Positions 1-64,000 are shown, counted from the stretch's first letter. The stretch: DNA of 64,000 nucleotides from an uncultured Trueperaceae bacterium (GCA_963727505.1 CAVSGP010000002.1:1-64000); one strand, 5' to 3'. The notes: generated by a model not told the origin, from the letters alone. Numbers and translations: made by a program.

Positions 1-1
1 C

Positions 2-94
2 CGGGAGGAAGCGCAGACCGAGCTGCGACAGCAGGCGGGCCGCCAGTTCGACCCGGACCTCATCGCCATCTTTCTGGAGCAGGTGCTCGACTAG
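2..94 (+). CDS. 3' end of an HD-GYP domain protein (partial)
   Basis: Frame from position 2 reads REEAQTELRQQAGRQFDPDLIAIFLEQVLD*. G.QFDP is the typical HD-GYP C-terminus and also occurs in 23018..24160. Confidence 0.7.
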   Translation, partial: REEAQTELRQQAGRQFDPDLIAIFLEQVLD

Positions 95-111
95 CACGCC
101 CCCCCAACGAG

Positions 112-573
112 CTACGCGACCCGCCACGGCAAGACCCCGCCCTCGTGATGCGTCGGGCCGGGATGCACCGGAAGTCCGGCATCCAGATCTTCGGGATGCA
201 CGTGCACGATGTGCACGCGTCCCTCGGTGTGGGTCTCGGTGAGCACCACGGCGTAGCGCGGAGACGGCGGGTCCATGTGCCCCTGGGGGTCGAGGTCGAT
301 CGCCGCGCGGGCCTCCGTCTGCCAACCCGTCTCCAGGTCCGGCGCGTCTTCGACGGTGGTGACGAGCAGTTGCTGCGCCGCGCGTTCCAGCGGCGCCCCG
401 CGCTCGGGGTGTGGCACGACCAACCGCCCACCGCGGCCGGGCAGACCGGCGTACAGGCCGAGCGTGGACGCCTCCACACCTTCGGCCAGTACGTTGCCGG
501 CACCGGCGATCATCAGCAGAACGATGGCGACGACAAGCTCGACGATCTTGCTGGCAGACAGTCGTTGACACAT
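112..573 (-). CDS. Hypothetical exported/membrane-anchored protein
   Basis: 153-aa ORF with GAGGAGG RBS and hydrophobic N-terminus ending VLA-E. Contains LYAGLPGRGGRL, similar to a motif in 3246..3971. Confidence 0.6.
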   Translation of the reverse strand: MCQRLSASKIVELVVAIVLLMIAGAGNVLAEGVEASTLGLYAGLPGRGGRLVVPHPERGAPLERAAQQLLVTTVEDAPDLETGWQTEARAAIDLDPQGHMDPPSPRYAVVLTETHTEGRVHIVHVHPEDLDAGLPVHPGPTHHEGGVLPWRVA

Positions 574-929
574 GCGGCCTCCTCAGGCTTCCGAGCGGAG
601 CGCACGCCGCCCGGAAAGGATGTGCCGATCACGCTAGGCAACGCCGCCATGAGAACCCCTGGAGGAGCCTAAACGCCGCGTATCACCGCCCACTCACGAC
701 GTCACACATGCGCACGGGAGCGGCAATCAGTGGCTCACGACCCTCCCATGCGAACCCTTCATGGAACCATCGGCGCGCACGATACCCCAGACCGAACATC
801 TCGCACGCCACGAAATGCCAGCCCCAACGGAACCGGCTCCGCTTGCAGACCTCACTGCCGTCCACGGACGCGACCCATCCCCAGCGTGCGCTTCAGCGAA
901 AGAGCTGTTGGGAGGTGAGTACGACGTTG

Positions 930-1475
930 TCAGAGAACGGCGATGCTGGCCAAGAGATGCGTGAAGTGAAGCGTCGCGTTGGTGCTGGTGCCGCCTTGGA
1001 CAGTGGCCCCGATCCAAAGCCGTCCCTGGTTGGCGGCGATGGCGAGAACCTTGCCGCCAAGGTGGATGGGTTGGGTGTTGCCATCGGCGGGCAGCGTGAC
1101 GGCGCTGGAGATGCTCGTCTCTTGAGCAGAAGGGCAGGCGTAGTAGGTGTTGGTGAGATTGGTAACCGGCGTGCAGTTGGGATCGGTGCTGGGGTTGGTG
1201 GCACGGCCATAGAACGTGAAGGTCGTGTCGTTCATGAGGCCGCTGGCACTGGCATCGCCATCGATCGTGGCGCTCGCGACGTGGAGGTTGGCTTTCTGGA
1301 AGGCGCTGGGATCCGCCGGGTAGAGGACGTCGCCTTGGGTGTTCGTGATAACGCCGAGATCGATGGTGACGTCTTGCAAGGTGACCTTGACGGGGAGGTT
1401 CTGACAGGCGGTGATCACGAGGGTCATAGCGGCAAGCGCGGAGAGAGCGAGGGCGCGGACGGAGTGCTTGGTCAT
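930..1475 (-). CDS. Hypothetical lipoprotein
   Basis: Start MTKHSVRALALSALAAMTLVITA-C (lipobox) after a GAGGAGG RBS; Thr/Asn-rich, beta-type mature region. Confidence 0.75.
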   Translation of the reverse strand: MTKHSVRALALSALAAMTLVITACQNLPVKVTLQDVTIDLGVITNTQGDVLYPADPSAFQKANLHVASATIDGDASASGLMNDTTFTFYGRATNPSTDPNCTPVTNLTNTYYACPSAQETSISSAVTLPADGNTQPIHLGGKVLAIAANQGRLWIGATVQGGTSTNATLHFTHLLASIAVL

Positions 1476-1657
1476 GAGTGGGCCTCCTCGAGGTTGGGGC
1501 GGTTCACACGGTGAGTTGGTGACGTGACGCGACGGTAGTGAGCACATCGAAGACGCCCGTCAGAATGACCGAACCGTCCTAATCTGGATGTAGTCTCCGT
1601 TCCCACGGGAACGGCGGACCAAGACCGGGTGAACCGTCTGTAGGTCCTGGGGAAACC

Positions 1658-1776
1658 GGAGGCCTCGATCCCGCGGGACGCACCAGACCGAAGGCCCGGC
1701 GCCAGACCACCAGGTCGCGCTGAAGGACCGACATTACCGCCGGAAACACCGACAATCACGCCAAGCCAGGAGCCTT
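1658..1776. repeat. Diverged copy of the left arm of the amn-3'-end junction repeat (no core)
   Basis: 1658-1732 vs 4416-4490: 64/75 identical, ungapped (by eye). Weaker similarity continues to about 1776. Confidence 0.85.
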
Positions 1777-1894
1777 CTATCGGCTCGACTATCGCATCCC
1801 CGACAACCTCAGCTTCGCGGAGCGCTGCGATCGGTGAGAGCGGCGCTGAGAATCGAGCCCCTGGCATCCAGGAGACAGGACGGGGCCGGTGCTG

Positions 1895-2956
1895 CTAGGG
1901 GAGCAGCTTGGCGGTGTAGGAGTAGGGTCCGCCGCTGCTGCAGGTAGCGCCGGGGTCGGAGGTCGTGTACTGCCCGCTGCCGCCGGCGATCGGGAAATCG
2001 CTGGTCTTGAAGTAGCCCGGGCCGATGGCGCTGCTACCGAAGCTGGAGAGGGTCAGGGTGCCGTCGTTGTTATCGGTGATGCTCTTGAACGGCGTGCCGG
2101 GCATGTACCCGAGCTGGCTGGGGTACTGGTCGAAATGGAAGCGGGTGTAGCCGCTGAGCGGGTTGCCGTTGGCGTCGAAGTAGAGGCCGAAGACGCCGCC
2201 GCTGCGGACCGCCATGGCGGCGGGGTCGGTGGTGCCGTCGACGACCAGGTAGCGCTTTAGGGCGGGAGCGGTGTCGCCGGGCGCGGCGGCCAGGTCGGGG
2301 TAGCCGAGGCACACGAAGGGGCCGCTGGGGGCGGTGGGGGTGGTGGTGTTGGCGGCGCGAGCGCAACCGCTGAACCCCACCGTGACCCGCTTCGGGTTAC
2401 GGGTGCCGCTGTTGTCGAGGCTGACCAGGCCCGCGGCGGTGGGGTCGGTGACGAAGGTGTTGCCGCCGATGACCGCCTGGCCGGTGACGTCGGCAGTGTA
2501 GTCGATCGGGTTGCTGGTGCTGCTGCCGCCCTGGCCGCTGGTGCAGGTGACCACGTGGACGGTGTCGTAGGTGCCGGCAGCGGCCTGCGCGGTGGTGTTG
2601 ATGAGGTCCTGGAAGGCCTGCAGGTTGTGGGCGAGATCGACCTTGCAGGCGTTCGGGTCGCCGCTGGGGTCGCAGTGGAAGAGCTCGGTCTGGCCGCCGC
2701 TGCCGCTGTCGGTCAGGACGATCTGCAGGATGGGGACCTTCAGATGGATCGGCGTGAAGCTCTGCACCTGGGCGGTCTGGCTCTGCGGGGTGAGGATGGC
2801 CTGGTTAGTGAGGCTGGCGGGCTGGACGGTGGCGCTCTGGGCGCTGCTGCTCTGCACGTGCAGCGTCACCTGGACCAGGTCGTGCAGGAAGTCTGGGTCG
2901 TTGAGCAGCGCTTCACGCGCCGCCGTGTTCGAGGTCGTATCGTTAGTGAGAGCCAT
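1895..2956 (-). CDS. Chimeric ORF: IS256-like transposase N-terminus fused to a Cys/Thr-rich secreted-type protein
   Basis: First ~32 aa (MALTNDTTSNTAAREALLNDPDFLHDLVQVTL) resemble IS256-family N-termini. The remainder has paired Cys and extracellular-type composition but no signal peptide. Confidence 0.55.
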   Translation of the reverse strand: MALTNDTTSNTAAREALLNDPDFLHDLVQVTLHVQSSSAQSATVQPASLTNQAILTPQSQTAQVQSFTPIHLKVPILQIVLTDSGSGGQTELFHCDPSGDPNACKVDLAHNLQAFQDLINTTAQAAAGTYDTVHVVTCTSGQGGSSTSNPIDYTADVTGQAVIGGNTFVTDPTAAGLVSLDNSGTRNPKRVTVGFSGCARAANTTTPTAPSGPFVCLGYPDLAAAPGDTAPALKRYLVVDGTTDPAAMAVRSGGVFGLYFDANGNPLSGYTRFHFDQYPSQLGYMPGTPFKSITDNNDGTLTLSSFGSSAIGPGYFKTSDFPIAGGSGQYTTSDPGATCSSGGPYSYTAKLLP

Positions 2957-3069
2957 CGTCCGCCTCCAACTGGGTTTGTTAGCGCTTCCCATTCTTGGAG
3001 GACGATGGCTCACTACCTGTGAATCAGGACCGAACCCCACAATTTGCACACCCTATTGGACGCAACCCC
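2861..3069 (-). mobile_element. IS256-family left-end remnant
   Basis: Minus strand GGGGTTGCGTCCAATAGGGTGTGCAAATT resembles an IS256-type terminal IR, followed by GGAGG RBS and a transposase-like N-terminus that is truncated. Confidence 0.55.
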
Positions 3070-3245
3070 TCGAAGGGAGCGATGAGGCCGACGTGAACGC
3101 GTTGAAGCGCGTGGTCATGGGGATGCGTGCGGGGTCGTGGGCGAGGCACATGAACGACGTTGAAGCTCGCGCTCCGGGTTCTCACCGTGGCGCGTCCTAG
3201 CGTGGGCGCGGCTCGCCGCAAGGCTCGAGCCGGAAGGAGGACGTC

Positions 3246-3971
3246 ATGAAACGAATCGTGCTACTCCTCGCAGCTCTCGCAGTTCCCGGCGTGGCGGCCG
3301 CCGCCAACGGCACCGGGCACGCCGTGACCAGCGCTACCATCGCGTTCTACAGCGGCTTCCCGAGCTCCGGAGGCACGCTGTTGGTGAAGGCCCACGGTCA
3401 GTCGGACGTGGAAACCTCCGCCCAGAAGGTGATCGCCAAGGCCGACTCCGTGGTCATCACCATGACCGGGAAGACCTACACCTTCGCGCTCGATCAGGCC
3501 GCCAAGGCCAAGGGGCAGGCCGAGGTCGACGTGAAGGGTGCCCTGCAGGCGTCCGCGCACGGCAAGGCCAAGCTCGCCGCGGTCCTCCAGGAGCTGGCGC
3601 AAGCCCAGACCGGGCAGCAATCGCTGGTGGTGCTGAGCCGCGCCCAGGGCAGCGGGCACGTCGTGCTGGCCCTGTACCACCCCGACGGCGGGAACGCCGG
3701 GATGCGCGTGCAGAACGCCGACCAGGCCACAGTCTGGGTCAAAGGCAAGGCGAAGACCTACCGGGTGACCGCCGACGGTAGCGGCGGCGTGATGTCGAGC
3801 CTGAAGCTCCGGGCGCAGGGCGGGCAGAAGACGACGCTGACCTCCACCGTCGCCGACCTGGAGACGCACGCCAGCCTGAACGCCAGCAGCTCCAGCAGCA
3901 GCAGCGGCGGCGGTCGTGACAGCAGCAGCGCGAGCGCCGGCCTCAACGTCAGCGTCGGTGGGAGCAACTGA
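3246..3971 (+). CDS. Hypothetical secreted protein
   Basis: AAGGAGG RBS, signal peptide MKRIVLLLAALAVPGVAAA, Ser-rich tail; followed by a strong hairpin. Confidence 0.8.
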   Translation: MKRIVLLLAALAVPGVAAAANGTGHAVTSATIAFYSGFPSSGGTLLVKAHGQSDVETSAQKVIAKADSVVITMTGKTYTFALDQAAKAKGQAEVDVKGALQASAHGKAKLAAVLQELAQAQTGQQSLVVLSRAQGSGHVVLALYHPDGGNAGMRVQNADQATVWVKGKAKTYRVTADGSGGVMSSLKLRAQGGQKTTLTSTVADLETHASLNASSSSSSSGGGRDSSSASAGLNVSVGGSN

Positions 3972-4003
3972 CCCAGCCCTAGCTCACACCGGCAACGCAA
4001 GCA

Positions 4004-4038
4004 CGTCTGTCCCCGCGGGCTCACCGCGGGGACAGACG
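4004..4038 (+). terminator. 15-bp stem-loop downstream of 3246..3971
   Basis: cgtctgtccccgcgg-gctca-ccgcggggacagacg; no clear U tract. Confidence 0.55.
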
Positions 4039-4110
4039 CCTATGTGCCCCCTCCCTCACGCCGCCGCGCCTGCCCGCGTGGATCCGGCGGGCGGCGTGGA
4101 TATCAAGAAG

Positions 4111-4334
4111 ATCCGCGCGTGGAAGAGGCGGCTATTGGAAGGCGCCATCGACATGTTCACCTCCAACGCGGAGCGCCAGCGTGACCAGGAGTAGGCAAGC
4201 CAGGAGTTGCACGCCACGTTCGGCGAGCTGACCTTGGAGCACGGCTCCTTGTTCGGCAAGCTCAAGCGCTAGCAGCGCCCAAACGGGAGGCCATGGTCGA
4301 TGGCCACGCCCACCTGCCGTTCCCACGACAATGA
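4111..4334 (+). pseudogene. IS3-family transposase remnant (orfA end with internal stop, orfB start)
   Basis: IRAWKRRLLEGAIDMF...QE*ASQELHATFGELTLEHGSLFGKLKR* followed by MVDGHAHLPFPRQ*, resembling the IS3-family OrfA C-terminus and OrfB N-terminus. Confidence 0.7.
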
Positions 4335-4415
4335 ACCGATCCGCAGACGAAAGCGTACGTCCAGCGCTGAACGCTCGAGAAGCTGACAAGGGAATAGGAG
4401 CATCCCCGGTTTGCT

Positions 4416-4625
4416 GGAGGCCTCATTCTCACGAGACGAACCAGACCGAAGGCTGGACGCCAGACCGCCAGGTCGCGCTGAAGGGCCGACCCAACCGCCA
4501 GCAATCACGTAAGGCGCCAGACCTTGACCACCCACCGAAGAATCATCGCCCTACCAGCGGTTGTGCCAATGGCCTAGTTTTTACGTCTCGCACGGGGTTC
4601 TTGCGAACATTCTTCCGGGCTTGGC
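4416..4625. repeat. att-like junction copy C (left arm, 44-bp core 4524-4567, right arm)
   Basis: Core 41/44 identical to 12968-13011; right arm about 41/58 identical to 11364-11420. Confidence 0.85.
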
Positions 4626-5087
4626 ATGAAGCTGTCAACTCCCAACGCAAACGTGCGAGCGCGCACTCGCGTCTGGAACTAGCCAACCCAAGCTCCCTCA
4701 GTCGCTACGCACTCCAGAACCGCGGCCAGAATGGCGGGCCAATGGAACCGCACCACCTGGCTTCGAGAGCCACCCACCGCGAACCCGGGGCACGTCTCCG
4801 TGGTCATACCTCCTACCCCATGGAGCGTGACTCAACCGCAGGGATGTTGCTGGAATGGTCTCTTCGACGCAAGCCGAGGTTCCGCAGGACAAGCCGCGAC
4901 GCCAGGCATAACCCCGGGTTCACTCGTTGCGCTTTGGCACCGGCCCCGCGAGATGCGCCATCCTCTTCGGTCCCATGGACTCGAGACCCATGCGTTCGGC
5001 TGCCCATGGAACTGCCGCAACCCTGCTTCAGCCCCGGGATTCGCGTCGCGACGACGCAAGCAATCAAGCCCGGCCGCGCTCTGCCGG

Positions 5088-7394
5088 TCAAGGCATGGGC
5101 GAAAATCGGACAAGCAGAGCATCGTTCGACGACGCTGTTGGATGCGACCCTCCGGTGCTGTCGGCGGAGGTCATCGTGCCGCTCGTAGCGACATACACGT
5201 CACCATCGCGCGCGAACGCCATCGACACCGGCTTCTCCCCGTCGCTCACCCCGAACTGCCGCACGAAGGCGCCGTTGCCGGCAGGACTGAAATCACGCAC
5301 GAACGAACGCCACGGCCGAACTTTCGCGTCGGAGCTCGCGAGGTCCTGGTTGCTCCACCCCCCCACCAGCACGCGGCCGTCGGAGTCCACCGCCACCGCG
5401 TAGCCGAACACCGCTCCATCGTGACCGAACTGCCGGAGCCAGGCGAGGTTGCCGTTGCGATCGAAGTGCAGCAGGAAGCCGTCGATGTTGCCGCTGTTCA
5501 CCTGCCCCGGCAGGCTGCCGTAGGTGTAGCCGGTGACGTAGCTGCCGCCATCTCGACCGGGGGTGACGGCGTAGGCGAAGTCGGCGCCCTCGCTACCGAA
5601 CTGCCGCAACCACACCCGCTCCCCGTTGTTGTCGAACTCGCCGACGAAACCGTCCGCCGCACCCAGGGAACGGTTGGTTGGCAAGGCACCGGTCGCGACG
5701 CCCGTGACCAGGACCTGCCCCGCCACATCGGTGGCGATCCCGTTGATCTTGTCCGCCCCGGGGCCGCCGAACTGCTGCTGCCACACCAGATCACCGCTCG
5801 CGTCGTACTTCGCCAGGAAGGCGTCGCTATCCCCTCCGGCATACCGCTGCCCGGCCAGGGTGCCGTTGGTGTCCCCCGCCACGAGCACGTTGCCCGTCGG
5901 GTCGACCGCCACGCTTCGCGCGAAGTCCGACCCCGTCGTGCCGAACTGACGGAGCCACGCCAACGCTCCGTCCGGCGTGAGCTTGGCCAGGAACGCATCC
6001 CCGGAACCCACACTGTCCCCCATCGGCATGCGGTTGCTGGTGTAACCGCTGACGTACGCGTCGCCCTGAGCGTCCACGGCCACGCCCGTGGCGCGGTCGA
6101 AGCCCTTGCTCCCGAACTGCCGCAACCACAGCCGCGTGCCACCGGCGCCGTACGCGGCCACGAACACGTCGCTCTCCCCCGCGCTCGATGTGCCAGGCAT
6201 CGTGCCGCTCGTCGTTCCGGCTACCACGACCGACCCGTCGGCGCGCACCGCCACCCCCGTGGCATGGTCGGCGGCGTCGCTGCCGAACTGCGCCACCCAG
6301 CGCGCCCCGATCGACGCCGCCGTCGCCACCCGCGCCGACGGGGCCGCCGACGTGCCCGACGCACGGGAGGAGGAAGCTCCCCCGGCGGCGGCTCCAGGCT
6401 GGCTTGACGACGCCGAAGACGAGGCCGTTGACGCCGGCGCGGATGACGACGATGGGGACGGCGCCGGGGACGACGCGGGGGACGACGCGGGGGACGACGA
6501 GCTCGGCGCTGCGGCCGCTGCGGCGGCGGCCTGCGCCGCAGGCGCCTCCACCGCCGGCGGCAGCGTCGTCAGGAGCCCCGTCACCGCGACCACCTCGAGC
6601 AACACCAACGACTCGAACCGCAACGCCCCGCGGAAGCGCTCCGCCCGGCCCGCCTGGAAGAACAGCGGCAACCCCCGCACCCGGTGCGACGCGGCCAGCA
6701 CGAGCACCACAAGGAACAACCCGTGCTTCAACAGGAGCGTGCGGCCGTACGGCGTCGTCACGAACGCGGCGATCCCGAACAACTCCGCCACCGCCGCCAG
6801 GATGCCCGTCGCCAGCACCACCACCACGCACCACAGCGCCAAGCGCGACAGCCGCCGCGCCGCCACGGCCAGAGCCGGCTCCTCCTCCGGCTGCCACGAC
6901 GGCAACCACGCCAGCATCGCCACCGACCCCACCCACAGCAGGCCCGTTGCCAGGTGAGCGGCGTCGCTCGCCAATAGGAGCCGGCTCCCCGTCGCCGCGG
7001 CATGGCTCACCAACGCGATCGCGACCACCAGCCCCGCGGACGCCGGGACCGCGATCGCCAACGACCACCCCGGCGCCCGCTGCGCCAGCCGCCCGCCCAC
7101 CACCAGCAGGGCTGCGAGCACGACGCGGACCAGCACCATCCACCCCGGCAACGTGGTGACCAGATAGCTCACCACCGTCGCTAGCGTCGGCGCACCCAGC
7201 GCCGCGCGCAGCGACGACACCACCTGCGCGAACCCCACCACCGCTACCAGCACCGCGCCCACCCACAACGCGACGTGCTGGCGCTGCCGATGGACCGGCG
7301 CGACCAGCGAGCGCCCGATCGTCGATGGGAACAGGGCCGCCCCGATCAGCAGAGCGGAGCCGAGCAACAACCAGGCCTGCAGCGCGCTCGTCAA
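5088..7394 (-). CDS. CopD-family copper membrane protein fused to a C-terminal beta-propeller (SBBP-like repeats)
   Basis: Multi-TM N-terminus with SHAA, DAAHLATGLLWVGS, TPYGRTLLLK (CopD-like); Pro/Ala/Ser linker; repeated W.RQFG....D.A.GVAVD..G units. Confidence 0.8.
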   Translation of the reverse strand: MTSALQAWLLLGSALLIGAALFPSTIGRSLVAPVHRQRQHVALWVGAVLVAVVGFAQVVSSLRAALGAPTLATVVSYLVTTLPGWMVLVRVVLAALLVVGGRLAQRAPGWSLAIAVPASAGLVVAIALVSHAAATGSRLLLASDAAHLATGLLWVGSVAMLAWLPSWQPEEEPALAVAARRLSRLALWCVVVVLATGILAAVAELFGIAAFVTTPYGRTLLLKHGLFLVVLVLAASHRVRGLPLFFQAGRAERFRGALRFESLVLLEVVAVTGLLTTLPPAVEAPAAQAAAAAAAAPSSSSPASSPASSPAPSPSSSSAPASTASSSASSSQPGAAAGGASSSRASGTSAAPSARVATAASIGARWVAQFGSDAADHATGVAVRADGSVVVAGTTSGTMPGTSSAGESDVFVAAYGAGGTRLWLRQFGSKGFDRATGVAVDAQGDAYVSGYTSNRMPMGDSVGSGDAFLAKLTPDGALAWLRQFGTTGSDFARSVAVDPTGNVLVAGDTNGTLAGQRYAGGDSDAFLAKYDASGDLVWQQQFGGPGADKINGIATDVAGQVLVTGVATGALPTNRSLGAADGFVGEFDNNGERVWLRQFGSEGADFAYAVTPGRDGGSYVTGYTYGSLPGQVNSGNIDGFLLHFDRNGNLAWLRQFGHDGAVFGYAVAVDSDGRVLVGGWSNQDLASSDAKVRPWRSFVRDFSPAGNGAFVRQFGVSDGEKPVSMAFARDGDVYVATSGTMTSADSTGGSHPTASSNDALLVRFSPMP

Positions 7395-7398
7395 CGGC

Positions 7399-7890
7399 TC
7401 AGCCGCCCGACGCGACCGTGAACACCACGATCCCGTGCGTCACATGCGTGTCCACCGACAAGGCACGCCAAACCAGCACGTAGGTTCCCGGCGACAGATT
7501 CTTCGCGAGCTCGATCGTCACGTTCTTCGCCGCGCCCGCCGGATGCGCCAGCCCGGTATCCACCCGGCCCTTCCCCTTGCCCTTGTTCGCCATCACCCCG
7601 TCCGCGAGCTGCGCCGCCAGCGCGTGCACCCGCAAGCTGCGATCGTGCGCGCTCTCGCCCGCCTTGGCGGGCACCGACAAGGGAAGCACCACGAACAAGC
7701 TGAAGCGCTTCTGCACCGCCTCCGTGAAGGCGAGCTGCAGCGAGGCCGGCGCGCTCCCCAATACAGCGCCATCGGCTGGCGCCGACGCCGTCAGGTGGGA
7801 GTGCGCCCAGGCCGGCACCGCAAGGCTCAAGGCCAGGAAGGCGAGGAGCCAACGAAGCGACGACGACGCGCCCATACGCACCGGCCTCAC
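7399..7890 (-). CDS. copC: Copper resistance protein CopC
   Basis: Signal peptide, mature N-terminal H-SHLTASAPADGA, C-terminal Y.LVWRALSVDTHVTHG. Confidence 0.88.
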   Translation of the reverse strand: MRPVRMGASSSLRWLLAFLALSLAVPAWAHSHLTASAPADGAVLGSAPASLQLAFTEAVQKRFSLFVVLPLSVPAKAGESAHDRSLRVHALAAQLADGVMANKGKGKGRVDTGLAHPAGAAKNVTIELAKNLSPGTYVLVWRALSVDTHVTHGIVVFTVASGG

Positions 7891-8315
7891 GGGAACGTGA
7901 TCGAGGACGCCTGCGCGACCTCGTCGCTCTGGAACGTCACATCGACCTGCGTCGAGCCGATGTAGCCATGCACCCTCAACGCATAGACACCGGGTCGCGA
8001 CAGGATGAACGGCGACGTGTAGTGACCCGGCGACCCGTCCACCGCCGCCAACGGCAACGACCTCGACGACGACCCGTCAGGAGCCAGGATCGTCACGTCC
8101 AGGCTCTTCTCCAAGTTGTCCACCGGCTGCTTGTCCGCACTCGTCTGCACGATCAGGTCCAGCCCGTTCAACGTATCCGTCACCGGCGGCTCGTTCACGA
8201 ACCCCAGCAGCACGTCGTACGGACCCACCGTCTTCAACTCGTGCGCCGACGCCCCCGACACCAGCGCGGCCAGGAACACCGTCACCACCAACGCGATCGC
8301 GCGCTTCATCGCCAT
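7887..8315 (-). CDS. Secreted protein with N-terminal His after signal peptide (candidate Cu-binding, Ig-like)
   Basis: AGGAGG RBS; MAMKRAIALVV...ASA-HE; GFVNEP and PGHY..PG.Y motifs; overlaps the copC start. Confidence 0.75.
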   Translation of the reverse strand: MAMKRAIALVVTVFLAALVSGASAHELKTVGPYDVLLGFVNEPPVTDTLNGLDLIVQTSADKQPVDNLEKSLDVTILAPDGSSSRSLPLAAVDGSPGHYTSPFILSRPGVYALRVHGYIGSTQVDVTFQSDEVAQASSITFP

Positions 8316-8639
8316 CGTCTCCTCCTGGGGGCACACCCGACATCGCCCCGCCATGTCTCGTGCTGGGCATGATACCGGAACCAGGCTCGTGCACCCCAGG
8401 CTCACCTACCCAACGGCCGGTCCTTTGCAGCCGCCACGCCATCTCGAAGCGCCATGCCAACGTCTGCCAGGAGGCCCCCCAGAGCGCATGGGCTTCCGGA
8501 AACAGCATGGCGATCGCTAACCAAGGCTCTCCGGAGCTTCGCCGTTGCTGCGTAGTGATCGCCATGCGCGATCTTGCATCGGCGAGAGATGCAGCCAACA
8601 CACCAGACCCTCGCCGCGACGTCGAGACTTGGAGTTGCC

Positions 8640-10067
8640 TCAGTCCGAAGGCGCGATATTCCGGTTCACGCGGAAGAAGTTGGTGGGGTCGTACTTGGCC
8701 TTCACCCGTCTAAGACGGGCGTAGTTCTCACCGTAGGCCGCTTGCAGGCGTTGCTCGTCGTCATCAGCGAGTTGGAAATTGACGTAGTTGCCGCCCGTGG
8801 AGAAGGGGCGTATCGTCTCCCACGACCTCCGCACCCAGGCGATGTGGGGGTCGGCTGGGGCGTCGGGCGCCCAGGTTCCCGAGAAACCGGTGATGTATCG
8901 CGCGTCTCTGTTGCCCACGGCTCCGTCATCCTTCGGTCTCTGGTTGAGGGCGCCACCGAGATGGAAGAGCACGGACTGGCTCATCGGGCTCGTAAGCTGC
9001 AGACCACCCTCGCGGAACGCCTCCAAGAAGCCGTCCGTCAGCCCAGGAAGGAACTCCGTCTTCCAGTAGCGGTGGGGACCGCTCGGCTCGTTGGCATCGA
9101 GCATCGACTGGAGTGCCGTGTATGGCATCCGGGAGAGCGTGCCGAAGGCGGGATCCGGCAACTGATGGATGGGGGCGAGGGCGTGGTCCGGCTCGTCACC
9201 GGTGTAGCACACGATCATGGCGACGATCGGCTTCCCGCGCCGCGGCTCCGGGACGAAGGGCGCCGGCGGGGCAAGCCTCAGCACCACTGCTAGCGTGAGC
9301 TCCAGCGGAGCGGAAGCTGTGATGCTCTTGTAGGCGTCAAGGATTTCTTCGGCCTGCTCGGCGCCCCAGGCGATCAGTCCCGCCGTGACCAGCGGACCAA
9401 CGTCGTGGAGTCGGTAAGCGAATTGCGTGACGACCCCGAAGTTCCCACTACCGCCCCGTATCGCCCAGAACAGGTCGGCGTTCGCGTCCCTGTTCGCCGT
9501 GAGGATCTCCCCCTCAGCCGTAACGATCTCGACCTCTTCGACGTTGTCCACCGTCCAACCGAAACGCCGGGTCAGATAGCCCCAACCTCCGCCGAGGGTC
9601 AGGCCCGCGATCCCGGTCTCGGACACGAAGCCCAACACGGTTGCGAGGCCGTGCGCTTGCGTCGCGGCATCGACCTCGCCCAAGACGCAGCCGGGCTGCA
9701 CGCGCGCGATGCTCCGCCGCGTATCCACGGTGACCGAGCGCATCAACCCCATGTCGATCGTTACGCCTGCCGGCGCGTTGGCGGTGCCCGCGATGTTGTG
9801 CCCCCCGCCCCTGATGCTGACGAGCAGGTCTCGTTCGCGCGCGAAACGGATGACGCTCGCCACCTCCTCGGCCGAGGCAGGTTGCACCACCAAGGCGGGC
9901 GTCCGAGCCGCCATCCCGTTCCAGGTCTGGATGGCCTCGCGGAAGCCGTCGTCCTCGGGGAGGAGAACGCGGGCGCCCACCTGGTCTCGCAGTTCCGCGA
10001 GCTGGTGACTCCTGAGGGTGAGGGGCGGTCCTTGCAGGCGACTGACCTCGATCGCTCGTGCGGCCAT
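8640..10067 (-). CDS. FAD-binding oxidoreductase, BBE/VAO family
   Basis: RGGGHN covalent-FAD motif, GIAGLTLGGG, DLFWAIRGGSGNFG, YVNF, KAKYDPTNFF. Confidence 0.92.
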   Translation of the reverse strand: MAARAIEVSRLQGPPLTLRSHQLAELRDQVGARVLLPEDDGFREAIQTWNGMAARTPALVVQPASAEEVASVIRFARERDLLVSIRGGGHNIAGTANAPAGVTIDMGLMRSVTVDTRRSIARVQPGCVLGEVDAATQAHGLATVLGFVSETGIAGLTLGGGWGYLTRRFGWTVDNVEEVEIVTAEGEILTANRDANADLFWAIRGGSGNFGVVTQFAYRLHDVGPLVTAGLIAWGAEQAEEILDAYKSITASAPLELTLAVVLRLAPPAPFVPEPRRGKPIVAMIVCYTGDEPDHALAPIHQLPDPAFGTLSRMPYTALQSMLDANEPSGPHRYWKTEFLPGLTDGFLEAFREGGLQLTSPMSQSVLFHLGGALNQRPKDDGAVGNRDARYITGFSGTWAPDAPADPHIAWVRRSWETIRPFSTGGNYVNFQLADDDEQRLQAAYGENYARLRRVKAKYDPTNFFRVNRNIAPSD

Positions 10068-10110
10068 GGCGTGCCTCCTCGCTCGCCGTGCGCTGTGGTG
10101 GGGCGGTGTT

Positions 10111-10152
10111 ATGCTCCGATTAGGAGTAAGTCTATACTCCAACTTGGAGTAT
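10111..10152. promoter_or_regulatory. Two 19-bp palindromic operator boxes between divergent genes
   Basis: ATACTCCAA-c-TTGGAGTAT (10134-10152, perfect IR) and ATGCTCCGATTAGGAGTAA (10111-10129). Confidence 0.7.
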
Positions 10153-10166
10153 GTCAAGAGGTGGGG

Positions 10167-10844
10167 ATGAGCGATCGACTGACGACAACGTCCTACGCTG
10201 TATTGGCTCAGGTAGCCGTGCGACCGTGGTCCACCTACGAGCTGGCCCAACAACGCGTGCGTTACTTCCGGTACGTCTGGCCCCGAGCGGAGAGCGCCAT
10301 CTATCGCGAGGCGAAGCGACTCGCCTCGATGCGGCTGATCCAGGGCAAGAAGGAGTACACGGGCAAGCGGGCGCGGACCGTCTACGCGATCACGGAGGCT
10401 GGCAAGGAAGCCTTGCGGGAATGGCTGGCAACGCCCGTCTCTCCGTTCTCGATGGACTTCGAAGCGATGCTGCGGGTCTTCGTACTACCGCTGGGGACCA
10501 AGACCGATATCCTCCGGACGCTCGAGCAGGTTCGTAGGGACGCCCGAGAGATGCTCCGGTTCGCCGGCGAGGTGAAACAGGAGTTCCTCGACGGCATCAA
10601 CGTCACCCAGGATCAGGTCTACATCAGGGCCTTCGTGGTCGACTTCTTCGTCAGCCTGCTGCAGACCGTGGAAGCATGGGCCGATCGCAGCCTGGCCCAG
10701 ATCCGTTCCTGGGACGACCTGCAGCCGACCAGCGAGAAGAACGACGAGGGCCTCGAGAAGATGCGACGGTTGACCGTCGAGACTCCCGGTACGCCACTGG
10801 GGCGAGCGTCCGTACCCCCCGAGAGCCAGACACGTTCGAGGTAG
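10167..10844 (+). CDS. PadR-family transcriptional regulator
   Basis: LTTTSYAVL...STYEL...WPRAESAIYREAKRL...YAITEAGKEALREWL. Confidence 0.9.
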   Translation: MSDRLTTTSYAVLAQVAVRPWSTYELAQQRVRYFRYVWPRAESAIYREAKRLASMRLIQGKKEYTGKRARTVYAITEAGKEALREWLATPVSPFSMDFEAMLRVFVLPLGTKTDILRTLEQVRRDAREMLRFAGEVKQEFLDGINVTQDQVYIRAFVVDFFVSLLQTVEAWADRSLAQIRSWDDLQPTSEKNDEGLEKMRRLTVETPGTPLGRASVPPESQTRSR

Positions 10845-10913
10845 CGGTTCCGAGCCCCCCGGTAAGGCCGCCCATGCAAACCTCTCCTCGTAGCCCTCTA
10901 CGTCGCCTTCACC

Positions 10914-11168
10914 ATGGCAGGTCTCCCGGGCGACGCCGTCACACGCCTGAAGCGGGACGGTGAAGACCTCACCATCCTCGGCAGCGGGAACCTCCTGGAA
11001 ACGCTCATACCCCGCAACCTCATCGACCAATACGTGCTCCTGATCTTCCCACTCGTGCTCGGCACGGGACGGAAGCTGTTCCCGGACGGGACGTCACTGC
11101 GCCTGCGCCTGGTCGAGAGCCTCGCATCTCCCAAGGGGGTCGTGCTGGCGACCTACGTGCCGGCCTGA
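10914..11168 (+). pseudogene. C-terminal fragment of a RibD-C/dihydrofolate reductase-family protein
   Basis: ILGSGNLLETL...LIDQYVLLIFPLVLGTGRKLF...GVVLATY; the N-terminal half is missing. Confidence 0.75.
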
Positions 11169-11256
11169 CAGACGATGTCTGGCCGGTCCGGAGCGTTCCG
11201 ATCACGACGCACCCCTGCGTGCCCGCCAGACACGGCTCAGCGAACCCGGACCGCAC

Positions 11257-11420
11257 ACCAAGCCGCCGAACCGCGCCAGAACCCCAGCCCGACCGCCAGC
11301 AAAGAGACACGTCACCTAGAGTTGACCGCCTGCCGCAGAATCCTCGCTACCAGCGGTAGTGCCAGTTGCCCAGGTCTTACCTGCAGCACGGCATTCATGC
11401 GAACGGCCTTCCGGCTAGGC
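11257..11420. repeat. att-like junction copy B (left arm, core 11322-11363, right arm)
   Basis: Core 38/44 vs 12968-13011 (2-nt gap); left arm about 30/46 vs copy C, mostly transitions; right arm about 41/58 vs copy C. Confidence 0.8.
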
Positions 11421-11521
11421 GCCAGCGGCAAGGAAGCCCGTTCGTCCTCGTACTCACGTTCCGCGGGCCATCCCGCATCCGCGCCGTCACGCCAACGAAG
11501 GCCCGAAGCCCGCCCCTGGCT

Positions 11522-11875
11522 CTATTCCAACCCCAGATGCAAACGCAACGCCGCCTCGACCTGCCGCATGTAGCCCTCCGGGAGCACGCCCACCGGTTCG
11601 GGCGCGAAACGCTCGAAGGCGAGCGCGCGCACCTGCTCGGCCTGCGCCTTGCTGTCGCGAGACAGCCCCGTAACCTCGGCGGGGAGGTACACCTGAAAGG
11701 CCAACACGCGCTCCGCGTTGCTCGTCAGCGGCACTACCGTGAGCACGCCACGCCGCAAGCGCTCCACGACAGCATTCAGCGCATCGTGACTGACGATGAC
11801 CACCGGCCGCGACCGGCTCGCCTCGCTGCCACGAGCCGGCTCGAGATCCACGACATAGACCTCACCCCGACGCAT
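11522..11875 (-). CDS. mazF: PemK/MazF-family toxin
   Basis: MRRGEVYVVDLEPARGSEASRSRPVVIVS...VVPLTS...DSKAQAEQVR. Confidence 0.92.
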   Translation of the reverse strand: MRRGEVYVVDLEPARGSEASRSRPVVIVSHDALNAVVERLRRGVLTVVPLTSNAERVLAFQVYLPAEVTGLSRDSKAQAEQVRALAFERFAPEPVGVLPEGYMRQVEAALRLHLGLE

Positions 11876-12101
11876 CGGTCGCCAGGCCGTCGGCCGCGGT
11901 CGCGTCCCACGCCTCTTCGTCCCCAGACGCCTCCCACTCGGACAGGGCCGCAGCGTACTCCCGCTGCAACTCCTTGTCTCGAAGCGCCCTCACGGCCTCC
12001 TCCAATGCCTCGTTGCGGGAGCCGAGGTGATGATCGCGCTGATAGGCGTCCAGAAAGCTGGCAAGACGTTCGTCCAACCGCGCCGTGACATGAACCTTCA
12101 T
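11862..12101 (-). CDS. Ribbon-helix-helix antitoxin of the MazF-like toxin
   Basis: MKVHVTARLDE...SRNEALEEAVRAL...WDATAADGL; overlaps the toxin start; TGcTACAAT lies 7 nt upstream of ATG. Confidence 0.82.
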   Translation of the reverse strand: MKVHVTARLDERLASFLDAYQRDHHLGSRNEALEEAVRALRDKELQREYAAALSEWEASGDEEAWDATAADGLATDASG

Positions 12102-12300
12102 AGCACGCATTGTAGCACGTGCTGTGTCACACTGCGTGGTCAGCAGCGATGCCCGAAGGCCCATCCGTGATCGTCACTTCGTCGACCGTGATGAAGCGTG
12201 CTGGGTTTGGTGGACGCTGCACTCTCGCACAACAGGCCAGACGGAAGGCCAGGCAAGCGATTAGCGTGTACGGCCGACCCCGATTGACGAACCCGACAAC

Positions 12301-12336
12301 ATAACGCTTGACGTTATTAACGCATGGCGTTACGCT
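12301..12336 (+). promoter_or_regulatory. higBA sigma70-type promoter overlapped by two TAACG-n5-CGTTA palindromes
   Basis: TTGACG (12308) -17 nt- TACGCT (12331), 5 nt before GTG; boxes taacgcttgacgtta and taacgcatggcgtta. Confidence 0.7.
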
Positions 12337-12341
12337 AGGAC

Positions 12342-12623
12342 GTGATCAAGAGCTTCCGGAACCTTGACACCCAGAAGCTCTTCGAAAGGCGCCCGGTTCG
12401 GCGATGGCCACCCGACCTCCAACGCCGCGCCCTCCGGAAGCTCCTCATCCTCGACGCCGCCGAGACACTCGCCGACCTCCGCGTCCCGCCAGGCAACCGG
12501 CTCGAGAAGCTCACCGGAGACCGGGCCGGTCAGCACAGCATCCGCATCAATGACCAGTTTCGCATCTGCTTCCGGTGGTCCAACGGCAACGCCCACGCCG
12601 TCGAGATCACCGACTACCACTAG
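12342..12623 (+). CDS. higB: HigB (RelE-family) toxin
   Basis: MIKSF...DLRVPPGNRLEKLTGDRAGQHSIRINDQFRICFRW...VEITDYH. Confidence 0.93.
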   Translation: MIKSFRNLDTQKLFERRPVRRWPPDLQRRALRKLLILDAAETLADLRVPPGNRLEKLTGDRAGQHSIRINDQFRICFRWSNGNAHAVEITDYH

Positions 12624-12633
12624 GAGACCCACC

Positions 12634-12939
12634 ATGACCCACGAACCAACGACCCACCCGCCCGTCCACCCCGGCGAGATCCTCCTCGAAGAGTTCCTCG
12701 ACCCCATGCACATCACCCAATACCGCCTCGCCAAGGACATCTCCGTCCCACCCCGCCGCATCAACGAGATCGTCCACGGCAAGCGCGCCATCACCGCCGA
12801 CACCGCCCTCCGCCTCGCCCGCTACTTCGGCACCACCGACCGCTTCTGGCTCAACCTCCAGGCACGCTACGACCTCGAAGTCGCCAAGGACCGACTCGGC
12901 AGCAGACTCGACCGGGAGGTCACAGCGGCCGCCCACTGA
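12634..12939 (+). CDS. higA: HigA antitoxin
   Basis: PVHPGEILLEEFL...RRINEIVHGKRAITADTALRLARYFGT..FWLNLQ..YDL. Confidence 0.93.
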   Translation: MTHEPTTHPPVHPGEILLEEFLDPMHITQYRLAKDISVPPRRINEIVHGKRAITADTALRLARYFGTTDRFWLNLQARYDLEVAKDRLGSRLDREVTAAAH

Positions 12940-12967
12940 TCCCATCCCCGGCAGCGACCGTACGCCG

Positions 12968-13011
12968 TTGACCACCCGCCGAAGAATCATCGCTCTACCA
13001 GCGGTAGTGCC
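12968..13011. repeat. att-like core copy A overlapping the 3' end of AMP nucleosidase
   Basis: ttgaccacccgccgaagaatcatcgctctaccagcggtagtgcc includes the codons for HYRW and the stop. Confidence 0.85.
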
Positions 13012-13870
13012 GGATATGCTCCCCCCGCTCCGCGATCTGGCTCATGGCCTCGATCCCGACCTCGATGTGCCGATCGGTGAACTCGCGGAAGACCGCCCGC
13101 GCGGAGTCGCGGGTCTTGATGCCGCCGCGCTTCAGCGGTAGGTCGGACACCAGCAGCAGCGCTCCGACGGGGACCTTGCTGGCGAAGCCGACGGAGAACA
13201 GGGTCGCCGTCTCCATGTCGATGGCCAGCGCGCGCTCGTCGTAGAGATGCTGCTTGAAGCGCTCGTCGAACTCCCAGAAGCGGTAATCGGTGCTGTGCAC
13301 CACGCCGGTGCGGTAGTCCAGCCCGCGCTCGACGATGATCTGCGAGATGAACTTCTGCACCTTGAACGTCGGCAGGGCGGGAACCTGCGCCGGCATGAAG
13401 TGGCGCGACGCACCTTCGTCGCGGATGGCCGCGGTGGGTAGGACGAAGTCGCCGACCTCGAGCGAGCGGTGCAACCCTCCCGCCATCCCCAGGAACAGCG
13501 TGGCCTTGGGCTCGGCCGTCGCCAGCACCTCGATGATGAGCGCCGCGACCGGCGAGCCCACCGAGAAGTTGACCAGCGAGACGCCCATGCGGGCGCTGTG
13601 CTTGACCGTCATGGCCGAGCCGCGCGTGGTCTCGGCGTCGTCGCACAGCACCGAGAAACGCTCCATGTAGTACTCGAAGTTGGTGAGCAGGATCTGCTTC
13701 TGGAACTGCTCGGGCGGCGTTCCGGTATAGCGCTCGAGCACCTCCCGGCCGATCCGCCACTTCTCCGGATTGTTGTAGATCAGGTTCGGGTTCACCGTCC
13801 GTGGCGACATGCCTGTCTCCGGGGCGTCGTCTTCCGGGCGCGGGACCGTCACGTCATCGTGCTGCTCCAT
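12995..13870 (-). CDS. amn: AMP nucleosidase (PNP/UDP family)
   Basis: LERYTG, ILLTNF, LPTAAIRDEGAS, RFWEFD, AIDMETATLF, GALLLVSDLP. Confidence 0.88.
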   Translation of the reverse strand: MEQHDDVTVPRPEDDAPETGMSPRTVNPNLIYNNPEKWRIGREVLERYTGTPPEQFQKQILLTNFEYYMERFSVLCDDAETTRGSAMTVKHSARMGVSLVNFSVGSPVAALIIEVLATAEPKATLFLGMAGGLHRSLEVGDFVLPTAAIRDEGASRHFMPAQVPALPTFKVQKFISQIIVERGLDYRTGVVHSTDYRFWEFDERFKQHLYDERALAIDMETATLFSVGFASKVPVGALLLVSDLPLKRGGIKTRDSARAVFREFTDRHIEVGIEAMSQIAERGEHIRHYRW

Positions 13871-13912
13871 GGGCCATGCTAGCGGCTGCGCTCCGTCACG
13901 GCGTCAGGAAGG

Positions 13913-15523
13913 TCACCAGCGACGCGTCCAGGCCGTCCGGCGCCACGGCTCCCCGGTCGGTGCCTCGAGCGTGTCCGCCAGCGCCCGGGCCTCGTCGAGG
14001 TAGCGACGGTGATCGTCTGCCGCGGTCGCCTCCGACCGCGGCACCGCCTGCCAGCTCGCGCTGTCGAACCCACACTCCGGCTCGGCGTCGGCCCCGTGCT
14101 TCCACGCTCCCGTGCTCCAGTCGAATCGGTAGAGCGGCACGAAGCGTGCGCCATGCTCCGCCACGAACGCCAGCGCGTCGAGCAGGAACGCGAAGGTCTC
14201 GTCGGTGATGGCGTAGTGGAAGCTGACCCGGCTCCAGCCGGGACGCACGCCCTCGAAGCCCGCCTCGATGGCATCGTGATATGCGCGCGAGCGCTCGGCG
14301 TCGATGCCCAGCAACTCGTGGCCGTAGGGACCGGCGCAAGAGCAGCCGGCCCTGCCCTGGATGCCGAAGAGGTCGTTGAGAAGGCGCGTCACGAGGCGCG
14401 GATGGAGGGTCCGCTCGCCGCCGGTGCGCACCTCGAACGACAGCACCGCCAAGCGCGGCGCATCGACGTTGCCCAGCACGCGCAGGTTGGGGTGGTCCCG
14501 GAACCGCTCGATCGCCTTGTCGATGAGCTGGCGCTCGCGCTTCTCGATGCGTTTCACGCCGACGCGTTCCTTCACCTCGAACGCCATGGCCGCCCGCAGC
14601 TTCTGCAGGATGGCCGGCGTGCCGGCGTCCTCACGGGCCTCGATGTCGCCGAGGTACCAGTGTCCCAGCGGGCTGACGTAGCTGACCGTGCCGCCGCCGG
14701 CGGTCGTCGGCACCGGCTGGTCGTAGAGCATCTGGTCGAACAGCAGTACGCCGGGCGATCCCGGCCCGCCCAGGAACTTGTGGGGGCTGAGGAACAGCGC
14801 GTCGATGCCGTCCAGCTCGCCCGGGCGCACATCGATGTCGACGTAGGGTGCGCTGGCAGCGTAGTCGAAGAAGGCGGCCGCCTGGTGCTCGTGCAACAGG
14901 TGCGCCACCGCCCGCACGTCGGTGACGATGCCGGTGACGTTGCTGGCCGCCGAGAACGACCCGATCCTGGGGCGGCCCGCGAAGCGCGGGTCCTGAAGGC
15001 CGCGCTTCAGCGCGTCCAGGTCGATGCTGCCCCGCTCGTCCAGCGGGATCGCCACGACCTCGGCCAGCGACTCGCGCCACGACAGCTCGTTGGAGTGGTG
15101 CTCGTAGGGTCCCACGAAGACCACCGGGCGTTCCTCGGGCTCGAGCAGCGCCAGCACGCGCTCGCGCAGCGACGCCGGCACCGCCAGCCCCAGGATCTCC
15201 TGCATGCGCTTGATAGCGCCGGTCGTGCCGGTGCCGGCGAACACCAGGCGGTAACGCTCGTCGGCCCCGAGCTGCCGCTTGATGTAGTTGCTCGCCTCGT
15301 GGACCAGGTGCGTGGTGTGCGCGCCGGTGGCGCTGTCCTCGGTGTGGGTGTTGGCGTAGAGCGGCAGCACGCTCGCCCGCAAGCGCTCCTCCACCGACGC
15401 CAGCGGCCGGCCCGAGGCGATGTGGTCGGCATAGGTGACGCGCCGCTCGCCGAAGGGCGTGCGCACGCAGGCGTCCTCCCCCAGGATGTCGCTCCGAAGC
15501 TCCGTCAAGACCGATCGGCTCAC
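13913..15523 (-). CDS. Class V PLP-dependent aminotransferase (cysteine desulfurase-like)
   Basis: YANTHTE, EHHSNE, AASNVTG, SPHKFLGGPG (PLP Lys), RAGCSCAGPY. Confidence 0.88.
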   Translation of the reverse strand: MSRSVLTELRSDILGEDACVRTPFGERRVTYADHIASGRPLASVEERLRASVLPLYANTHTEDSATGAHTTHLVHEASNYIKRQLGADERYRLVFAGTGTTGAIKRMQEILGLAVPASLRERVLALLEPEERPVVFVGPYEHHSNELSWRESLAEVVAIPLDERGSIDLDALKRGLQDPRFAGRPRIGSFSAASNVTGIVTDVRAVAHLLHEHQAAAFFDYAASAPYVDIDVRPGELDGIDALFLSPHKFLGGPGSPGVLLFDQMLYDQPVPTTAGGGTVSYVSPLGHWYLGDIEAREDAGTPAILQKLRAAMAFEVKERVGVKRIEKRERQLIDKAIERFRDHPNLRVLGNVDAPRLAVLSFEVRTGGERTLHPRLVTRLLNDLFGIQGRAGCSCAGPYGHELLGIDAERSRAYHDAIEAGFEGVRPGWSRVSFHYAITDETFAFLLDALAFVAEHGARFVPLYRFDWSTGAWKHGADAEPECGFDSASWQAVPRSEATAADDHRRYLDEARALADTLEAPTGEPWRRTAWTRRW

Positions 15524-15612
15524 GGTCTGTGCCTCCTTCCGTGCATCCGGCGCCGCAGGGGCGGCCCGAGCCGGGGCCTCCCCGGCACGCGCCCTCGAAC
15601 CCTCGGCGTCGC

Positions 15613-16053
15613 TCAGGCCGCGGCCGCCGGGGTGAGGTGTGGATCCAGGCGCTGCCGCAGCGGCCCCTTCGGCATGGCACCGACGACCTGGTCCACCAGC
15701 TCGCCACCTCTGAACAGCAGGAGCGTGGGGATACTCTGCACCCGGTAGCGGCTCGCCGTCACCGGGTTCTCGTCGACGTTGAGCTTCACGACCTTGAGCC
15801 GGCCGGCGAGCTCACGCGACAGCTCCTCGAGCACGGGCGCCACCATGCGGCAGGGACCGCACCAGGGAGCCCACATGTCGACCAGCACCAGCACCGGGGA
15901 TTGGACCTCACGTTCGAAGGTGGCGTCGGCCCCCTTCACCAGCCACGGCAGGGACGTGCCACAGCGGCCGCACGACGGCAGCGTGCCCGCCGGAGGCGAC
16001 GTCAAGCGGTTCTTCGCCCCGCAAGCGGGGCATGCGACGATCCCGTCGTTCAT
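15613..16053 (-). CDS. trxC: Thioredoxin 2 (N-terminal zinc finger)
   Basis: CPAC...CGRC plus WAPWCGPC. Confidence 0.92.
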
Positions 16054-16220
16054 ACCTCCAGTCTAGTGGGCGCGGGCGAGCGGACGGCCGGAGTACCGCG
16101 ACGCGCCGGCCCCTCCCGGCTTGCACGCGCAGGGCCAACGCCCCCGGCGCGCCCCACGACGTGCAAGGCTGGGCGTGTCATGACCGGCACGCAGCAGGCT
16201 CACCCTCGCAGGGACGTCCG

Positions 16221-16985
16221 ATGACGCGTCCTCCCCTGGAGCTCACCGTCGACCTGCTCCCCCGCCCCGGCCTCGACCCCGACGAGCCGGCCGGCGGCCT
16301 GGCCGACGACGTTGCCATCGTCATCGACGTGCTGCGTATGACGACCACCGCCACCGTGCTTGCCGAACTGGGGCTGACGCGCCTCGATGTTGTGGCCGAC
16401 GTGCAGCGGGCCCGCGAACGCGCCCGCAAGAGCGGCGCGCTGCTGTTGGGCGAACGCGACGCCCGTCCGCTCCCCGGCTTCGACGGCGGCAACTCGCCGC
16501 TGGAGTTCACGGGCGTCGCGGTGCTCGGGCGGAGCGCGGTTCTCTGCACCTCCAACGGCTCCGCCGCGGTGGAGGCGTGCGCGGGCGCGGCGCACGTACT
16601 CCTCGGCAGCCTGCGCAACGCCCGCGCCGTGGCGCTCCGCGCCCTCGCGCTGGCGCACGGCAGGATCCGTGTGGTGTGCGCCGGCACCGGGGGCGTCGTC
16701 TCGCTCGACGACGTGGTCGCGGCCGGCCGCATCGTGGCCGCGCTCGCCGAGCTCGCCCCCGAAGCCGCACTCGCCGACACAGCGTTGCTCGCACGGGCCG
16801 CCGGCGACGGTGCGATCGGCCCCCTGCTGGCGAACTGCCGCCACGGCCGCGCTCTTGCGCGCGCCGGCTTCGCCGATGACATCGCGGAGGCGGCCCGCAT
16901 CGACGTGACCGAACGCGTGTTGGAGCGCCTCCCAGGCTCCACCACAGCGTTCGCGTGCCGCGGGGAGGACGCGGACGTAGAGTAG
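16221..16985 (+). CDS. comB: 2-phosphosulfolactate phosphatase family
   Basis: VIDVLRMTTT, GER...GFDGGNSP, TSNGS, VVCAG. Confidence 0.85.
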   Translation: MTRPPLELTVDLLPRPGLDPDEPAGGLADDVAIVIDVLRMTTTATVLAELGLTRLDVVADVQRARERARKSGALLLGERDARPLPGFDGGNSPLEFTGVAVLGRSAVLCTSNGSAAVEACAGAAHVLLGSLRNARAVALRALALAHGRIRVVCAGTGGVVSLDDVVAAGRIVAALAELAPEAALADTALLARAAGDGAIGPLLANCRHGRALARAGFADDIAEAARIDVTERVLERLPGSTTAFACRGEDADVE

Positions 16986-17054
16986 GTCGACGTCGCCGGC
17001 GCCGTGCCGGACGGCGCCGGCGCTGCAGCGGACGGGAGTCGGAGGGGAGCCTGC

Positions 17055-17738
17055 GTGTACGGGCACGAAGAGGTCTCGCGCACACCTCGTCGCGTCATGG
17101 TGGTCGCGCACGCGTTGGTCGCGGCGCTGGCCGGCTGGTTCCTGGTGGGCCCAGGCACCCTGGCCGTCGGGCACCTGCTGGGCGTGGCCTGGGTCCCGGG
17201 CGCCCCGGGCCGGCGCGCGCTGCTGCTCGCCTTCGGCATCGTCTTGTGGCTGCGCATGAGCGGCACCGCGCTCATGCTGCTGCGCCGCCGCTTCCGCTGG
17301 AACGAGATGGGCGCGGTCGTCGGCGGGGTGGCGCTCTACCAGCTCGGATTCGCGCTGCTCGGCGTCGGCTCGCCGCGCCCGTTGGGGCCCTGGGACGTCG
17401 TCGCCACCCTACTGTTCCTCGGTGGCGGGGCCTTGAACACCCTGTCGGAGTGGGCACGCTTGCGCTTCAAGTCCCGCCCCGAGAACCGCGGCAAGCTCTA
17501 CACGCACGGCGCCTTCGCACTCGTGCGCCACCCCAACTACCTGGGTGACTGCCTGTGGGGCGTCGGCTGGGCGCTCGCGACCCGCTCGCCCTGGTCGATC
17601 CTGATCGTCCTCGCCGAGATCTCGGGCTTCGTGTTCGTGAACATCCCGCAGCTGTCGGCCTATCTCGAGCAGCGCTACGGCGACGCCTACCGCGACTGGG
17701 CCCGGCGCACGGCCAGACTCGTTCCCTGGATCTACTAG
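17055..17738 (+). CDS. DUF1295 / steroid 5-alpha-reductase-like membrane protein
   Basis: Multi-TM; FKSRPENRGKLYT.G.F...RHPNYLGD; Y..W...T..LVPWIY. Confidence 0.8.
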   Translation: MYGHEEVSRTPRRVMVVAHALVAALAGWFLVGPGTLAVGHLLGVAWVPGAPGRRALLLAFGIVLWLRMSGTALMLLRRRFRWNEMGAVVGGVALYQLGFALLGVGSPRPLGPWDVVATLLFLGGGALNTLSEWARLRFKSRPENRGKLYTHGAFALVRHPNYLGDCLWGVGWALATRSPWSILIVLAEISGFVFVNIPQLSAYLEQRYGDAYRDWARRTARLVPWIY

Positions 17739-17748
17739 GTCACCGCCC

Positions 17749-19152
17749 TCACACCACCAGCGCCCCGTGCGCAGGCTCGAGCCTGGCGCTGAAGTGCCGC
17801 AGCACCGCCGGCGCATCCACCAGCCGCACGCCGCGGATGCGGTCCTTGCGCTCGTTGACGTAGGCGAGGACCTCGATGAGGTAGTCGACATGGCTCTGGG
17901 TGTAGGTGCGGCGCGGGAACGCCAGCCGCACCAGCTCCATCGGTGCGGGCTTCTCGCTGCCGTCGGGCTGCCGCCCGAACATCACCGAGCCGATCTCCAC
18001 CGAGCGCACGCCCCCCTCCAGGTAGAGCACCAGGGACAGCGCCCAGGCCGGGAACTCGCTCTGCGGCATGTGCGGCAACATGGCCCGCGCATCGATGTAG
18101 ATGGCGTGCCCGCCCGGTGGCTGCACGATCGGCACGCCCAGGTCCGTGAGACGCTCGCCCAGGTACGCGATGCTGCGCAGCCGGTAGCGCAGGTAGGGCT
18201 CCTGCAGCGCTTCGTGGAAACCCACCGCCAGCGCCTCGAGGTCGTAACCAGCCAGCCCTCCGTAGGTCGGGAAGCCCTCGCTGAGGATGAGCAGGTTGCG
18301 CGCGGACTCGGCCAGGGCGTCGTCGTTCAGGGCCAGGAAGCCGCCGATGTTGGCCATGCCGTCCTTCTTGGCGCTCATGGTGGCACCGTCGGCATGGCTG
18401 AACATCTCCTGGGCGATCGCCAGCGGCGTCGCGTCGGCGTAGCCCTCCTCGCGGAGCTTGATGAAGTAGGCGTTCTCGGCGAAGCGGCAGCAGTCCAGGA
18501 ACAGCGGCACGCCATGCTCGCGGCAGATGCGGCTGACCTCGCGAAGGTTGGCCATGCTCACCGGCTGCCCGCCGCCGGAGTTGTTGGTGACCGTGACCAT
18601 CACCAGCGGCACCTTGCCCGGGTTCTCGGCCAGCGCTTGCTCGAGCCGCTCGGTGTCGAGGTTGCCCTTGAAGGGGTGACGGTTCGAGGGCTCGAGCCCT
18701 TCCGGGATCGGCAGGTCGAGCGCCGTGGCGCCGGCGTTCTCGACGTTAGCGCGGGTGGTGTCGAAGTGCGTGTTGTTCGGCACGATGTCGCCCGGCTTCA
18801 GAGCGACGCCGGCAAGGATGCGCTCGGCCGCCCGTCCCTGGTGGGTGGGCAGGATGTGGGCGAAGCCGGTGATCTCGCGCACCGCCGCCTCGAAGCGGTA
18901 GAACGAGCGCCCACCGGCGTAGCTCTCGTCACCGCGCATCATCCCCGCCCACTGCTCGCTCGACATGGCGCCGGTACCGGAGTCGGTGAGCAGGTCGATG
19001 AGCACGTCGTCGGCGTGGAGCTTGAAGAGGTTGTAGCCGGCGACGGCCAGAGCAGCCTCACGCTCGTCGCGTGTGGTGAAGCGGATGGGCTCGACCGCCT
19101 TGATTCGGAACGGCTCGATGATGGTCGTGAAGTGCGGATCGCGGGTCGGCAT
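17749..19152 (-). CDS. tnaA: Tryptophanase
   Basis: IDLLTDSGTGAMS, MSAKKDG, EGFPTYGGL. C-terminal LRHFSARL has His as in TnaA rather than Phe as in tyrosine phenol-lyase. Confidence 0.85.
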   Translation of the reverse strand: MPTRDPHFTTIIEPFRIKAVEPIRFTTRDEREAALAVAGYNLFKLHADDVLIDLLTDSGTGAMSSEQWAGMMRGDESYAGGRSFYRFEAAVREITGFAHILPTHQGRAAERILAGVALKPGDIVPNNTHFDTTRANVENAGATALDLPIPEGLEPSNRHPFKGNLDTERLEQALAENPGKVPLVMVTVTNNSGGGQPVSMANLREVSRICREHGVPLFLDCCRFAENAYFIKLREEGYADATPLAIAQEMFSHADGATMSAKKDGMANIGGFLALNDDALAESARNLLILSEGFPTYGGLAGYDLEALAVGFHEALQEPYLRYRLRSIAYLGERLTDLGVPIVQPPGGHAIYIDARAMLPHMPQSEFPAWALSLVLYLEGGVRSVEIGSVMFGRQPDGSEKPAPMELVRLAFPRRTYTQSHVDYLIEVLAYVNERKDRIRGVRLVDAPAVLRHFSARLEPAHGALVV

Positions 19153-19303
19153 ACCGCCTCCTGTGCCGACGAGTCTACCGCGGCGTCAGATCGCGGGGTC
19201 CGGCGCGTTCGCGGGCGGCGCGGTGCGAGACCGGCGCCCGGGACACCGTCCGGCGGGCCGCGACCGGTGTGCAAGACTACGGGCAAGTGTAGGGAGGCTC
19301 TTC

Positions 19304-20713
19304 GTGCGCAAAGTGAAGGTCGCCATCCTCGGTGCGGGCACCGCCGGTCTCACGGCCCTCGGCGTGGTCCGCAAACACACCGACGACTTCGTGATCATCA
19401 ACCACGGCCCCTACGGGACCACCTGCGCCCGCGTCGGCTGCATGCCGTCGAAGGCGCTCATCCAGATTGCCAACGACTTCCATCGGCGTCGCAGCTTCGA
19501 CGCGGTCGGCATCCGCGGCGGCGACACCCTGAGCATGGACGTGGCCGCGGCGCTGGCCTGGGTCCGTGACTACCGTGACGCCCGTGTCGGGCCCAACCTG
19601 AAGCCGACCGACCGGATCGGCGACCGCAACCTCCCGGGCCGCGCCACCTTCCTCGGGCCCGACGAGCTGGTGGTGGCGCGCGCCGACGGCAGCGAGGAAC
19701 GCATCCGGGCCGAGGCGGTGATCGTGGCGACGGGCTCGACGCCGATCGTGCCTGCACCGTGGCGCGCGTTCGGTGAGCGTGTGCTCACCACCGACACCCT
19801 CTTCGAGCAAGCCGACCTCCCGCGCCGACTCGCGGTGGTGGGGCTGGGCGCGATCGGCCTGGAGCTCGGCCAGGCTCTGGCTCGCCTCGGTCTCGAGGTC
19901 ACCGGCTTCGAGATGCGCGACACGCTCGCCAGCCTCACGGACCCCGAGCTGCAGTCCGAGGCCGCGCAACACTTCGCGTCCGAGTTCGCGGTGCACCTCG
20001 GCCACGCCGTGGAGATCACCTCCGCCGGCGACGCCCTGCGCGTCGTCGCCGGCGACCGTGAGGCCACGGTCGACGCGGTCCTGGCCGCTCTCGGGCGCTC
20101 CTCCAATGTCTCGGAGCTGGGGCTCGAGCGCCTCGGTCTGCCCCTGGACGAGCGTGGCCTGCCCCCCTTCGACCCGGACACCATGCAGGTCGGCGACCTT
20201 CCCATCTACATCGCCGGCGACGTCGACGCCGATCGCGTCGTCATGCACGAGGCCTCGGACGAGGGGTTCATCGCGGCCTGGAACGCCCTGCACGGGCCGA
20301 CCCGTTTCCGGCGCAGGACGCCGCTGGCGATCGCCTTCACCGATCCCGAGATCGCCATGGTCGGCCTGCCGTACGCTTCCCTCCCCGAGGGAACGGTGAG
20401 CGCGTCCCACGACTTCTCCCGCCAGAGCCGGGCCATCGCCATGCGCAGCGCCGCGGGCATGCTGAAGGTGTACGCCGCGCCGGGCAGCGGGCGCCTGCTC
20501 GGCGCCGAGCTGATGACGCCCCACGGCGAGCACCTGGCGCACCTGCTGGCGCTCGCCATCGAGCGTGAGATGTCCGTCGCGGAGGTCCTGACGATGCCGA
20601 TCTACCACCCGGTGCTCGAGGAGGGCCTGCGCTCCGCGCTGCGGAGTCTGGCCCGGAAGGCCTACGGCGAAGCGCCCCTCGAGTTCCGACGCCTCGACGA
20701 CAGCTCGTCCTGA
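19304..20713 (+). CDS. Dihydrolipoamide dehydrogenase-family flavoprotein
   Basis: GAGTAG, GTTCARVGCMPSK, GLGAIGLE, YHPVLEEG. Confidence 0.88.
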   Translation: MRKVKVAILGAGTAGLTALGVVRKHTDDFVIINHGPYGTTCARVGCMPSKALIQIANDFHRRRSFDAVGIRGGDTLSMDVAAALAWVRDYRDARVGPNLKPTDRIGDRNLPGRATFLGPDELVVARADGSEERIRAEAVIVATGSTPIVPAPWRAFGERVLTTDTLFEQADLPRRLAVVGLGAIGLELGQALARLGLEVTGFEMRDTLASLTDPELQSEAAQHFASEFAVHLGHAVEITSAGDALRVVAGDREATVDAVLAALGRSSNVSELGLERLGLPLDERGLPPFDPDTMQVGDLPIYIAGDVDADRVVMHEASDEGFIAAWNALHGPTRFRRRTPLAIAFTDPEIAMVGLPYASLPEGTVSASHDFSRQSRAIAMRSAAGMLKVYAAPGSGRLLGAELMTPHGEHLAHLLALAIEREMSVAEVLTMPIYHPVLEEGLRSALRSLARKAYGEAPLEFRRLDDSSS

Positions 20714-20783
20714 CCGCGCCCGCCCTCGATGCCGGGTGGGCCCGTATGGCGACGCGTGGTGAGCGCACGCACGGGCCGAAGCG

Positions 20784-21938
20784 CTAGCCCAGGAACGCCT
20801 CGATGCGCACCAGCGCCTCCCGCACGTTGTCGAGGCTGGTGGCGTAACTGAAGCGAGCCTGCCCCGGCGCCAGGAAGTCGGTGCCCGGCACGGCAGCGAC
20901 CCGTGCCTCCTCCAACAGCCGCAGCGCCGCCTTGCCCTCGTCGGCGTCGATGGCGGTGAGGTCGGCCATGACGTAGAACGCGCCCTGGGGCTTCGGCGTG
21001 GCGAGGCCCAGCCGGTTGAGGCCCTCGACCAGCACGTCGCGCCGTTCCCGGTAGGCTGCGCGCGTCATCTCCTGGAAGGCGCGCGTCTTCTCCACCTCGT
21101 TGAGCGCCGCAGTGGCGGCATACTGCGCCAGCGCGTTGGCGCCGCTGGTGACCTGGCTCTGCAACCGGTTCATGGCCTTGACGAGCTCGCGCGGGCCCGC
21201 GCCGTAGCCGATGCGCCAGCCGGTCAGGGCGTAGCCCTTGCTGGCGCCGTGGATCACGAGCGTGCGCTCCGGCGCGTAGCGTCCGGCGGGCGTGAAGGTT
21301 CCGTCGTAGATGAGGTGCTCGTAGAGCTCGTCGCTGAACACCCACAGGTCGTGCTCGGCGGCCAGCCCCACGATGTCGCGCACCAGCTGGGTGGGATACA
21401 CCGCACCGGTGGGGTTGGACGGTGAGTTGATCAGCACGACCTTGGTGCGCTCGCTGATGGCCGCGCGGACGGCGTCCAGGGACGGCAGGAAGCCGTCTTC
21501 GGGGCGGGTGTGCACGGGTACCGGAACGCCGCCGGCGAGGGTGATCTGCGGCGGGTAGCTCACCCAGGTGGGCGCCATCAGCACGACCTCGTCGCCGGGC
21601 TCGAGCACCGCCTGGAAGGCGTTGTAGAGGACCTGCTTGCCGCCCGTCGAGACGATCACCTGGTCGGGCTCGAAGGCGAGCCCGTTCTCCCGCGAGAACT
21701 TCGCGCATACCGCCTGGCGCAGCTCCAGCGTGCCCTCGGAGGGGGTGTACTTGGTCAACCCCAGCCGGATCGCTTCCCGCGCCGCCTCCATCACGTGCTC
21801 GGGCGGCTGGAAGTCCGGCTCGCCGGCGGTCATCGCGATGACGTCGATGCCCTGCCGCCGCAGGTCCGCCGCCCGCGTGTTGAAGGCGATGGTCGAGGAC
21901 GCCTTGAGCTGCTTGATCCGCTGTGAGAGTCCGGGCAT
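20784..21938 (-). CDS. aspC: Aspartate/pyridoxal-phosphate aminotransferase class I
   Basis: AGEPDF, NSPSNPTG, SDELY, SKGYALTGWRIGY. Confidence 0.85.
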   Translation of the reverse strand: MPGLSQRIKQLKASSTIAFNTRAADLRRQGIDVIAMTAGEPDFQPPEHVMEAAREAIRLGLTKYTPSEGTLELRQAVCAKFSRENGLAFEPDQVIVSTGGKQVLYNAFQAVLEPGDEVVLMAPTWVSYPPQITLAGGVPVPVHTRPEDGFLPSLDAVRAAISERTKVVLINSPSNPTGAVYPTQLVRDIVGLAAEHDLWVFSDELYEHLIYDGTFTPAGRYAPERTLVIHGASKGYALTGWRIGYGAGPRELVKAMNRLQSQVTSGANALAQYAATAALNEVEKTRAFQEMTRAAYRERRDVLVEGLNRLGLATPKPQGAFYVMADLTAIDADEGKAALRLLEEARVAAVPGTDFLAPGQARFSYATSLDNVREALVRIEAFLG

Positions 21939-22012
21939 GTCCCACCTCGCTGGGCGCCACCGAGCCCCGGCAGCGGTCCGGCGCCCTGCCCGCTGCCTTG
22001 CCGTCCGCCCGC

Positions 22013-22435
22013 CTAGGGCAGCAGCTCGCTCCGCTCGAAGAAGATACCGATCTCACGCTCCGCCGTGGCGGGCGCGTCCGAGCCGTGCGCGACGTTCTCG
22101 TCGATGACGAGCGCGAAATCGCCGCGGATCGTGCCGGGCGCGGCGTCGGCGGGGTTGGTGGCGCCCATCATCTTGCGCCACTCCAGGATCGCGTTCTCCC
22201 CTTCGATCACCATGGCGACGACGGGGCCGCTGGTGATGAACGAGACCAGCCCCTCGTAGAAGGGCTTGCCCTCGTGCTCGCCGTAATGGTGCTCGGCCAG
22301 CTCGCGGGAGATGTGCATCAGCTTCATGCCGACGATGCGGAAACCCCTCGTCTCGAGGCGCTTCACGACATCGCCGACCAGCCCACGGCGGACGCCGTCG
22401 GGCTTGACCATCGCAAAGGTACGTTCGATCGACAT
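22013..22435 (-). CDS. ndk: Nucleoside diphosphate kinase
   Basis: [31 protein letters not shown]. Confidence 0.97.
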
Positions 22436-22501
22436 GACGGCGGTATCGTATCACGCGCCCCGCGCGTTCACGCCCGCGGGCGCTTCCACGCGCACGGCGC
22501 G

Positions 22502-22987
22502 CTACAGCGCCAGGATGCTCTCGAGCTGCGCCAGGTGGTTGATGTCGTGCCCGGCCAGGAAGCGCACCATCAGGTCCACGCTCTCGAAGCCGCGCTCGGG
22601 GTGATACCCCTCGGCCAGCCAGTCCTCCAGCGTCAGCGTCGTCAAGAGCGCCAGGTTCCAGGCACGTAGGCCGCGGAACGCTTCGACCGCCAGCGCAGGG
22701 TCGAGACGTGCGTAGCGCTCCGCCCACACGTCCTGGTCGAACGCCGGCAGCTCGACGCCGGGCTCGGCCAACGTCTGGCGCACGCGGAAGCCCATCCCCA
22801 GCTCGACGTCGGCCAGGTGCGCGAAGAGGTGACGGGCGTCCCACTTGCCGACGCCGTAACTGCTCTCCAGCTCGCTCGGCGCCATCTCCTCCAACAGCGC
22901 CGCCAGACGCTGCGGGGTCGCCTGCAGCACCTCGATGGGGTCATGCTCCCCGAGACGATCGAGGATCCGTTGCATGTAAGCGTTCAT
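22502..22987 (-). CDS. DinB-family protein
   Basis: GKW...HLADVE...FDQDVWA...HPERG...AGHDINHL. Confidence 0.85.
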   Translation of the reverse strand: MNAYMQRILDRLGEHDPIEVLQATPQRLAALLEEMAPSELESSYGVGKWDARHLFAHLADVELGMGFRVRQTLAEPGVELPAFDQDVWAERYARLDPALAVEAFRGLRAWNLALLTTLTLEDWLAEGYHPERGFESVDLMVRFLAGHDINHLAQLESILAL

Positions 22988-23017
22988 GCCGCCCACTCTA
23001 GCCCTCGGAGGCACCCC

Positions 23018-24160
23018 TCAGCTCGCGCTGATGGGGGCGTCGGTGAAGAGCTCGCCGCGCTCGTAGATGAGCAGGAAGGCGTCGACCACGCGCGGGTCGA
23101 ACTGCTTCCCGGTCTGCGCGCGGATCTCGGCGACCGCCTGCTCCGGCGACACCGCCTTGCGGTGGATGCGGTCATGGGTGAGCGCATCGAAGGTGTCGGC
23201 CACCGCCAGTAGGCGCGACTCGATGGGAGTGGCTTCGCCGGCCAGGCCCTGCGGGTAGCCGGTGCCGTCCCACCGTTCGTGGTGCGTGAGCGCGATGGTC
23301 TCGGCGAGCTTCATGAGCGGCGAGCGCCCGCCAGAGAGCAGCTCCGCACCGGCCCGGGCGTGCCCCTTGACCACCTCGAACTCGGCCGCCGTGAGCCGGC
23401 CGGGCTTCAGCAGGATGCCGTCAGGGATCGCGATCTTGCCGACGTCATGGAGCCTGGCCGCGCGCAGCACCAGGTCGACGCGTTCGGCACCGAGGTCGAG
23501 CTCCTGGGCCAGCAGCGCACACGAGCGCGCCACCCGCCAGGTGTGCTCGCCGGTATCGTCGTCGCGGTACTCGGCGGCCTTCGCCAGACGGATGAGCATC
23601 TCCACGTGCGCGTTCTCGAGCTCGCGGGTACGCTGCTGCACCATCGCTTCGAGGCGCTCGTTGTTGTGCTGGAGTTGCTGGTGGAAGTAGCGCGCCTCCA
23701 GCAGGTTGCGGATCCGCAACCGCACCTCGACCGGGTTGATGGGCTTCACCAGGAAGTCCTTGGCGCCGCTCGAGAGCGCCGTCTCCTTCAGATCGGGGCG
23801 ATCGTCGCCGGTGAGCATCAGGATCGGGAAGTAGTCGGGCAGGTAGGGACGGAGCTCCTCGATGACCTCCAGGCCGTCCTTGCCCGGCATGTGGTGGTCG
23901 AGGACCATCAGGTCGGGGCGCTCCTCCAGGAAATGCTCGAGCGCCTTGCGCGGGTCGTCCAGCGTCGACACGTGGGTATACCCCGCGCGCTGGAGGATCC
24001 CCTTGAGGATCACCAGGATGGTCTCTTCGTCGTCGACCAGAAGGATCTTCAGGCTGGTCAGGTCCACGCTGTGCGCATCATAGGCCGCGCCGGTCCGACG
24101 CGCCATCAGGTTTTTCCTATCGGCGGGCCCGGTTCGTTCGTCCATCGTCACGGCGCCCAC
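23018..24160 (-). CDS. Response regulator with HD-GYP c-di-GMP phosphodiesterase domain
   Basis: REC domain (ILLVDD, D.HMPG, KP) plus LHDVGK and HHERWDGTGYP; exact start uncertain. Confidence 0.92.
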   Translation of the reverse strand: MGAVTMDERTGPADRKNLMARRTGAAYDAHSVDLTSLKILLVDDEETILVILKGILQRAGYTHVSTLDDPRKALEHFLEERPDLMVLDHHMPGKDGLEVIEELRPYLPDYFPILMLTGDDRPDLKETALSSGAKDFLVKPINPVEVRLRIRNLLEARYFHQQLQHNNERLEAMVQQRTRELENAHVEMLIRLAKAAEYRDDDTGEHTWRVARSCALLAQELDLGAERVDLVLRAARLHDVGKIAIPDGILLKPGRLTAAEFEVVKGHARAGAELLSGGRSPLMKLAETIALTHHERWDGTGYPQGLAGEATPIESRLLAVADTFDALTHDRIHRKAVSPEQAVAEIRAQTGKQFDPRVVDAFLLIYERGELFTDAPISAS

Positions 24161-24341
24161 GGGGTGGTCGCTCGGAGGTCGCGGCGGGGGGTCACTGGCA
24201 GTCTGCGCACGGCCCTACCCTAGCCAGAACCGGCTGACGGGCTTCTTACCCGGCCGCGAAGCGCGGCGCTGCTCCGCGGCGAGCCCAACGTCGGCCCGCG
24301 GCCGCGCCCCGGCCGCCCGGCGCGCCGCGCCCCGGCAAGAG

Positions 24342-24376
24342 CGCGCCGCGCCGCCCCTCGGGGGCGGCGCGGCGCG
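24342..24376 (-). terminator. 16-bp GC stem-loop at the end of the nuo operon
   Basis: cgcgccgcgccgcccc-tcg-ggggcggcgcggcgcg just downstream of the nuoN stop. Confidence 0.6.
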
Positions 24377-24398
24377 GGAACGGGCGCCGGAGACCAGC

Positions 24399-25865
24399 CT
24401 ACATGTGCGCCAGCAGATGCTGGCCGCTGCCCAGCAGGCCGTACCACCAGCCGGGGAACAGGCCGAACAGCACCGTCCCCACCGCGGCCACGCCGATGGC
24501 GAAGGCGGCCGCCGAGCTGCGGAAGCCCTCCGCCTCGTACTCCGGCTCGCGGAAGTACATGTAGGTGATGACGCGGAAGTAGTACACGAGCGCCACCACG
24601 CTGGTCAGGATGCCGATGACGGCCAGCGCCACGTAACCCGCCGAGATGGCGGCCTGGAACACCAGGATCTTCCCGGCGAAGCCGGCCAGCGGCGGGATAC
24701 CGCCAAGACTCAACATGAACAGCGTCATCGCGAACGCCAGTGCCGGCCGCCGCCGCCCCAGGCCCGCGAAGCGTTCCAGGTCGTCGCCGCGGTCGTTGGC
24801 GTCGCTCACCTGCATCAGCACCGCGAACGCGCCCACGTTCATCAAGGTATAGGCCGCCAGGTACCAGGCCACGGCGCGCACGCCGTCGGGCCCGGCCAGC
24901 ACCGCCAGCCCCAGGTAGCCCGCGTGCGCCACGGCCGAGTAGGCCAGCATGCGCTTGACGCCCGTCTGCAACAGCGCCGCCAGGTTGCCGATCACCAGCG
25001 TGAGCCCCACCATCACGGCCAGCGTCGTGAGCAGCCAGGGCTCCATTCCGGGGTAGATGGTGGCGGCGATGCGGATCAACGCCGCGAACGCCGCGGTCTT
25101 GACGACCACGCTCATGAACGTCGTCACCGAGGTCGGTGCCCCGGTGTAGACGTCGGGTGCCCACTGGTGGAAGGGGGCGATGGCCGCCTTGAAGCCGAGT
25201 CCTGCGAGCACCAGCGCCCCGCCGAGGGTGGCCAGCAGGGGCGCCGTGAAGCCGGCGCTGCTCAGGGCGGCGATGATGTCGGCGTAGACGAAGCTGCCGG
25301 TGGCGCCGTAGGTGAGTGCGGCGCCGTAGATCAGGATGGCGGAGCCGAAGGCGCCGAGCAGGAAGTACTTCATGCCCGCTTCCTCGGACTGCCGCGCGTC
25401 CTGCCGCCAGGCGGACAGCACATACACCGGCAGCGACATGATCTCCAGGCCGAGCAGCAGCGTGATGAGGTCGCCGGCGCCGGCCATGATCATGGCGCCG
25501 GTGGCGGAGAACAGGATGAGCGGGTAGTACTCGGGCTGGTCGAGGCCGCTGCGTTTCAGGTAGTCGTAGCTGACCAGCACCGCAAGCACCGTGCCGACCA
25601 GGATGACGAAGTTGAGCGCCAGGCCGGGGGTGTCGGCCAGGAAGCGCAGCCCGAAGCTCGAGCTCGCGCCGCTGGTGCTGTGAAGCACCCACAGGTTGGC
25701 GTTGAGCGCGCCTGCAACGACCGCGCCGACCATGGCGAGCCAGGCGCTGGAGCGGCCGTCGCGCTGGAACAGTGCGAACAAGGTGGTGATGGCCGCGGTG
25801 ATGAGCAGCGCCAGCTCGGGGGCGAAGTTCGCCCAGTGGATGTCGATGACGGGCGGGAAGGTCAT
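24399..25865 (-). CDS. nuoN: NADH-quinone oxidoreductase subunit N
   Basis: EAGMKYFLLG, FKAAIAPFHQWAPDVYTGAP, KRMLAYS. Confidence 0.95.
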   Translation of the reverse strand: MTFPPVIDIHWANFAPELALLITAAITTLFALFQRDGRSSAWLAMVGAVVAGALNANLWVLHSTSGASSSFGLRFLADTPGLALNFVILVGTVLAVLVSYDYLKRSGLDQPEYYPLILFSATGAMIMAGAGDLITLLLGLEIMSLPVYVLSAWRQDARQSEEAGMKYFLLGAFGSAILIYGAALTYGATGSFVYADIIAALSSAGFTAPLLATLGGALVLAGLGFKAAIAPFHQWAPDVYTGAPTSVTTFMSVVVKTAAFAALIRIAATIYPGMEPWLLTTLAVMVGLTLVIGNLAALLQTGVKRMLAYSAVAHAGYLGLAVLAGPDGVRAVAWYLAAYTLMNVGAFAVLMQVSDANDRGDDLERFAGLGRRRPALAFAMTLFMLSLGGIPPLAGFAGKILVFQAAISAGYVALAVIGILTSVVALVYYFRVITYMYFREPEYEAEGFRSSAAAFAIGVAAVGTVLFGLFPGWWYGLLGSGQHLLAHM

Positions 25866-27376
25866 CGGCTACCTCCAAGCGCGTCGGCGAGCGCGGCGGG
25901 TCCGGCCTGGGCCGCGAGCGCGGCCGCGGGTGGGGGTGGGGCCGGCGCCTGGGCCGTCGTCACCGGCGTGGCGATCAGTTGCGACTGCTCCTGGATGCGC
26001 TCCAGTTGCGGCGCGGGCGACAGTCCCAGCCACAGGATGCCGGCGATCAGCGGGATGAGGGCGAAGGTCTCCAGCGCGCCGATCTCGCGGGTCGCCTCGC
26101 GCTCCTCACCCTGGTACAGGCGTTGGTAGAAGTTCACGCCGTACACGCCGGCCGCGATGACCGACAGGGTGGCGAGCGCGGCCAGCCAGGGGTGGTGCTG
26201 GTAGGCGCCCAGCAGGCTCAAGAACTCGCCCGGGAAGTTGGCGAGGCCGGGCACGCCGATGGCGGTGAAGAGCACGAACAGGCTGAGGGCAGCGAGCGCC
26301 GGGGCGCTGCGCGCGAGCCCGCCGAAGCGGTCGAGGTCGAAGCTGTGACGGCGGTCGTAGAGCATGCCGGAGATGAGGAACAGCCCGCCGGTGGAGAGCA
26401 TCTGCGCGGCCAGCAGGAAGATGGCGCCGTTGAGCCCCGTCAGGTGCAGGCCGAAGATGCCCACCCCCACGATGCCCATGTGAGACAGCGAGGCGTAGGC
26501 GAGCAACCGTTTCATGTCGGTCTGGGCGGTGGCCGCGACGGCACCGTAGAGCGCCGTCACCACCGCCAGCACCAGCAGCACCGGGCCCACCCGCTCGACG
26601 CCGACCGGCAGCAGCGGCATGGCCCAGGCGAAGAACCCGAAGCCGCCCACCTTGTACAGCGTGCCGGCGACGTCGGCCGCGCCGGAGGGGTGGTTCTGTT
26701 CGTTGAAGTCGATCAGCCAGGAGTGCAGCGGCCACATCGGCAGCTTCACGGCCATGCCGATGGCCAGGCCCACGAACAGCCACACCTGAGTGGCGTTCGC
26801 CAGGTGCGGCGTGGCGGCCATGAGGTCGGCGAAGCGGTAGCTCACCGCGCCCGACAGCGGCTTGATCGCCAGGATGCTGATGAGCATCAGGAAGCTGCCG
26901 CCGATGGCGTAGACCAGGTACTTCAGCACGGCCGCGCGGCGCTTCTCGCGCCCGAACATACCGAGCAGCAGCAGGCTGGGGATGAGCGTCACCTCCCAGG
27001 CCACGTAGAACAGGATCAGGTCACGCGACAGGAAGATGCCGGCGAGGCCCGCCTGCATCAGCAGCAGCAGCGCCACGAAAACGCCGGGGCCGCGTTCGAC
27101 GCGGCGCGCGGCAACCAGCACCGTGGGGATCATGGTGAGCGCCGCGACCAGGGTGAGCACCACGCCGGCGCCGGTGGGCTCGAGCGTGAAGGTCGCGCCG
27201 AAGCCGGGGATCCAGGGGGTGCTGACGCCGGCGCTTCCCGGCAGGAAGAGCGCCAGAACGAAGGTGGCGAGCGTGCTGATGAGCCCGAAGAGCAGCGTCG
27301 CCGAGCGGCGGGCGCCAGCCAGGCCGGTCACCACCGCGAACGCCAGCGGGATGAGGATGACGAAGAGGCCGATCAC
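25862..27376 (-). CDS. nuoM: NADH-quinone oxidoreductase subunit M
   Basis: FYVAWE, VKLPMWPLHSWL, KRLLAYASLSHMG, PGLANFPGE. Confidence 0.95.
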   Translation of the reverse strand: MIGLFVILIPLAFAVVTGLAGARRSATLLFGLISTLATFVLALFLPGSAGVSTPWIPGFGATFTLEPTGAGVVLTLVAALTMIPTVLVAARRVERGPGVFVALLLLMQAGLAGIFLSRDLILFYVAWEVTLIPSLLLLGMFGREKRRAAVLKYLVYAIGGSFLMLISILAIKPLSGAVSYRFADLMAATPHLANATQVWLFVGLAIGMAVKLPMWPLHSWLIDFNEQNHPSGAADVAGTLYKVGGFGFFAWAMPLLPVGVERVGPVLLVLAVVTALYGAVAATAQTDMKRLLAYASLSHMGIVGVGIFGLHLTGLNGAIFLLAAQMLSTGGLFLISGMLYDRRHSFDLDRFGGLARSAPALAALSLFVLFTAIGVPGLANFPGEFLSLLGAYQHHPWLAALATLSVIAAGVYGVNFYQRLYQGEEREATREIGALETFALIPLIAGILWLGLSPAPQLERIQEQSQLIATPVTTAQAPAPPPPAAALAAQAGPAALADALGGSR

Positions 27377-29295
27377 TTCAGAACCCCCGTCAGCGCGGCG
27401 ACGACCACCAGCGTCACCACCCCGAGCAGCATCGCGAAGGCGTAGGCCCGCGCGAAGCCGCTCTGCAGCATGGTGATGAGCCTTCCGAGCAGCCCCACCG
27501 CAGCACCACCGCTGGAGAGCCCCCGGTCGACCACGTCACGGTCCAGGGTGGCGACGCCGCCGGCGATGCCTTCCCCCGAGGCCACGAAGAGGATGCGGTA
27601 GAGGGCGTCGAAGCCCAGCGCGCCGCGCGACGCGCCGGCCAGGTTGGAGTCCTTGAGAGCGGCCACGGGCGCGCCCTTGCGCACGTGGTAGACCCACCAG
27701 CCGACACCCAGGCCGATCGCAACCATCACGATGGAAAGGCCGATGAGCAGCCAGTCGGAGCCGGCGGCCAGATGGTTGAAGTCGACGGCCTGGGTGGCGG
27801 GCTCGAGCCAGCGCTGGATGAGGTTCGGGAAGGCGAACTCGGGCAGCCCCAGGTAGCCGACCACGACGCTGCCGACGGCAAGGATGCCGAGCGGCCAGGT
27901 CATCACCGGCGGCGACTCGTGCACGTGCTCGGCGGTGTGCTTGTCCACGCGCGAGCCACCGGCGAAGATGCCGTAGTACCAGCGGAACATGTAGGCCGCC
28001 GTCATGGCGGCGGTGATGAGCAGCAGGATGTAGATCACGTCTCCCCCGCTACCCGCCAGCAGGCCGCTGGTGAGGGTGCCGGAAAGGATGGCGTCCTTGC
28101 TGAAGAAGCCGGACAGGAACGGCACCCCGGAGATCGCCAACGTAGCGATGAGCGCCGTGGTGCCGGTGATCTTCATCTTGCGTCCCAGGCCGCCCATCTT
28201 GCGGATGTCCTGCTCGCCGCCCATGGCGTGGATGACGCTGCCGGCGGTGAGGAACAGCAGGGCCTTGAAGAAGGCGTGCGTCAACACGTGGAAGATGCCC
28301 ACCCAGTAGGCGCCCGCGCCGACCGCCGCGATCATGTAGCCGACCTGCGAGATGGTCGAGTAGGCCAGGATCTTCTTGATGTCGGTCTGGGCGAAGGCCG
28401 CGAAGGCGGCGATGAAGGCGGTGAGCGCGCCGACCCAGGCGACCGTGGTCGCCGCGTCGGGCGCCATGGCGTAGACCGCGCCGATACGGGCGATCAGGTA
28501 GACGCCGGCGGTGACCATGGTGGCGGCGTGGATCAGGGCGGAAACCGGCGTCGGGCCGGCCATGGCGTCGGGAAGCCACACCTGCAACGGCAACTGGGCC
28601 GACTTGCCGGTCGCCCCGAGCAGGTAGAACAGCCCGATCAGGGTGAGGGTAGCGGAGCCATAGAGCATGGCCGGCGCAGCGGCGTTGACCGCGGCGATGT
28701 TGAGCGTCCCGAAGACCTTGAACGTCAGGAACATCGCCAGCAGGAAGCCGACGTCACCGACGCGGTTGACGATGAACGCCTTGCGGCCGGCGTCGGGGTT
28801 GGCACGGTCGCGATACCAGAAGCCGATGAGCAGGTAGGAGCACACCCCCACCCCCTCCCAGCCGATGAACATCAGCGGGAAGGAATCGGCCATGACCAGC
28901 ACCAGCATGGCCGCCACGAACAGGTTGAGCTCGGCGAAGTAGCGGCTGTTGCCGTCGTCGCCGTGCATGTAGCCGATCGAGTAGATGTGGATGAGCAGGC
29001 CCACGCCGGTGATGATGAGCATCATCGTGACGCTGAGCCGATCGATCATGAAGCCGGCGTCGAGGTGCAACGTGCCAGCAGTGAGATAGCGCCAGAGCGT
29101 GACCTGCACGCCGTGATCGCTGCCCTGCAGCCCGAAGAACGCCAGCACCGCCAGCACGAAGCCCGCGGCCACCGCCAGGCTGGCGATGATGCCGGGCAGC
29201 GGCTCCTTGAGCGAACGACCGAAGAAGGCGTTGATCAGCGAGCCCACCAGGGCGAGCAGCGGCGCCAGGGCGGCCCACTGTACGACGTCGTTCAT
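27373..29295 (-). CDS. nuoL: NADH-quinone oxidoreductase subunit L
   Basis: GWEGVG, KSAQLPLQVWLPDAMAGPTPVSALIHAATMV, HAFFKALLFL. Confidence 0.96.
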   Translation of the reverse strand: MNDVVQWAALAPLLALVGSLINAFFGRSLKEPLPGIIASLAVAAGFVLAVLAFFGLQGSDHGVQVTLWRYLTAGTLHLDAGFMIDRLSVTMMLIITGVGLLIHIYSIGYMHGDDGNSRYFAELNLFVAAMLVLVMADSFPLMFIGWEGVGVCSYLLIGFWYRDRANPDAGRKAFIVNRVGDVGFLLAMFLTFKVFGTLNIAAVNAAAPAMLYGSATLTLIGLFYLLGATGKSAQLPLQVWLPDAMAGPTPVSALIHAATMVTAGVYLIARIGAVYAMAPDAATTVAWVGALTAFIAAFAAFAQTDIKKILAYSTISQVGYMIAAVGAGAYWVGIFHVLTHAFFKALLFLTAGSVIHAMGGEQDIRKMGGLGRKMKITGTTALIATLAISGVPFLSGFFSKDAILSGTLTSGLLAGSGGDVIYILLLITAAMTAAYMFRWYYGIFAGGSRVDKHTAEHVHESPPVMTWPLGILAVGSVVVGYLGLPEFAFPNLIQRWLEPATQAVDFNHLAAGSDWLLIGLSIVMVAIGLGVGWWVYHVRKGAPVAALKDSNLAGASRGALGFDALYRILFVASGEGIAGGVATLDRDVVDRGLSSGGAAVGLLGRLITMLQSGFARAYAFAMLLGVVTLVVVAALTGVLK

Positions 29296-29615
29296 AGCCT
29301 CACCTCGGACAGCTCATCGACATCCGTGCTCACGCGGTGGCGGAAGATCGAGACCAGGATCCCCAGCCCGACCGCCACCTCGGCGGCGGCGATGGCGAGG
29401 ATGATGAACACGGCCGCCTGGCCGGAGAGCGCGGGTTCGGCGCCACTGGCACTCCACTGGCGCGCGAAGGCGACGATCGCGAGGTTGGCGGCGTTGAGCA
29501 TGAGCTCTACCGACAGGAACACCATGATGGCGCTCCGCCGCGTCAGTACGCCGACCGACCCGATGGTCATCAGCAGCGCGCTGAGGGCGATGTAGTAGGG
29601 GGTCGGGACCATCAT
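29292..29615 (-). CDS. nuoK: NADH-quinone oxidoreductase subunit K
   Basis: SVELMLNAANL, AAAEVAVGL. Confidence 0.95.
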   Translation of the reverse strand: MMVPTPYYIALSALLMTIGSVGVLTRRSAIMVFLSVELMLNAANLAIVAFARQWSASGAEPALSGQAAVFIILAIAAAEVAVGLGILVSIFRHRVSTDVDELSEVRL

Positions 29616-29636
29616 GCACCCCTCCCTCGTGCGGAT

Positions 29637-30191
<555 letters not shown>

Positions 30192-30203
30192 GACCTCACC
30201 ATG

Positions 30204-30731
30204 TCAGTAGTCCACGCCTTCCAGCTCCGGCCGCGGTCCGGCCTCGAAGCCGAGGCGTACGTCCTTGCCGGCCTTCTCCGCCTCGCGGCGTTGCCACTTG
30301 CTGCCCTTGGTGCCGACCAGCATGTCCTGCTTGCCGTAGACGAAGTCCTGGTAGCGGTAGTCGGCGAGCTCGAACTCGTGGCCGAGCACCACCGCGCCGG
30401 TGGGGCAGGCTTCCTCGCAGAAACCGCAGAAGATGCAGCGCAGCATGTTGATCTCGTAGATCTTCGCGTAGCGCTCGCCCGCGGACGTGGGGTCGTTGGG
30501 GTCGTTCTCGGCCGCCTCGACGTAGATGGCGTAGGCGGGGCAAGCGGCGGCACAGAGGCTGCAGCCGATGCACTTCTCCAGGCCGGTGTCGGGATGCCGA
30601 AGAAGATGGTGGCGGCCCCGGAAACGCGGCATCACCTGCGCGCGTTGCTCCGGGTACCGGACCGTCACGGGGCGCTTGAACAGATGCCCGAGCGTGACGC
30701 CCATCCCCTTGGCCATGTCCAGAACACTCAT
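30204..30731 (-). CDS. nuoI: NADH-quinone oxidoreductase subunit I
   Basis: Two CxxCxxCxxxCP motifs. Confidence 0.96.
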
Positions 30732-30816
30732 TTAGGACGCACCTCCCATGGTGCCGGGGTCTTCGTGCCCGTTCCCGGTCGCGCGCTCGCGCGCGCAGGA
30801 ACGCACTCGCGTCGCG

Positions 30817-31833
30817 TCACAGCACAAAGGCGATCACCGCCCCTGTCAGCAACGCAGCGAAGAGTCCGATCTCGAACAGGTAGAGCCAGCCGAAGCGCAT
30901 CAGCTGGTCGTAGCGTAGGCGCATGAAGGTGGCCTTGAGCCAGATGAACAGGAAGATGAAGATCGCCATCTTCACGACCAGCCACACGATGGGCCAGTTC
31001 GCCATGCCCGGGATGATGGCGTTGAAGAAGCCGGGCGCGCGCCAGCCGCCCAGGAAGAGCGTGCTGATGAACGCGGCCGAAGTGAACATGTTGACGTACT
31101 CGGCCATCTGGTACAGCGCCCACTTGATCGAGGTGTACTCGGTCTGGTAGCCCGCGACCAGCTCCTGCTCGGCCTCGGGCAGGTCGAAGGGGACGCGGTT
31201 GATCTCGGCCGTGCCGGCGATCAGGAAGGCGACGAAGGCGATGATCAGCCCCGGCCACAGCCATGGGCTGATCGACCACACGTTCAGTTGCACCAGCTTC
31301 TGCAGGTTCAGCGTGCCGCCGATCATGATGACCGAGAGCACCGCCAGGCCCATGCCCAGCTCGTAGCTGATGATCTGAGCGCTCGAACGCAGGCTGCCCA
31401 GCAGCGAGTACTTGCTGTTGGACGCCCACCCGCCGAGGAAGATGCCGTAGACACCGACGCTGGTCATGGCCAGCACGTAGAGCACCCCGATGTCGAGGTT
31501 CATGACCCAGGGGTTGGCGCCGAACAGGCTCTTGGCGGGCCCGGCCGGGATGGCGCCGAACGCCACCAGCGCGAAGGTGATGCTGACCGCGGGCGCCAGC
31601 ACGTAGACCACCTTGTCGGCGGCCGACACGATGATGTCTTCCTTGAAGATCGCCTTGATGGCGTCGGCGATGGGCTGCAGCAGCCCGAACGGCCCGACCC
31701 GGTTGGGGCCGATGCGGTGCTGGAACGCACCCAGCAGTCGCCGTTCGATCAACGTCATGTAGGCGAAGCCGCCCAGCAGCACCAGGACCAGGACGAACGC
31801 CTTGACGAGGGTCACCCAGAGGGGGTCGCTCAT
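30817..31833 (-). CDS. nuoH: NADH-quinone oxidoreductase subunit H
   Basis: [38 protein letters not shown]. Confidence 0.96.
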
Positions 31834-34306
31834 CCGGCCACCTCCAGCTCGCGTTCGTCACGCACCAGCGTGCTGAGGTCGGCCCTGGCCAGCCCGATCG
31901 GCTGTTCCGGAAGGGTAGGCAGCAGCATCAGACCGGACGGCACGGTGTCGTCGACGCGCACGGTGGCGCGCCGCAGCACCCCCCCGACCCGCAACCGGAC
32001 TGCGTCGCCGTCGGCAACGTTGTTCAGTGCCGCGTCGTCGGGCCCCATGCGGAGTCGCGGGCCGCCGCTGAGGGCGTTCAGGTGGGGGTTGCGGTGCAGG
32101 TACTCGATGCGCAGCATGCTCGGGACGACGAGGACGTTGCCCTCGACCGCCTCGCGGCTGCGGATGGCGACCTTCGCCGTCGTCCGGCCCTTGGACCGGT
32201 GCAGATGCCCGGTGGGACCGAGCTCGGCGGGATCGATCTCGAAGCGTTTGCGGAGCACACGGCGCGCGCTGCGGACGCTGCGACCCTCGAGCCGCTTCCC
32301 GAGCGCCTCGCCCAGCGCGCCGACCAGGCCGACGAAGTCCTCACTCTCGCCACCTTCGATCGATGCTGCGTGAACGCCCAGGAAGCGGCCCTCGAGGTTG
32401 ACGGTGGTGCCGTCCTTCTCGAACACGCTCTTGGCGGGCAGCACCACGTCGGCGAGCTGCGCCGTCTCGGTGAGGAAGAGGTCGTGGACGACCAGGAAGT
32501 CCTTCTGCTCGAGCTGCGCGCGGACGTCCGGGTCCTGCGCCGGGTCGAGGTTGGACAGGATCAGCGCGCGCGCCCCTTCGAGCATGTCGGGGTAGGCGTA
32601 GCGCTCGTGGCTGGGGCCGACACCGACGAGCTCGAGCCCGTAGCTGTCGGCCATCGGGCCGAGGATGAGCACTTTGGCCTCGACCGCCTTGGCGAAGGCG
32701 GTAGCGGCAGCGGCCGCCTCGCGAGTGGCCAGCACGAAGCCGCCGTAGACGAGGACGGCGTTGCCGGCACCGCGCAGACGCTTCACGAGCGCCTGCGCGT
32801 CCTCCAGGCTCATGCCAAGCGCGGCCCGCTGCCCATCGTCGAGCTGGGGGGCGGCTTCGGATTCCTCGGCTTCGTCCGCCTGCTCGAGCTCCGCAACGGC
32901 CTGCAGCGCCTGGAACAGGGCGGCCTCGCCGCCGGCGGGGTACTGCAGCGCGCTGCCGGCGTGCTTCATGAGATCGACGCGGTACGGCGCCGCCACCGTG
33001 AGTCTGTCCCGATGCACGACCGGGTGCTCCTTGAGCCGCAGGTCGGCGATGGGCACGCCGTGCGCCATGAGCTCCGGCGGGGTGACGCCCTTGAGCGCGT
33101 CCTTGATGCGCAGGTCGGCGATCGGGACCTCCTCGGTCACGTCGCCGACGACGAAGATGGCGTCGGCGGTGGCAAGGTCGGTCAGGGTGGCGGGGTTCTG
33201 CTGCGGGATCACCGACGCCGCGGGGCGCGGGGCGTGATCGAGCTGCCCGGTGCCGAGAGCTTCGGCCAGGGCCTTCGCCGCGATCCCCTCCTCGAGCGTG
33301 GCGTCGGCACGCAGCGCGATGCCGATGTCCTTGCCGCTGAGGCCAGCGAGTCGGTCGCGGATGGCGGCGGCCGCGTCCTCCCAGGTCACGGCCACGAGCT
33401 CGCCGTTCCGTCGGATCATGGGGGAGCGCACGCGGTCCTCGGAGTTGACGTACTCGTGCCCGAAGCGGGTGCCGTCGTCGATCCAGGTCTTGTTGACGTC
33501 GGGGTGCAGCGCGGCCTTGACGCGCTCGATGCGGCCGGTGCGGCCGTCCACCATGATGGCGCTTCCGGAGGCGTCGTCCATGCCGGTGGAACGGGTGTGC
33601 TGGTACTCCCAGTTGCGGCCGCGGAAGCGGCTCGTGGAGTCGAGCAGCGCACCGACCGGGCAGATGTCGGTGATGTTGCCGGTGAAGTTGCTGGGCAAGC
33701 CGTCCTCGAGCGTACCGATGTAGGTGTGCCCGCCGCGCTCGATGAAATCGAGCACCGAGTCGCCGGGGACCTCCTCGAAGTACCGCACGCAGCGCTTGCA
33801 GTGGATGCAGCGCTCGCGGTCCAGCGTGATCACCTCGGACAGGGGGTGGTGCTTCTCCTGGTGCCGCTTGTCGAAGTCGAAGCGGCTCAAGCCGGTGCCG
33901 TACTCGTAGGAGCGGTCCTGCAGCTCGCAGGCGCCGCCCTTGTCGCAAACCGGGCAGTCGAGCGGGTGGTTGATGAGGGTGAACTCCACCATCCCGTTCT
34001 GGATGTTCTTGACGTCCTCGGAGAGGGTGTCGACGACCATCCCCTCCATCACCTGCGTCGTGCAGGTTGCCATCATGTTGGGGAAGTAGAAGATCTTGGG
34101 CTCGCCGGACTCCTCTTCCAGGATCCAGTTGCCCTCCTTGTCCTTGCGGGGAGCGCCGACGCGAGCCAGGCACATGCGACAGGCCCCGATGGGCGACATG
34201 TACTCCTGGCTGCAGAAGTAGGGGACGTCGTAGCCCGAGGCGAAGATGGCGTCGATGACGCTGGTGCCCTGCGGGAAATCCATCGAGACGTCGTTGATGG
34301 TTACCT

Positions 34307-34310
<4 letters not shown>
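31830..34310 (-). CDS. nuoG: NADH-quinone oxidoreductase subunit G
   Basis: [41 protein letters not shown]. Confidence 0.95.
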
Positions 34311-35658
<1,348 letters not shown>

Positions 35659-35659
<1 letters not shown>

Positions 35660-36270
35660 CAGCCCTCCCCCTCTCCCGTGGATGCACGGCCGGCGGCCGC
35701 GCTCATGAGGAAGTCGGCTTTCTCGGCGCCCTCGTTGTCGCCGCCACGCGCGCGCCACGCTTCCGGCATCTCGCCCTGCTTCAGCGCGTCGATGAGCTGG
35801 TCACAGCGCGCACGGCCGACGCGCTCGTAGTAGACGTCGTTGACCTGCAGTACCGGGCCGGTGCCGCAGGAACCGAGGCACTCGACCTTCTGGACGCTGA
35901 AGCGACCCTCGGCGTCCGTCTCGCCGTTGACGATGCCGAGCTTCTCGACCAGGTAGTCGTAGAGCTGGTCGCTACCGGCGAGCGAGCAGGAGAGCGTGGA
36001 GCAGACCTGCAGATGGTACTTGCCCACCGGCTCGCCGTGGTATTCGGAATAGAAGCTCATCACGCCCTTGACTTCGGTGGGGTGGATGTCCAGGATCTCC
36101 GCGATCTCGGCGATGCGCGCCTCGCTGACGTGGCGCTCTGCGTCCTGGACCTCCCACAGCAGGGGCATGACGGCGCTGCGCTTCCCGACCTCGGGATAGC
36201 GCCCGAGGATCTCGCGTACGAGGTCCTCCTTGTCGGCGAAGAAGGGGGGGATGGTGTCCAGTTCAACCAT
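35659..36270 (-). CDS. nuoE: NADH-quinone oxidoreductase subunit E
   Basis: CSTLSC...ECLGSC 2Fe-2S motif. Confidence 0.95.
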
Positions 36271-36336
36271 GTTCGTTCCTCACGGCAGCGCGAGCCTCCG
36301 GCCGCCCCTCGACGGTCCGCACGATGCTGGCGCGCC

Positions 36337-37566
36337 TCACTTGTCCACGTCTCCCAGCACCGGGTCGAGGCTGGCGATGTTCATCACCATGTCCGCGAAC
36401 AGGCCGCCTACGCACATCGGTTCCAGCGACTGCAGGTTGATCAGGCTCGGCACCCGGATCTTGACGCGATAGGGCATCGATCCGCCGTCGCTGACGATGT
36501 AGTAGCCGAGCTCGCCGCGGGCGCTCTCGGTGGCCACGTAGACCTCGCCACGAGGTGCGTGGAAGCCCTCGGTGACCAGCTTGAAGTGGAAGATCACCGC
36601 CTCCATCGAGTTCTCCAGCTCGCTCCGGGGAGGCAGGCTGATGCGGCGGTCGGGGTCCTTGATCGGGCCCGGCTCGAGGCGGTCGAGCGCCTGGCGGACG
36701 ATCTTCAGGCTCTCGCGCATCTCGTCGATCCGGATCCGCAGGCGGCTCAGCAGGTCCCCCTCGGTGTAGGTGGGCACGTTGAAGTCGTAGTCCTCGTAGC
36801 CGCTGTAGGGAACTGTCTTGCGAAGGTCGATGGGCACGCCGCTGGCCCGCAGGCTCGGTCCCGTGAGGCCGTGGTCGATCGCCGTCTCGCGGGACAGGAT
36901 GCCGACACCCCTCGTGCGGTGTAGGAAGATGTCGTTCTTCGCGAACAGCCGCTCGTACTGCTCGATCATCTTCGGGAAGCTGCTCAAGAAGGCGCGCGCG
37001 GCAGGCACGAACTCTTCGGGAACGTCGCGGTAGAGACCGCCGACACGGAAGTAGCCGTAGTTCATCCGCACGCCACAGACCATCTCGAACAGGTCGAGGA
37101 TCTGCTCGCGCTCGCGCATGGTGTAGAAGAACGGCGTCAGCGCGCCCATGTCGAGGAGCCCGGTACCGACGAAGAGCAGGTGGCTGGCGATGCGGTTGAG
37201 CTCCACCAGCGCGACCCGGAGGCGCTGGGCACGCTCGGGAACCTTGGCGTCGAGCAGCTTCTCGACCGACAGCACGTACGCGAGGTCGTGGGTGAACCCC
37301 GTCACGTAGTCCATGCGGTTGGTATAGGTGACGCCCTGCTGGTACGTGCGGTTCTCCATCGTCTTCTCGAAGCCGGTATGGAGATAGCCGATCTGGGGCT
37401 TGAGGGCGACGATCTGCTCGCCGTCCAGGTCGACTACCAGACGCAACACGCCATGCGTGCTGGGGTGCTGCGGGCCGACGTTGAGCCGCATGTACTTGGT
37501 CTCGAACTCGCCGTGCCGCTCCTCGCGGGTCACGGTGGCGGCGTGGCCGAGGTCCTTGACGCTCAC
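36337..37566 (-). CDS. nuoD: NADH-quinone oxidoreductase subunit D
   Basis: [32 protein letters not shown]. Confidence 0.96.
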
Positions 37567-38201
37567 GGCTTTCCACTCTCCTTGCCGTGCATGCCGGCGC
37601 CCTGGCCGGGCTCCTGCTCGCTGCGCGTCCCCTTGGCGGCGCCGCCCTTCCAGCCCGTCAGGCCGGAGTCAGCACCGACCAGGCCGGCGCGGAAGGCGGC
37701 CGGGTCGAGGAACCGGCCCTCGTTGAAGAGCGTCGGCGTCTCGCCCAGCGGGAAATCCTTGCGGTGCGGGTGGCCGTCGAAATCCTCGGGCAACAGCAGC
37801 CGGCGCAAGTCGGGGTGCCCTTCGAACGCCACACCGAACATGTCGTAGACCTCGCGTTCCATGAACATCGCGGCCTTGAACAGGTGGGTGATGGTCGGCA
37901 GGCTCTCGCCCTCGTCGACGTCGACGCGCAGGAACACGCGCTCGGTGCCTTCGAGGTTGCGCAGGTTGTAGGCCACCGTGAAGCGCTTTCCCTGGTGACC
38001 GGGGTAGGTGAGGTAGTCGATCCCGAAAACATCGGCGATCATCTCGAAACCGCCGTCCTTGGCGATCCGGACGGCGTCGACGATGCTCTCCCTGGGTATG
38101 GTCACGCTGACCATACCCAGGGACTCACGGAGGACGCCACCGAGGGGATCGAGCTTCGCCACGACGGCTTGGGTGGCGGCCGCGAGATCGAGCTGGCTCA
38201 C
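37563..38201 (-). CDS. nuoC: NADH-quinone oxidoreductase subunit C
   Basis: [32 protein letters not shown] start overlaps the nuoB stop. Confidence 0.94.
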
Positions 38202-38740
38202 CGCGACCACCCCTCGACCATCGGGAGCTGCACCCCGTGCTCGTCGAAGGCCTCGCCCCGCACCTTCTTCTGGAGCTGCATCACCGCGAAGACCAGTGCC
38301 TCCGGTCGTGGCGGGCAGCCGGGCACGAAGATGTCGACGGGTACCACCGAGTCGACGTTCTGCACGATGGCGTAGTTGTTGAACATGCCGCCCGAGGACG
38401 CGCACGCCCCCATCGAGATCACCCACTTGGGATCGGGCATCTGTTCATACACGCGCCGCATGATGGGCGCCATCTTCTTCGACAGCCGCCCGGCCACGAT
38501 CATCACGTCGGCCTGACGCGGGCTGGCTCGGAAGACCTCCGAACCGAAGCGCGCCATGTCGTTGCGGGCGTTGGTCGACTGCATCATCTCGATGGCACAG
38601 CAAGCCAGTCCGAAGGTGGCGGGCCACAGACTGTTGCTGCGGCCCCACGCCACCAGCTTCTCCAGCGACGAGAAGAGGATGCCCTCGTTCTCGAGCTCCT
38701 GGACGTCCTTTTCGAATAGATCTCTTAGGCCCATGCTCAC
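38198..38740 (-). CDS. nuoB: NADH-quinone oxidoreductase subunit B
   Basis: [24 protein letters not shown]; start may be ATG 38734. Confidence 0.96.
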
Positions 38741-39084
38741 TTCCAGAACAGGACACCCTTGCGGAGGATGTACAGGTATCCGACCGCCAGGATGATCACG
38801 AACAGGATGGCCTGCACGTACAGGAACGTGGGCGCCTCCCGGAACTTGACCGCCAGCGGGTAGAAGAACGCGGTCTCCAGGTCGAAGATGATGAAGAGCA
38901 TGGCGACCATGTAGAAGTGCACCGGAAAGCGCTCACGCGCGCTGCCCGAAGCCGGGACCCCCGACTCGTAGGCGGCGAGCTTGGTCTTCGTCCCCTTCTT
39001 GGGGCCGAGCAGCGCACTCGCACCGATCGCGGCCGCGGCGATGAAGCCGGCCGCGATGAACATCATGAGAACGTCTAGGTACAA
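38737..39084 (-). CDS. nuoA: NADH-quinone oxidoreductase subunit A
   Basis: [22 protein letters not shown] start with AAGGAG RBS. Confidence 0.93.
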
Positions 39085-39148
39085 GGTTCTCCTTCACTCC
39101 CTTCGACGAGCGGGAAAGACCCTCTCCGACGTGTGAAACCCGGCTTCC

Positions 39149-39212
39149 ATGTGCCCAGTTTCACAACCTTTCAACATCGGCAAGTCTACCAAAGGACGGA
39201 ACCCGCCAACAA
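39149..39212 (-). promoter_or_regulatory. Putative nuo promoter with downstream Rex-like operator
   Basis: Minus strand TTGTTG -18 nt- TAGACT (extended TG), then TTGTGAA-actg-GGCACAT (39166-39149). Confidence 0.5.
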
Positions 39213-39600
39213 GGGAAGAACGACCGACAACACGCCCCTGGGGGAGGGGGGTTGGTCGGCGCGAAGGCACACCCGGTCGACAGGCGGATCTCCTCACGCC
39301 TCCCATTGTGCTCCTTTACCGCACGCCACCTGCAACCCGGACCACGACATCCGCCTTTCGTGCGTCGCCGGCGAACGAAAGACGATCGGGCCGGCCCCCT
39401 GCCCGTGGGTGGTACTGGCAGGGTGGTGCTGGCAGGAGCACCTCACGCGCGCCTCCGCAACCCCTTCGCAACCCCTTTGCAGCCGGTTCCACGCGCCCCG
39501 AGGATCGCCGCTCGACGCCCCCCGGCCGGCACCCCGAAGCGCCTCCGGCAGGACCCCGAGAACCCCCTTGGGAACGCCAACTTTCGCGTTCCGGCGGGCC

Positions 39601-39629
39601 TTGACATCCCCTGGGGGCGTCCATATACT
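39601..39629 (+). promoter_or_regulatory. sigma70-type promoter of the tRNA pair
   Basis: TTGACA -17 nt- TATACT. Confidence 0.85.
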
Positions 39630-39641
39630 ACTGAGGCTGTT

Positions 39642-39717
39642 GGGTCGTTAGCTCAGTTGGTAGAGCAGCTGACTTTTAATCAGCGGGTCATAGGTTCGAG
39701 TCCTATACGACCCACCA
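39642..39717 (+). tRNA. tRNA-Lys (TTT)
   Basis: Cloverleaf GGGTCGT...ACGACCC-ACCA; anticodon loop CT-TTT-AA; GGTTCGAGTCC. Confidence 0.97.
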
Positions 39718-39727
39718 CAAGATGATT

Positions 39728-39803
39728 GGCCCCTTCGACTAGCGGTTCAGGTCACCACCCTTTCAAGGTGGCGGCACGGGTTCGAATCCCGTAGGGGTCA
39801 CCA
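39728..39803 (+). tRNA. tRNA-Glu (TTC)
   Basis: GGCCCCT...AGGGGTC-ACCA; CCACC-CT-TTC-AA-GGTGG; GGTTCGAATCC. Confidence 0.97.
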
Positions 39804-39804
39804 G

Positions 39805-39834
39805 AAACGGAGGCGCGATGAGCGCCTCCTTTCT
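39805..39834 (+). terminator. Intrinsic terminator after the tRNAs
   Basis: ggaggcgc-gatga-gcgcctcc-tttct, with an A tract on the other side. Confidence 0.75.
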
Positions 39835-39840
39835 ACTTGG

Positions 39841-40506
39841 CTACCCGTCGGCGCCGTCCCGACCAAGGCCCGCCAGGTAGCGTGGAACGGCCACGCTCTC
39901 CGGCACGCTGGTAGCGGCGATGGGCGTCCCCGGCTCCAGCCTTAGCGGCACCCATCCAGCCCACACGTCCGTTCCCTCCACCGCGGCATCGTCCCCGGGC
40001 GGGCCGGAGCGGACCTTCGCCGACGCCTCGTCCATCGAGAGGGCAAGCACCGTCGTCGCCTCGAGCTCTCGTTGATCGGGCGGCCGCACGTCCGCCCAGC
40101 GGCCGGGCATCACGTGCTCGGTGAAGGCTCGCAGGGCGGCCATCTTCTCGTCTTCCTCTTCGACAAGGCGCGCCCGTCCGAAGACCATCACCGAGCGGTA
40201 GTTCACCGAGTGCTCGAAGGCCGAGCGCGCCAGCACCAGGCCGTCGAGTAGGGTCACGGTCAGGCACACGTCGCAGCCACCGGCGAGCGACCGCATCATG
40301 CGGCTGACGGGTGAGCCGTGGAGGTACACGGCGTCCAGAATCCGCGCATGGAGCGTCGGGACGACGACCGGCGCGCCGTCGTGGACGAAGCCGACGTGGC
40401 ACACGAGCCCCTCGTCGAGGATCGCGTCGATGGTCTCGCGGTCGAAGGTACCCCGCTCGGGGTGGCGCCCCAGCTTGGTGCGCGCGCTTGGCGCTGCCTG
40501 TGGCAT
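39841..40506 (-). CDS. Pyridoxamine 5'-phosphate oxidase-like (NimA-like) flavin-binding protein
   Basis: ILDEGLVCHVGF, YLHGS, DGLVLARSAFEHSVNYRSV, SAKVRSGPP. Confidence 0.88.
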   Translation of the reverse strand: MPQAAPSARTKLGRHPERGTFDRETIDAILDEGLVCHVGFVHDGAPVVVPTLHARILDAVYLHGSPVSRMMRSLAGGCDVCLTVTLLDGLVLARSAFEHSVNYRSVMVFGRARLVEEEDEKMAALRAFTEHVMPGRWADVRPPDQRELEATTVLALSMDEASAKVRSGPPGDDAAVEGTDVWAGWVPLRLEPGTPIAATSVPESVAVPRYLAGLGRDGADG

Positions 40507-40692
40507 GGCGCCATGATAGCGGCGACCGCCCGTGAACTTCCCCACTCGCCGCACGCCCGTCACCGCTCCCGCCTTCCCGAGACACGCGCGAGCAACCCGC
40601 TCCTGGACGGCATGCTCGAGGCGAGAGCACACCGGTTGGCGGCACCGACGCGTAAGCGTTCCGTCAGCCGCGCCCCGCTAGCGTGCTGCACG

Positions 40693-40947
40693 ATGAACGA
40701 CGCGATCCCCTTCACCATCCGCACGAAGTTGACGAACGCAATGGGGGATGTGGAAGACCTGGCCACGGCCAAGGGTCTCGCGCAGGTGTTCGCGATGGAG
40801 CTCTTCTCGCTCCGTAAGACGGTCGAGGAAGCCACGGATCTGGGCGACCTGGAGATGGCCGACAAGGCCCTCGGGGACGCCCGCGTCCTCTGGGGGCTGC
40901 TGCGTGGCACGCCCGGGCGCTACTGGGAGGTGGGCGCCCTGTCCTGA
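40693..40947 (+). CDS. Small hypothetical protein (84 aa)
   Basis: Protein-like helical composition and GC3 bias; TAGCGT just upstream. Confidence 0.6.
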   Translation: MNDAIPFTIRTKLTNAMGDVEDLATAKGLAQVFAMELFSLRKTVEEATDLGDLEMADKALGDARVLWGLLRGTPGRYWEVGALS

Positions 40948-41134
40948 CCTCGCCCCTCCCCCGCGCGCTGCATCCAGCGGCGCACGCCCTCTGCCGTACC
41001 CGGACCCCGCTTCCGTGTCGGCTGCGGAGGACGGACCCGCCGGGAATCGATTAGCGTGGAGCACCATGCCCCACACGGCTCGGCGGCACCGTCTCCACCG
41101 ACGGGCGCGCCTCGCCGGGGGCGGAGGAGGGAAC

Positions 41135-41860
41135 ATGTCCAGACTGGCCATCGCGCTGTCCGCCGCGCTCCTGGGGAGCGGGGTGGCAGGTGCCCAGGAC
41201 GCGCTGAGGTTCCAGACCTCGCTGGGGGAGCTCGTCATCACCCCGCTCGGTCACGGCTCGCTCCGCTTCGACGTCGCCGGCATGGTGATCCACGTCGACC
41301 CCTACGGCCAGGTCGCCGACTACGCCTCGCAGCCCAAGGCCGACTGGATCTGGATCACCCACGACCATGCCGACCACTACGACGAGGCGGCGATCGTCGC
41401 GGTGCGCAAGCCCGACACCCGTTTCCTGCTCGATCCTGCCAGCGCCGAACGGCTCGGCGAGGAGGCTACCGTGCTCCGGAACGGGGACACCGCCCAGGTC
41501 GGCGCCATCGCCGTGAAGGCGGTGCCCGCCTACAACATCCGCCAGAAGCGCACCAACGGCCAGCCCTATCACCCCAAGGGCGCCGGCAACGGCTATCTGG
41601 CGAGCTTCGGTGACTTCGTGGTGCACATCGGGGCCGACACCGAGTGCGTTCCTGAGATGCACGATCTCGGGCGGGTCGACGTCTCCTTCCTCCCCATCAA
41701 CCTGCCCTACACCATGACCCCGCAGGATGCCGCCGAGTGCTTCCGCGTCATCCGCCCCAAGGTGGCCGTTCCCTACCATCAGGGGGACTACGACCCGCAG
41801 ATCGTGGCCGACGCGCTGCGCGGCAGCGGTATCGACGTGCGCGTGCTGCCGCTCCATTGA
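41135..41860 (+). CDS. Exported metallo-beta-lactamase-fold hydrolase
   Basis: Signal peptide; THDHADH; PINLPYTM; VPYH. Confidence 0.88.
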   Translation: MSRLAIALSAALLGSGVAGAQDALRFQTSLGELVITPLGHGSLRFDVAGMVIHVDPYGQVADYASQPKADWIWITHDHADHYDEAAIVAVRKPDTRFLLDPASAERLGEEATVLRNGDTAQVGAIAVKAVPAYNIRQKRTNGQPYHPKGAGNGYLASFGDFVVHIGADTECVPEMHDLGRVDVSFLPINLPYTMTPQDAAECFRVIRPKVAVPYHQGDYDPQIVADALRGSGIDVRVLPLH

Positions 41861-43428
41861 CCGAGGAGGGGGCCGCTCGCAGCCCCGCTCGTGATGCGGG
41901 ATCGACGGCCGGGCTCGCGCCCGCCACCCGCCGCTGGGTGCTGGTGGCGGCGACGCTGGGCTCGAGCATGGTCTTCCTCGACAACTCGACGGTCAACGTG
42001 GCGCTCCCTGCGCTGCAGCGCTCGCTCGGTGCGTCGGTCGTCGACGTGCAATGGGTCATCAACGCCTACACGCTGTTCCTCGCCTCGCTGCTACTCATCG
42101 GCGGCGCCCTCGGTGACCTGCTGGGCCGACGCCGGGTGTTCGCGGTCGGGGTCGGCGTGTTCACGCTCGCGTCGATCGCCTGCGGCTTCGCTGCCAACAC
42201 CGAGATGCTCATCGTCAGCCGCGCCGCACAAGGGGTGGGCGGCGCCCTCCTCACGCCGGGCAGCCTGGCCCTCATCAACGGCGCCTATCCACGCGATCAG
42301 CGCGGCCCAGCGATCGGGCTGTGGTCGGGCTTCTCCGCCGTGGCGTCGGCCACCGGCCCGGTACTGGGCGGATACCTCATCGATACGCTGTCGTGGCGCG
42401 GGGTGTTCTTCCTCAACGTGCCGCTGGCCCTGGCGGTGCTGGCCGTGACCTGGTGGCGCATCCCGGCCACGCCCGGCGAGGCGGGGCCGCGGCGGCTCGA
42501 CGTGGCGGGCGCCCTCGCAGCGGTACTCGGCCTCGGGGGCGTGGTGTACGCGCTGATCGAGTCCTCCAACCGCAGCTTCGCGGCGCCGTCGGTGCTGGTG
42601 GCGCTCTTCGGCGGGCTGGCGGTGCTGGGGCTGTTCCTGGTGCTGGAGCGGCGCGCGCGGCGGCCCATGGTGCCGCTCGAACTGTTCCGGTCGCGTGCCT
42701 TCGCGGGCGCGAACGTGCTCACGCTCTTCCTCTACGCGGCGCTGTCCGGCCTGCTGTTCTTCCTGCCGATGAACCTGATCGAGGTGCAGGGCTACTCCGC
42801 TACGGCCGCCGGTGCCGCGCTGCTCCCCTTCGTGCTGTCCATGTTCCTGCTTTCGCGCTGGTCGGGAGGTCTGGTGGCACGGGTGGGCGCGCGCCTACCG
42901 CTGGTGGTGGGTCCGCTGGTGGTGGCCGTCAGTTTCCTGCTCTATGCCCGTACGGGCGCGACCGGCTCCTATTGGAGCGCGGTCTTCCCCGCCGTGCTGA
43001 CGCAGGGCCTGGGTATGGCGCTGTGCGTGGCGCCGCTCACCACGACCGTGATGGCCTCGGTCAGCGACGCTCGCTCCGCCACCGCTTCGGGCATCAACAA
43101 CGCGGCGTCACGGGTGGCGGGCTTGCTGGCGATCGGCGCGTTCGGCGCGCTCATGGTGGGGCTGTTCAGCGCGCACCTGGAGACCCGGTTGCCGGCGCTC
43201 GACCTGCCGCCGGCGGTGGTGCGGGCGGTACGCGCCCGCCACACCGACCTGGCCGCCCTCACCCCGCCGGATTCCCTCACCTCGCAACAGGCGCAGCGAC
43301 TACGCACAGCGGTCGACGACGCCTTCGTGTACGGCTTCCGGATCGTGATGCTGGCCTTCGCCGGGCTGGCGGTAGCAGCCTCGGGAGTGGCGTACGGCAC
43401 GCTCCGCGAGGACACCTCCCGAGACTAG
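41857..43428 (+). CDS. MFS drug-resistance transporter (DHA2, EmrB/QacA type)
   Basis: LDNSTVNVALP, QWVINAYTL, GDLLGRRR, RAAQGVGGA; TTG start overlaps the upstream stop. Confidence 0.9.
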   Translation: MTEEGAARSPARDAGSTAGLAPATRRWVLVAATLGSSMVFLDNSTVNVALPALQRSLGASVVDVQWVINAYTLFLASLLLIGGALGDLLGRRRVFAVGVGVFTLASIACGFAANTEMLIVSRAAQGVGGALLTPGSLALINGAYPRDQRGPAIGLWSGFSAVASATGPVLGGYLIDTLSWRGVFFLNVPLALAVLAVTWWRIPATPGEAGPRRLDVAGALAAVLGLGGVVYALIESSNRSFAAPSVLVALFGGLAVLGLFLVLERRARRPMVPLELFRSRAFAGANVLTLFLYAALSGLLFFLPMNLIEVQGYSATAAGAALLPFVLSMFLLSRWSGGLVARVGARLPLVVGPLVVAVSFLLYARTGATGSYWSAVFPAVLTQGLGMALCVAPLTTTVMASVSDARSATASGINNAASRVAGLLAIGAFGALMVGLFSAHLETRLPALDLPPAVVRAVRARHTDLAALTPPDSLTSQQAQRLRTAVDDAFVYGFRIVMLAFAGLAVAASGVAYGTLREDTSRD

Positions 43429-44555
43429 CGGGCCCCGCCGATCGCCTCTACGATCGTCCCTGCGATCACCTCCGCCTCGCGGGCGATGCGCGAAAGCGTG
43501 CCGCCGGCCGTAACGACGAAGCCACAGAAGTGAAGTCCCGGCGCTTCCGGCAAGGCGAGCGGAAGGCGGTCGGGCAGATCACCGAAGCCCTCGAGCAGGT
43601 CCGGGTAGCCGACCCGGTAACCGGTCGCCAGCACCACTACGTCGACGGGAAGCTCCGTACCGTCCGCGAAGACCACCCGTTCGCCGTCGAAGCGCTCGAG
43701 TGCGGGGCGCACCGCGATCCGGCCGGCGCGCACGTGCCCGACGGTGCCGGCATCGATCAGCGGGATGCGCGCGCGCTCGCGCACCTGACGGGTGGGGCTG
43801 AACGGCGCGAACGGAAGCCCGTAGCGCGTCATGTCGCCGTAGCGCAAGCGCCGGACCGCGCGCCCGATGACGTCGGCGAGGGGTGCGGGCAGCCGCTCCA
43901 GGCGCGTCGCCACCTCCTCGACGGGCCTTCCCAGCATGCGCTTGGGCACCACGTTCACGGGACTGCGCACCGACAGCGCCACGCGAGCGCCGTGCTCTAC
44001 GAGATCGACTGCGATCTCACCACCGGAATTCCCGAAACCGACCACCAGCGCGCGCCGCCGGTGGAAGGGTGCGCCGTTGCGGTACTCGGAGCTGTGCAGT
44101 ACGGTCCCCGGGAACCGCTCGAGCCCCGGCCAATTGGGGCGGTAGGGGCGTTCGTTGAGCCCCGTGGCGATCACCAGGTGCTCTGCGAGGATCGTGCCGC
44201 GCTCGGTCTGCACATGCCATGCGCCGTCCTCACGAAAGGCGCGCTGTGCGGGCTCGCCCCATCGCGGCCGGAGGTCGAACGTCGCCGCGTAGTCCTCGAG
44301 GTAGGCAACCACCTCGTCGCGAGAGGGATAGTCGGGTGCTTCCTCCGGCCACGGCCTGCCGGGCAACCCCGAGTTGCGCTTGTGGGTGTGGAGGTGCAGG
44401 CGATCGTAGTGCCGTCGCCACGACGCCGCCGGGCGCGACTCGCGCTCGAGCAGCACGAAGCCCACGCCGCGGGCACGCAGGCACGCGGCGACCGCCAGCC
44501 CCGCCGGTCCCGCGCCCACGATGACCGCTCCGCAGCGGTCCCATCGTCGTTCCAT
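43425..44555 (-). CDS. Flavin-containing monooxygenase (YUCCA/FMO-like)
   Basis: GAGPAG, WRRHYDRLHLH, FPGTVLHSSEY (FxGxxxHxxxY), GFGNSG, ATGY. Confidence 0.88.
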   Translation of the reverse strand: MERRWDRCGAVIVGAGPAGLAVAACLRARGVGFVLLERESRPAASWRRHYDRLHLHTHKRNSGLPGRPWPEEAPDYPSRDEVVAYLEDYAATFDLRPRWGEPAQRAFREDGAWHVQTERGTILAEHLVIATGLNERPYRPNWPGLERFPGTVLHSSEYRNGAPFHRRRALVVGFGNSGGEIAVDLVEHGARVALSVRSPVNVVPKRMLGRPVEEVATRLERLPAPLADVIGRAVRRLRYGDMTRYGLPFAPFSPTRQVRERARIPLIDAGTVGHVRAGRIAVRPALERFDGERVVFADGTELPVDVVVLATGYRVGYPDLLEGFGDLPDRLPLALPEAPGLHFCGFVVTAGGTLSRIAREAEVIAGTIVEAIGGAR

Positions 44556-44709
44556 GACCGTGCTCCTCCAGCGTTCGTGGGGGCATTCTAGGGCATGCGC
44601 CAGCGGACTCGCGCGCCCTGATTGTGAGCAAGCGGTCCTCGGCCCCGCGCGCAGCTCCTGGCTCATGGCATAATGCCCACGGTCGGGCGACTTGCGCCCA
44701 GACCTCCAC

Positions 44710-44784
44710 GGGCGATTAGCTCAGCGGAAGAGCGGCCGCCTTACAAGCGGTAGGTCGGCGGTTCGAACCCGTCATCGCCCACCA
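44710..44784 (+). tRNA. tRNA-Val (TAC)
   Basis: GGGCGAT...ATCGCCC-ACCA; CCGC-CT-TAC-AA-GCGG; GGTTCGAACCC. Confidence 0.96.
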
Positions 44785-44822
44785 CTCTTGTTCTTGACCC
44801 GGTTGACGCGGCGGCGTCGCCG

Positions 44823-45893
44823 TCAAGCCGCACTCGGGTCGTTCGCCCCCTCCGTGACGAGGATCAGCAGCCGGCTGTCGGGACCGAGCTCGAGCTCGGC
44901 GGCCTTCGCATGGTCGGCGAGCGCCGCCATGGCGCCTGCCAGCCCCGCCGCCCCGGAGGGTGTGCTCTGCGGTCCTCCCGTCTCGGCGAGCAGCCGGGGT
45001 GCTTCCAGCAGCGTGTCCTCGCCGACGCTCAGAGCGCGAACGCCGTGTCGCATCAGAACGTCCAGGGCCGGAGCGCTGGCCTTGCCGCAGGACAGCATCG
45101 ACGCCGACGTCTCGAGGTCGCCGGTGAGCTGGACGGGATGGCCGGCTTCGAGCGCGGCGCGGACGCACGATGCTCCCGACGGCTCGACGACCACCAGCAC
45201 CGCAGGGGGCGCCAGCCAGCTCCCGAGCGTCTCCACGACGGCGGCGGCGAGGCCCCCGACGCCCGCCTGCACGAAGACATGCGTGGGCGGGAGGCTACCC
45301 GCGGCGTCCGCCTGACGCCGGATCTCAGCCGCCATCACGCCGTACCCCGCCATCACGTCGTGCACGACGGGGTCGGCCAGATCGTCCGTCGTGTCGGCCA
45401 CCAGCAGTCCACTCCCCGCGCGCGCCGCCTCTGCTGCGGCGGCCACCGCATCGTCGTAGGTGCCCGCGACCCAGACGATCTCGGCGCCCAGCGCTTCGAT
45501 GCGCTCGGCGCGCGCCGCAGGCACGCTCTCGTGGAGGAACACCTTGGCGGCCGTGCCGGCGAGCTTCGCTGCCAGGGCGACGGCCAGACCGTGGTTGCCG
45601 TCGCTGGCGCACAGGAGTGAGGGCAGGTCGTGAACGCCGTGCGAGACGACCGCCTCGATGTCCTCACCGGCCGTGCGGGCGAGCGCTCGCAGGCCGGCGT
45701 AGGTGCCCCCGAGCGACTTGAAGCTGCCGAGTGTGCGACCTCCCTCGTCCTTGACGAGCACCTGTGCGACGCCCAGCCGCGCCGCCAGACGCGGCAGGTC
45801 AACGAGCGGCGTGGGCCCGTAGGCCGGCGCCAGGAGCCGCAGCTCCGTCGCGATGTGGTCGGTGATCGCGGTGGAACGGTCGGCGGAGGTCAC
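44823..45893 (-). CDS. Diaminopropionate ammonia-lyase family (PLP fold type II)
   Basis: YGPTPL, VKDEG.R.LGSFKSLGG, ASDGNHG, PTHVFVQAGVGGLA, TEGAND. Confidence 0.82.
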   Translation of the reverse strand: MTSADRSTAITDHIATELRLLAPAYGPTPLVDLPRLAARLGVAQVLVKDEGGRTLGSFKSLGGTYAGLRALARTAGEDIEAVVSHGVHDLPSLLCASDGNHGLAVALAAKLAGTAAKVFLHESVPAARAERIEALGAEIVWVAGTYDDAVAAAAEAARAGSGLLVADTTDDLADPVVHDVMAGYGVMAAEIRRQADAAGSLPPTHVFVQAGVGGLAAAVVETLGSWLAPPAVLVVVEPSGASCVRAALEAGHPVQLTGDLETSASMLSCGKASAPALDVLMRHGVRALSVGEDTLLEAPRLLAETGGPQSTPSGAAGLAGAMAALADHAKAAELELGPDSRLLILVTEGANDPSAA

Positions 45894-45926
45894 ACCGCAA
45901 TCCTACTCGCCCGTCGGCAGGCCGGT

Positions 45927-47153
45927 TCAGATGCCGAGGACGTCGCCGACCGTGCGTACCGGCATCCCCGAGGCATGGATGTGCTCGACGATCGCCTGGA
46001 AGTCGCGGATGGCGTAATCGGTGTTCACCGTGTCGGACGGCACCACGTGGTGGAACGTCAGGATGCACCACTGCTTGCCGGCCCGCGCGCGGTCGATGCG
46101 ATCGATGAGGTCACGGGGCGGGCGGGCGTCGACCATGCTCCAAGCCCTCAGTTTGAGGGGGTTGGGCGGCGTGGCCACCTCGGTGCTGGACTGGATGATG
46201 GTGCGGGCGGCACGCCAGTAGCGGCGCACCGTCTGTAGGACCGCGTCGTCGAAGGCGCCACCCGGATAGGCGCAGTGGTTGGCACCGCGGAAGCCCTCGC
46301 TGCGCAGCCACTGCTGCAGGCGCTCGATGTCCTCCGTCAACGCCTCGGGACTGATCCGGGTCCAACGCGCGTCGTGCACGGCCAGCCGATCGCTGTGGCC
46401 GGCCACCTCCCAGCCGGAGAAGTCCTCGAGCCTGTGGAGTTGCTCCAGGGTCAGCCTTCGCGGGGTGCCGATGAGGTCGCGGATCACGTAGGCGGTCGCC
46501 GGGTAGCCGTAGGCATCGAGGATGGGGCGCGCGTTGTCGTAGGTATCCGCCCATCCGTCGTCGAACGACAGGCTGACGACCCCGTCGGGCCAGGCAACGG
46601 GCTCGGGGTAGGTGGCCACGCCGTTGACGTGGAGGGTGGTGTCGCCCCCCACGGGAGCGTCGACGCGGATGCGCAGGGCCTCGATGGCCTCGCGTCGTGG
46701 GGCGCCGACGGCGTTGGCGTCACCGAAGCCGAGGTCCACGACCACCCAACCCTCTCCCGCCTGCAGGTACTGGTTCGGAGGCGACGGACTGGTCTCCACC
46801 GGCCACTTGTAATAGTTCGCGAAGCCCGCGTCCCCGGCGTAAAGGGTGATGTCCCCGAGTCCGCTGAGGTCGCCCTCGACGCGGAGCCACAGCCGCACGA
46901 TGCGACCGCTCAGGTCGATGCTCGGGCCGCTGCGTTCGATCCAGGCCGGGAGACCTCCGCTCGGCTGCGTGAACCACGCGCTCTGCGAGCCGAGCACGTA
47001 GTCGCTGCCATCGTCGAGGTCGCTCGCCGAGGCGTTCGCGACGGTCCAGCCGTGGCCCGCCTGGAAGCGCGTGATCATCGTGAGGTCGTGGGCACGAGGC
47101 GCGTGTGGGACGGCGGACGTCCGCTCGATGACGCTGGCGAACTGGCGCATCAC
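45927..47153 (-). CDS. Polysaccharide deacetylase (CE4/NodB) with N-terminal beta-rich domain
   Basis: SFDDG, WEVAGHS, AYPGG, ILTFH. Confidence 0.8.
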   Translation of the reverse strand: MMRQFASVIERTSAVPHAPRAHDLTMITRFQAGHGWTVANASASDLDDGSDYVLGSQSAWFTQPSGGLPAWIERSGPSIDLSGRIVRLWLRVEGDLSGLGDITLYAGDAGFANYYKWPVETSPSPPNQYLQAGEGWVVVDLGFGDANAVGAPRREAIEALRIRVDAPVGGDTTLHVNGVATYPEPVAWPDGVVSLSFDDGWADTYDNARPILDAYGYPATAYVIRDLIGTPRRLTLEQLHRLEDFSGWEVAGHSDRLAVHDARWTRISPEALTEDIERLQQWLRSEGFRGANHCAYPGGAFDDAVLQTVRRYWRAARTIIQSSTEVATPPNPLKLRAWSMVDARPPRDLIDRIDRARAGKQWCILTFHHVVPSDTVNTDYAIRDFQAIVEHIHASGMPVRTVGDVLGI

Positions 47154-47632
47154 TCGCTCCAGGTCTGTACGACCGCGCTGGCACCGTTGCCGATGACGCT
47201 CAGGCTGTCGACGTCGTAGCGTTCGGCGAAGCCCGCACCGATGATCTCGCCGGTGGTCGCCGTGGCGTCACCCCCGTCGCTCCTCACCCGGATCTCGCCC
47301 CGCTCGACCTGCACCCAGATTCCTGCCCGGGACGGTGCGCGCCGAACGATCTGCGGCGTGCGCGGGTCGAGCGTGCGCTGCGCGTAACCTGCCGCGGCGC
47401 TCCGGCCGGCCATCCGCACGTTGCCGGGATCGTCCTCCCGGAACGCAGGCAGGGCGCGTCCGTCCGGCCCGTACAGCACGACGGGCTGAGCCGCACCGGC
47501 CTGCCCGCCACCCGAGCCCACCTCCGCCCCGGCCGCGCGGGCGGTCCCGGCGCCGAGCACGACCCCCAGAAGACCGACCCCGAGCGACTGCACGAGCTTC
47601 CGGCGGCCCGCTCCCCAATCGCTATCGTCCAT
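47150..47632 (-). CDS. Small protein with twin-arginine-like signal peptide
   Basis: GRRKLV + hydrophobic stretch + ARA; stop overlaps the deacetylase start; TACCAT 7 nt before ATG. Confidence 0.65.
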   Translation of the reverse strand: MDDSDWGAGRRKLVQSLGVGLLGVVLGAGTARAAGAEVGSGGGQAGAAQPVVLYGPDGRALPAFREDDPGNVRMAGRSAAAGYAQRTLDPRTPQIVRRAPSRAGIWVQVERGEIRVRSDGGDATATTGEIIGAGFAERYDVDSLSVIGNGASAVVQTWSE

Positions 47633-47729
47633 GCCGGCCATGGTAGCCCGTCGTCTCGACGGCTCTTCCCTCCTGCGCTCGTGCCCTGGATCCCGGCGGG
47701 GCGTTCGCGTCACCGGGCGCGCCCGTCGT

Positions 47730-48926
47730 TCAACCCGCCGACACCGCCTCGATCGCCGTCAGGAACGCCTCGACCCCTACCTCCAGCGCTCCCTCGTCGA
47801 TCGCGAAGCGCGGGTGGTGGTGCGGGTAGGCCACCTCGACGCCCTCGGGCTTGGCCCCCACGAAGAAGAAGGTGCCCGGTTTGGCCGCGAGGTAGGCGGA
47901 GAAGTCCTCGCCGCCCATGATGCGTGGCGGCGTGACCACGCGTTCGGCACCGAACGTGGCCTCGAACGCGCCGCGCAGCTTCTCGGTGACGGCCTCGTCG
48001 TTCACCAGCGCGCGGTAGCCCTCGTGGTACGCGAAGGCGTAGTCGGCGCCGTGGGCCTCGCTCAGGCCCTTGACGACGCGCTCCATCAGGGCCGGCATGC
48101 GCGCGCGCAGCTCCGCGTCGAAGCTCCGCACGGTTCCCCCCAGCTCGGCGCGCTCGGGGATGACGTTGTCCGCGCTGCCGGCATGGAAGCGGGTGACCGA
48201 CACGACCAGCGGTTCGATCGGATCGACCACGCGCGACACCAGATGCTGCAGGTTGCTCACGATCTGCGCGCCGATGGCGACGGGATCGACCGCGGTGTCG
48301 GGCATCGCGGCGTGACCGCCCTTGCCGATCACCGTGATGTCGAAGGTGTCGGGAGCGGCCATGCCGGGCCCGGCCCGCAGGAGCAGCGCTCCGCTCTCGA
48401 ATGGCGCCATCAGGTGCAATCCCAGCACCGTGTCCACGTCGTCGATCACGCCCTCGTCGACGAGCTGCTGGGCGCCTCCCGGGAACAGCTCCTCGGCGTG
48501 CTGGAACACGAAGCGCAACTCCCCCTTGACCTGGTCGCGCCGATCGCTGAGGATGCGAGCCACCCCCAGCAGGATGGCGGTGTGCCCGTCGTGCCCGCAG
48601 GCGTGCATCACGCCGGGGCTCTGCGAGGCGAAGGGCACGCCGCTCTCCTCTTCGATGGGCAGCGCGTCCATGTCCGCACGAACCGCCACGCGCGGGCCGG
48701 GCAAGCCGCCGCGCAGCGTCGCCACCACGCTGGTGGGCGTGGGCCGCGTGACCTCGAACCCGCCGAACCCCTCGAGCGTGCGCTGCACGTAGTCCGCGGT
48801 CTCGTGCTCCTCGAAGGAGAGCTCGGGGTGGCTGTGCAGGTGACGGCGCCAGCTCACCACCTCACCGGCGACCTCAGCAGCCAATGCGTGCCAGTCGGTG
48901 GATACGTCGGGAGCGGGTTGTGTCAT
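47730..48926 (-). CDS. M20 amidohydrolase
   Basis: HPELSFEE, RADMDALP, MHACGHDGH, HAEE, GGEDF, HHPRF. Confidence 0.92.
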   Translation of the reverse strand: MTQPAPDVSTDWHALAAEVAGEVVSWRRHLHSHPELSFEEHETADYVQRTLEGFGGFEVTRPTPTSVVATLRGGLPGPRVAVRADMDALPIEEESGVPFASQSPGVMHACGHDGHTAILLGVARILSDRRDQVKGELRFVFQHAEELFPGGAQQLVDEGVIDDVDTVLGLHLMAPFESGALLLRAGPGMAAPDTFDITVIGKGGHAAMPDTAVDPVAIGAQIVSNLQHLVSRVVDPIEPLVVSVTRFHAGSADNVIPERAELGGTVRSFDAELRARMPALMERVVKGLSEAHGADYAFAYHEGYRALVNDEAVTEKLRGAFEATFGAERVVTPPRIMGGEDFSAYLAAKPGTFFFVGAKPEGVEVAYPHHHPRFAIDEGALEVGVEAFLTAIEAVSAG

Positions 48927-49087
48927 GACGTCCTCCCTGAGGGTGGGGCACGACCACGTGCCCATCCGGCGGGCAGCTCGTCGTCCGCCTGGAACTCGGG
49001 CAAATCTACCACCCGTCGCGCGGCTGGAATCTCCGGTCGCGCGAGCCCCGTACCCAGGGCCCAGAACGCAAAGTGGCGGAGGGCGCG

Positions 49088-49882
49088 CTACAGGCAGCGC
49101 ACCATGCCGCCGTCGACCAGGATCGAGCTGCCGGTCATGTACGAGGCCGCGTCGCTGACCAGGAACGCCGCCACCTTACCGAACTCGCTGGTGTCGCCCA
49201 GCCGCCCCAGCGGGATGGCCTTCACCGAGGCCTCGCGCACCGCGTCCACCGACGCGCCTTCGCGCTTCGCGCGCGCCTCGTCGAGTTGCACGATGCGCGG
49301 CGTCAGCACCCGCCCCGGCGACAGCGTGTTGACGCGGATGCCGTCCGAAGCGAGTTCCAGCGACAACGTCTTCACCAGCGCCTCCACCGCCGGGCGCAGC
49401 ACGTTGCTGAGCGTCAGGTTGGCGATCGGCGCCTTCACGCTCGAGCTCGCCAGCGCCAGCACCGCCCCGCCCTGCGACCGCTTGAGATGCGGCAGCGCCG
49501 CACGCACGCTACGGACCACGCTCATCAACGTGAGGTCCACGGCGCGGGCCCAGGCGTCGTCGTCCAGCGCCTCGAAGGTGCCGGGCGGCGGCCCGCCGGC
49601 GTTGGTCACCAGGATGTCCAACCCGCCCAGCGCGCTCGCAGCCTCCCCGACTAGCCGCTCGACCTGCGGGCCGTCGCTGACGTCCGCCTGCAGGCCCAGC
49701 ACATGGCCACCGGTGGCTTCGGCCACTTCCCGCGCGGCTTCCTCGGCGCGCGCGGCGTCCCGCCCGCACAGCGCCACCTTCGCGCCCTCGGCCGCGAGCA
49801 CGCGGGCGGTTCCCAACCCCAGCCCCGACGTGCCAGCCAGTACGAGCGCCTTGCGTCCTTCGAGTCCCAGATCCATGGTCAT
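49088..49882 (-). CDS. SDR-family oxidoreductase
   Basis: AGTSGLG, TNAGGPPPG, SNVLR, DGG. Confidence 0.88.
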   Translation of the reverse strand: MTMDLGLEGRKALVLAGTSGLGLGTARVLAAEGAKVALCGRDAARAEEAAREVAEATGGHVLGLQADVSDGPQVERLVGEAASALGGLDILVTNAGGPPPGTFEALDDDAWARAVDLTLMSVVRSVRAALPHLKRSQGGAVLALASSSVKAPIANLTLSNVLRPAVEALVKTLSLELASDGIRVNTLSPGRVLTPRIVQLDEARAKREGASVDAVREASVKAIPLGRLGDTSEFGKVAAFLVSDAASYMTGSSILVDGGMVRCL

Positions 49883-49919
49883 CCTCCGTCGTTCTTGGAT
49901 TGCGTCGCCGTCGTTGCCT

Positions 49920-51170
49920 CTACAGCTCCCCGTCGAGCCGCTGCAGCGCGTCCAGCATGACCGCCGCGCCGGCGGCGATGTCGCTCGTGGCGGCCCGCTC
50001 GTCGGGATGGTGGCTCAACCCTTCCTCACAGGGTACGAAGAGCATCGCCACCGGGCAGGCGTGGGCCAGCTGCATGGCGTCATGGCCGGCCCCGCTCGAC
50101 AGGCGCCGGTAGCCGAGCCCACGACCGTCGCAGGCGGCCTCGAGGGCCGCGACAAGACGAGGGTCGCTCTGCACCGCACGCGCCGTGCTGGTGACGACGG
50201 CCTCCAACTCGAGCCCCAACGCCTGGGTGCGGGTCCGTGCTCGATCCCGCGTCTCGGCGAGGAAGGCCTCCACCTCAGCAACGTCGAGCGAGCGCGCCTC
50301 GAGCACCAGCCGTACCTCGCCGGGCACCACGTTGGCACCGTTCGGCAGGACCTCCAAGCGCCCCACGGTGGCAACGAAGCCGTCGTGCGCGGCGTGCTCC
50401 CGGGCGCGCTCCCACACATCTTGCACCAACGCCGTGGCGCCGACCAGCGCGTCGCGCCGCAGCGCCATCGGCGTGGTGCCGGCGTGCCCCGCCTTGCCCC
50501 GCACCGTGACGTCCATCCGCTGGATCGCCACGATGCCCTCCACCACGCCGATCGAGACTCCCTCGCGCTCGAGCGCCGGCCCCTGCTCGATATGCAGCTC
50601 CAGGAAAGCAGCCAGCCGCCCGGCATCGGGCAGCGGCGCGCCCAACGCCGCCGGATCGCCGCCCATGCGGGCCAGCGCGGCGGCGAGCGTCTCGCCAGCG
50701 GGATCGCTGCCGGCCAGCATGGCGGGGGTCAGGGTCCCCACCAGCGCGCTGCTCCCCACACAGGACGCACCGTAATCGCTCGGCTCCTCGGAGAGGAAGT
50801 CGTAGACGGCCAGCGGATGATCGAGCTCGACCCCCTGCTCGTGCAGCACCTGCGCGGCCTCCAGCGCGGCGAGCACGCCGGCGACGCCGTCGTAGCGGCC
50901 GCCACCCGCCACCGTGTCGATGTGCGAGCCCGCCGCCAGGGCCTTGGCGCCGGCGCGGCGGCCGGCGCGCCGCCCCACCAGGTTGCCGGCAGCGTCGACC
51001 GAGGGCTCGAGCCCGGCTTCGCGGACCTCCTCGGCGAGCCATGCGCGGGCGCGCAGGTAGAGGTCGGTGAATGCGCGGCGGGTGTAGGGCCGGTCGGGTT
51101 CGGTGAACGCCGCCAGACGCTCGATACGACGGCGGATGCGGGCCTCGTCGATGGCGAGCGGCTTGCTCAC
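49920..51170 (-). CDS. Zn-dependent hydrolase, allantoate amidohydrolase / N-carbamoylase family
   Basis: GSHIDTV..GGRYDG, SEE, ELHIEQG, GHAGTTPM, SGAGHDA, SH.PDE. Confidence 0.9.
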   Translation of the reverse strand: MSKPLAIDEARIRRRIERLAAFTEPDRPYTRRAFTDLYLRARAWLAEEVREAGLEPSVDAAGNLVGRRAGRRAGAKALAAGSHIDTVAGGGRYDGVAGVLAALEAAQVLHEQGVELDHPLAVYDFLSEEPSDYGASCVGSSALVGTLTPAMLAGSDPAGETLAAALARMGGDPAALGAPLPDAGRLAAFLELHIEQGPALEREGVSIGVVEGIVAIQRMDVTVRGKAGHAGTTPMALRRDALVGATALVQDVWERAREHAAHDGFVATVGRLEVLPNGANVVPGEVRLVLEARSLDVAEVEAFLAETRDRARTRTQALGLELEAVVTSTARAVQSDPRLVAALEAACDGRGLGYRRLSSGAGHDAMQLAHACPVAMLFVPCEEGLSHHPDERAATSDIAAGAAVMLDALQRLDGEL

Positions 51171-52072
51171 GCCGGCTCGTGCAAGCCTGGCTCGAGCCGC
51201 AGTCCGACGCGCGCGACGATGCTCTCGAGTTCCTCGCGGCTGACGTCGTCCAGCGCCATGCCCGGCGGGCGGATGAAGCTGCTGGTGAACACCCCGCGCT
51301 TGCGGTAGACGTGCTTGCGGAACGCCAGCCCGATCTTGGGCTGGAACTCGTAACGGATCAGCGGCATGTAGTGGTCGAAGGTCCTGGCCGCGCCCGGCGC
51401 GTCGCCATCCACGAACTGCCGGTAGATCTTCACCAGCACCTCGGGGAACGCAAAGCCGGTCATGATGCCCACCGCGCCACGCTGCAGCTCCTCCAGGAAG
51501 TACTCGCCGCCGAGACCGCCGAACACCCCGATGCGCCCCTCCGTCAGCTCCCGGATGCGCGTCAGCTTGGTCAACACCGGCGGATCCTCCAGCTTGATGT
51601 AGGGCGCGAAGCCGTCGTTGGCCAGGCGCGCCACCAGCTCCGGCGACAGCGTGATCCCGAACGACGCCGGGTAGTCATGCACGATCACCGGCACCTCGAT
51701 CGCCTGCGCCACGGCCCGGTAGTGCTCGTACAGCGCCGCGTCCGACTGCGGCGCGATGGGCGCCACGAACACCGCGGCGGCGCCGAGCTGCTGCGCGGTC
51801 CGCGCCTGCTCCACCGCCCCCGCCGTGCCCAACGCGCGCACCCCCACCCACACCGGGATCTTGCCCGCGGCGCGCGCCACCACCGTCTCGACCACGGTGC
51901 GCCGTTCGGCTTCCGCCAGCTTGTGCGCCTCACCCAGGAACCCCAGGATCGCCACGCCATCCACCCCGGCCTCGAGCTGGAAGTCGATGAGCCGTTCCAG
52001 GCTCGCCACGTCGAGCTCGCCGCCATCCGTGAACGGCGTCGGCAAGATGGGATTCACACCATGCAGGTCCAT
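51167..52072 (-). CDS. DapA/NAL-family class I aldolase
   Basis: PTPF, GFLGE, YIKLED (Schiff-base Lys), GIMTGF. Confidence 0.85.
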   Translation of the reverse strand: MDLHGVNPILPTPFTDGGELDVASLERLIDFQLEAGVDGVAILGFLGEAHKLAEAERRTVVETVVARAAGKIPVWVGVRALGTAGAVEQARTAQQLGAAAVFVAPIAPQSDAALYEHYRAVAQAIEVPVIVHDYPASFGITLSPELVARLANDGFAPYIKLEDPPVLTKLTRIRELTEGRIGVFGGLGGEYFLEELQRGAVGIMTGFAFPEVLVKIYRQFVDGDAPGAARTFDHYMPLIRYEFQPKIGLAFRKHVYRKRGVFTSSFIRPPGMALDDVSREELESIVARVGLRLEPGLHEPA

Positions 52073-52114
52073 CGAGTCCTCCTTCGGGGTCCGGCCGCGC
52101 GGCGCCGGCGTCCG

Positions 52115-52867
52115 TCAACTCACGCCGACCATCCCGCGGCGCGGGATGGTCGGGAGCTTCGCCGCAGCCTCCATCGTCGCATGAACGAGGAAGCTCTCGC
52201 GGCCGCCGGTGCGCGCCAGCGGTCCCAGCAGGCTCAACGCACCCTCGAGGCCGCCGTCGTGGTCCAGGACCGGGACGCCCACGGCCCACACGCCGCGGTC
52301 GACCTCCTCGCGGCTGACGGCGTAGCCGCATTCGCGGATGTGCGGGAGCTCGTCCAGCAGCGTCGCCTGCTCGGCCGGGCTCAACCCCTCCGGGCCCTCC
52401 ATCAGCGCCACCAGGACGTCGGCGGGTAGGTAGGGCAGCATCGCTTTGGCCGGAGCTCCGCGCAGCATCGGCTTGGTCATCCCCTTGGAAAGCGCGTAGC
52501 GCAACGGCTGGCGGCTCTCGATGATGTCGACGCAGACTGCCTCGTGATCGAGTGGGACCAGCAGCGCGACGGTCTCGCCGGTCGCCGCAGCCAGCTCGCG
52601 CATGACCGGCTGGCAGAGGGCCCACTCGTCGAGGGCCCGGCGGAAGCCGAGCTCCAACTGCACGCAGCGGGGGCCGAGCCCGAGCCTGCCCTCGGGAAGG
52701 TCCCATAGCAGGCCGGCGTCGCGCAGGGCGGCGACGTAGCGGTAGACCGTGCTGACGGGCGCGCCGAATCCGTTCGCCAGCTCCTGGACGGTGCACGGGC
52801 CGTGCCGAGCGAGCCAGACGAGATAGCCGACGCCACGCTCGATGGTCTGCAATTGCTGGGAACCCAC
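52115..52867 (-). CDS. IclR-family transcriptional regulator
   Basis: HTH PVSTVYRY, TGETV, IRECGYAVSREE, AVGVPV. Confidence 0.9.
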   Translation of the reverse strand: MGSQQLQTIERGVGYLVWLARHGPCTVQELANGFGAPVSTVYRYVAALRDAGLLWDLPEGRLGLGPRCVQLELGFRRALDEWALCQPVMRELAAATGETVALLVPLDHEAVCVDIIESRQPLRYALSKGMTKPMLRGAPAKAMLPYLPADVLVALMEGPEGLSPAEQATLLDELPHIRECGYAVSREEVDRGVWAVGVPVLDHDGGLEGALSLLGPLARTGGRESFLVHATMEAAAKLPTIPRRGMVGVS

Positions 52868-53040
52868 GACATGTCCTCCGGCCGACCGGTCCCCTCCTGA
52901 CCGGCGGCGCTACACAGGTCCCGCGACGGGACGCAACGAGCTCACACGACTCCTGTCGAAGTGTAGCTCAGGGCACGGCCCACGGCCAGCGCGAAACGCC
53001 GCGCCGCGACACCACCGTGGTCCGCGCCGCGCCGGCACGT

Positions 53041-54351
53041 TCAGGTCACGGGGGATCGCGCGTCGTCGTAGGCGCGATGCGCGCCCTCCTCGACGATCGC
53101 CACCAGCCGCTCCACGGCGTCCCAAACGTCGACGAAGCGCGTATAGAGCGGCGCCAGGCCGAAGCGGATGGTGTCGGGCTCGCGGAAGTCGGGTACCACG
53201 CCGGCATCGATGAGGGCGCGGTTGATGCGGTAGCCGTCGGGGTGGCGCAGGCTCACGTGCGAGCCGCGCCGGTCCGGGTCGCGCGGCGTCCCCAGCGTGA
53301 ACCCGAGCGGCGCCAGCCGGGCGTCGAACAGCTCCACCAGCAGCCGCGTCAGCGCCACGGACTTGGTGCGCACCGCGTCCAGGCCGGCCTCTTCGAGCGG
53401 CTCCAAGCCCGCCTCGATCGCCAGCATCGAGAGCACCGGCGGGGTGCCGACCAGGAAGCGGCCGACACCTTCGGCGGGCTCGTACGCGAGATCGAACCCG
53501 AACGGCGCCCGACGCCCGAACCAGCCCTCGACCGGCGAGCGCAGGCGCTCCTGGAGATCGCGCCGCACGTACAGGAAGGCGGGAGCACCGGGCCCGCCGT
53601 TCAGATACTTGTAGGTGCACCCCACCGCCAGCTCCGCGCCCCAGGTGTCGAGCTCGATCGGCACGACACCCACCGCGTGGCTCAGGTCCCATAGCACCCA
53701 CGCGCCGACCGCGCGTGCCCGTGCTGCCAGGGCATCGGCGTCGTGAAGGTAGCCGCTCTTGAAGGTCACGTGCGAAAGCACCACCAGCGCGGTCGTCTCG
53801 TCGATGGCCGCCGTCAGCGCCTCGATGTCCGGAGTCACGCCGTGCGCGCCCGCCGGCACCACCTTCAGGGCGGCGCGCTCGTGGGCGCCACGCACGACGC
53901 TCTGCAGGGTGTAGAGGTCCGAAGGGAAGTTCATCGCGTCCGACACGAGCGTGGGCCGCTCGGGTCGAGCGGCGAGCGCCGCGCCCGCCAACTTGAAGAG
54001 ATTGACGGTGGTGCTGTCGCTCACCACGACCTGGCCAGGCCCGGCGCCGATCAGCGGCGCCAGGCGCTCGCCGATGCGGCGGGGCGCGTCGACCCAGCCG
54101 CGCCCCCAGCTCGCGATGAGGTGTTGGCCCCAGTCCTCCTCCACCGCAGCCGCCAGGCGCTCGCGCGTGCGCCTCGGCAGGCGGCCGAGGGAGTTGCCGT
54201 CGAGGTAGATGCGGGGGGCGTCGTCGAAGACGAACGCCTCGCGGTAGCGCGCGAGGGCGTCCTCGCGGTCGAGTTGCTCGGCGAGGCCGCGTGAGAGCGC
54301 GGCGTTGCCCTGCGCGCTGCCGTAGCGTGGAGCGGTGTCCATGTCCGTCAT
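53041..54351 (-). CDS. kynU: Kynureninase
   Basis: YLDGNSLG, WDLSHAVG, GCTYKYLNGGPG, RGSHVS, DFREPD.IR. Confidence 0.92.
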   Translation of the reverse strand: MTDMDTAPRYGSAQGNAALSRGLAEQLDREDALARYREAFVFDDAPRIYLDGNSLGRLPRRTRERLAAAVEEDWGQHLIASWGRGWVDAPRRIGERLAPLIGAGPGQVVVSDSTTVNLFKLAGAALAARPERPTLVSDAMNFPSDLYTLQSVVRGAHERAALKVVPAGAHGVTPDIEALTAAIDETTALVVLSHVTFKSGYLHDADALAARARAVGAWVLWDLSHAVGVVPIELDTWGAELAVGCTYKYLNGGPGAPAFLYVRRDLQERLRSPVEGWFGRRAPFGFDLAYEPAEGVGRFLVGTPPVLSMLAIEAGLEPLEEAGLDAVRTKSVALTRLLVELFDARLAPLGFTLGTPRDPDRRGSHVSLRHPDGYRINRALIDAGVVPDFREPDTIRFGLAPLYTRFVDVWDAVERLVAIVEEGAHRAYDDARSPVT

Positions 54352-54485
54352 CGTACGCGTGCCGGGCGGCGCGCCTTCGGGACCCGCTTCGGCCCGTGCA
54401 TCTCATGCATCCCACCTGCACATCTCGTCAACACGGCGGCCGTAGCATCGGGGTGGAGTTCGCCCGCCGCAGTCGGGTGAGAATC

Positions 54486-55172
54486 ATGACCAAGACGGTC
54501 CTCATCGTCGACGACAAGCTCAGCCTCACGCGCCTGCTGCAGGAATACCTGGGCAAGCAGGGCTACCGGACCGTGGTGGCCGACAACGGCCGCAACGCCC
54601 TCTTCACGGCGCGTCACGCCAAGCCGGACATCATCCTGCTCGACGTGATGATGCCCGAGATGGACGGGCTGGAGTTCATCCGCACCTACCGCCGCGAGTC
54701 CGATACCCCGATCATCCTCCTCACGGCGCGGGTCGAGGAGGCCGACAAGGTCGCCGGGCTGGAGCTCGGCGCGGACGACTACGTCACCAAGCCGTTCGGG
54801 ATGGCCGAGCTCAACGCGCGCATACGCGCCGTGTTGAGGCGCTACGAACAGCGCGAGCGCGACGACGAGCGCCTTCGGGTGGGCGCGGTCGAGCTCGACC
54901 GCAGCCGCCACACCGTGCGCGTCGACGGGCAGTTCGTCGACCTGACGCCCTCGGAGTTCGACCTGCTCGCCACCATGATGACGGCCCCGGGCAGGGTGTT
55001 CAGCCGCAACGACCTGATCGAGCACCTGCCGGGCGAGAGCCCGGAACGGGTGGAGCGCACCATCGACGCCCACGTCCGCAACCTGCGCAAGAAGCTGGAG
55101 CGCGACCCCCGGCACCCGCGGTATGTGGAGACCGTGTTCGGCGTCGGCTACCGCTTCCGGCCCGAGGCCTAG
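54486..55172 (+). CDS. OmpR-family response regulator
   Basis: LIVDD, D.MMP, GADDYVTKPF, ETVFGVGY. Confidence 0.93.
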   Translation: MTKTVLIVDDKLSLTRLLQEYLGKQGYRTVVADNGRNALFTARHAKPDIILLDVMMPEMDGLEFIRTYRRESDTPIILLTARVEEADKVAGLELGADDYVTKPFGMAELNARIRAVLRRYEQRERDDERLRVGAVELDRSRHTVRVDGQFVDLTPSEFDLLATMMTAPGRVFSRNDLIEHLPGESPERVERTIDAHVRNLRKKLERDPRHPRYVETVFGVGYRFRPEA

Positions 55173-55175
55173 CGC

Positions 55176-56717
55176 GTGCGGTCGATCCGCACCAAGCTGA
55201 CGCTCATCATCGTTGCCACCAGCGTGCTCGCCGTTGCGCTGGTCGGGGTCAGCGCCCGCTGGATCACGCACCGCCAGTTCAACACCTTCCGGCTCGAGCA
55301 GACGCGCAGTGCCTTCATCGACGCCGCCACCACCTACTACCGGGACCACGGGAGCTGGGCGGGAGCGGAGACCGCGCTACAGCAGGAGATCTACCGCATC
55401 CTGGGCGTGCCCGGCAGCGACCATCCGCGCCCCGACGCCGGAACGCCCGACGGCACTTCGCCCGATCCCACGCCCGTTCCTGGCGCGGCCGCTTCCGCGG
55501 CACCCGCTCCCAACGCGCCCACCGCGGCACCCGTGCGGCCGGGTACAGCGCCCACCCTCGGCGTCGACGGCGCGGCCAACGACCGCTTCGAGCGACGTAA
55601 CCCGTTCGCGCTCGCAAATCCGGCGGGAGTGGCCGTCATCGGCAACCACCGCTGGAACCAGGGTGCGACCATCCCCGGACGGGTACTCGCCCGCGGTACG
55701 CCAGTGATGCTCGACGGCACGCGCATCGGCACGGTGACCTACGAAGCACCGCCGGAGTTGCGGACGCTGGAGCGCATCTACCTCCGCCGCACCGGTCAGG
55801 CGATCTTCTACGCCGCCATCGCCGCCGCGGCGCTCGCCCTGCTGATCGGCGTGCTCGCCACCCGGTTGCTGACCCGCCCTATCCGCGACCTCACCGGCGC
55901 CATCGGCAAGATGCGGGGAGGGGCGCTGGAGCAGTCGGTACCGATCCGCTCGCAGGACGAGTTCGGCGAGATGGCGCGGGCGTTCAACGACATGAGCGCC
56001 GACGTGGCTCGGGGCCAGCGCCTGCGCGAGCAGATGACGGCCGATATCGCCCACGACCTGCGCACCCCACTCTCGGTGTTGACGGGCTACCTGGAAGGCA
56101 TCCGCGAGGGCGTGCTCGACGCCGACGACGCCACCGTCGATACCATGTACGGCGAGGCCGTGCAGCTCCAGCACCTGGTGGAGGACCTTCGTACGCTGTC
56201 GATGGCGGACGCCGGCCGGCTCCGCCTGCAACGCGAGACGGTGAGTGCCGCTGAGTTGCTGCAGGGGGCGCGGCAAGCCTTCCTGCCGCTGGCCGAGCAG
56301 GCGGGCGTCGTGCTCGAAATCCAGGTCGCGCAGCCGGCGCCGCAGCTCGAGGTCGATCCCAGCCGCATGCGTCAGGTCCTCGCCAACCTCATCGGCAACG
56401 CCCTCGAGCACACCTCGGCCGGCGGCAGCGTGCAACTCGGCGCTCGGCTGGAGGGCGGCGAGGCGGTGTTGAGCGTGACCGACGACGGCGTGGGCATCCC
56501 CGCCGAAGCCCTGCCCCACATCTTCGAGCGCTTCTACCGGGTGGACGCCTCCCGGTCGGAGGGCGGTACCGGCTCCGGCCTCGGCCTGCCGATCGCGCGC
56601 TCCCTGGTGGAAGCCCACGGCGGCACCATCGCCGCCGAGAGCGAGCCGGGCCGGGGCAGCACCATCACCGTGCGACTGCCGGCAGCGTCCTCCGCGGGAT
56701 GGTCCGCGACCTCCTAG
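55176..56717 (+). CDS. Sensor histidine kinase (BaeS-like, HAMP)
   Basis: Two TMs, HAMP, AHDLRTPL, NLIGNA, D.G.G, GSGLGL. Confidence 0.93.
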   Translation: MRSIRTKLTLIIVATSVLAVALVGVSARWITHRQFNTFRLEQTRSAFIDAATTYYRDHGSWAGAETALQQEIYRILGVPGSDHPRPDAGTPDGTSPDPTPVPGAAASAAPAPNAPTAAPVRPGTAPTLGVDGAANDRFERRNPFALANPAGVAVIGNHRWNQGATIPGRVLARGTPVMLDGTRIGTVTYEAPPELRTLERIYLRRTGQAIFYAAIAAAALALLIGVLATRLLTRPIRDLTGAIGKMRGGALEQSVPIRSQDEFGEMARAFNDMSADVARGQRLREQMTADIAHDLRTPLSVLTGYLEGIREGVLDADDATVDTMYGEAVQLQHLVEDLRTLSMADAGRLRLQRETVSAAELLQGARQAFLPLAEQAGVVLEIQVAQPAPQLEVDPSRMRQVLANLIGNALEHTSAGGSVQLGARLEGGEAVLSVTDDGVGIPAEALPHIFERFYRVDASRSEGGTGSGLGLPIARSLVEAHGGTIAAESEPGRGSTITVRLPAASSAGWSATS

Positions 56718-56759
56718 GCTGCTGTCGGGAGGCGCACGGTAGGCGCCCGCGCCGGTCCG

Positions 56760-57542
56760 TCAGCGGATGACGCGGCGCTGCATGCGCCACACCGCGAACG
56801 CCCCCAGCACCGTGCCCACCACCAGCAGATAGGCGACGTCGAAGCCGAGCCCCTGCCACTGACCGTTGACGATGCCGCGTACCAGCCGCACCGCCCGGTA
56901 CAGCGGGGTCGCCTGCGCCACCCACACCAGTGCGGCGGGGAAGCGGTCCTGCACCGGGAAGAAGATGCCGGAGAAGAGGAACGACGGCGTGATGAACAGC
57001 GTGAAGAAGTAGGAGAAGACATCGATGATATGGATCACCGAGGTGAAGGCCAGGCCGATGGCGCTGAAGCAGTAGCCAACCAGCGCGATGGCGGGCAGGG
57101 CCAGCAGCAGTCGCCAGGTCAGCGGCGTGTCGAAGAACAGGGTGATGAGCAGGAAGATCCCGCCGTAGATGAGCGAACGCGTCACCGCCCACCACCACTC
57201 GCCCACCGCCACGTCCTCCATGTTGACGCGGGTGGTGACCATGGCGTCGTAGAGCTTGCCGAAGTGCAGCTTGACGAACACGTTGTAGGTGGTCTCGAAG
57301 GCGGCGCCGTTCATGGCCGAGGCCGCCACCAGGCCCGGCGCGATGTAGGTCAGGTAGTCCTGGCCGAACTGCCCGCCACTGCTGACGTAATACCCGAGGC
57401 CGACGCCGAGCCCCAGCAGATAGAACAGCGGCTCGAAGAAGTTGGGCAGCAGCCCGTAGTACCAGCGGTCGCGGTACACCCACAGGTTGCGCTGCCAGAC
57501 GCGCGCCGCGCTCCGGAGATCGATCACCCGGTTCCCTCTCAT
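56760..57542 (-). CDS. ABC-2 permease (NodJ-like)
   Basis: EPLFYLLGLG.GLG, YIAPGL, FSGIFFP. Confidence 0.88.
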   Translation of the reverse strand: MRGNRVIDLRSAARVWQRNLWVYRDRWYYGLLPNFFEPLFYLLGLGVGLGYYVSSGGQFGQDYLTYIAPGLVAASAMNGAAFETTYNVFVKLHFGKLYDAMVTTRVNMEDVAVGEWWWAVTRSLIYGGIFLLITLFFDTPLTWRLLLALPAIALVGYCFSAIGLAFTSVIHIIDVFSYFFTLFITPSFLFSGIFFPVQDRFPAALVWVAQATPLYRAVRLVRGIVNGQWQGLGFDVAYLLVVGTVLGAFAVWRMQRRVIR

Positions 57543-57546
57543 GCCC

Positions 57547-58479
57547 TCACTCCCTGAGCGCCCGTCCGGTGAGCTTGAGGAACACGTCCTCGAGGTTGGC
57601 GGGCCGCACGAAGGCGCGCTCGAGCCGCCAGCCCTGGTCGCGCAGGCTCCCCAGCGCCGCGTCGGCGTCGCCGACGAACACGCTCACCCGGTCGCCGCTA
57701 CGGACCGCCTCGAGCCCCAGCCGTGCAGCGGCGTCCTCGAGCCGCTGGCCCTCCCCCGCTTCGGCGCGCGCCTCGACGACCAGCGGCGGCAGATGGTCGC
57801 GGATCAAGGCGTGCGGTGCTCCCTCCGCGATGATGGCGCCGTGGTCCATGACCACGAGCCGGTCGCAGAGTCGCTCGGCCTCGTCCATGTAGTGGGTGCT
57901 CATCATCAGCGTCTTGCCCTGCGAACGCAGCTCTTCGAGCTTGTTCCAGAGGTTGAGCCGCACCTGCGGATCGAGGCCGGTGGTGGGCTCGTCGAGCACC
58001 ACGATCTCGGGATCGTTCATCAAGCCACGCGCCAGCGTCAGGCGGCGCTTCATGCCACCCGAGAGCTCGTCGACCATGACATTGCGCTTCTCGTTCAGAT
58101 CGGCGAAGGCGAGCAGATCCTCGGCCCGTCGCCTGGCACGGGCTCCGGCGATGCCGTTGAAGCGAGCGTAGATCAGCAGGTTGTCCATGACGCGAAGCTC
58201 GGTGTCGAGGTTGTCCATCTGCGGCACCACACCGAGGCGCTGCTTGATGCTGCGGGCGCGCTCGCCCGCAGGCATTCCCAGCACCCGCAACGTTCCGGAG
58301 CTGCTGGGCGTGACCTGGTAGATCATCCGCATCAACGTGGACTTGCCGGCACCGTTGGGGCCCAGCATGCCGAAGAACTCGCCTCGGCGGACCTCGAAGC
58401 TCACGCCGTCGACGGCGTGAACCTCTCCGTACCGCTTCACCAAGGATTCGACGGCGACCACGGGCTCGGATGACGGCAT
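57547..58479 (-). CDS. ABC transporter ATP-binding protein (NodI-like)
   Basis: GPNGAGKS, VVPQMDNLD, LSGGMKRR, LDEPTTGLDPQ. Confidence 0.92.
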   Translation of the reverse strand: MPSSEPVVAVESLVKRYGEVHAVDGVSFEVRRGEFFGMLGPNGAGKSTLMRMIYQVTPSSSGTLRVLGMPAGERARSIKQRLGVVPQMDNLDTELRVMDNLLIYARFNGIAGARARRRAEDLLAFADLNEKRNVMVDELSGGMKRRLTLARGLMNDPEIVVLDEPTTGLDPQVRLNLWNKLEELRSQGKTLMMSTHYMDEAERLCDRLVVMDHGAIIAEGAPHALIRDHLPPLVVEARAEAGEGQRLEDAAARLGLEAVRSGDRVSVFVGDADAALGSLRDQGWRLERAFVRPANLEDVFLKLTGRALRE

Positions 58480-58639
58480 GTTCCTCCAGGGGCGCACGGG
58501 GGCAACCCGCAACATTCTAACGACCGCGGGCGGGCCGCCTTCTTGACACGCATGCCGACCTCGCCCATGCTGAGGTGATCGACGAACCGGAACGTCCACT
58601 CCTGCACCGTGGTAGCCGGACCCCGCGCACCTCGGGAGG

Positions 58640-61600
58640 GTGACGGTGTCGCAGTCTCGACTGCGTATCGAACTGCTGGGCCACGTACGCGTCCTGGACG
58701 GTGACGAGCCGCTCGCCGCCCTGGTCTCGGCGCGCCGCCGTGCGCTGCTGGCCTACCTCGTCCTCCACCGCCATGAGGTCGTGGACCGGGAACGACTTGC
58801 GTACCTGTTCTGGCCCGACTCCGAGGACGGCCAGGCCCGGACCAACCTGCGGCGGGAGCTCCACCACCTGCGAAGCGAGCTGCCCGCCGACGCGGTGCTC
58901 GATCTCGGCGGCTCCGTGCTGGGCTGGCGCGCCGACGCGCCCGTCACCACCGATGTGGAGGAGTTCGAGGGCGCCCTGACCGACGCGGAGCGCCTCCGGG
59001 CCCGTGGCGACCACCGACGCGAGCGCAGCGCGCTGGCGCGCGCAGCCGAGCTGTACCGTGGCGACCTCGTCCCGTCGTGCTACGAGGACTGGCTCGAGCC
59101 CCACAGGGAGCGCCTGCGTGGGGCGCTGACCGGCGCGCTCGATCGCCTGACCGAGCTCTGCGAGGCCGGCGGTGATCCCCGCACAGCCGTGCTCCACGCT
59201 GAACGGCGCATCCGGCTGGACCCGCTCGACGAGACGGCCTATCGACGGCTCATGGCGTTGCACCAGCGCGAGGGCAACCGGGCAGCGGCCATCCATGCCT
59301 TCCACCGCTGTGCTGGCGCCCTGCAGCGCGAGCTCGACGTCGCGCCGAGCGCCACCACACGCGAGGCGTACGAGTCCTTGCTGGTGCCGGAGGGGGGACC
59401 GGCGGAAGGGGTCGCTTCGCGGGAGACGCGCGGGGCCACGTCCCTGGTGGGTCGCGCCGGGGCGGTCGCGGCGCTGGTGGAAGCCTGGGAGCGTACGCGG
59501 GTGGAGGGGCCGGCGGTGCTGGTGGTGCTCGGCGAGGCCGGCATCGGCAAGACGCGGCTGGTGGAGGAGTTCGTTCGGACGGCCGTGCCACCGGATGCGG
59601 CCTTGGTCCGGAGTCGGGCGTACGCGGCCGAGAGTCGTCTCAGCTACGGGCTTGCTGTCGAGTGGCTGCGCAGCCCGGCGGTGGCCGAGCGCGTGGCCGA
59701 TCTCCCGGACGCGTGGCGCGCGGAGATCGCCCGCCTGGCCCCCGACCTCGATCCGGCCACCGACGTGGCGCTGGAGCCGCCCGACACCGTTCCCGCCTCC
59801 TGGCAGCGTCGGCGCCTGCTCGAGGCCGTGGCCCGGGCGGTGCTGACGGTCCCGGCTCCTCGCCTGTTACTGGTCGACGACCTGCATTGGGCGGACGCAG
59901 ACTCGCTCGAGGCCCTCCATGTGCTCACGAGGCTCGATCCCGGCGCCGCACTGCTGGTGGTGGCCACGGTGCGTACGGAGGAGCTCCCCGGCAACGCCCC
60001 GTTGGAGCGGCTGCTGCTCGCACTTCGCGCGGAGGGCCGCCTCCGCGACGTGGAGCTCGACCGCCTCGGCCGCGCGGACACCGAGCTGCTGGCGCGCCAG
60101 GTGGCGGACGTCGATCTCGACGAAGCGTCGCTCGGCCGGCTCCATCGGATCAGCGAGGGGATCCCCCTCTTCATCGTCGAGACGCTCCGCGCGGCCCCGT
60201 CTGGGACGCAAACGGACGGTGACGCGACGCTGCCGCCACGCGTGCGCGCGGTGCTGACGATACGCCTCCAGCAACTCAGCGCCGACGCCCGGGGCCTCGC
60301 GGAGCTCGGAGCCACCATCGGACGCGCGTTCCACTTCGACACCCTCCTGCAGGCATCGGACCTGCCCGAAGAATCGCTCGTGCGGGCACTCGACGAGCTC
60401 TGGCGGCGGCGCATCGTGCTGGAGGAAGCTGCCGACGCCTACGACTTCAGCCACGACGCGCTCCGCGCGGCCGCGTACGACGCCATCGACCCGGCCCGCC
60501 GCCGTCTCCTCCACCGAAGGGTGGCGCGCGCGCTCGAACGGCTCCACGCCGGCGACACGGGTCCGGTGAGCGGCCGCCTGGCCCAGCATTTCGAGTCCGG
60601 TGGCGAGACGGTCCGCGCCGTCGATGCGTATCGTCAGGCCGCCCGCGAGGCGACGGCGGTGTTCTCCCATGAGGAGGCCCTGCGCCTGCTCGAGCGCGCA
60701 CTCGAGCTGCTCAACGCCATGGCGCCGTCGCAGGAGCGCGATCGTCGCGAGCTGGAGCTGCAGCTGGCGAGGATCATCCCGGCCCGCTCGCTCAGCGGCT
60801 ACGCCGCACCGGTGATGGCAGCGGCGGCCGAGCGGGCGGCGGAGCTGGCCGAGCGGCTGCAGGATGCCGGCTCGCTGTACCACGCGCTCCGCAGCTTGCA
60901 GACGACGCGCTTCGTGAGCGCTCAGCTCACCCGCGCGCTCGAGCTATCGGAGCGCCTTCAAGCGCTCGCGCGCGACGTCCCCGACCGCCAGGCCGAAGGG
61001 GACCACGCGATGGCCGGCTCGCTGCTCACGGTCGGGGACCTCGAGGGCGCCGTCGAGCACTTCGAGCGCGCGGAGCGGGGCAACGACCCCACCATCGATC
61101 GCGCCACCATCTCCGTCTTCGGCGCGGACCTCGCCGTCTTCACGGCGGCATGGCAGGCGCACGCGCTATGGATGGTGGGCTTCGCCGACCGGGCCGGCGT
61201 GTCCTCCACGCGCGCGGTCCGGCTCGCCGAGTCGCTCGCGCACCCCTACAGCCGTGCGCTGGCGCACGCCTACGCGGCGCTCTTCCACCACCTCCGGCGT
61301 GACCGGCGCGCCTGTGGGACGCACGCTCGCGCGGCCACCGAGATCTGCGAACGGCACGGCTTCGCCTACTACGTGCACTGGGGCCGGCTGCTCGGCGCCT
61401 GGGCCGACGCGGCCCTTCCGGCCGCGGAACGTATCCAGAGCATTCGCGTTGCGCTCGAGGGGCTCGAGGGCGAAGGGGCCGCTGTCCGGCTCCCGATCTA
61501 CCTGAGTGTTCTCGGCCTGACCCAGGCCCGCGCGGGTCGGCAGGACGACGCGCGCCGTACGCTCGCCCGCGCGCGATCGTGCGCCGATGAGACCGGCGAG

Positions 61601-61882
61601 CTCTGGTGGACGCCGGAGATCATCCGGTTGCAGGCGCTCCTCGCCGAGCGTGCCGAGGAGCGCCTGACCTGCCTGCGGCGCGCGCTCGAGCACGCCTCGA
61701 GACTCAAGGCGCGACCCCTGGCCGCTCGAGCTGCGACCAGCCTGGCGATCGAGCTGCGTTCGCGCGGCCGCCGGGACGAAGCGCGCGCGACCCTCGCCCG
61801 TGTCCTCGAGACATCACCATCCGACGCCGGCGGCCGCGACTGGCGGCGTGCGGAGCGGTGCCTCGAGCGCCTCGCGCGGTAG
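58640..61882 (+). CDS. BTAD (SARP-like) / AAA ATPase / TPR transcriptional regulator
   Basis: N-terminal wHTH-BTAD (LYRGDL, DPLDE.AYRRLM), Walker A GEAGIGKT, VDDLHWAD, G.PLF, TPR-like C-terminus. Confidence 0.88.
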   Translation: MTVSQSRLRIELLGHVRVLDGDEPLAALVSARRRALLAYLVLHRHEVVDRERLAYLFWPDSEDGQARTNLRRELHHLRSELPADAVLDLGGSVLGWRADAPVTTDVEEFEGALTDAERLRARGDHRRERSALARAAELYRGDLVPSCYEDWLEPHRERLRGALTGALDRLTELCEAGGDPRTAVLHAERRIRLDPLDETAYRRLMALHQREGNRAAAIHAFHRCAGALQRELDVAPSATTREAYESLLVPEGGPAEGVASRETRGATSLVGRAGAVAALVEAWERTRVEGPAVLVVLGEAGIGKTRLVEEFVRTAVPPDAALVRSRAYAAESRLSYGLAVEWLRSPAVAERVADLPDAWRAEIARLAPDLDPATDVALEPPDTVPASWQRRRLLEAVARAVLTVPAPRLLLVDDLHWADADSLEALHVLTRLDPGAALLVVATVRTEELPGNAPLERLLLALRAEGRLRDVELDRLGRADTELLARQVADVDLDEASLGRLHRISEGIPLFIVETLRAAPSGTQTDGDATLPPRVRAVLTIRLQQLSADARGLAELGATIGRAFHFDTLLQASDLPEESLVRALDELWRRRIVLEEAADAYDFSHDALRAAAYDAIDPARRRLLHRRVARALERLHAGDTGPVSGRLAQHFESGGETVRAVDAYRQAAREATAVFSHEEALRLLERALELLNAMAPSQERDRRELELQLARIIPARSLSGYAAPVMAAAAERAAELAERLQDAGSLYHALRSLQTTRFVSAQLTRALELSERLQALARDVPDRQAEGDHAMAGSLLTVGDLEGAVEHFERAERGNDPTIDRATISVFGADLAVFTAAWQAHALWMVGFADRAGVSSTRAVRLAESLAHPYSRALAHAYAALFHHLRRDRRACGTHARAATEICERHGFAYYVHWGRLLGAWADAALPAAERIQSIRVALEGLEGEGAAVRLPIYLSVLGLTQARAGRQDDARRTLARARSCADETGELWWTPEIIRLQALLAERAEERLTCLRRALEHASRLKARPLAARAATSLAIELRSRGRRDEARATLARVLETSPSDAGGRDWRRAERCLERLAR

Positions 61883-62012
61883 CGCTCGCGCGCCCACCCC
61901 GCATCGGCACGGGAGGAACGCTCCGCGAACGGCGCGCGTCCTAGCCTCGGGCCACCCGAACCGGCAACGGCCGGGCGTGTCGGCGCCTGCAGGCGCCGTG
62001 AAGGAGGAGACC

Positions 62013-63440
62013 ATGAAGGAACGGATCGGATCCACCGCGGACGATGCGATGCCGGCGCCCCCCCTTCCCGGAGGCTTCGTTGAGGCGCTACGGGCCGGCC
62101 TCCGAGGCCAGGTGCTGACGCCCTCCGACCCCGGATACGAGAAGGTCCGGCCCGTCTACAACGCGATGATCCAGCGCCGTCCTGGCGCCATCGCGCAGGT
62201 GGCCGACGCCGCCGACGTGATGGCCTGCGTCGACGCTGCACGCGCGTACGGCGTTCCGCTCGCGGTTCGCGGCGGAGGTCACAACGCCGCCGGTCTGGGA
62301 TCGGTCGACGGCGGGCTGGTCGTCGACCTCGGACGCCTCAAGGGCATCCGGGTCGATCCACGCGCCCGCACCGTCCGCGTCGAAGGCGGCTGCGTCTGGG
62401 GCGACGTCGACCACGCCACCCACCCCTTCGGGCTCGCCGTGCCCTGCGGCTTCATCGCCAGTACGGGTGTCGGCGGCCTCACCCTCGGCGGCGGAAGCGG
62501 TTACCTCACGCGCTCCGCCGGCCTCACCATCGACAACCTTCTCAGCGCCGACGTGGTCCTCGCCGATGGACGCTTCGTCACCGCGAGCACCGACGAGCAT
62601 CCCGACCTGTTCTGGGCCCTCAAGGGCGGAGGCGGCAACTTCGGCATCGTCACCAGCTTCCTGTTCCGCGCGCACCCCGTCAAGAACGTCATCGGCGGAC
62701 CCACCATGTGGGCCCTGGACAAGGCGGAGGACGCGCTCCGCGGATTCCAGGAGCTGATCGAAACCGCGCCGGAGGAGCTGGGCGGCTTCTTCGCCTTCAC
62801 CACCGTCCCGCCCGTGCCCCCCTTCCCCGAGGAGCTCCACGGGCGCACCGTCGCCGCCGTCGTGTGGTGCTACAACGGCAACCAGGAAGGCTTCGACGAC
62901 CTCGTCGGACCCTTCGTCGAAGAGGTGGAACCGCTGCTGCACGGCCCTCACGAGCTCCCCTTCCCCGCCCTGCAATCCTTCTTCGACCCTCTCTATCCTG
63001 CCGGCCTGCAGTGGTACTGGCGCGCCGATTTCCTGCCGCAGCTCTCGGACGAAGCGATCGCCGAGCACGCCCGCTTGGGCGCCACCCTCCCCACCCCGCA
63101 GTCCACCATGCACCTGTACCCCTTGAACGGCGCGGCGGCACGTGTGAGCGCCGACGCAACCGCCTACCGCCACCGCGACGCTCTTTGGTCGCAGGTCATC
63201 GTCGGCGTCGACCCAGATCCCGGGATGGCCGGAGCGCTGCGCGACTGGACGGTCGGCTACTACGATGCCCTGCACCCCTACTCCACCGGCGCGGCGTACG
63301 TGAACTTCATGATGGACGAAGGCCACGACCGCATCCAGGCGAGCTACGGCGAGAACTACGAACGCCTGACCACGGTCAAGCGCCGCTACGACCCGGACAA
63401 CCTGTTCCAGGTGAATCAGAACATCCCGCCGGCCGCGTGA
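62013..63440 (+). CDS. FAD-binding oxidoreductase, BBE/VAO family
   Basis: AAGGAGG RBS; RGGGHN, TGVGGLTLGGG, DLFWALKGGGGNFG, YVNF, KRRYDPDNLF. Confidence 0.92.
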   Translation: MKERIGSTADDAMPAPPLPGGFVEALRAGLRGQVLTPSDPGYEKVRPVYNAMIQRRPGAIAQVADAADVMACVDAARAYGVPLAVRGGGHNAAGLGSVDGGLVVDLGRLKGIRVDPRARTVRVEGGCVWGDVDHATHPFGLAVPCGFIASTGVGGLTLGGGSGYLTRSAGLTIDNLLSADVVLADGRFVTASTDEHPDLFWALKGGGGNFGIVTSFLFRAHPVKNVIGGPTMWALDKAEDALRGFQELIETAPEELGGFFAFTTVPPVPPFPEELHGRTVAAVVWCYNGNQEGFDDLVGPFVEEVEPLLHGPHELPFPALQSFFDPLYPAGLQWYWRADFLPQLSDEAIAEHARLGATLPTPQSTMHLYPLNGAAARVSADATAYRHRDALWSQVIVGVDPDPGMAGALRDWTVGYYDALHPYSTGAAYVNFMMDEGHDRIQASYGENYERLTTVKRRYDPDNLFQVNQNIPPAA

Positions 63441-63494
63441 GTCGCGGGTGCCGCTGCGCTGTCGGCAGCGCTGCGCCCGGCCGTGAGAACCAGG

Positions 63495-63525
63495 AAAGGG
63501 GGCCCGCCGGAGATCGGCGGGCCCC
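63495..63525 (-). terminator. Stem-loop between convergent genes
   Basis: ggggcccgccg-gagat-cggcgggcccc with a U tract on the minus strand. Confidence 0.6.
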
Positions 63526-63562
63526 ACCTACGCCCGGAGGCGAGGGCGTCGTAGGGGAGGGG

Positions 63563-64000
63563 TCAGGAGAACTCGTGCCCGAGGTTCTGCATCACCGCGA
63601 GCGCGAATGCCATGACCCGCCTGGTATCGGGGTCGTTGGCCGAACGCAGCGCCCCGAAGATGCCCCCGACCGGGGGGACCTTCACGTCGGGGTATTGCGC
63701 CTGCCCCGCCTTGAGGGCGCGGGCGGCGCGCTCCAGCGCGTCCAGCACGAAGGGATCGAGGATGAGTTCGCCCAGCACGCTGACCTTGCGCACCAGACCG
63801 GCGACCATCTCGTCGGTCATGCCTGCCTGGACCAGGTTGAGCGCGCCCGTCAGGCCGCGCAGTCCCTCCAGCGTGGCAGGATCGGTGACGGAATCGAGCG
63901 TCGCCAGCACCTCGGGGCTCTTGACCCGCTCGAGCAGCTCCAGCACGCCGGGATCCAGGATGACCTCGGCCAGACCGGCGACCTTCGACACGAGTCCCTT
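63563..64000 (-). CDS. DUF1641-like protein (5'-truncated by window)
   Basis: C-terminal PPVGGIFGALRSANDPDTRRVMAF resembles DUF1641; ORF runs off the window edge. Confidence 0.65.
   Translation of the reverse strand, partial: KGLVSKVAGLAEVILDPGVLELLERVKSPEVLATLDSVTDPATLEGLRGLTGALNLVQAGMTDEMVAGLVRKVSVLGELILDPFVLDALERAARALKAGQAQYPDVKVPPVGGIFGALRSANDPDTRRVMAFALAVMQNLGHEFS

Follow-up and report, generated by a model that had tools for sequence, protein, structure and literature searches.

Tandem arrays of small gene cassettes behind the AMP nucleosidase gene of uncultured Trueperaceae, with a candidate mode of site-specific assembly

The window analysed here is a stretch of 64,000 nucleotides from the genome of an uncultured Trueperaceae bacterium that opens with the first base of contig C2 and carries, up to the 3' end of amn (encoding a short AMP nucleosidase), a series of toxin-antitoxin, copper, and oxidase genes separated by direct repeats of the amn end (Table 1). 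A first-pass annotation of this DNA had described three copies of a 44-bp repeat (A at the gene, B and C within the array) delimiting two cargo islets of 1.6 kb and 6.8 kb, and Pfam bears out the gene content assigned to them, i.e., HigB/HigA and MazF in the former and CopD, CopC, a YtkA-like protein, an FAD/BBE oxidase, and PadR in the latter. The repeat is real and larger than had been noted, and the count of three was too low: besides the left-arm-only copies listed in Table 1, two full units lie near the start of contig C9 of the same genome (ca. 3868-4131 and 4888-5163, minus strand). The two intervals are not single islets, each being a composite of at least two cassettes; individual units are of smaller size and greater number than proposed.

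Several parts of the array lack a recognizable family. The ORF in antitoxin position of the MazEF cassette has no family match, and the distal two-ORF cassette has none in NCBIfam or PADLOC, with a sub-threshold Pfam match to Gln_amidase in its 241-aa ORF. The remnant left arm that separates MazEF from HigBA has an intact equivalent in G048, a relative from another genus, and the product of the ORF at 112-573 is 97% identical to one encoded at the start of contig C8 of relative G003, whose assembly breaks at the same place as that of the own genome. With contig C2 beginning where the window does, the array may continue beyond a gap in the assembly. A degenerate junction between the YtkA-like and BBE genes (8405-8640) was also considered, and alignment of this stretch to G002 and G006 was uninformative.

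Table 1. Features of the window between the start of contig C2 and amn (positions counted from the first base of the window)
Feature	Position	Strand	Basis and remarks
ORFs without family up to contig start (112-573, 930-1547)	1..1570	both -	ORF calling, Pfam
Decayed junction, two left-arm copies (1571-1629, 1644-1759), no core behind	1571..1759	+	repeats, nhmmer
Cassette of two ORFs	1760..4396	mixed	384-aa ORF 1895-3049 (-); 241-aa ORF 3246-3971 (+)
Junction C, full unit, core 4524-4567	4397..4672	+	repeats, nhmmer
CopD fused to beta-propeller	5088-7394	-	Pfam; copper segment 5088..8405
CopC	7399-7890	-	Pfam; copper segment 5088..8405
YtkA-like gene	7887-8405	-	Pfam; copper segment 5088..8405
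FAD/BBE oxidase	8640-10253	-	Pfam; part of segment 8640..11168
PadR regulator	within ORF 9405-10844	+	Pfam; part of segment 8640..11168
RibD_C fragment	10914-11168	+	Pfam; part of segment 8640..11168
Junction B, full unit, core 11322-11363	11190..11467	+	repeats, nhmmer
MazEF cassette (MazF 11522-11875, antitoxin-position ORF 11862-12164 upstream)	11348..12189	-	Pfam
Left-arm remnant between MazEF and HigBA cassettes, core lost	12193..12267	+	nhmmer model positions 2-74, E=4e-5
HigBA cassette (HigB 12342-12623, HigA ca. 12630-12939)	12299..12994	+	Pfam, NCBIfam
Junction A, gene-proximal att, core 12968-13011	12938..13015	+	left block plus 17-bp amn end, without right arm
amn, short AMP nucleosidase	12995..13870	-	NCBIfam NF005500, 317 bits (cut-off 264); Pfam PNP_UDP_1

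The 44-nt core at the amn 3' end (A), which includes the last codons of the gene (His-Tyr-Arg-Trp plus stop), recurs at B and C with 93% identity between A and C (41/44 in a repeat search; E=4.7e-12 by BLAST in a 25-kb space), 86.7% over 45 nt between A and B (E=1e-7, same space), and 73% over 130 nt between B and C (E=1.3e-12, same space). As the first-pass annotation had recognized, B and C have a common right arm (core and right arm 76% identical between C 4551-4618 and B 11347-11414) where A has amn coding sequence; their left arms are homologous by profile, with the nhmmer matches to both junctions spanning the whole model of ca. 275 nt. At the internal copies, the core forms the centre of a ca. 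275-nt unit that reads left arm, TTGACCACCYGCCGAAGAATCATCGC, spacer, stop triplet, CCAGCGGTAGTGCC, and right arm. Conservation per column peaks at ACCAGCGGT, around which a dyad (GCTCTA-CCAGCGG-TAGTGC) is arranged, and is high across TTGACC..GAAGAATCATCGC and TAGTGCC, even in the non-coding copies; the core contains perfect blocks of 15 nt. The last 17 bp of amn are YTACCAGCGGTARTGCC, and 14-17 of these target-gene bases are repeated at every junction. Of 51 internal junction windows, 47 offer amn a stop codon (TCA, CTA, or TTA) in the triplet before CCAGCGG, which suggests that junctions are kept fit to terminate the gene. The conserved left block of 26 nt is present even at the most distal junctions, so that the ancestral attB of this clade may have measured 44 bp instead of 17 bp. 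Between left block and core, the spacer varies from 0 to 8 nt, an uncommon arrangement for a left block that would serve as a core-type binding site. Both this variation and the left block at distal junctions sit uneasily with the reading that we favour below.

That the repeat serves not as a recombination site but as a regulatory or RNA element (a terminator, promoter, insulator, or small RNA) or as the end of a target-specific Tn7-like transposon seems very improbable. Rfam returned no match for positions 1-16000 at E<=1, eight single folds of units (RNA parameters) gave no shared structure or hairpin with z-scores from -1.7 to +1.6, and the fold of a 15-sequence alignment (RNA parameters) reached -3.4 kcal/mol with five pairs and no covarying one; a structured RNA or attC-like hairpin was rejected on these grounds. 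A regulatory role would be favoured by sigma-70-like hexamers that the minus strand of unit C shows in conserved blocks of right arm and core (4638-4609 and 4569-4542), a scan of 14 kb having given 3 such sites where 0.9 were expected, yet the units carry just one, weak terminator-like site (4666-4653). Tn7-like elements are marked by tns genes, terminal repeats made up of transposase-binding sites, and a 5-bp target duplication. Against Tn7-like insertion argue the 14-17 target-gene bases at every junction, which are not a product of transposition, and Pfam scans free of transposition genes.

Arrays behind amn were found in 10 of 128 Trueperaceae genomes, from 3 of 36 genera, and on 19 metagenome contigs. 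A profile search yielded 56 matches in the loci of metagenome-assembled genomes (MAGs) and 37 on the metagenome contigs, all co-oriented within each array; genomes have at least 5-8 junctions each, and the collections searched hold no ca. 275-nt unit beyond Trueperaceae/Deinococcales arrays. Likewise, the core pattern, run against one genome per species across 185,579 species, hit 16 stretches that all belong to Trueperaceae/Deinococcales MAGs, and the plasmid and phage collections contain no match to the site. Two core-pattern matches in viral contigs (L129, L130) were taken as chance, lying at 51% GC inside a 501-aa phage ORF, and the core-plus-right-arm pattern had 0 matches there. Genome-wide dispersal, which would have made the repeat a MITE, a dispersed repeat, or an ncRNA family, is not what we see: all significant own-genome matches by BLAST and profile search fall within C2:1-13015 or C9:3868-5163, and the long contigs of G006, G019, and G048 each keep all their copies in a single array immediately behind amn. 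In eight array-less relatives (G010, G012, G013, G015, G017, G020, G021, and G022), the coding 17 bases alone are retained and followed by unrelated sequence. Since these sites keep nothing else, homology would have been too short for RecA recombination at the first insertion.

The cassettes carry toxin-antitoxin pairs or genes for copper, arsenic, or signalling functions on both strands and range from 0.75 to 7 kb, including several multi-gene units and many minimal ones of 0.75-0.9 kb that consist of one toxin-antitoxin pair and a complete site. ORFs without family, among them two large ones beside amn on contig L099, gave nothing useful with Pfam (E<=1) or PADLOC. That no integrase is recognizable in the islets, as had been observed for this window, extends to all arrays scanned with Pfam, in whose ORFs no integrase, resolvase, or transposase was found save IS fragments in G003 and L095, and neither array nor flank ORFs match PF00589. 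The own genome (97.4% complete) encodes two PF00589 proteins, both on contig C4, of which one is Xer-like (G000:C4:148280-149326) and the other a phage-type integrase (G000:C4:474987-476336). The latter is a poor candidate for the array enzyme because no core-like 16-mer (<=2 mismatches) lies nearby, its best relatives elsewhere are 30-39% identical, and G005, G006, and G019 have no match at E<=1e-10. A second Xer paralogue is present in G005, G006 (there in ordinary chromosomal context), and G007 and was not found in G000, G004, and G019, so that it does not track the arrays. PF00239, PF01548, PF00665, and PF01797 (resolvase, IS110, rve, and Y1) have 0 matches in the own genome, and PF07508 has a single marginal fragment of 21.3 bits on contig C1 outside any good ORF. 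An integrase-bearing element with this site was likewise not found in the genomes, metagenome contigs, viral contigs, plasmids, and phages in pattern scans that require exact matches, the genomes compared all being MAGs, which often lack mobile elements. Across the own genome and the collections searched, no recombinase of this specificity came to light, an observation at odds with the reading preferred below.

These searches also bear on the possibility that each unit is the decayed rest of an ICE, an IME, or a prophage, which would have entered at amn with an integrase of its own and lost it independently, as in classical cis-mobilizable elements (CIMEs). The first-pass annotation knew of no description of amn as a hotspot; AMP nucleosidase genes are in print as attachment sites of P2-like Burkholderia phages (PMC5247547, citing Lynch 2010), so that integrase-bearing phages elsewhere do use amn 3' ends, and section 2.3 of PMC5704250 describes how ICEs and IMEs accrete and decay. 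Still, we give this account little chance of being right, given that the arrays scanned (ca. 10 genomes and 19 contigs) contain 0 integrase, relaxase, conjugation, or phage genes, that so many units are minimal, and that the sites are well preserved although the supposed elements would have been almost wholly deleted. Of the two options raised in the first-pass annotation, mobilization in trans fits better than loss of the integrase from each islet.

Cassette order differs among genomes, and individual cassettes are 93-96% identical across genera whose amn DNA is 84.7% identical. The MazEF cassette of the window matches the amn-proximal cassette of G048 with 96.2% over 867 nt and the HigBA cassette matches one at another array position of the same genome with 93.1% over 714 nt, so both occupy different positions in the array of another genus. 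The BBE-PadR, CopDC-YtkA, VapC, and 205-aa ORF cassettes have different neighbours in G002, G003, G005, and G006; BBE and PadR form a separate 2.6-kb cassette in G002, and the CopD/CopC/YtkA-like trio adjoins a junction in G006. Similarity breaks off at the core in 8 of 9 recovered pairs, and polymorphisms in the left half of the core go with the left cassette and those in the right half with the right cassette. Variable cargo in relatives, array-less sites, and breakpoints mostly at the core bear out the proposal that A is the gene-proximal att site and that B and C mark where one cargo unit meets the next. For the exceptional pair (G019 versus G048) the breakpoint falls off the core, within the right arm at about +36, which does not sit well with exchange at the core. 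In Logan contigs (not reads) of four runs, single-contig joints connect 12923 to 4522 (X7, side 83) and, from the core, 13009 to 12264 (X5, side 39), besides spacer indels at 12993-12996; these joints, to be read with caution where placed at under 95% likeness, fit other junction neighbours in the communities, do not distinguish circles from other array orders, and are not counted as excision.

The main rival to site-specific recombination is homologous recombination between the ca. 275-nt junction repeats, for example after natural transformation, which would shuffle, delete, and insert cassettes; the sites would then be scars of old accretion with no dedicated recombinase today. Competence and efficient recombination are known traits of members of this order, no recombinase was found in, near, or conserved with any array, and 15-nt perfect core blocks would concentrate crossovers anyway, in addition to the one breakpoint at +36. 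We nevertheless regard it as unlikely: outside the core the junctions are just 72-85% alike, discrete arm blocks are conserved across cassettes with unrelated cargo, stop triplets are kept, array-less sites have 17 bp only in common, and cassettes of 0.8-0.9 kb are 93-96% identical across genera while their neighbours differ.

We therefore favour, at a probability of roughly 60%, that tandem small cassettes are assembled at the amn end by conservative site-specific recombination with a recombinase acting in trans. A circular cassette would carry an attP-like site of ca. 275 bp (left arm, 26-nt block, short variable spacer, stop triplet, amn-end copy, and right arm) and insert into the last 17 bp of amn or into any existing junction. 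Because each integration would rebuild the amn reading frame and leave a complete site between neighbours, arrays could grow and reshuffle. Strand exchange might occur within or beside the invariant ACCAGCGGT, and the dyad around it would fit a tyrosine recombinase that uses an overlap of 7 bp. The enzyme would be encoded outside the cassettes, either by the host or by an element absent from these assemblies. More tentatively, the locus could be a chromosomal gene-capture platform distinct from integrons in which a host-encoded recombinase, or one of unrecognized type, inserts minimal circular cassettes (cargo plus 275-bp site) at the amn stop codon, each bringing a spare amn stop codon and circulating between uncultured Trueperaceae genera. 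Were this an independent system with the logic of integrons but other sites, a housekeeping-gene anchor, and no linked integrase, cassette platforms would have arisen more than once and a recombinase would still be to be found; were the sites mere scars shuffled by homologous recombination, the locus would remain a clear recombination hotspot, albeit an ordinary one. The arrays map the movement of toxin-antitoxin, copper, and arsenic genes among uncultured Deinococcales in sediments and soils.

Integrons are, to our knowledge, unique among well-understood platforms in stockpiling and shuffling small gene cassettes. Integrons and CALINs are built around the integrase IntI, the attI site, and arrays of attC cassettes; the amn arrays resemble them in having co-oriented sites between small cargo units, toxin-antitoxin and stress-resistance genes as common cargo, a single fixed point of entry that heads the array, and a shuffling of cassettes between genomes. 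Unlike integrons, they have no adjacent intI, sites of ca. 275 bp without attC-like hairpins in RNA-parameter folds, the amn stop-codon region rather than attI as head, and, instead of mostly promoterless single-gene cassettes in one orientation, cargo genes in both orientations including multi-gene units. At the 3' end of rlmH, staphylococcal SCC and pseudo-SCC elements, which use the Ccr large serine recombinases, form composite arrays; like the amn arrays, they target a conserved gene in its final bases, are each bounded by direct repeats of that sequence, stand in tandem composites that include recombinase-less elements, and can carry metal-resistance cargo. The amn arrays differ from them in belonging to another phylum, in their much smaller units, and in an own genome free of resolvase-domain genes. 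Xer-exploiting elements (IMEX) have a dif-like 28-bp site at their junctions and integrate at the chromosomal dif; the array has its anchor at amn, and its core, judged by eye, is unlike the dif consensus. The P2-like Burkholderia phages share the kind of target gene; they are complete prophages of another phylum that encode a tyrosine integrase of their own, and no cassette arrays are described for them (PMC5247547). Close in architecture to what we find are CIMEs that arise through site-specific accretion where a housekeeping gene ends, as outlined for the ICESt1/ICESt3 type (PMC5704250, section 2.3): there as here, elements stand in tandem, the target gene has its 3' end restored within direct att repeats, the elements lack integration and transfer genes of their own (by Pfam in our case), and mobilization would need an integrase in trans. 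The arrays depart from CIMEs in that our searches turned up no integrase-bearing relative and no traces of transfer or integration genes, and in that the units are far smaller, more numerous, and exchanged singly between genera. Our best reading is that the array works like CIME accretion or an integron, yet does not belong among the integrons.

The window covers the initial 64 kb of contig C2 in a genome that comprises 3.26 Mb in 15 contigs (70% GC, completeness of 97.4%), and all comparisons rest on metagenome-assembled genomes (MAGs). The first-pass annotation had proposed that a 44-nt sequence at the end of the AMP nucleosidase gene amn recurs at two further places, and a repeat search and BLAST indeed recovered both copies (junctions B and C, besides the gene-proximal junction A; E-values between 1e-7 and 5e-12 for a search space of 25 kb). 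As it had also described, B and C share flanking arms; we found these to extend over about 130 nt to the left of the core and about 110 nt to its right, where A continues as amn coding sequence. Its list of copies was incomplete, lacking three left-arm-only copies and, close to where contig C9 begins, two full units (see table); a whole-genome search found no further significant copies. The finding is real and extends beyond that first description.

Features of the amn array in the window and contig C9, and of arrays in relatives (G-numbers)
Feature	Location or extent	Strand	Remarks
amn, short AMP nucleosidase	12995-13870	minus	NF005500, 317 bits
Core A, last amn codons plus 27 downstream bases	12968-13011		44 nt
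Core B	11322-11363		about 87% identical to A
Core C	4524-4567		41/44 identical to A
Left-arm-only copies	1571-1629, 1644-1759, 12193-12267
Full units near C9 start	C9 3868-4131, 4888-5163	minus
MazEF cassette	11323-12189		96.2% over 867 nt to G048 (other genus), first cassette behind amn there
HigBA cassette	12299-13012		93.1% over 714 nt to G048, fourth cassette there
153-aa ORF	112-573
CopD-beta-propeller protein, 768 aa	5088-7394	minus	81% identity to G006 counterpart
G006 array	18 kb		four junctions
G048 array	7.4 kb		five junctions
G019 array	2.5 kb		two junctions
G002	9.5 kb		at least six junctions
G005			junctions on at least five contigs

We defined the unit by column conservation and raw junctions, with a profile from the own copies that was iterated over relatives' loci (up to 20 kb downstream of amn each) and gave 56 matches. 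It consists of a left arm, the conserved block TTGACCACCYGCCGAAGAATCATCGC, a variable spacer of 0 to 8 bases, a triplet (TCA, CTA or TTA), CCAGCGGTAGTGCC with the practically invariant ACCAGCGGT inside it, and a right arm in which CTAGTTTTTACG and GCGAACATTCTTCCG are conserved. As read from the sequence, CCGAAGAAT of the left block and ATTCTTCCG of the right arm are mutual inverted copies, and GCTCTA-CCAGCGG-TAGTGC forms an imperfect dyad. Units matched no known RNA family, and no fold common to them was found. Integrative elements that restore their target usually recombine an attP with a short attB at a gene end, and the unit has just this anatomy: an attP-like site, about 275 bp long, that would recombine with a short attB where a conserved gene ends. 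Conserved unit blocks also hold sigma-70-like -35/-10 hexamers on the minus strand (GTCAAC / ATTCTT and TGCCAA / ATCATC; window 4638-4609 and 4569-4542) directed toward the distal side, the scan giving 3 sites in 14 kb versus 0.9 expected.

Within the family, 10 of 128 genomes carry the unit (with only six candidates scored per genome): seven of the nine genomes of the own genus and one from each of two other genera. An exact-pattern scan of one genome per species across 185,579 species returned 16 stretches, only from Trueperaceae/Deinococcales MAGs, and the same pattern matched 19 distinct metagenome contigs; viral, plasmid and phage collections contained nothing resembling the unit. On the long contigs of G006, G048 and G019, all copies form a single co-oriented array from the amn stop onward. 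We detected amn in 18 of 41 related genomes, and eight more distant amn-bearing relatives (G010, G012, G013, G015, G017, G020, G021 and G022) are free of the array; their gene ends in YTACCAGCGGTARTGCC and the stop, and the sequence beyond is unrelated and has no left block. All distal junctions have the left block too, so the ancestral target in this clade may have been 44 bp long.

Among nine pairs of junctions alike on one side and dissimilar on the other, the switch falls in the core or at its edge in eight, and core polymorphisms go with the left cassette in their left half and with the right cassette in their right half, a pattern expected for exchange in mid-core. The main rival is homologous recombination between junction repeats, which would account for the remaining pair (G019 versus G048), which switches within the right arm, about 36 nt in, but leaves the initial insertion into a target of 17 bp and the block-wise conservation of the arms unexplained. 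Nor does it explain the upkeep of stop triplets: the triplet before CCAGCGG would read as an amn stop codon at each of the 14 amn junctions and, among 51 non-identical windows at internal junctions (some of them from near-identical populations), in 47. Three stop-compatible triplets alternate, and CCA (Trp), one change away from both TCA and CTA, occurs only once, a sign that junctions would be kept able to terminate amn; this upkeep in turn points to regular entry at the amn end.

Cassettes seem to have moved singly. The two cassettes shared with G048 exceed the 84.7% identity of amn DNA between the two genomes, HigBA is flanked there by intact cores on both sides, and metagenome contig L101 has the order amn-MazEF-HigBA, opposite to the window. 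In G002, BBE-PadR forms a 2.6-kb cassette of its own, CopD-CopC-YtkA stands alone beside a junction in G006, and the VapC cassette and the 205-aa ORF of C9 recur among other neighbors in G003, G002 and G005. The 1.6-kb and 6.8-kb intervals of the first-pass annotation therefore exist, though not as single islets: the former is two cassettes whose common junction has lost its core (12193-12267), the latter at least a copper and a BBE-PadR cassette. Other arrays carry AbiE, RES and VapBC modules, arsenic genes, multicopper oxidase, GGDEF/EAL proteins and ABC transporters. In the CopD protein of the window, a beta-propeller (SBBP/NHL repeats) is fused to the CopD membrane domain, and the BBE oxidase of G002 (contig C65, 2045-3656) aligns in two overlapping, frameshift-like pieces (2671-2045 and 3656-2667). 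The amn-adjoining cassette of metagenome contig L099 (1632-5118) encodes two large proteins of 367 and 771 aa without a family in Pfam (E<=1) or PADLOC. In G003 (contig C8), the left block is missing from the amn junction. The amn-proximal interval there (5847-7958) contains a reverse-transcriptase ORF (RVT_1, 7059-7958) as well as fragments of IS3 type, which include an ALIL frameshift pseudoknot (RF01497, 97 bits, 6125-6241).

Beyond the last junction of metagenome contig L098 lie cupin-TetR-MMPL genes in the order found beside junction D on C9; by this shared order, the reversed start of C9 probably represents the distal part of the array behind amn, whose length would in that case exceed 18 kb. 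The own assembly and the independent one of G003 break at the same homologous point (position 1 of the window and of G003:C8), just upstream of the 153-aa ORF, suggesting a repeat or strain-variable element there.

As the first-pass annotation had noted, the islets have no integrase that can be recognized: among GC3-filtered ORFs of the window, C9, array loci of nine relatives and metagenome contigs, Pfam scans revealed no integrase, resolvase or transposase except IS fragments in G003 and L095, an absence for which homologous recombination would also account. Two PF00589 genes, located on contig C4, are present in the own genome, which gave no matches to resolvase, IS110, rve or Y1 families. 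One is Xer-like (73-92% identity in G004-G007 and G019); the other, a phage-type integrase, was rejected as the array enzyme, with no core nearby and no orthologue in G005, G006 or G019. In a family-wide PF00589 tally (122 of 128 genomes, with the unpublished G118 included but supporting no claim here), array-bearing genomes are poor in such tyrosine recombinases (1-6 each). Three genomes of the genus, G005 (C66), G006 (C15) and G007 (C23), have a second Xer-like paralogue with about 45% identity to the conserved gene; searches of the own genome, G004 and G019 did not recover it. PF07508 (the 'Recombinase' domain of large serine recombinases) gave a marginal match on own contig C1 (5793-5930; 21.3 bits, cut-off 21.1); no ORF with coding-like GC3 covers it, and it probably represents a relic or a spurious hit.

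What sets these attP-like units apart is that they are minimal (a site and, often, a single toxin-antitoxin pair), numerous and exchanged singly between genera, and that none carries or adjoins a recombinase. The first-pass annotation knew of no description of amn as an integration hotspot, yet the gene appears in print as an attachment site of P2-like Burkholderia phages (PMC5247547). A limited search of literature on amn integration sites or islands and on Trueperaceae integrons found no account of this array system, and there is a fair chance that it hides a new recombination platform. Among the known systems compared (SCC, integrons/CALINs and CIMEs), integrons work similarly to the amn array, but it differed from them in every feature tested. 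CIME accretion (PMC5704250) also works similarly, but for the amn array no integrase-bearing relative of the kind that defines a CIME was found in the genome, metagenome, viral, plasmid and phage collections searched.
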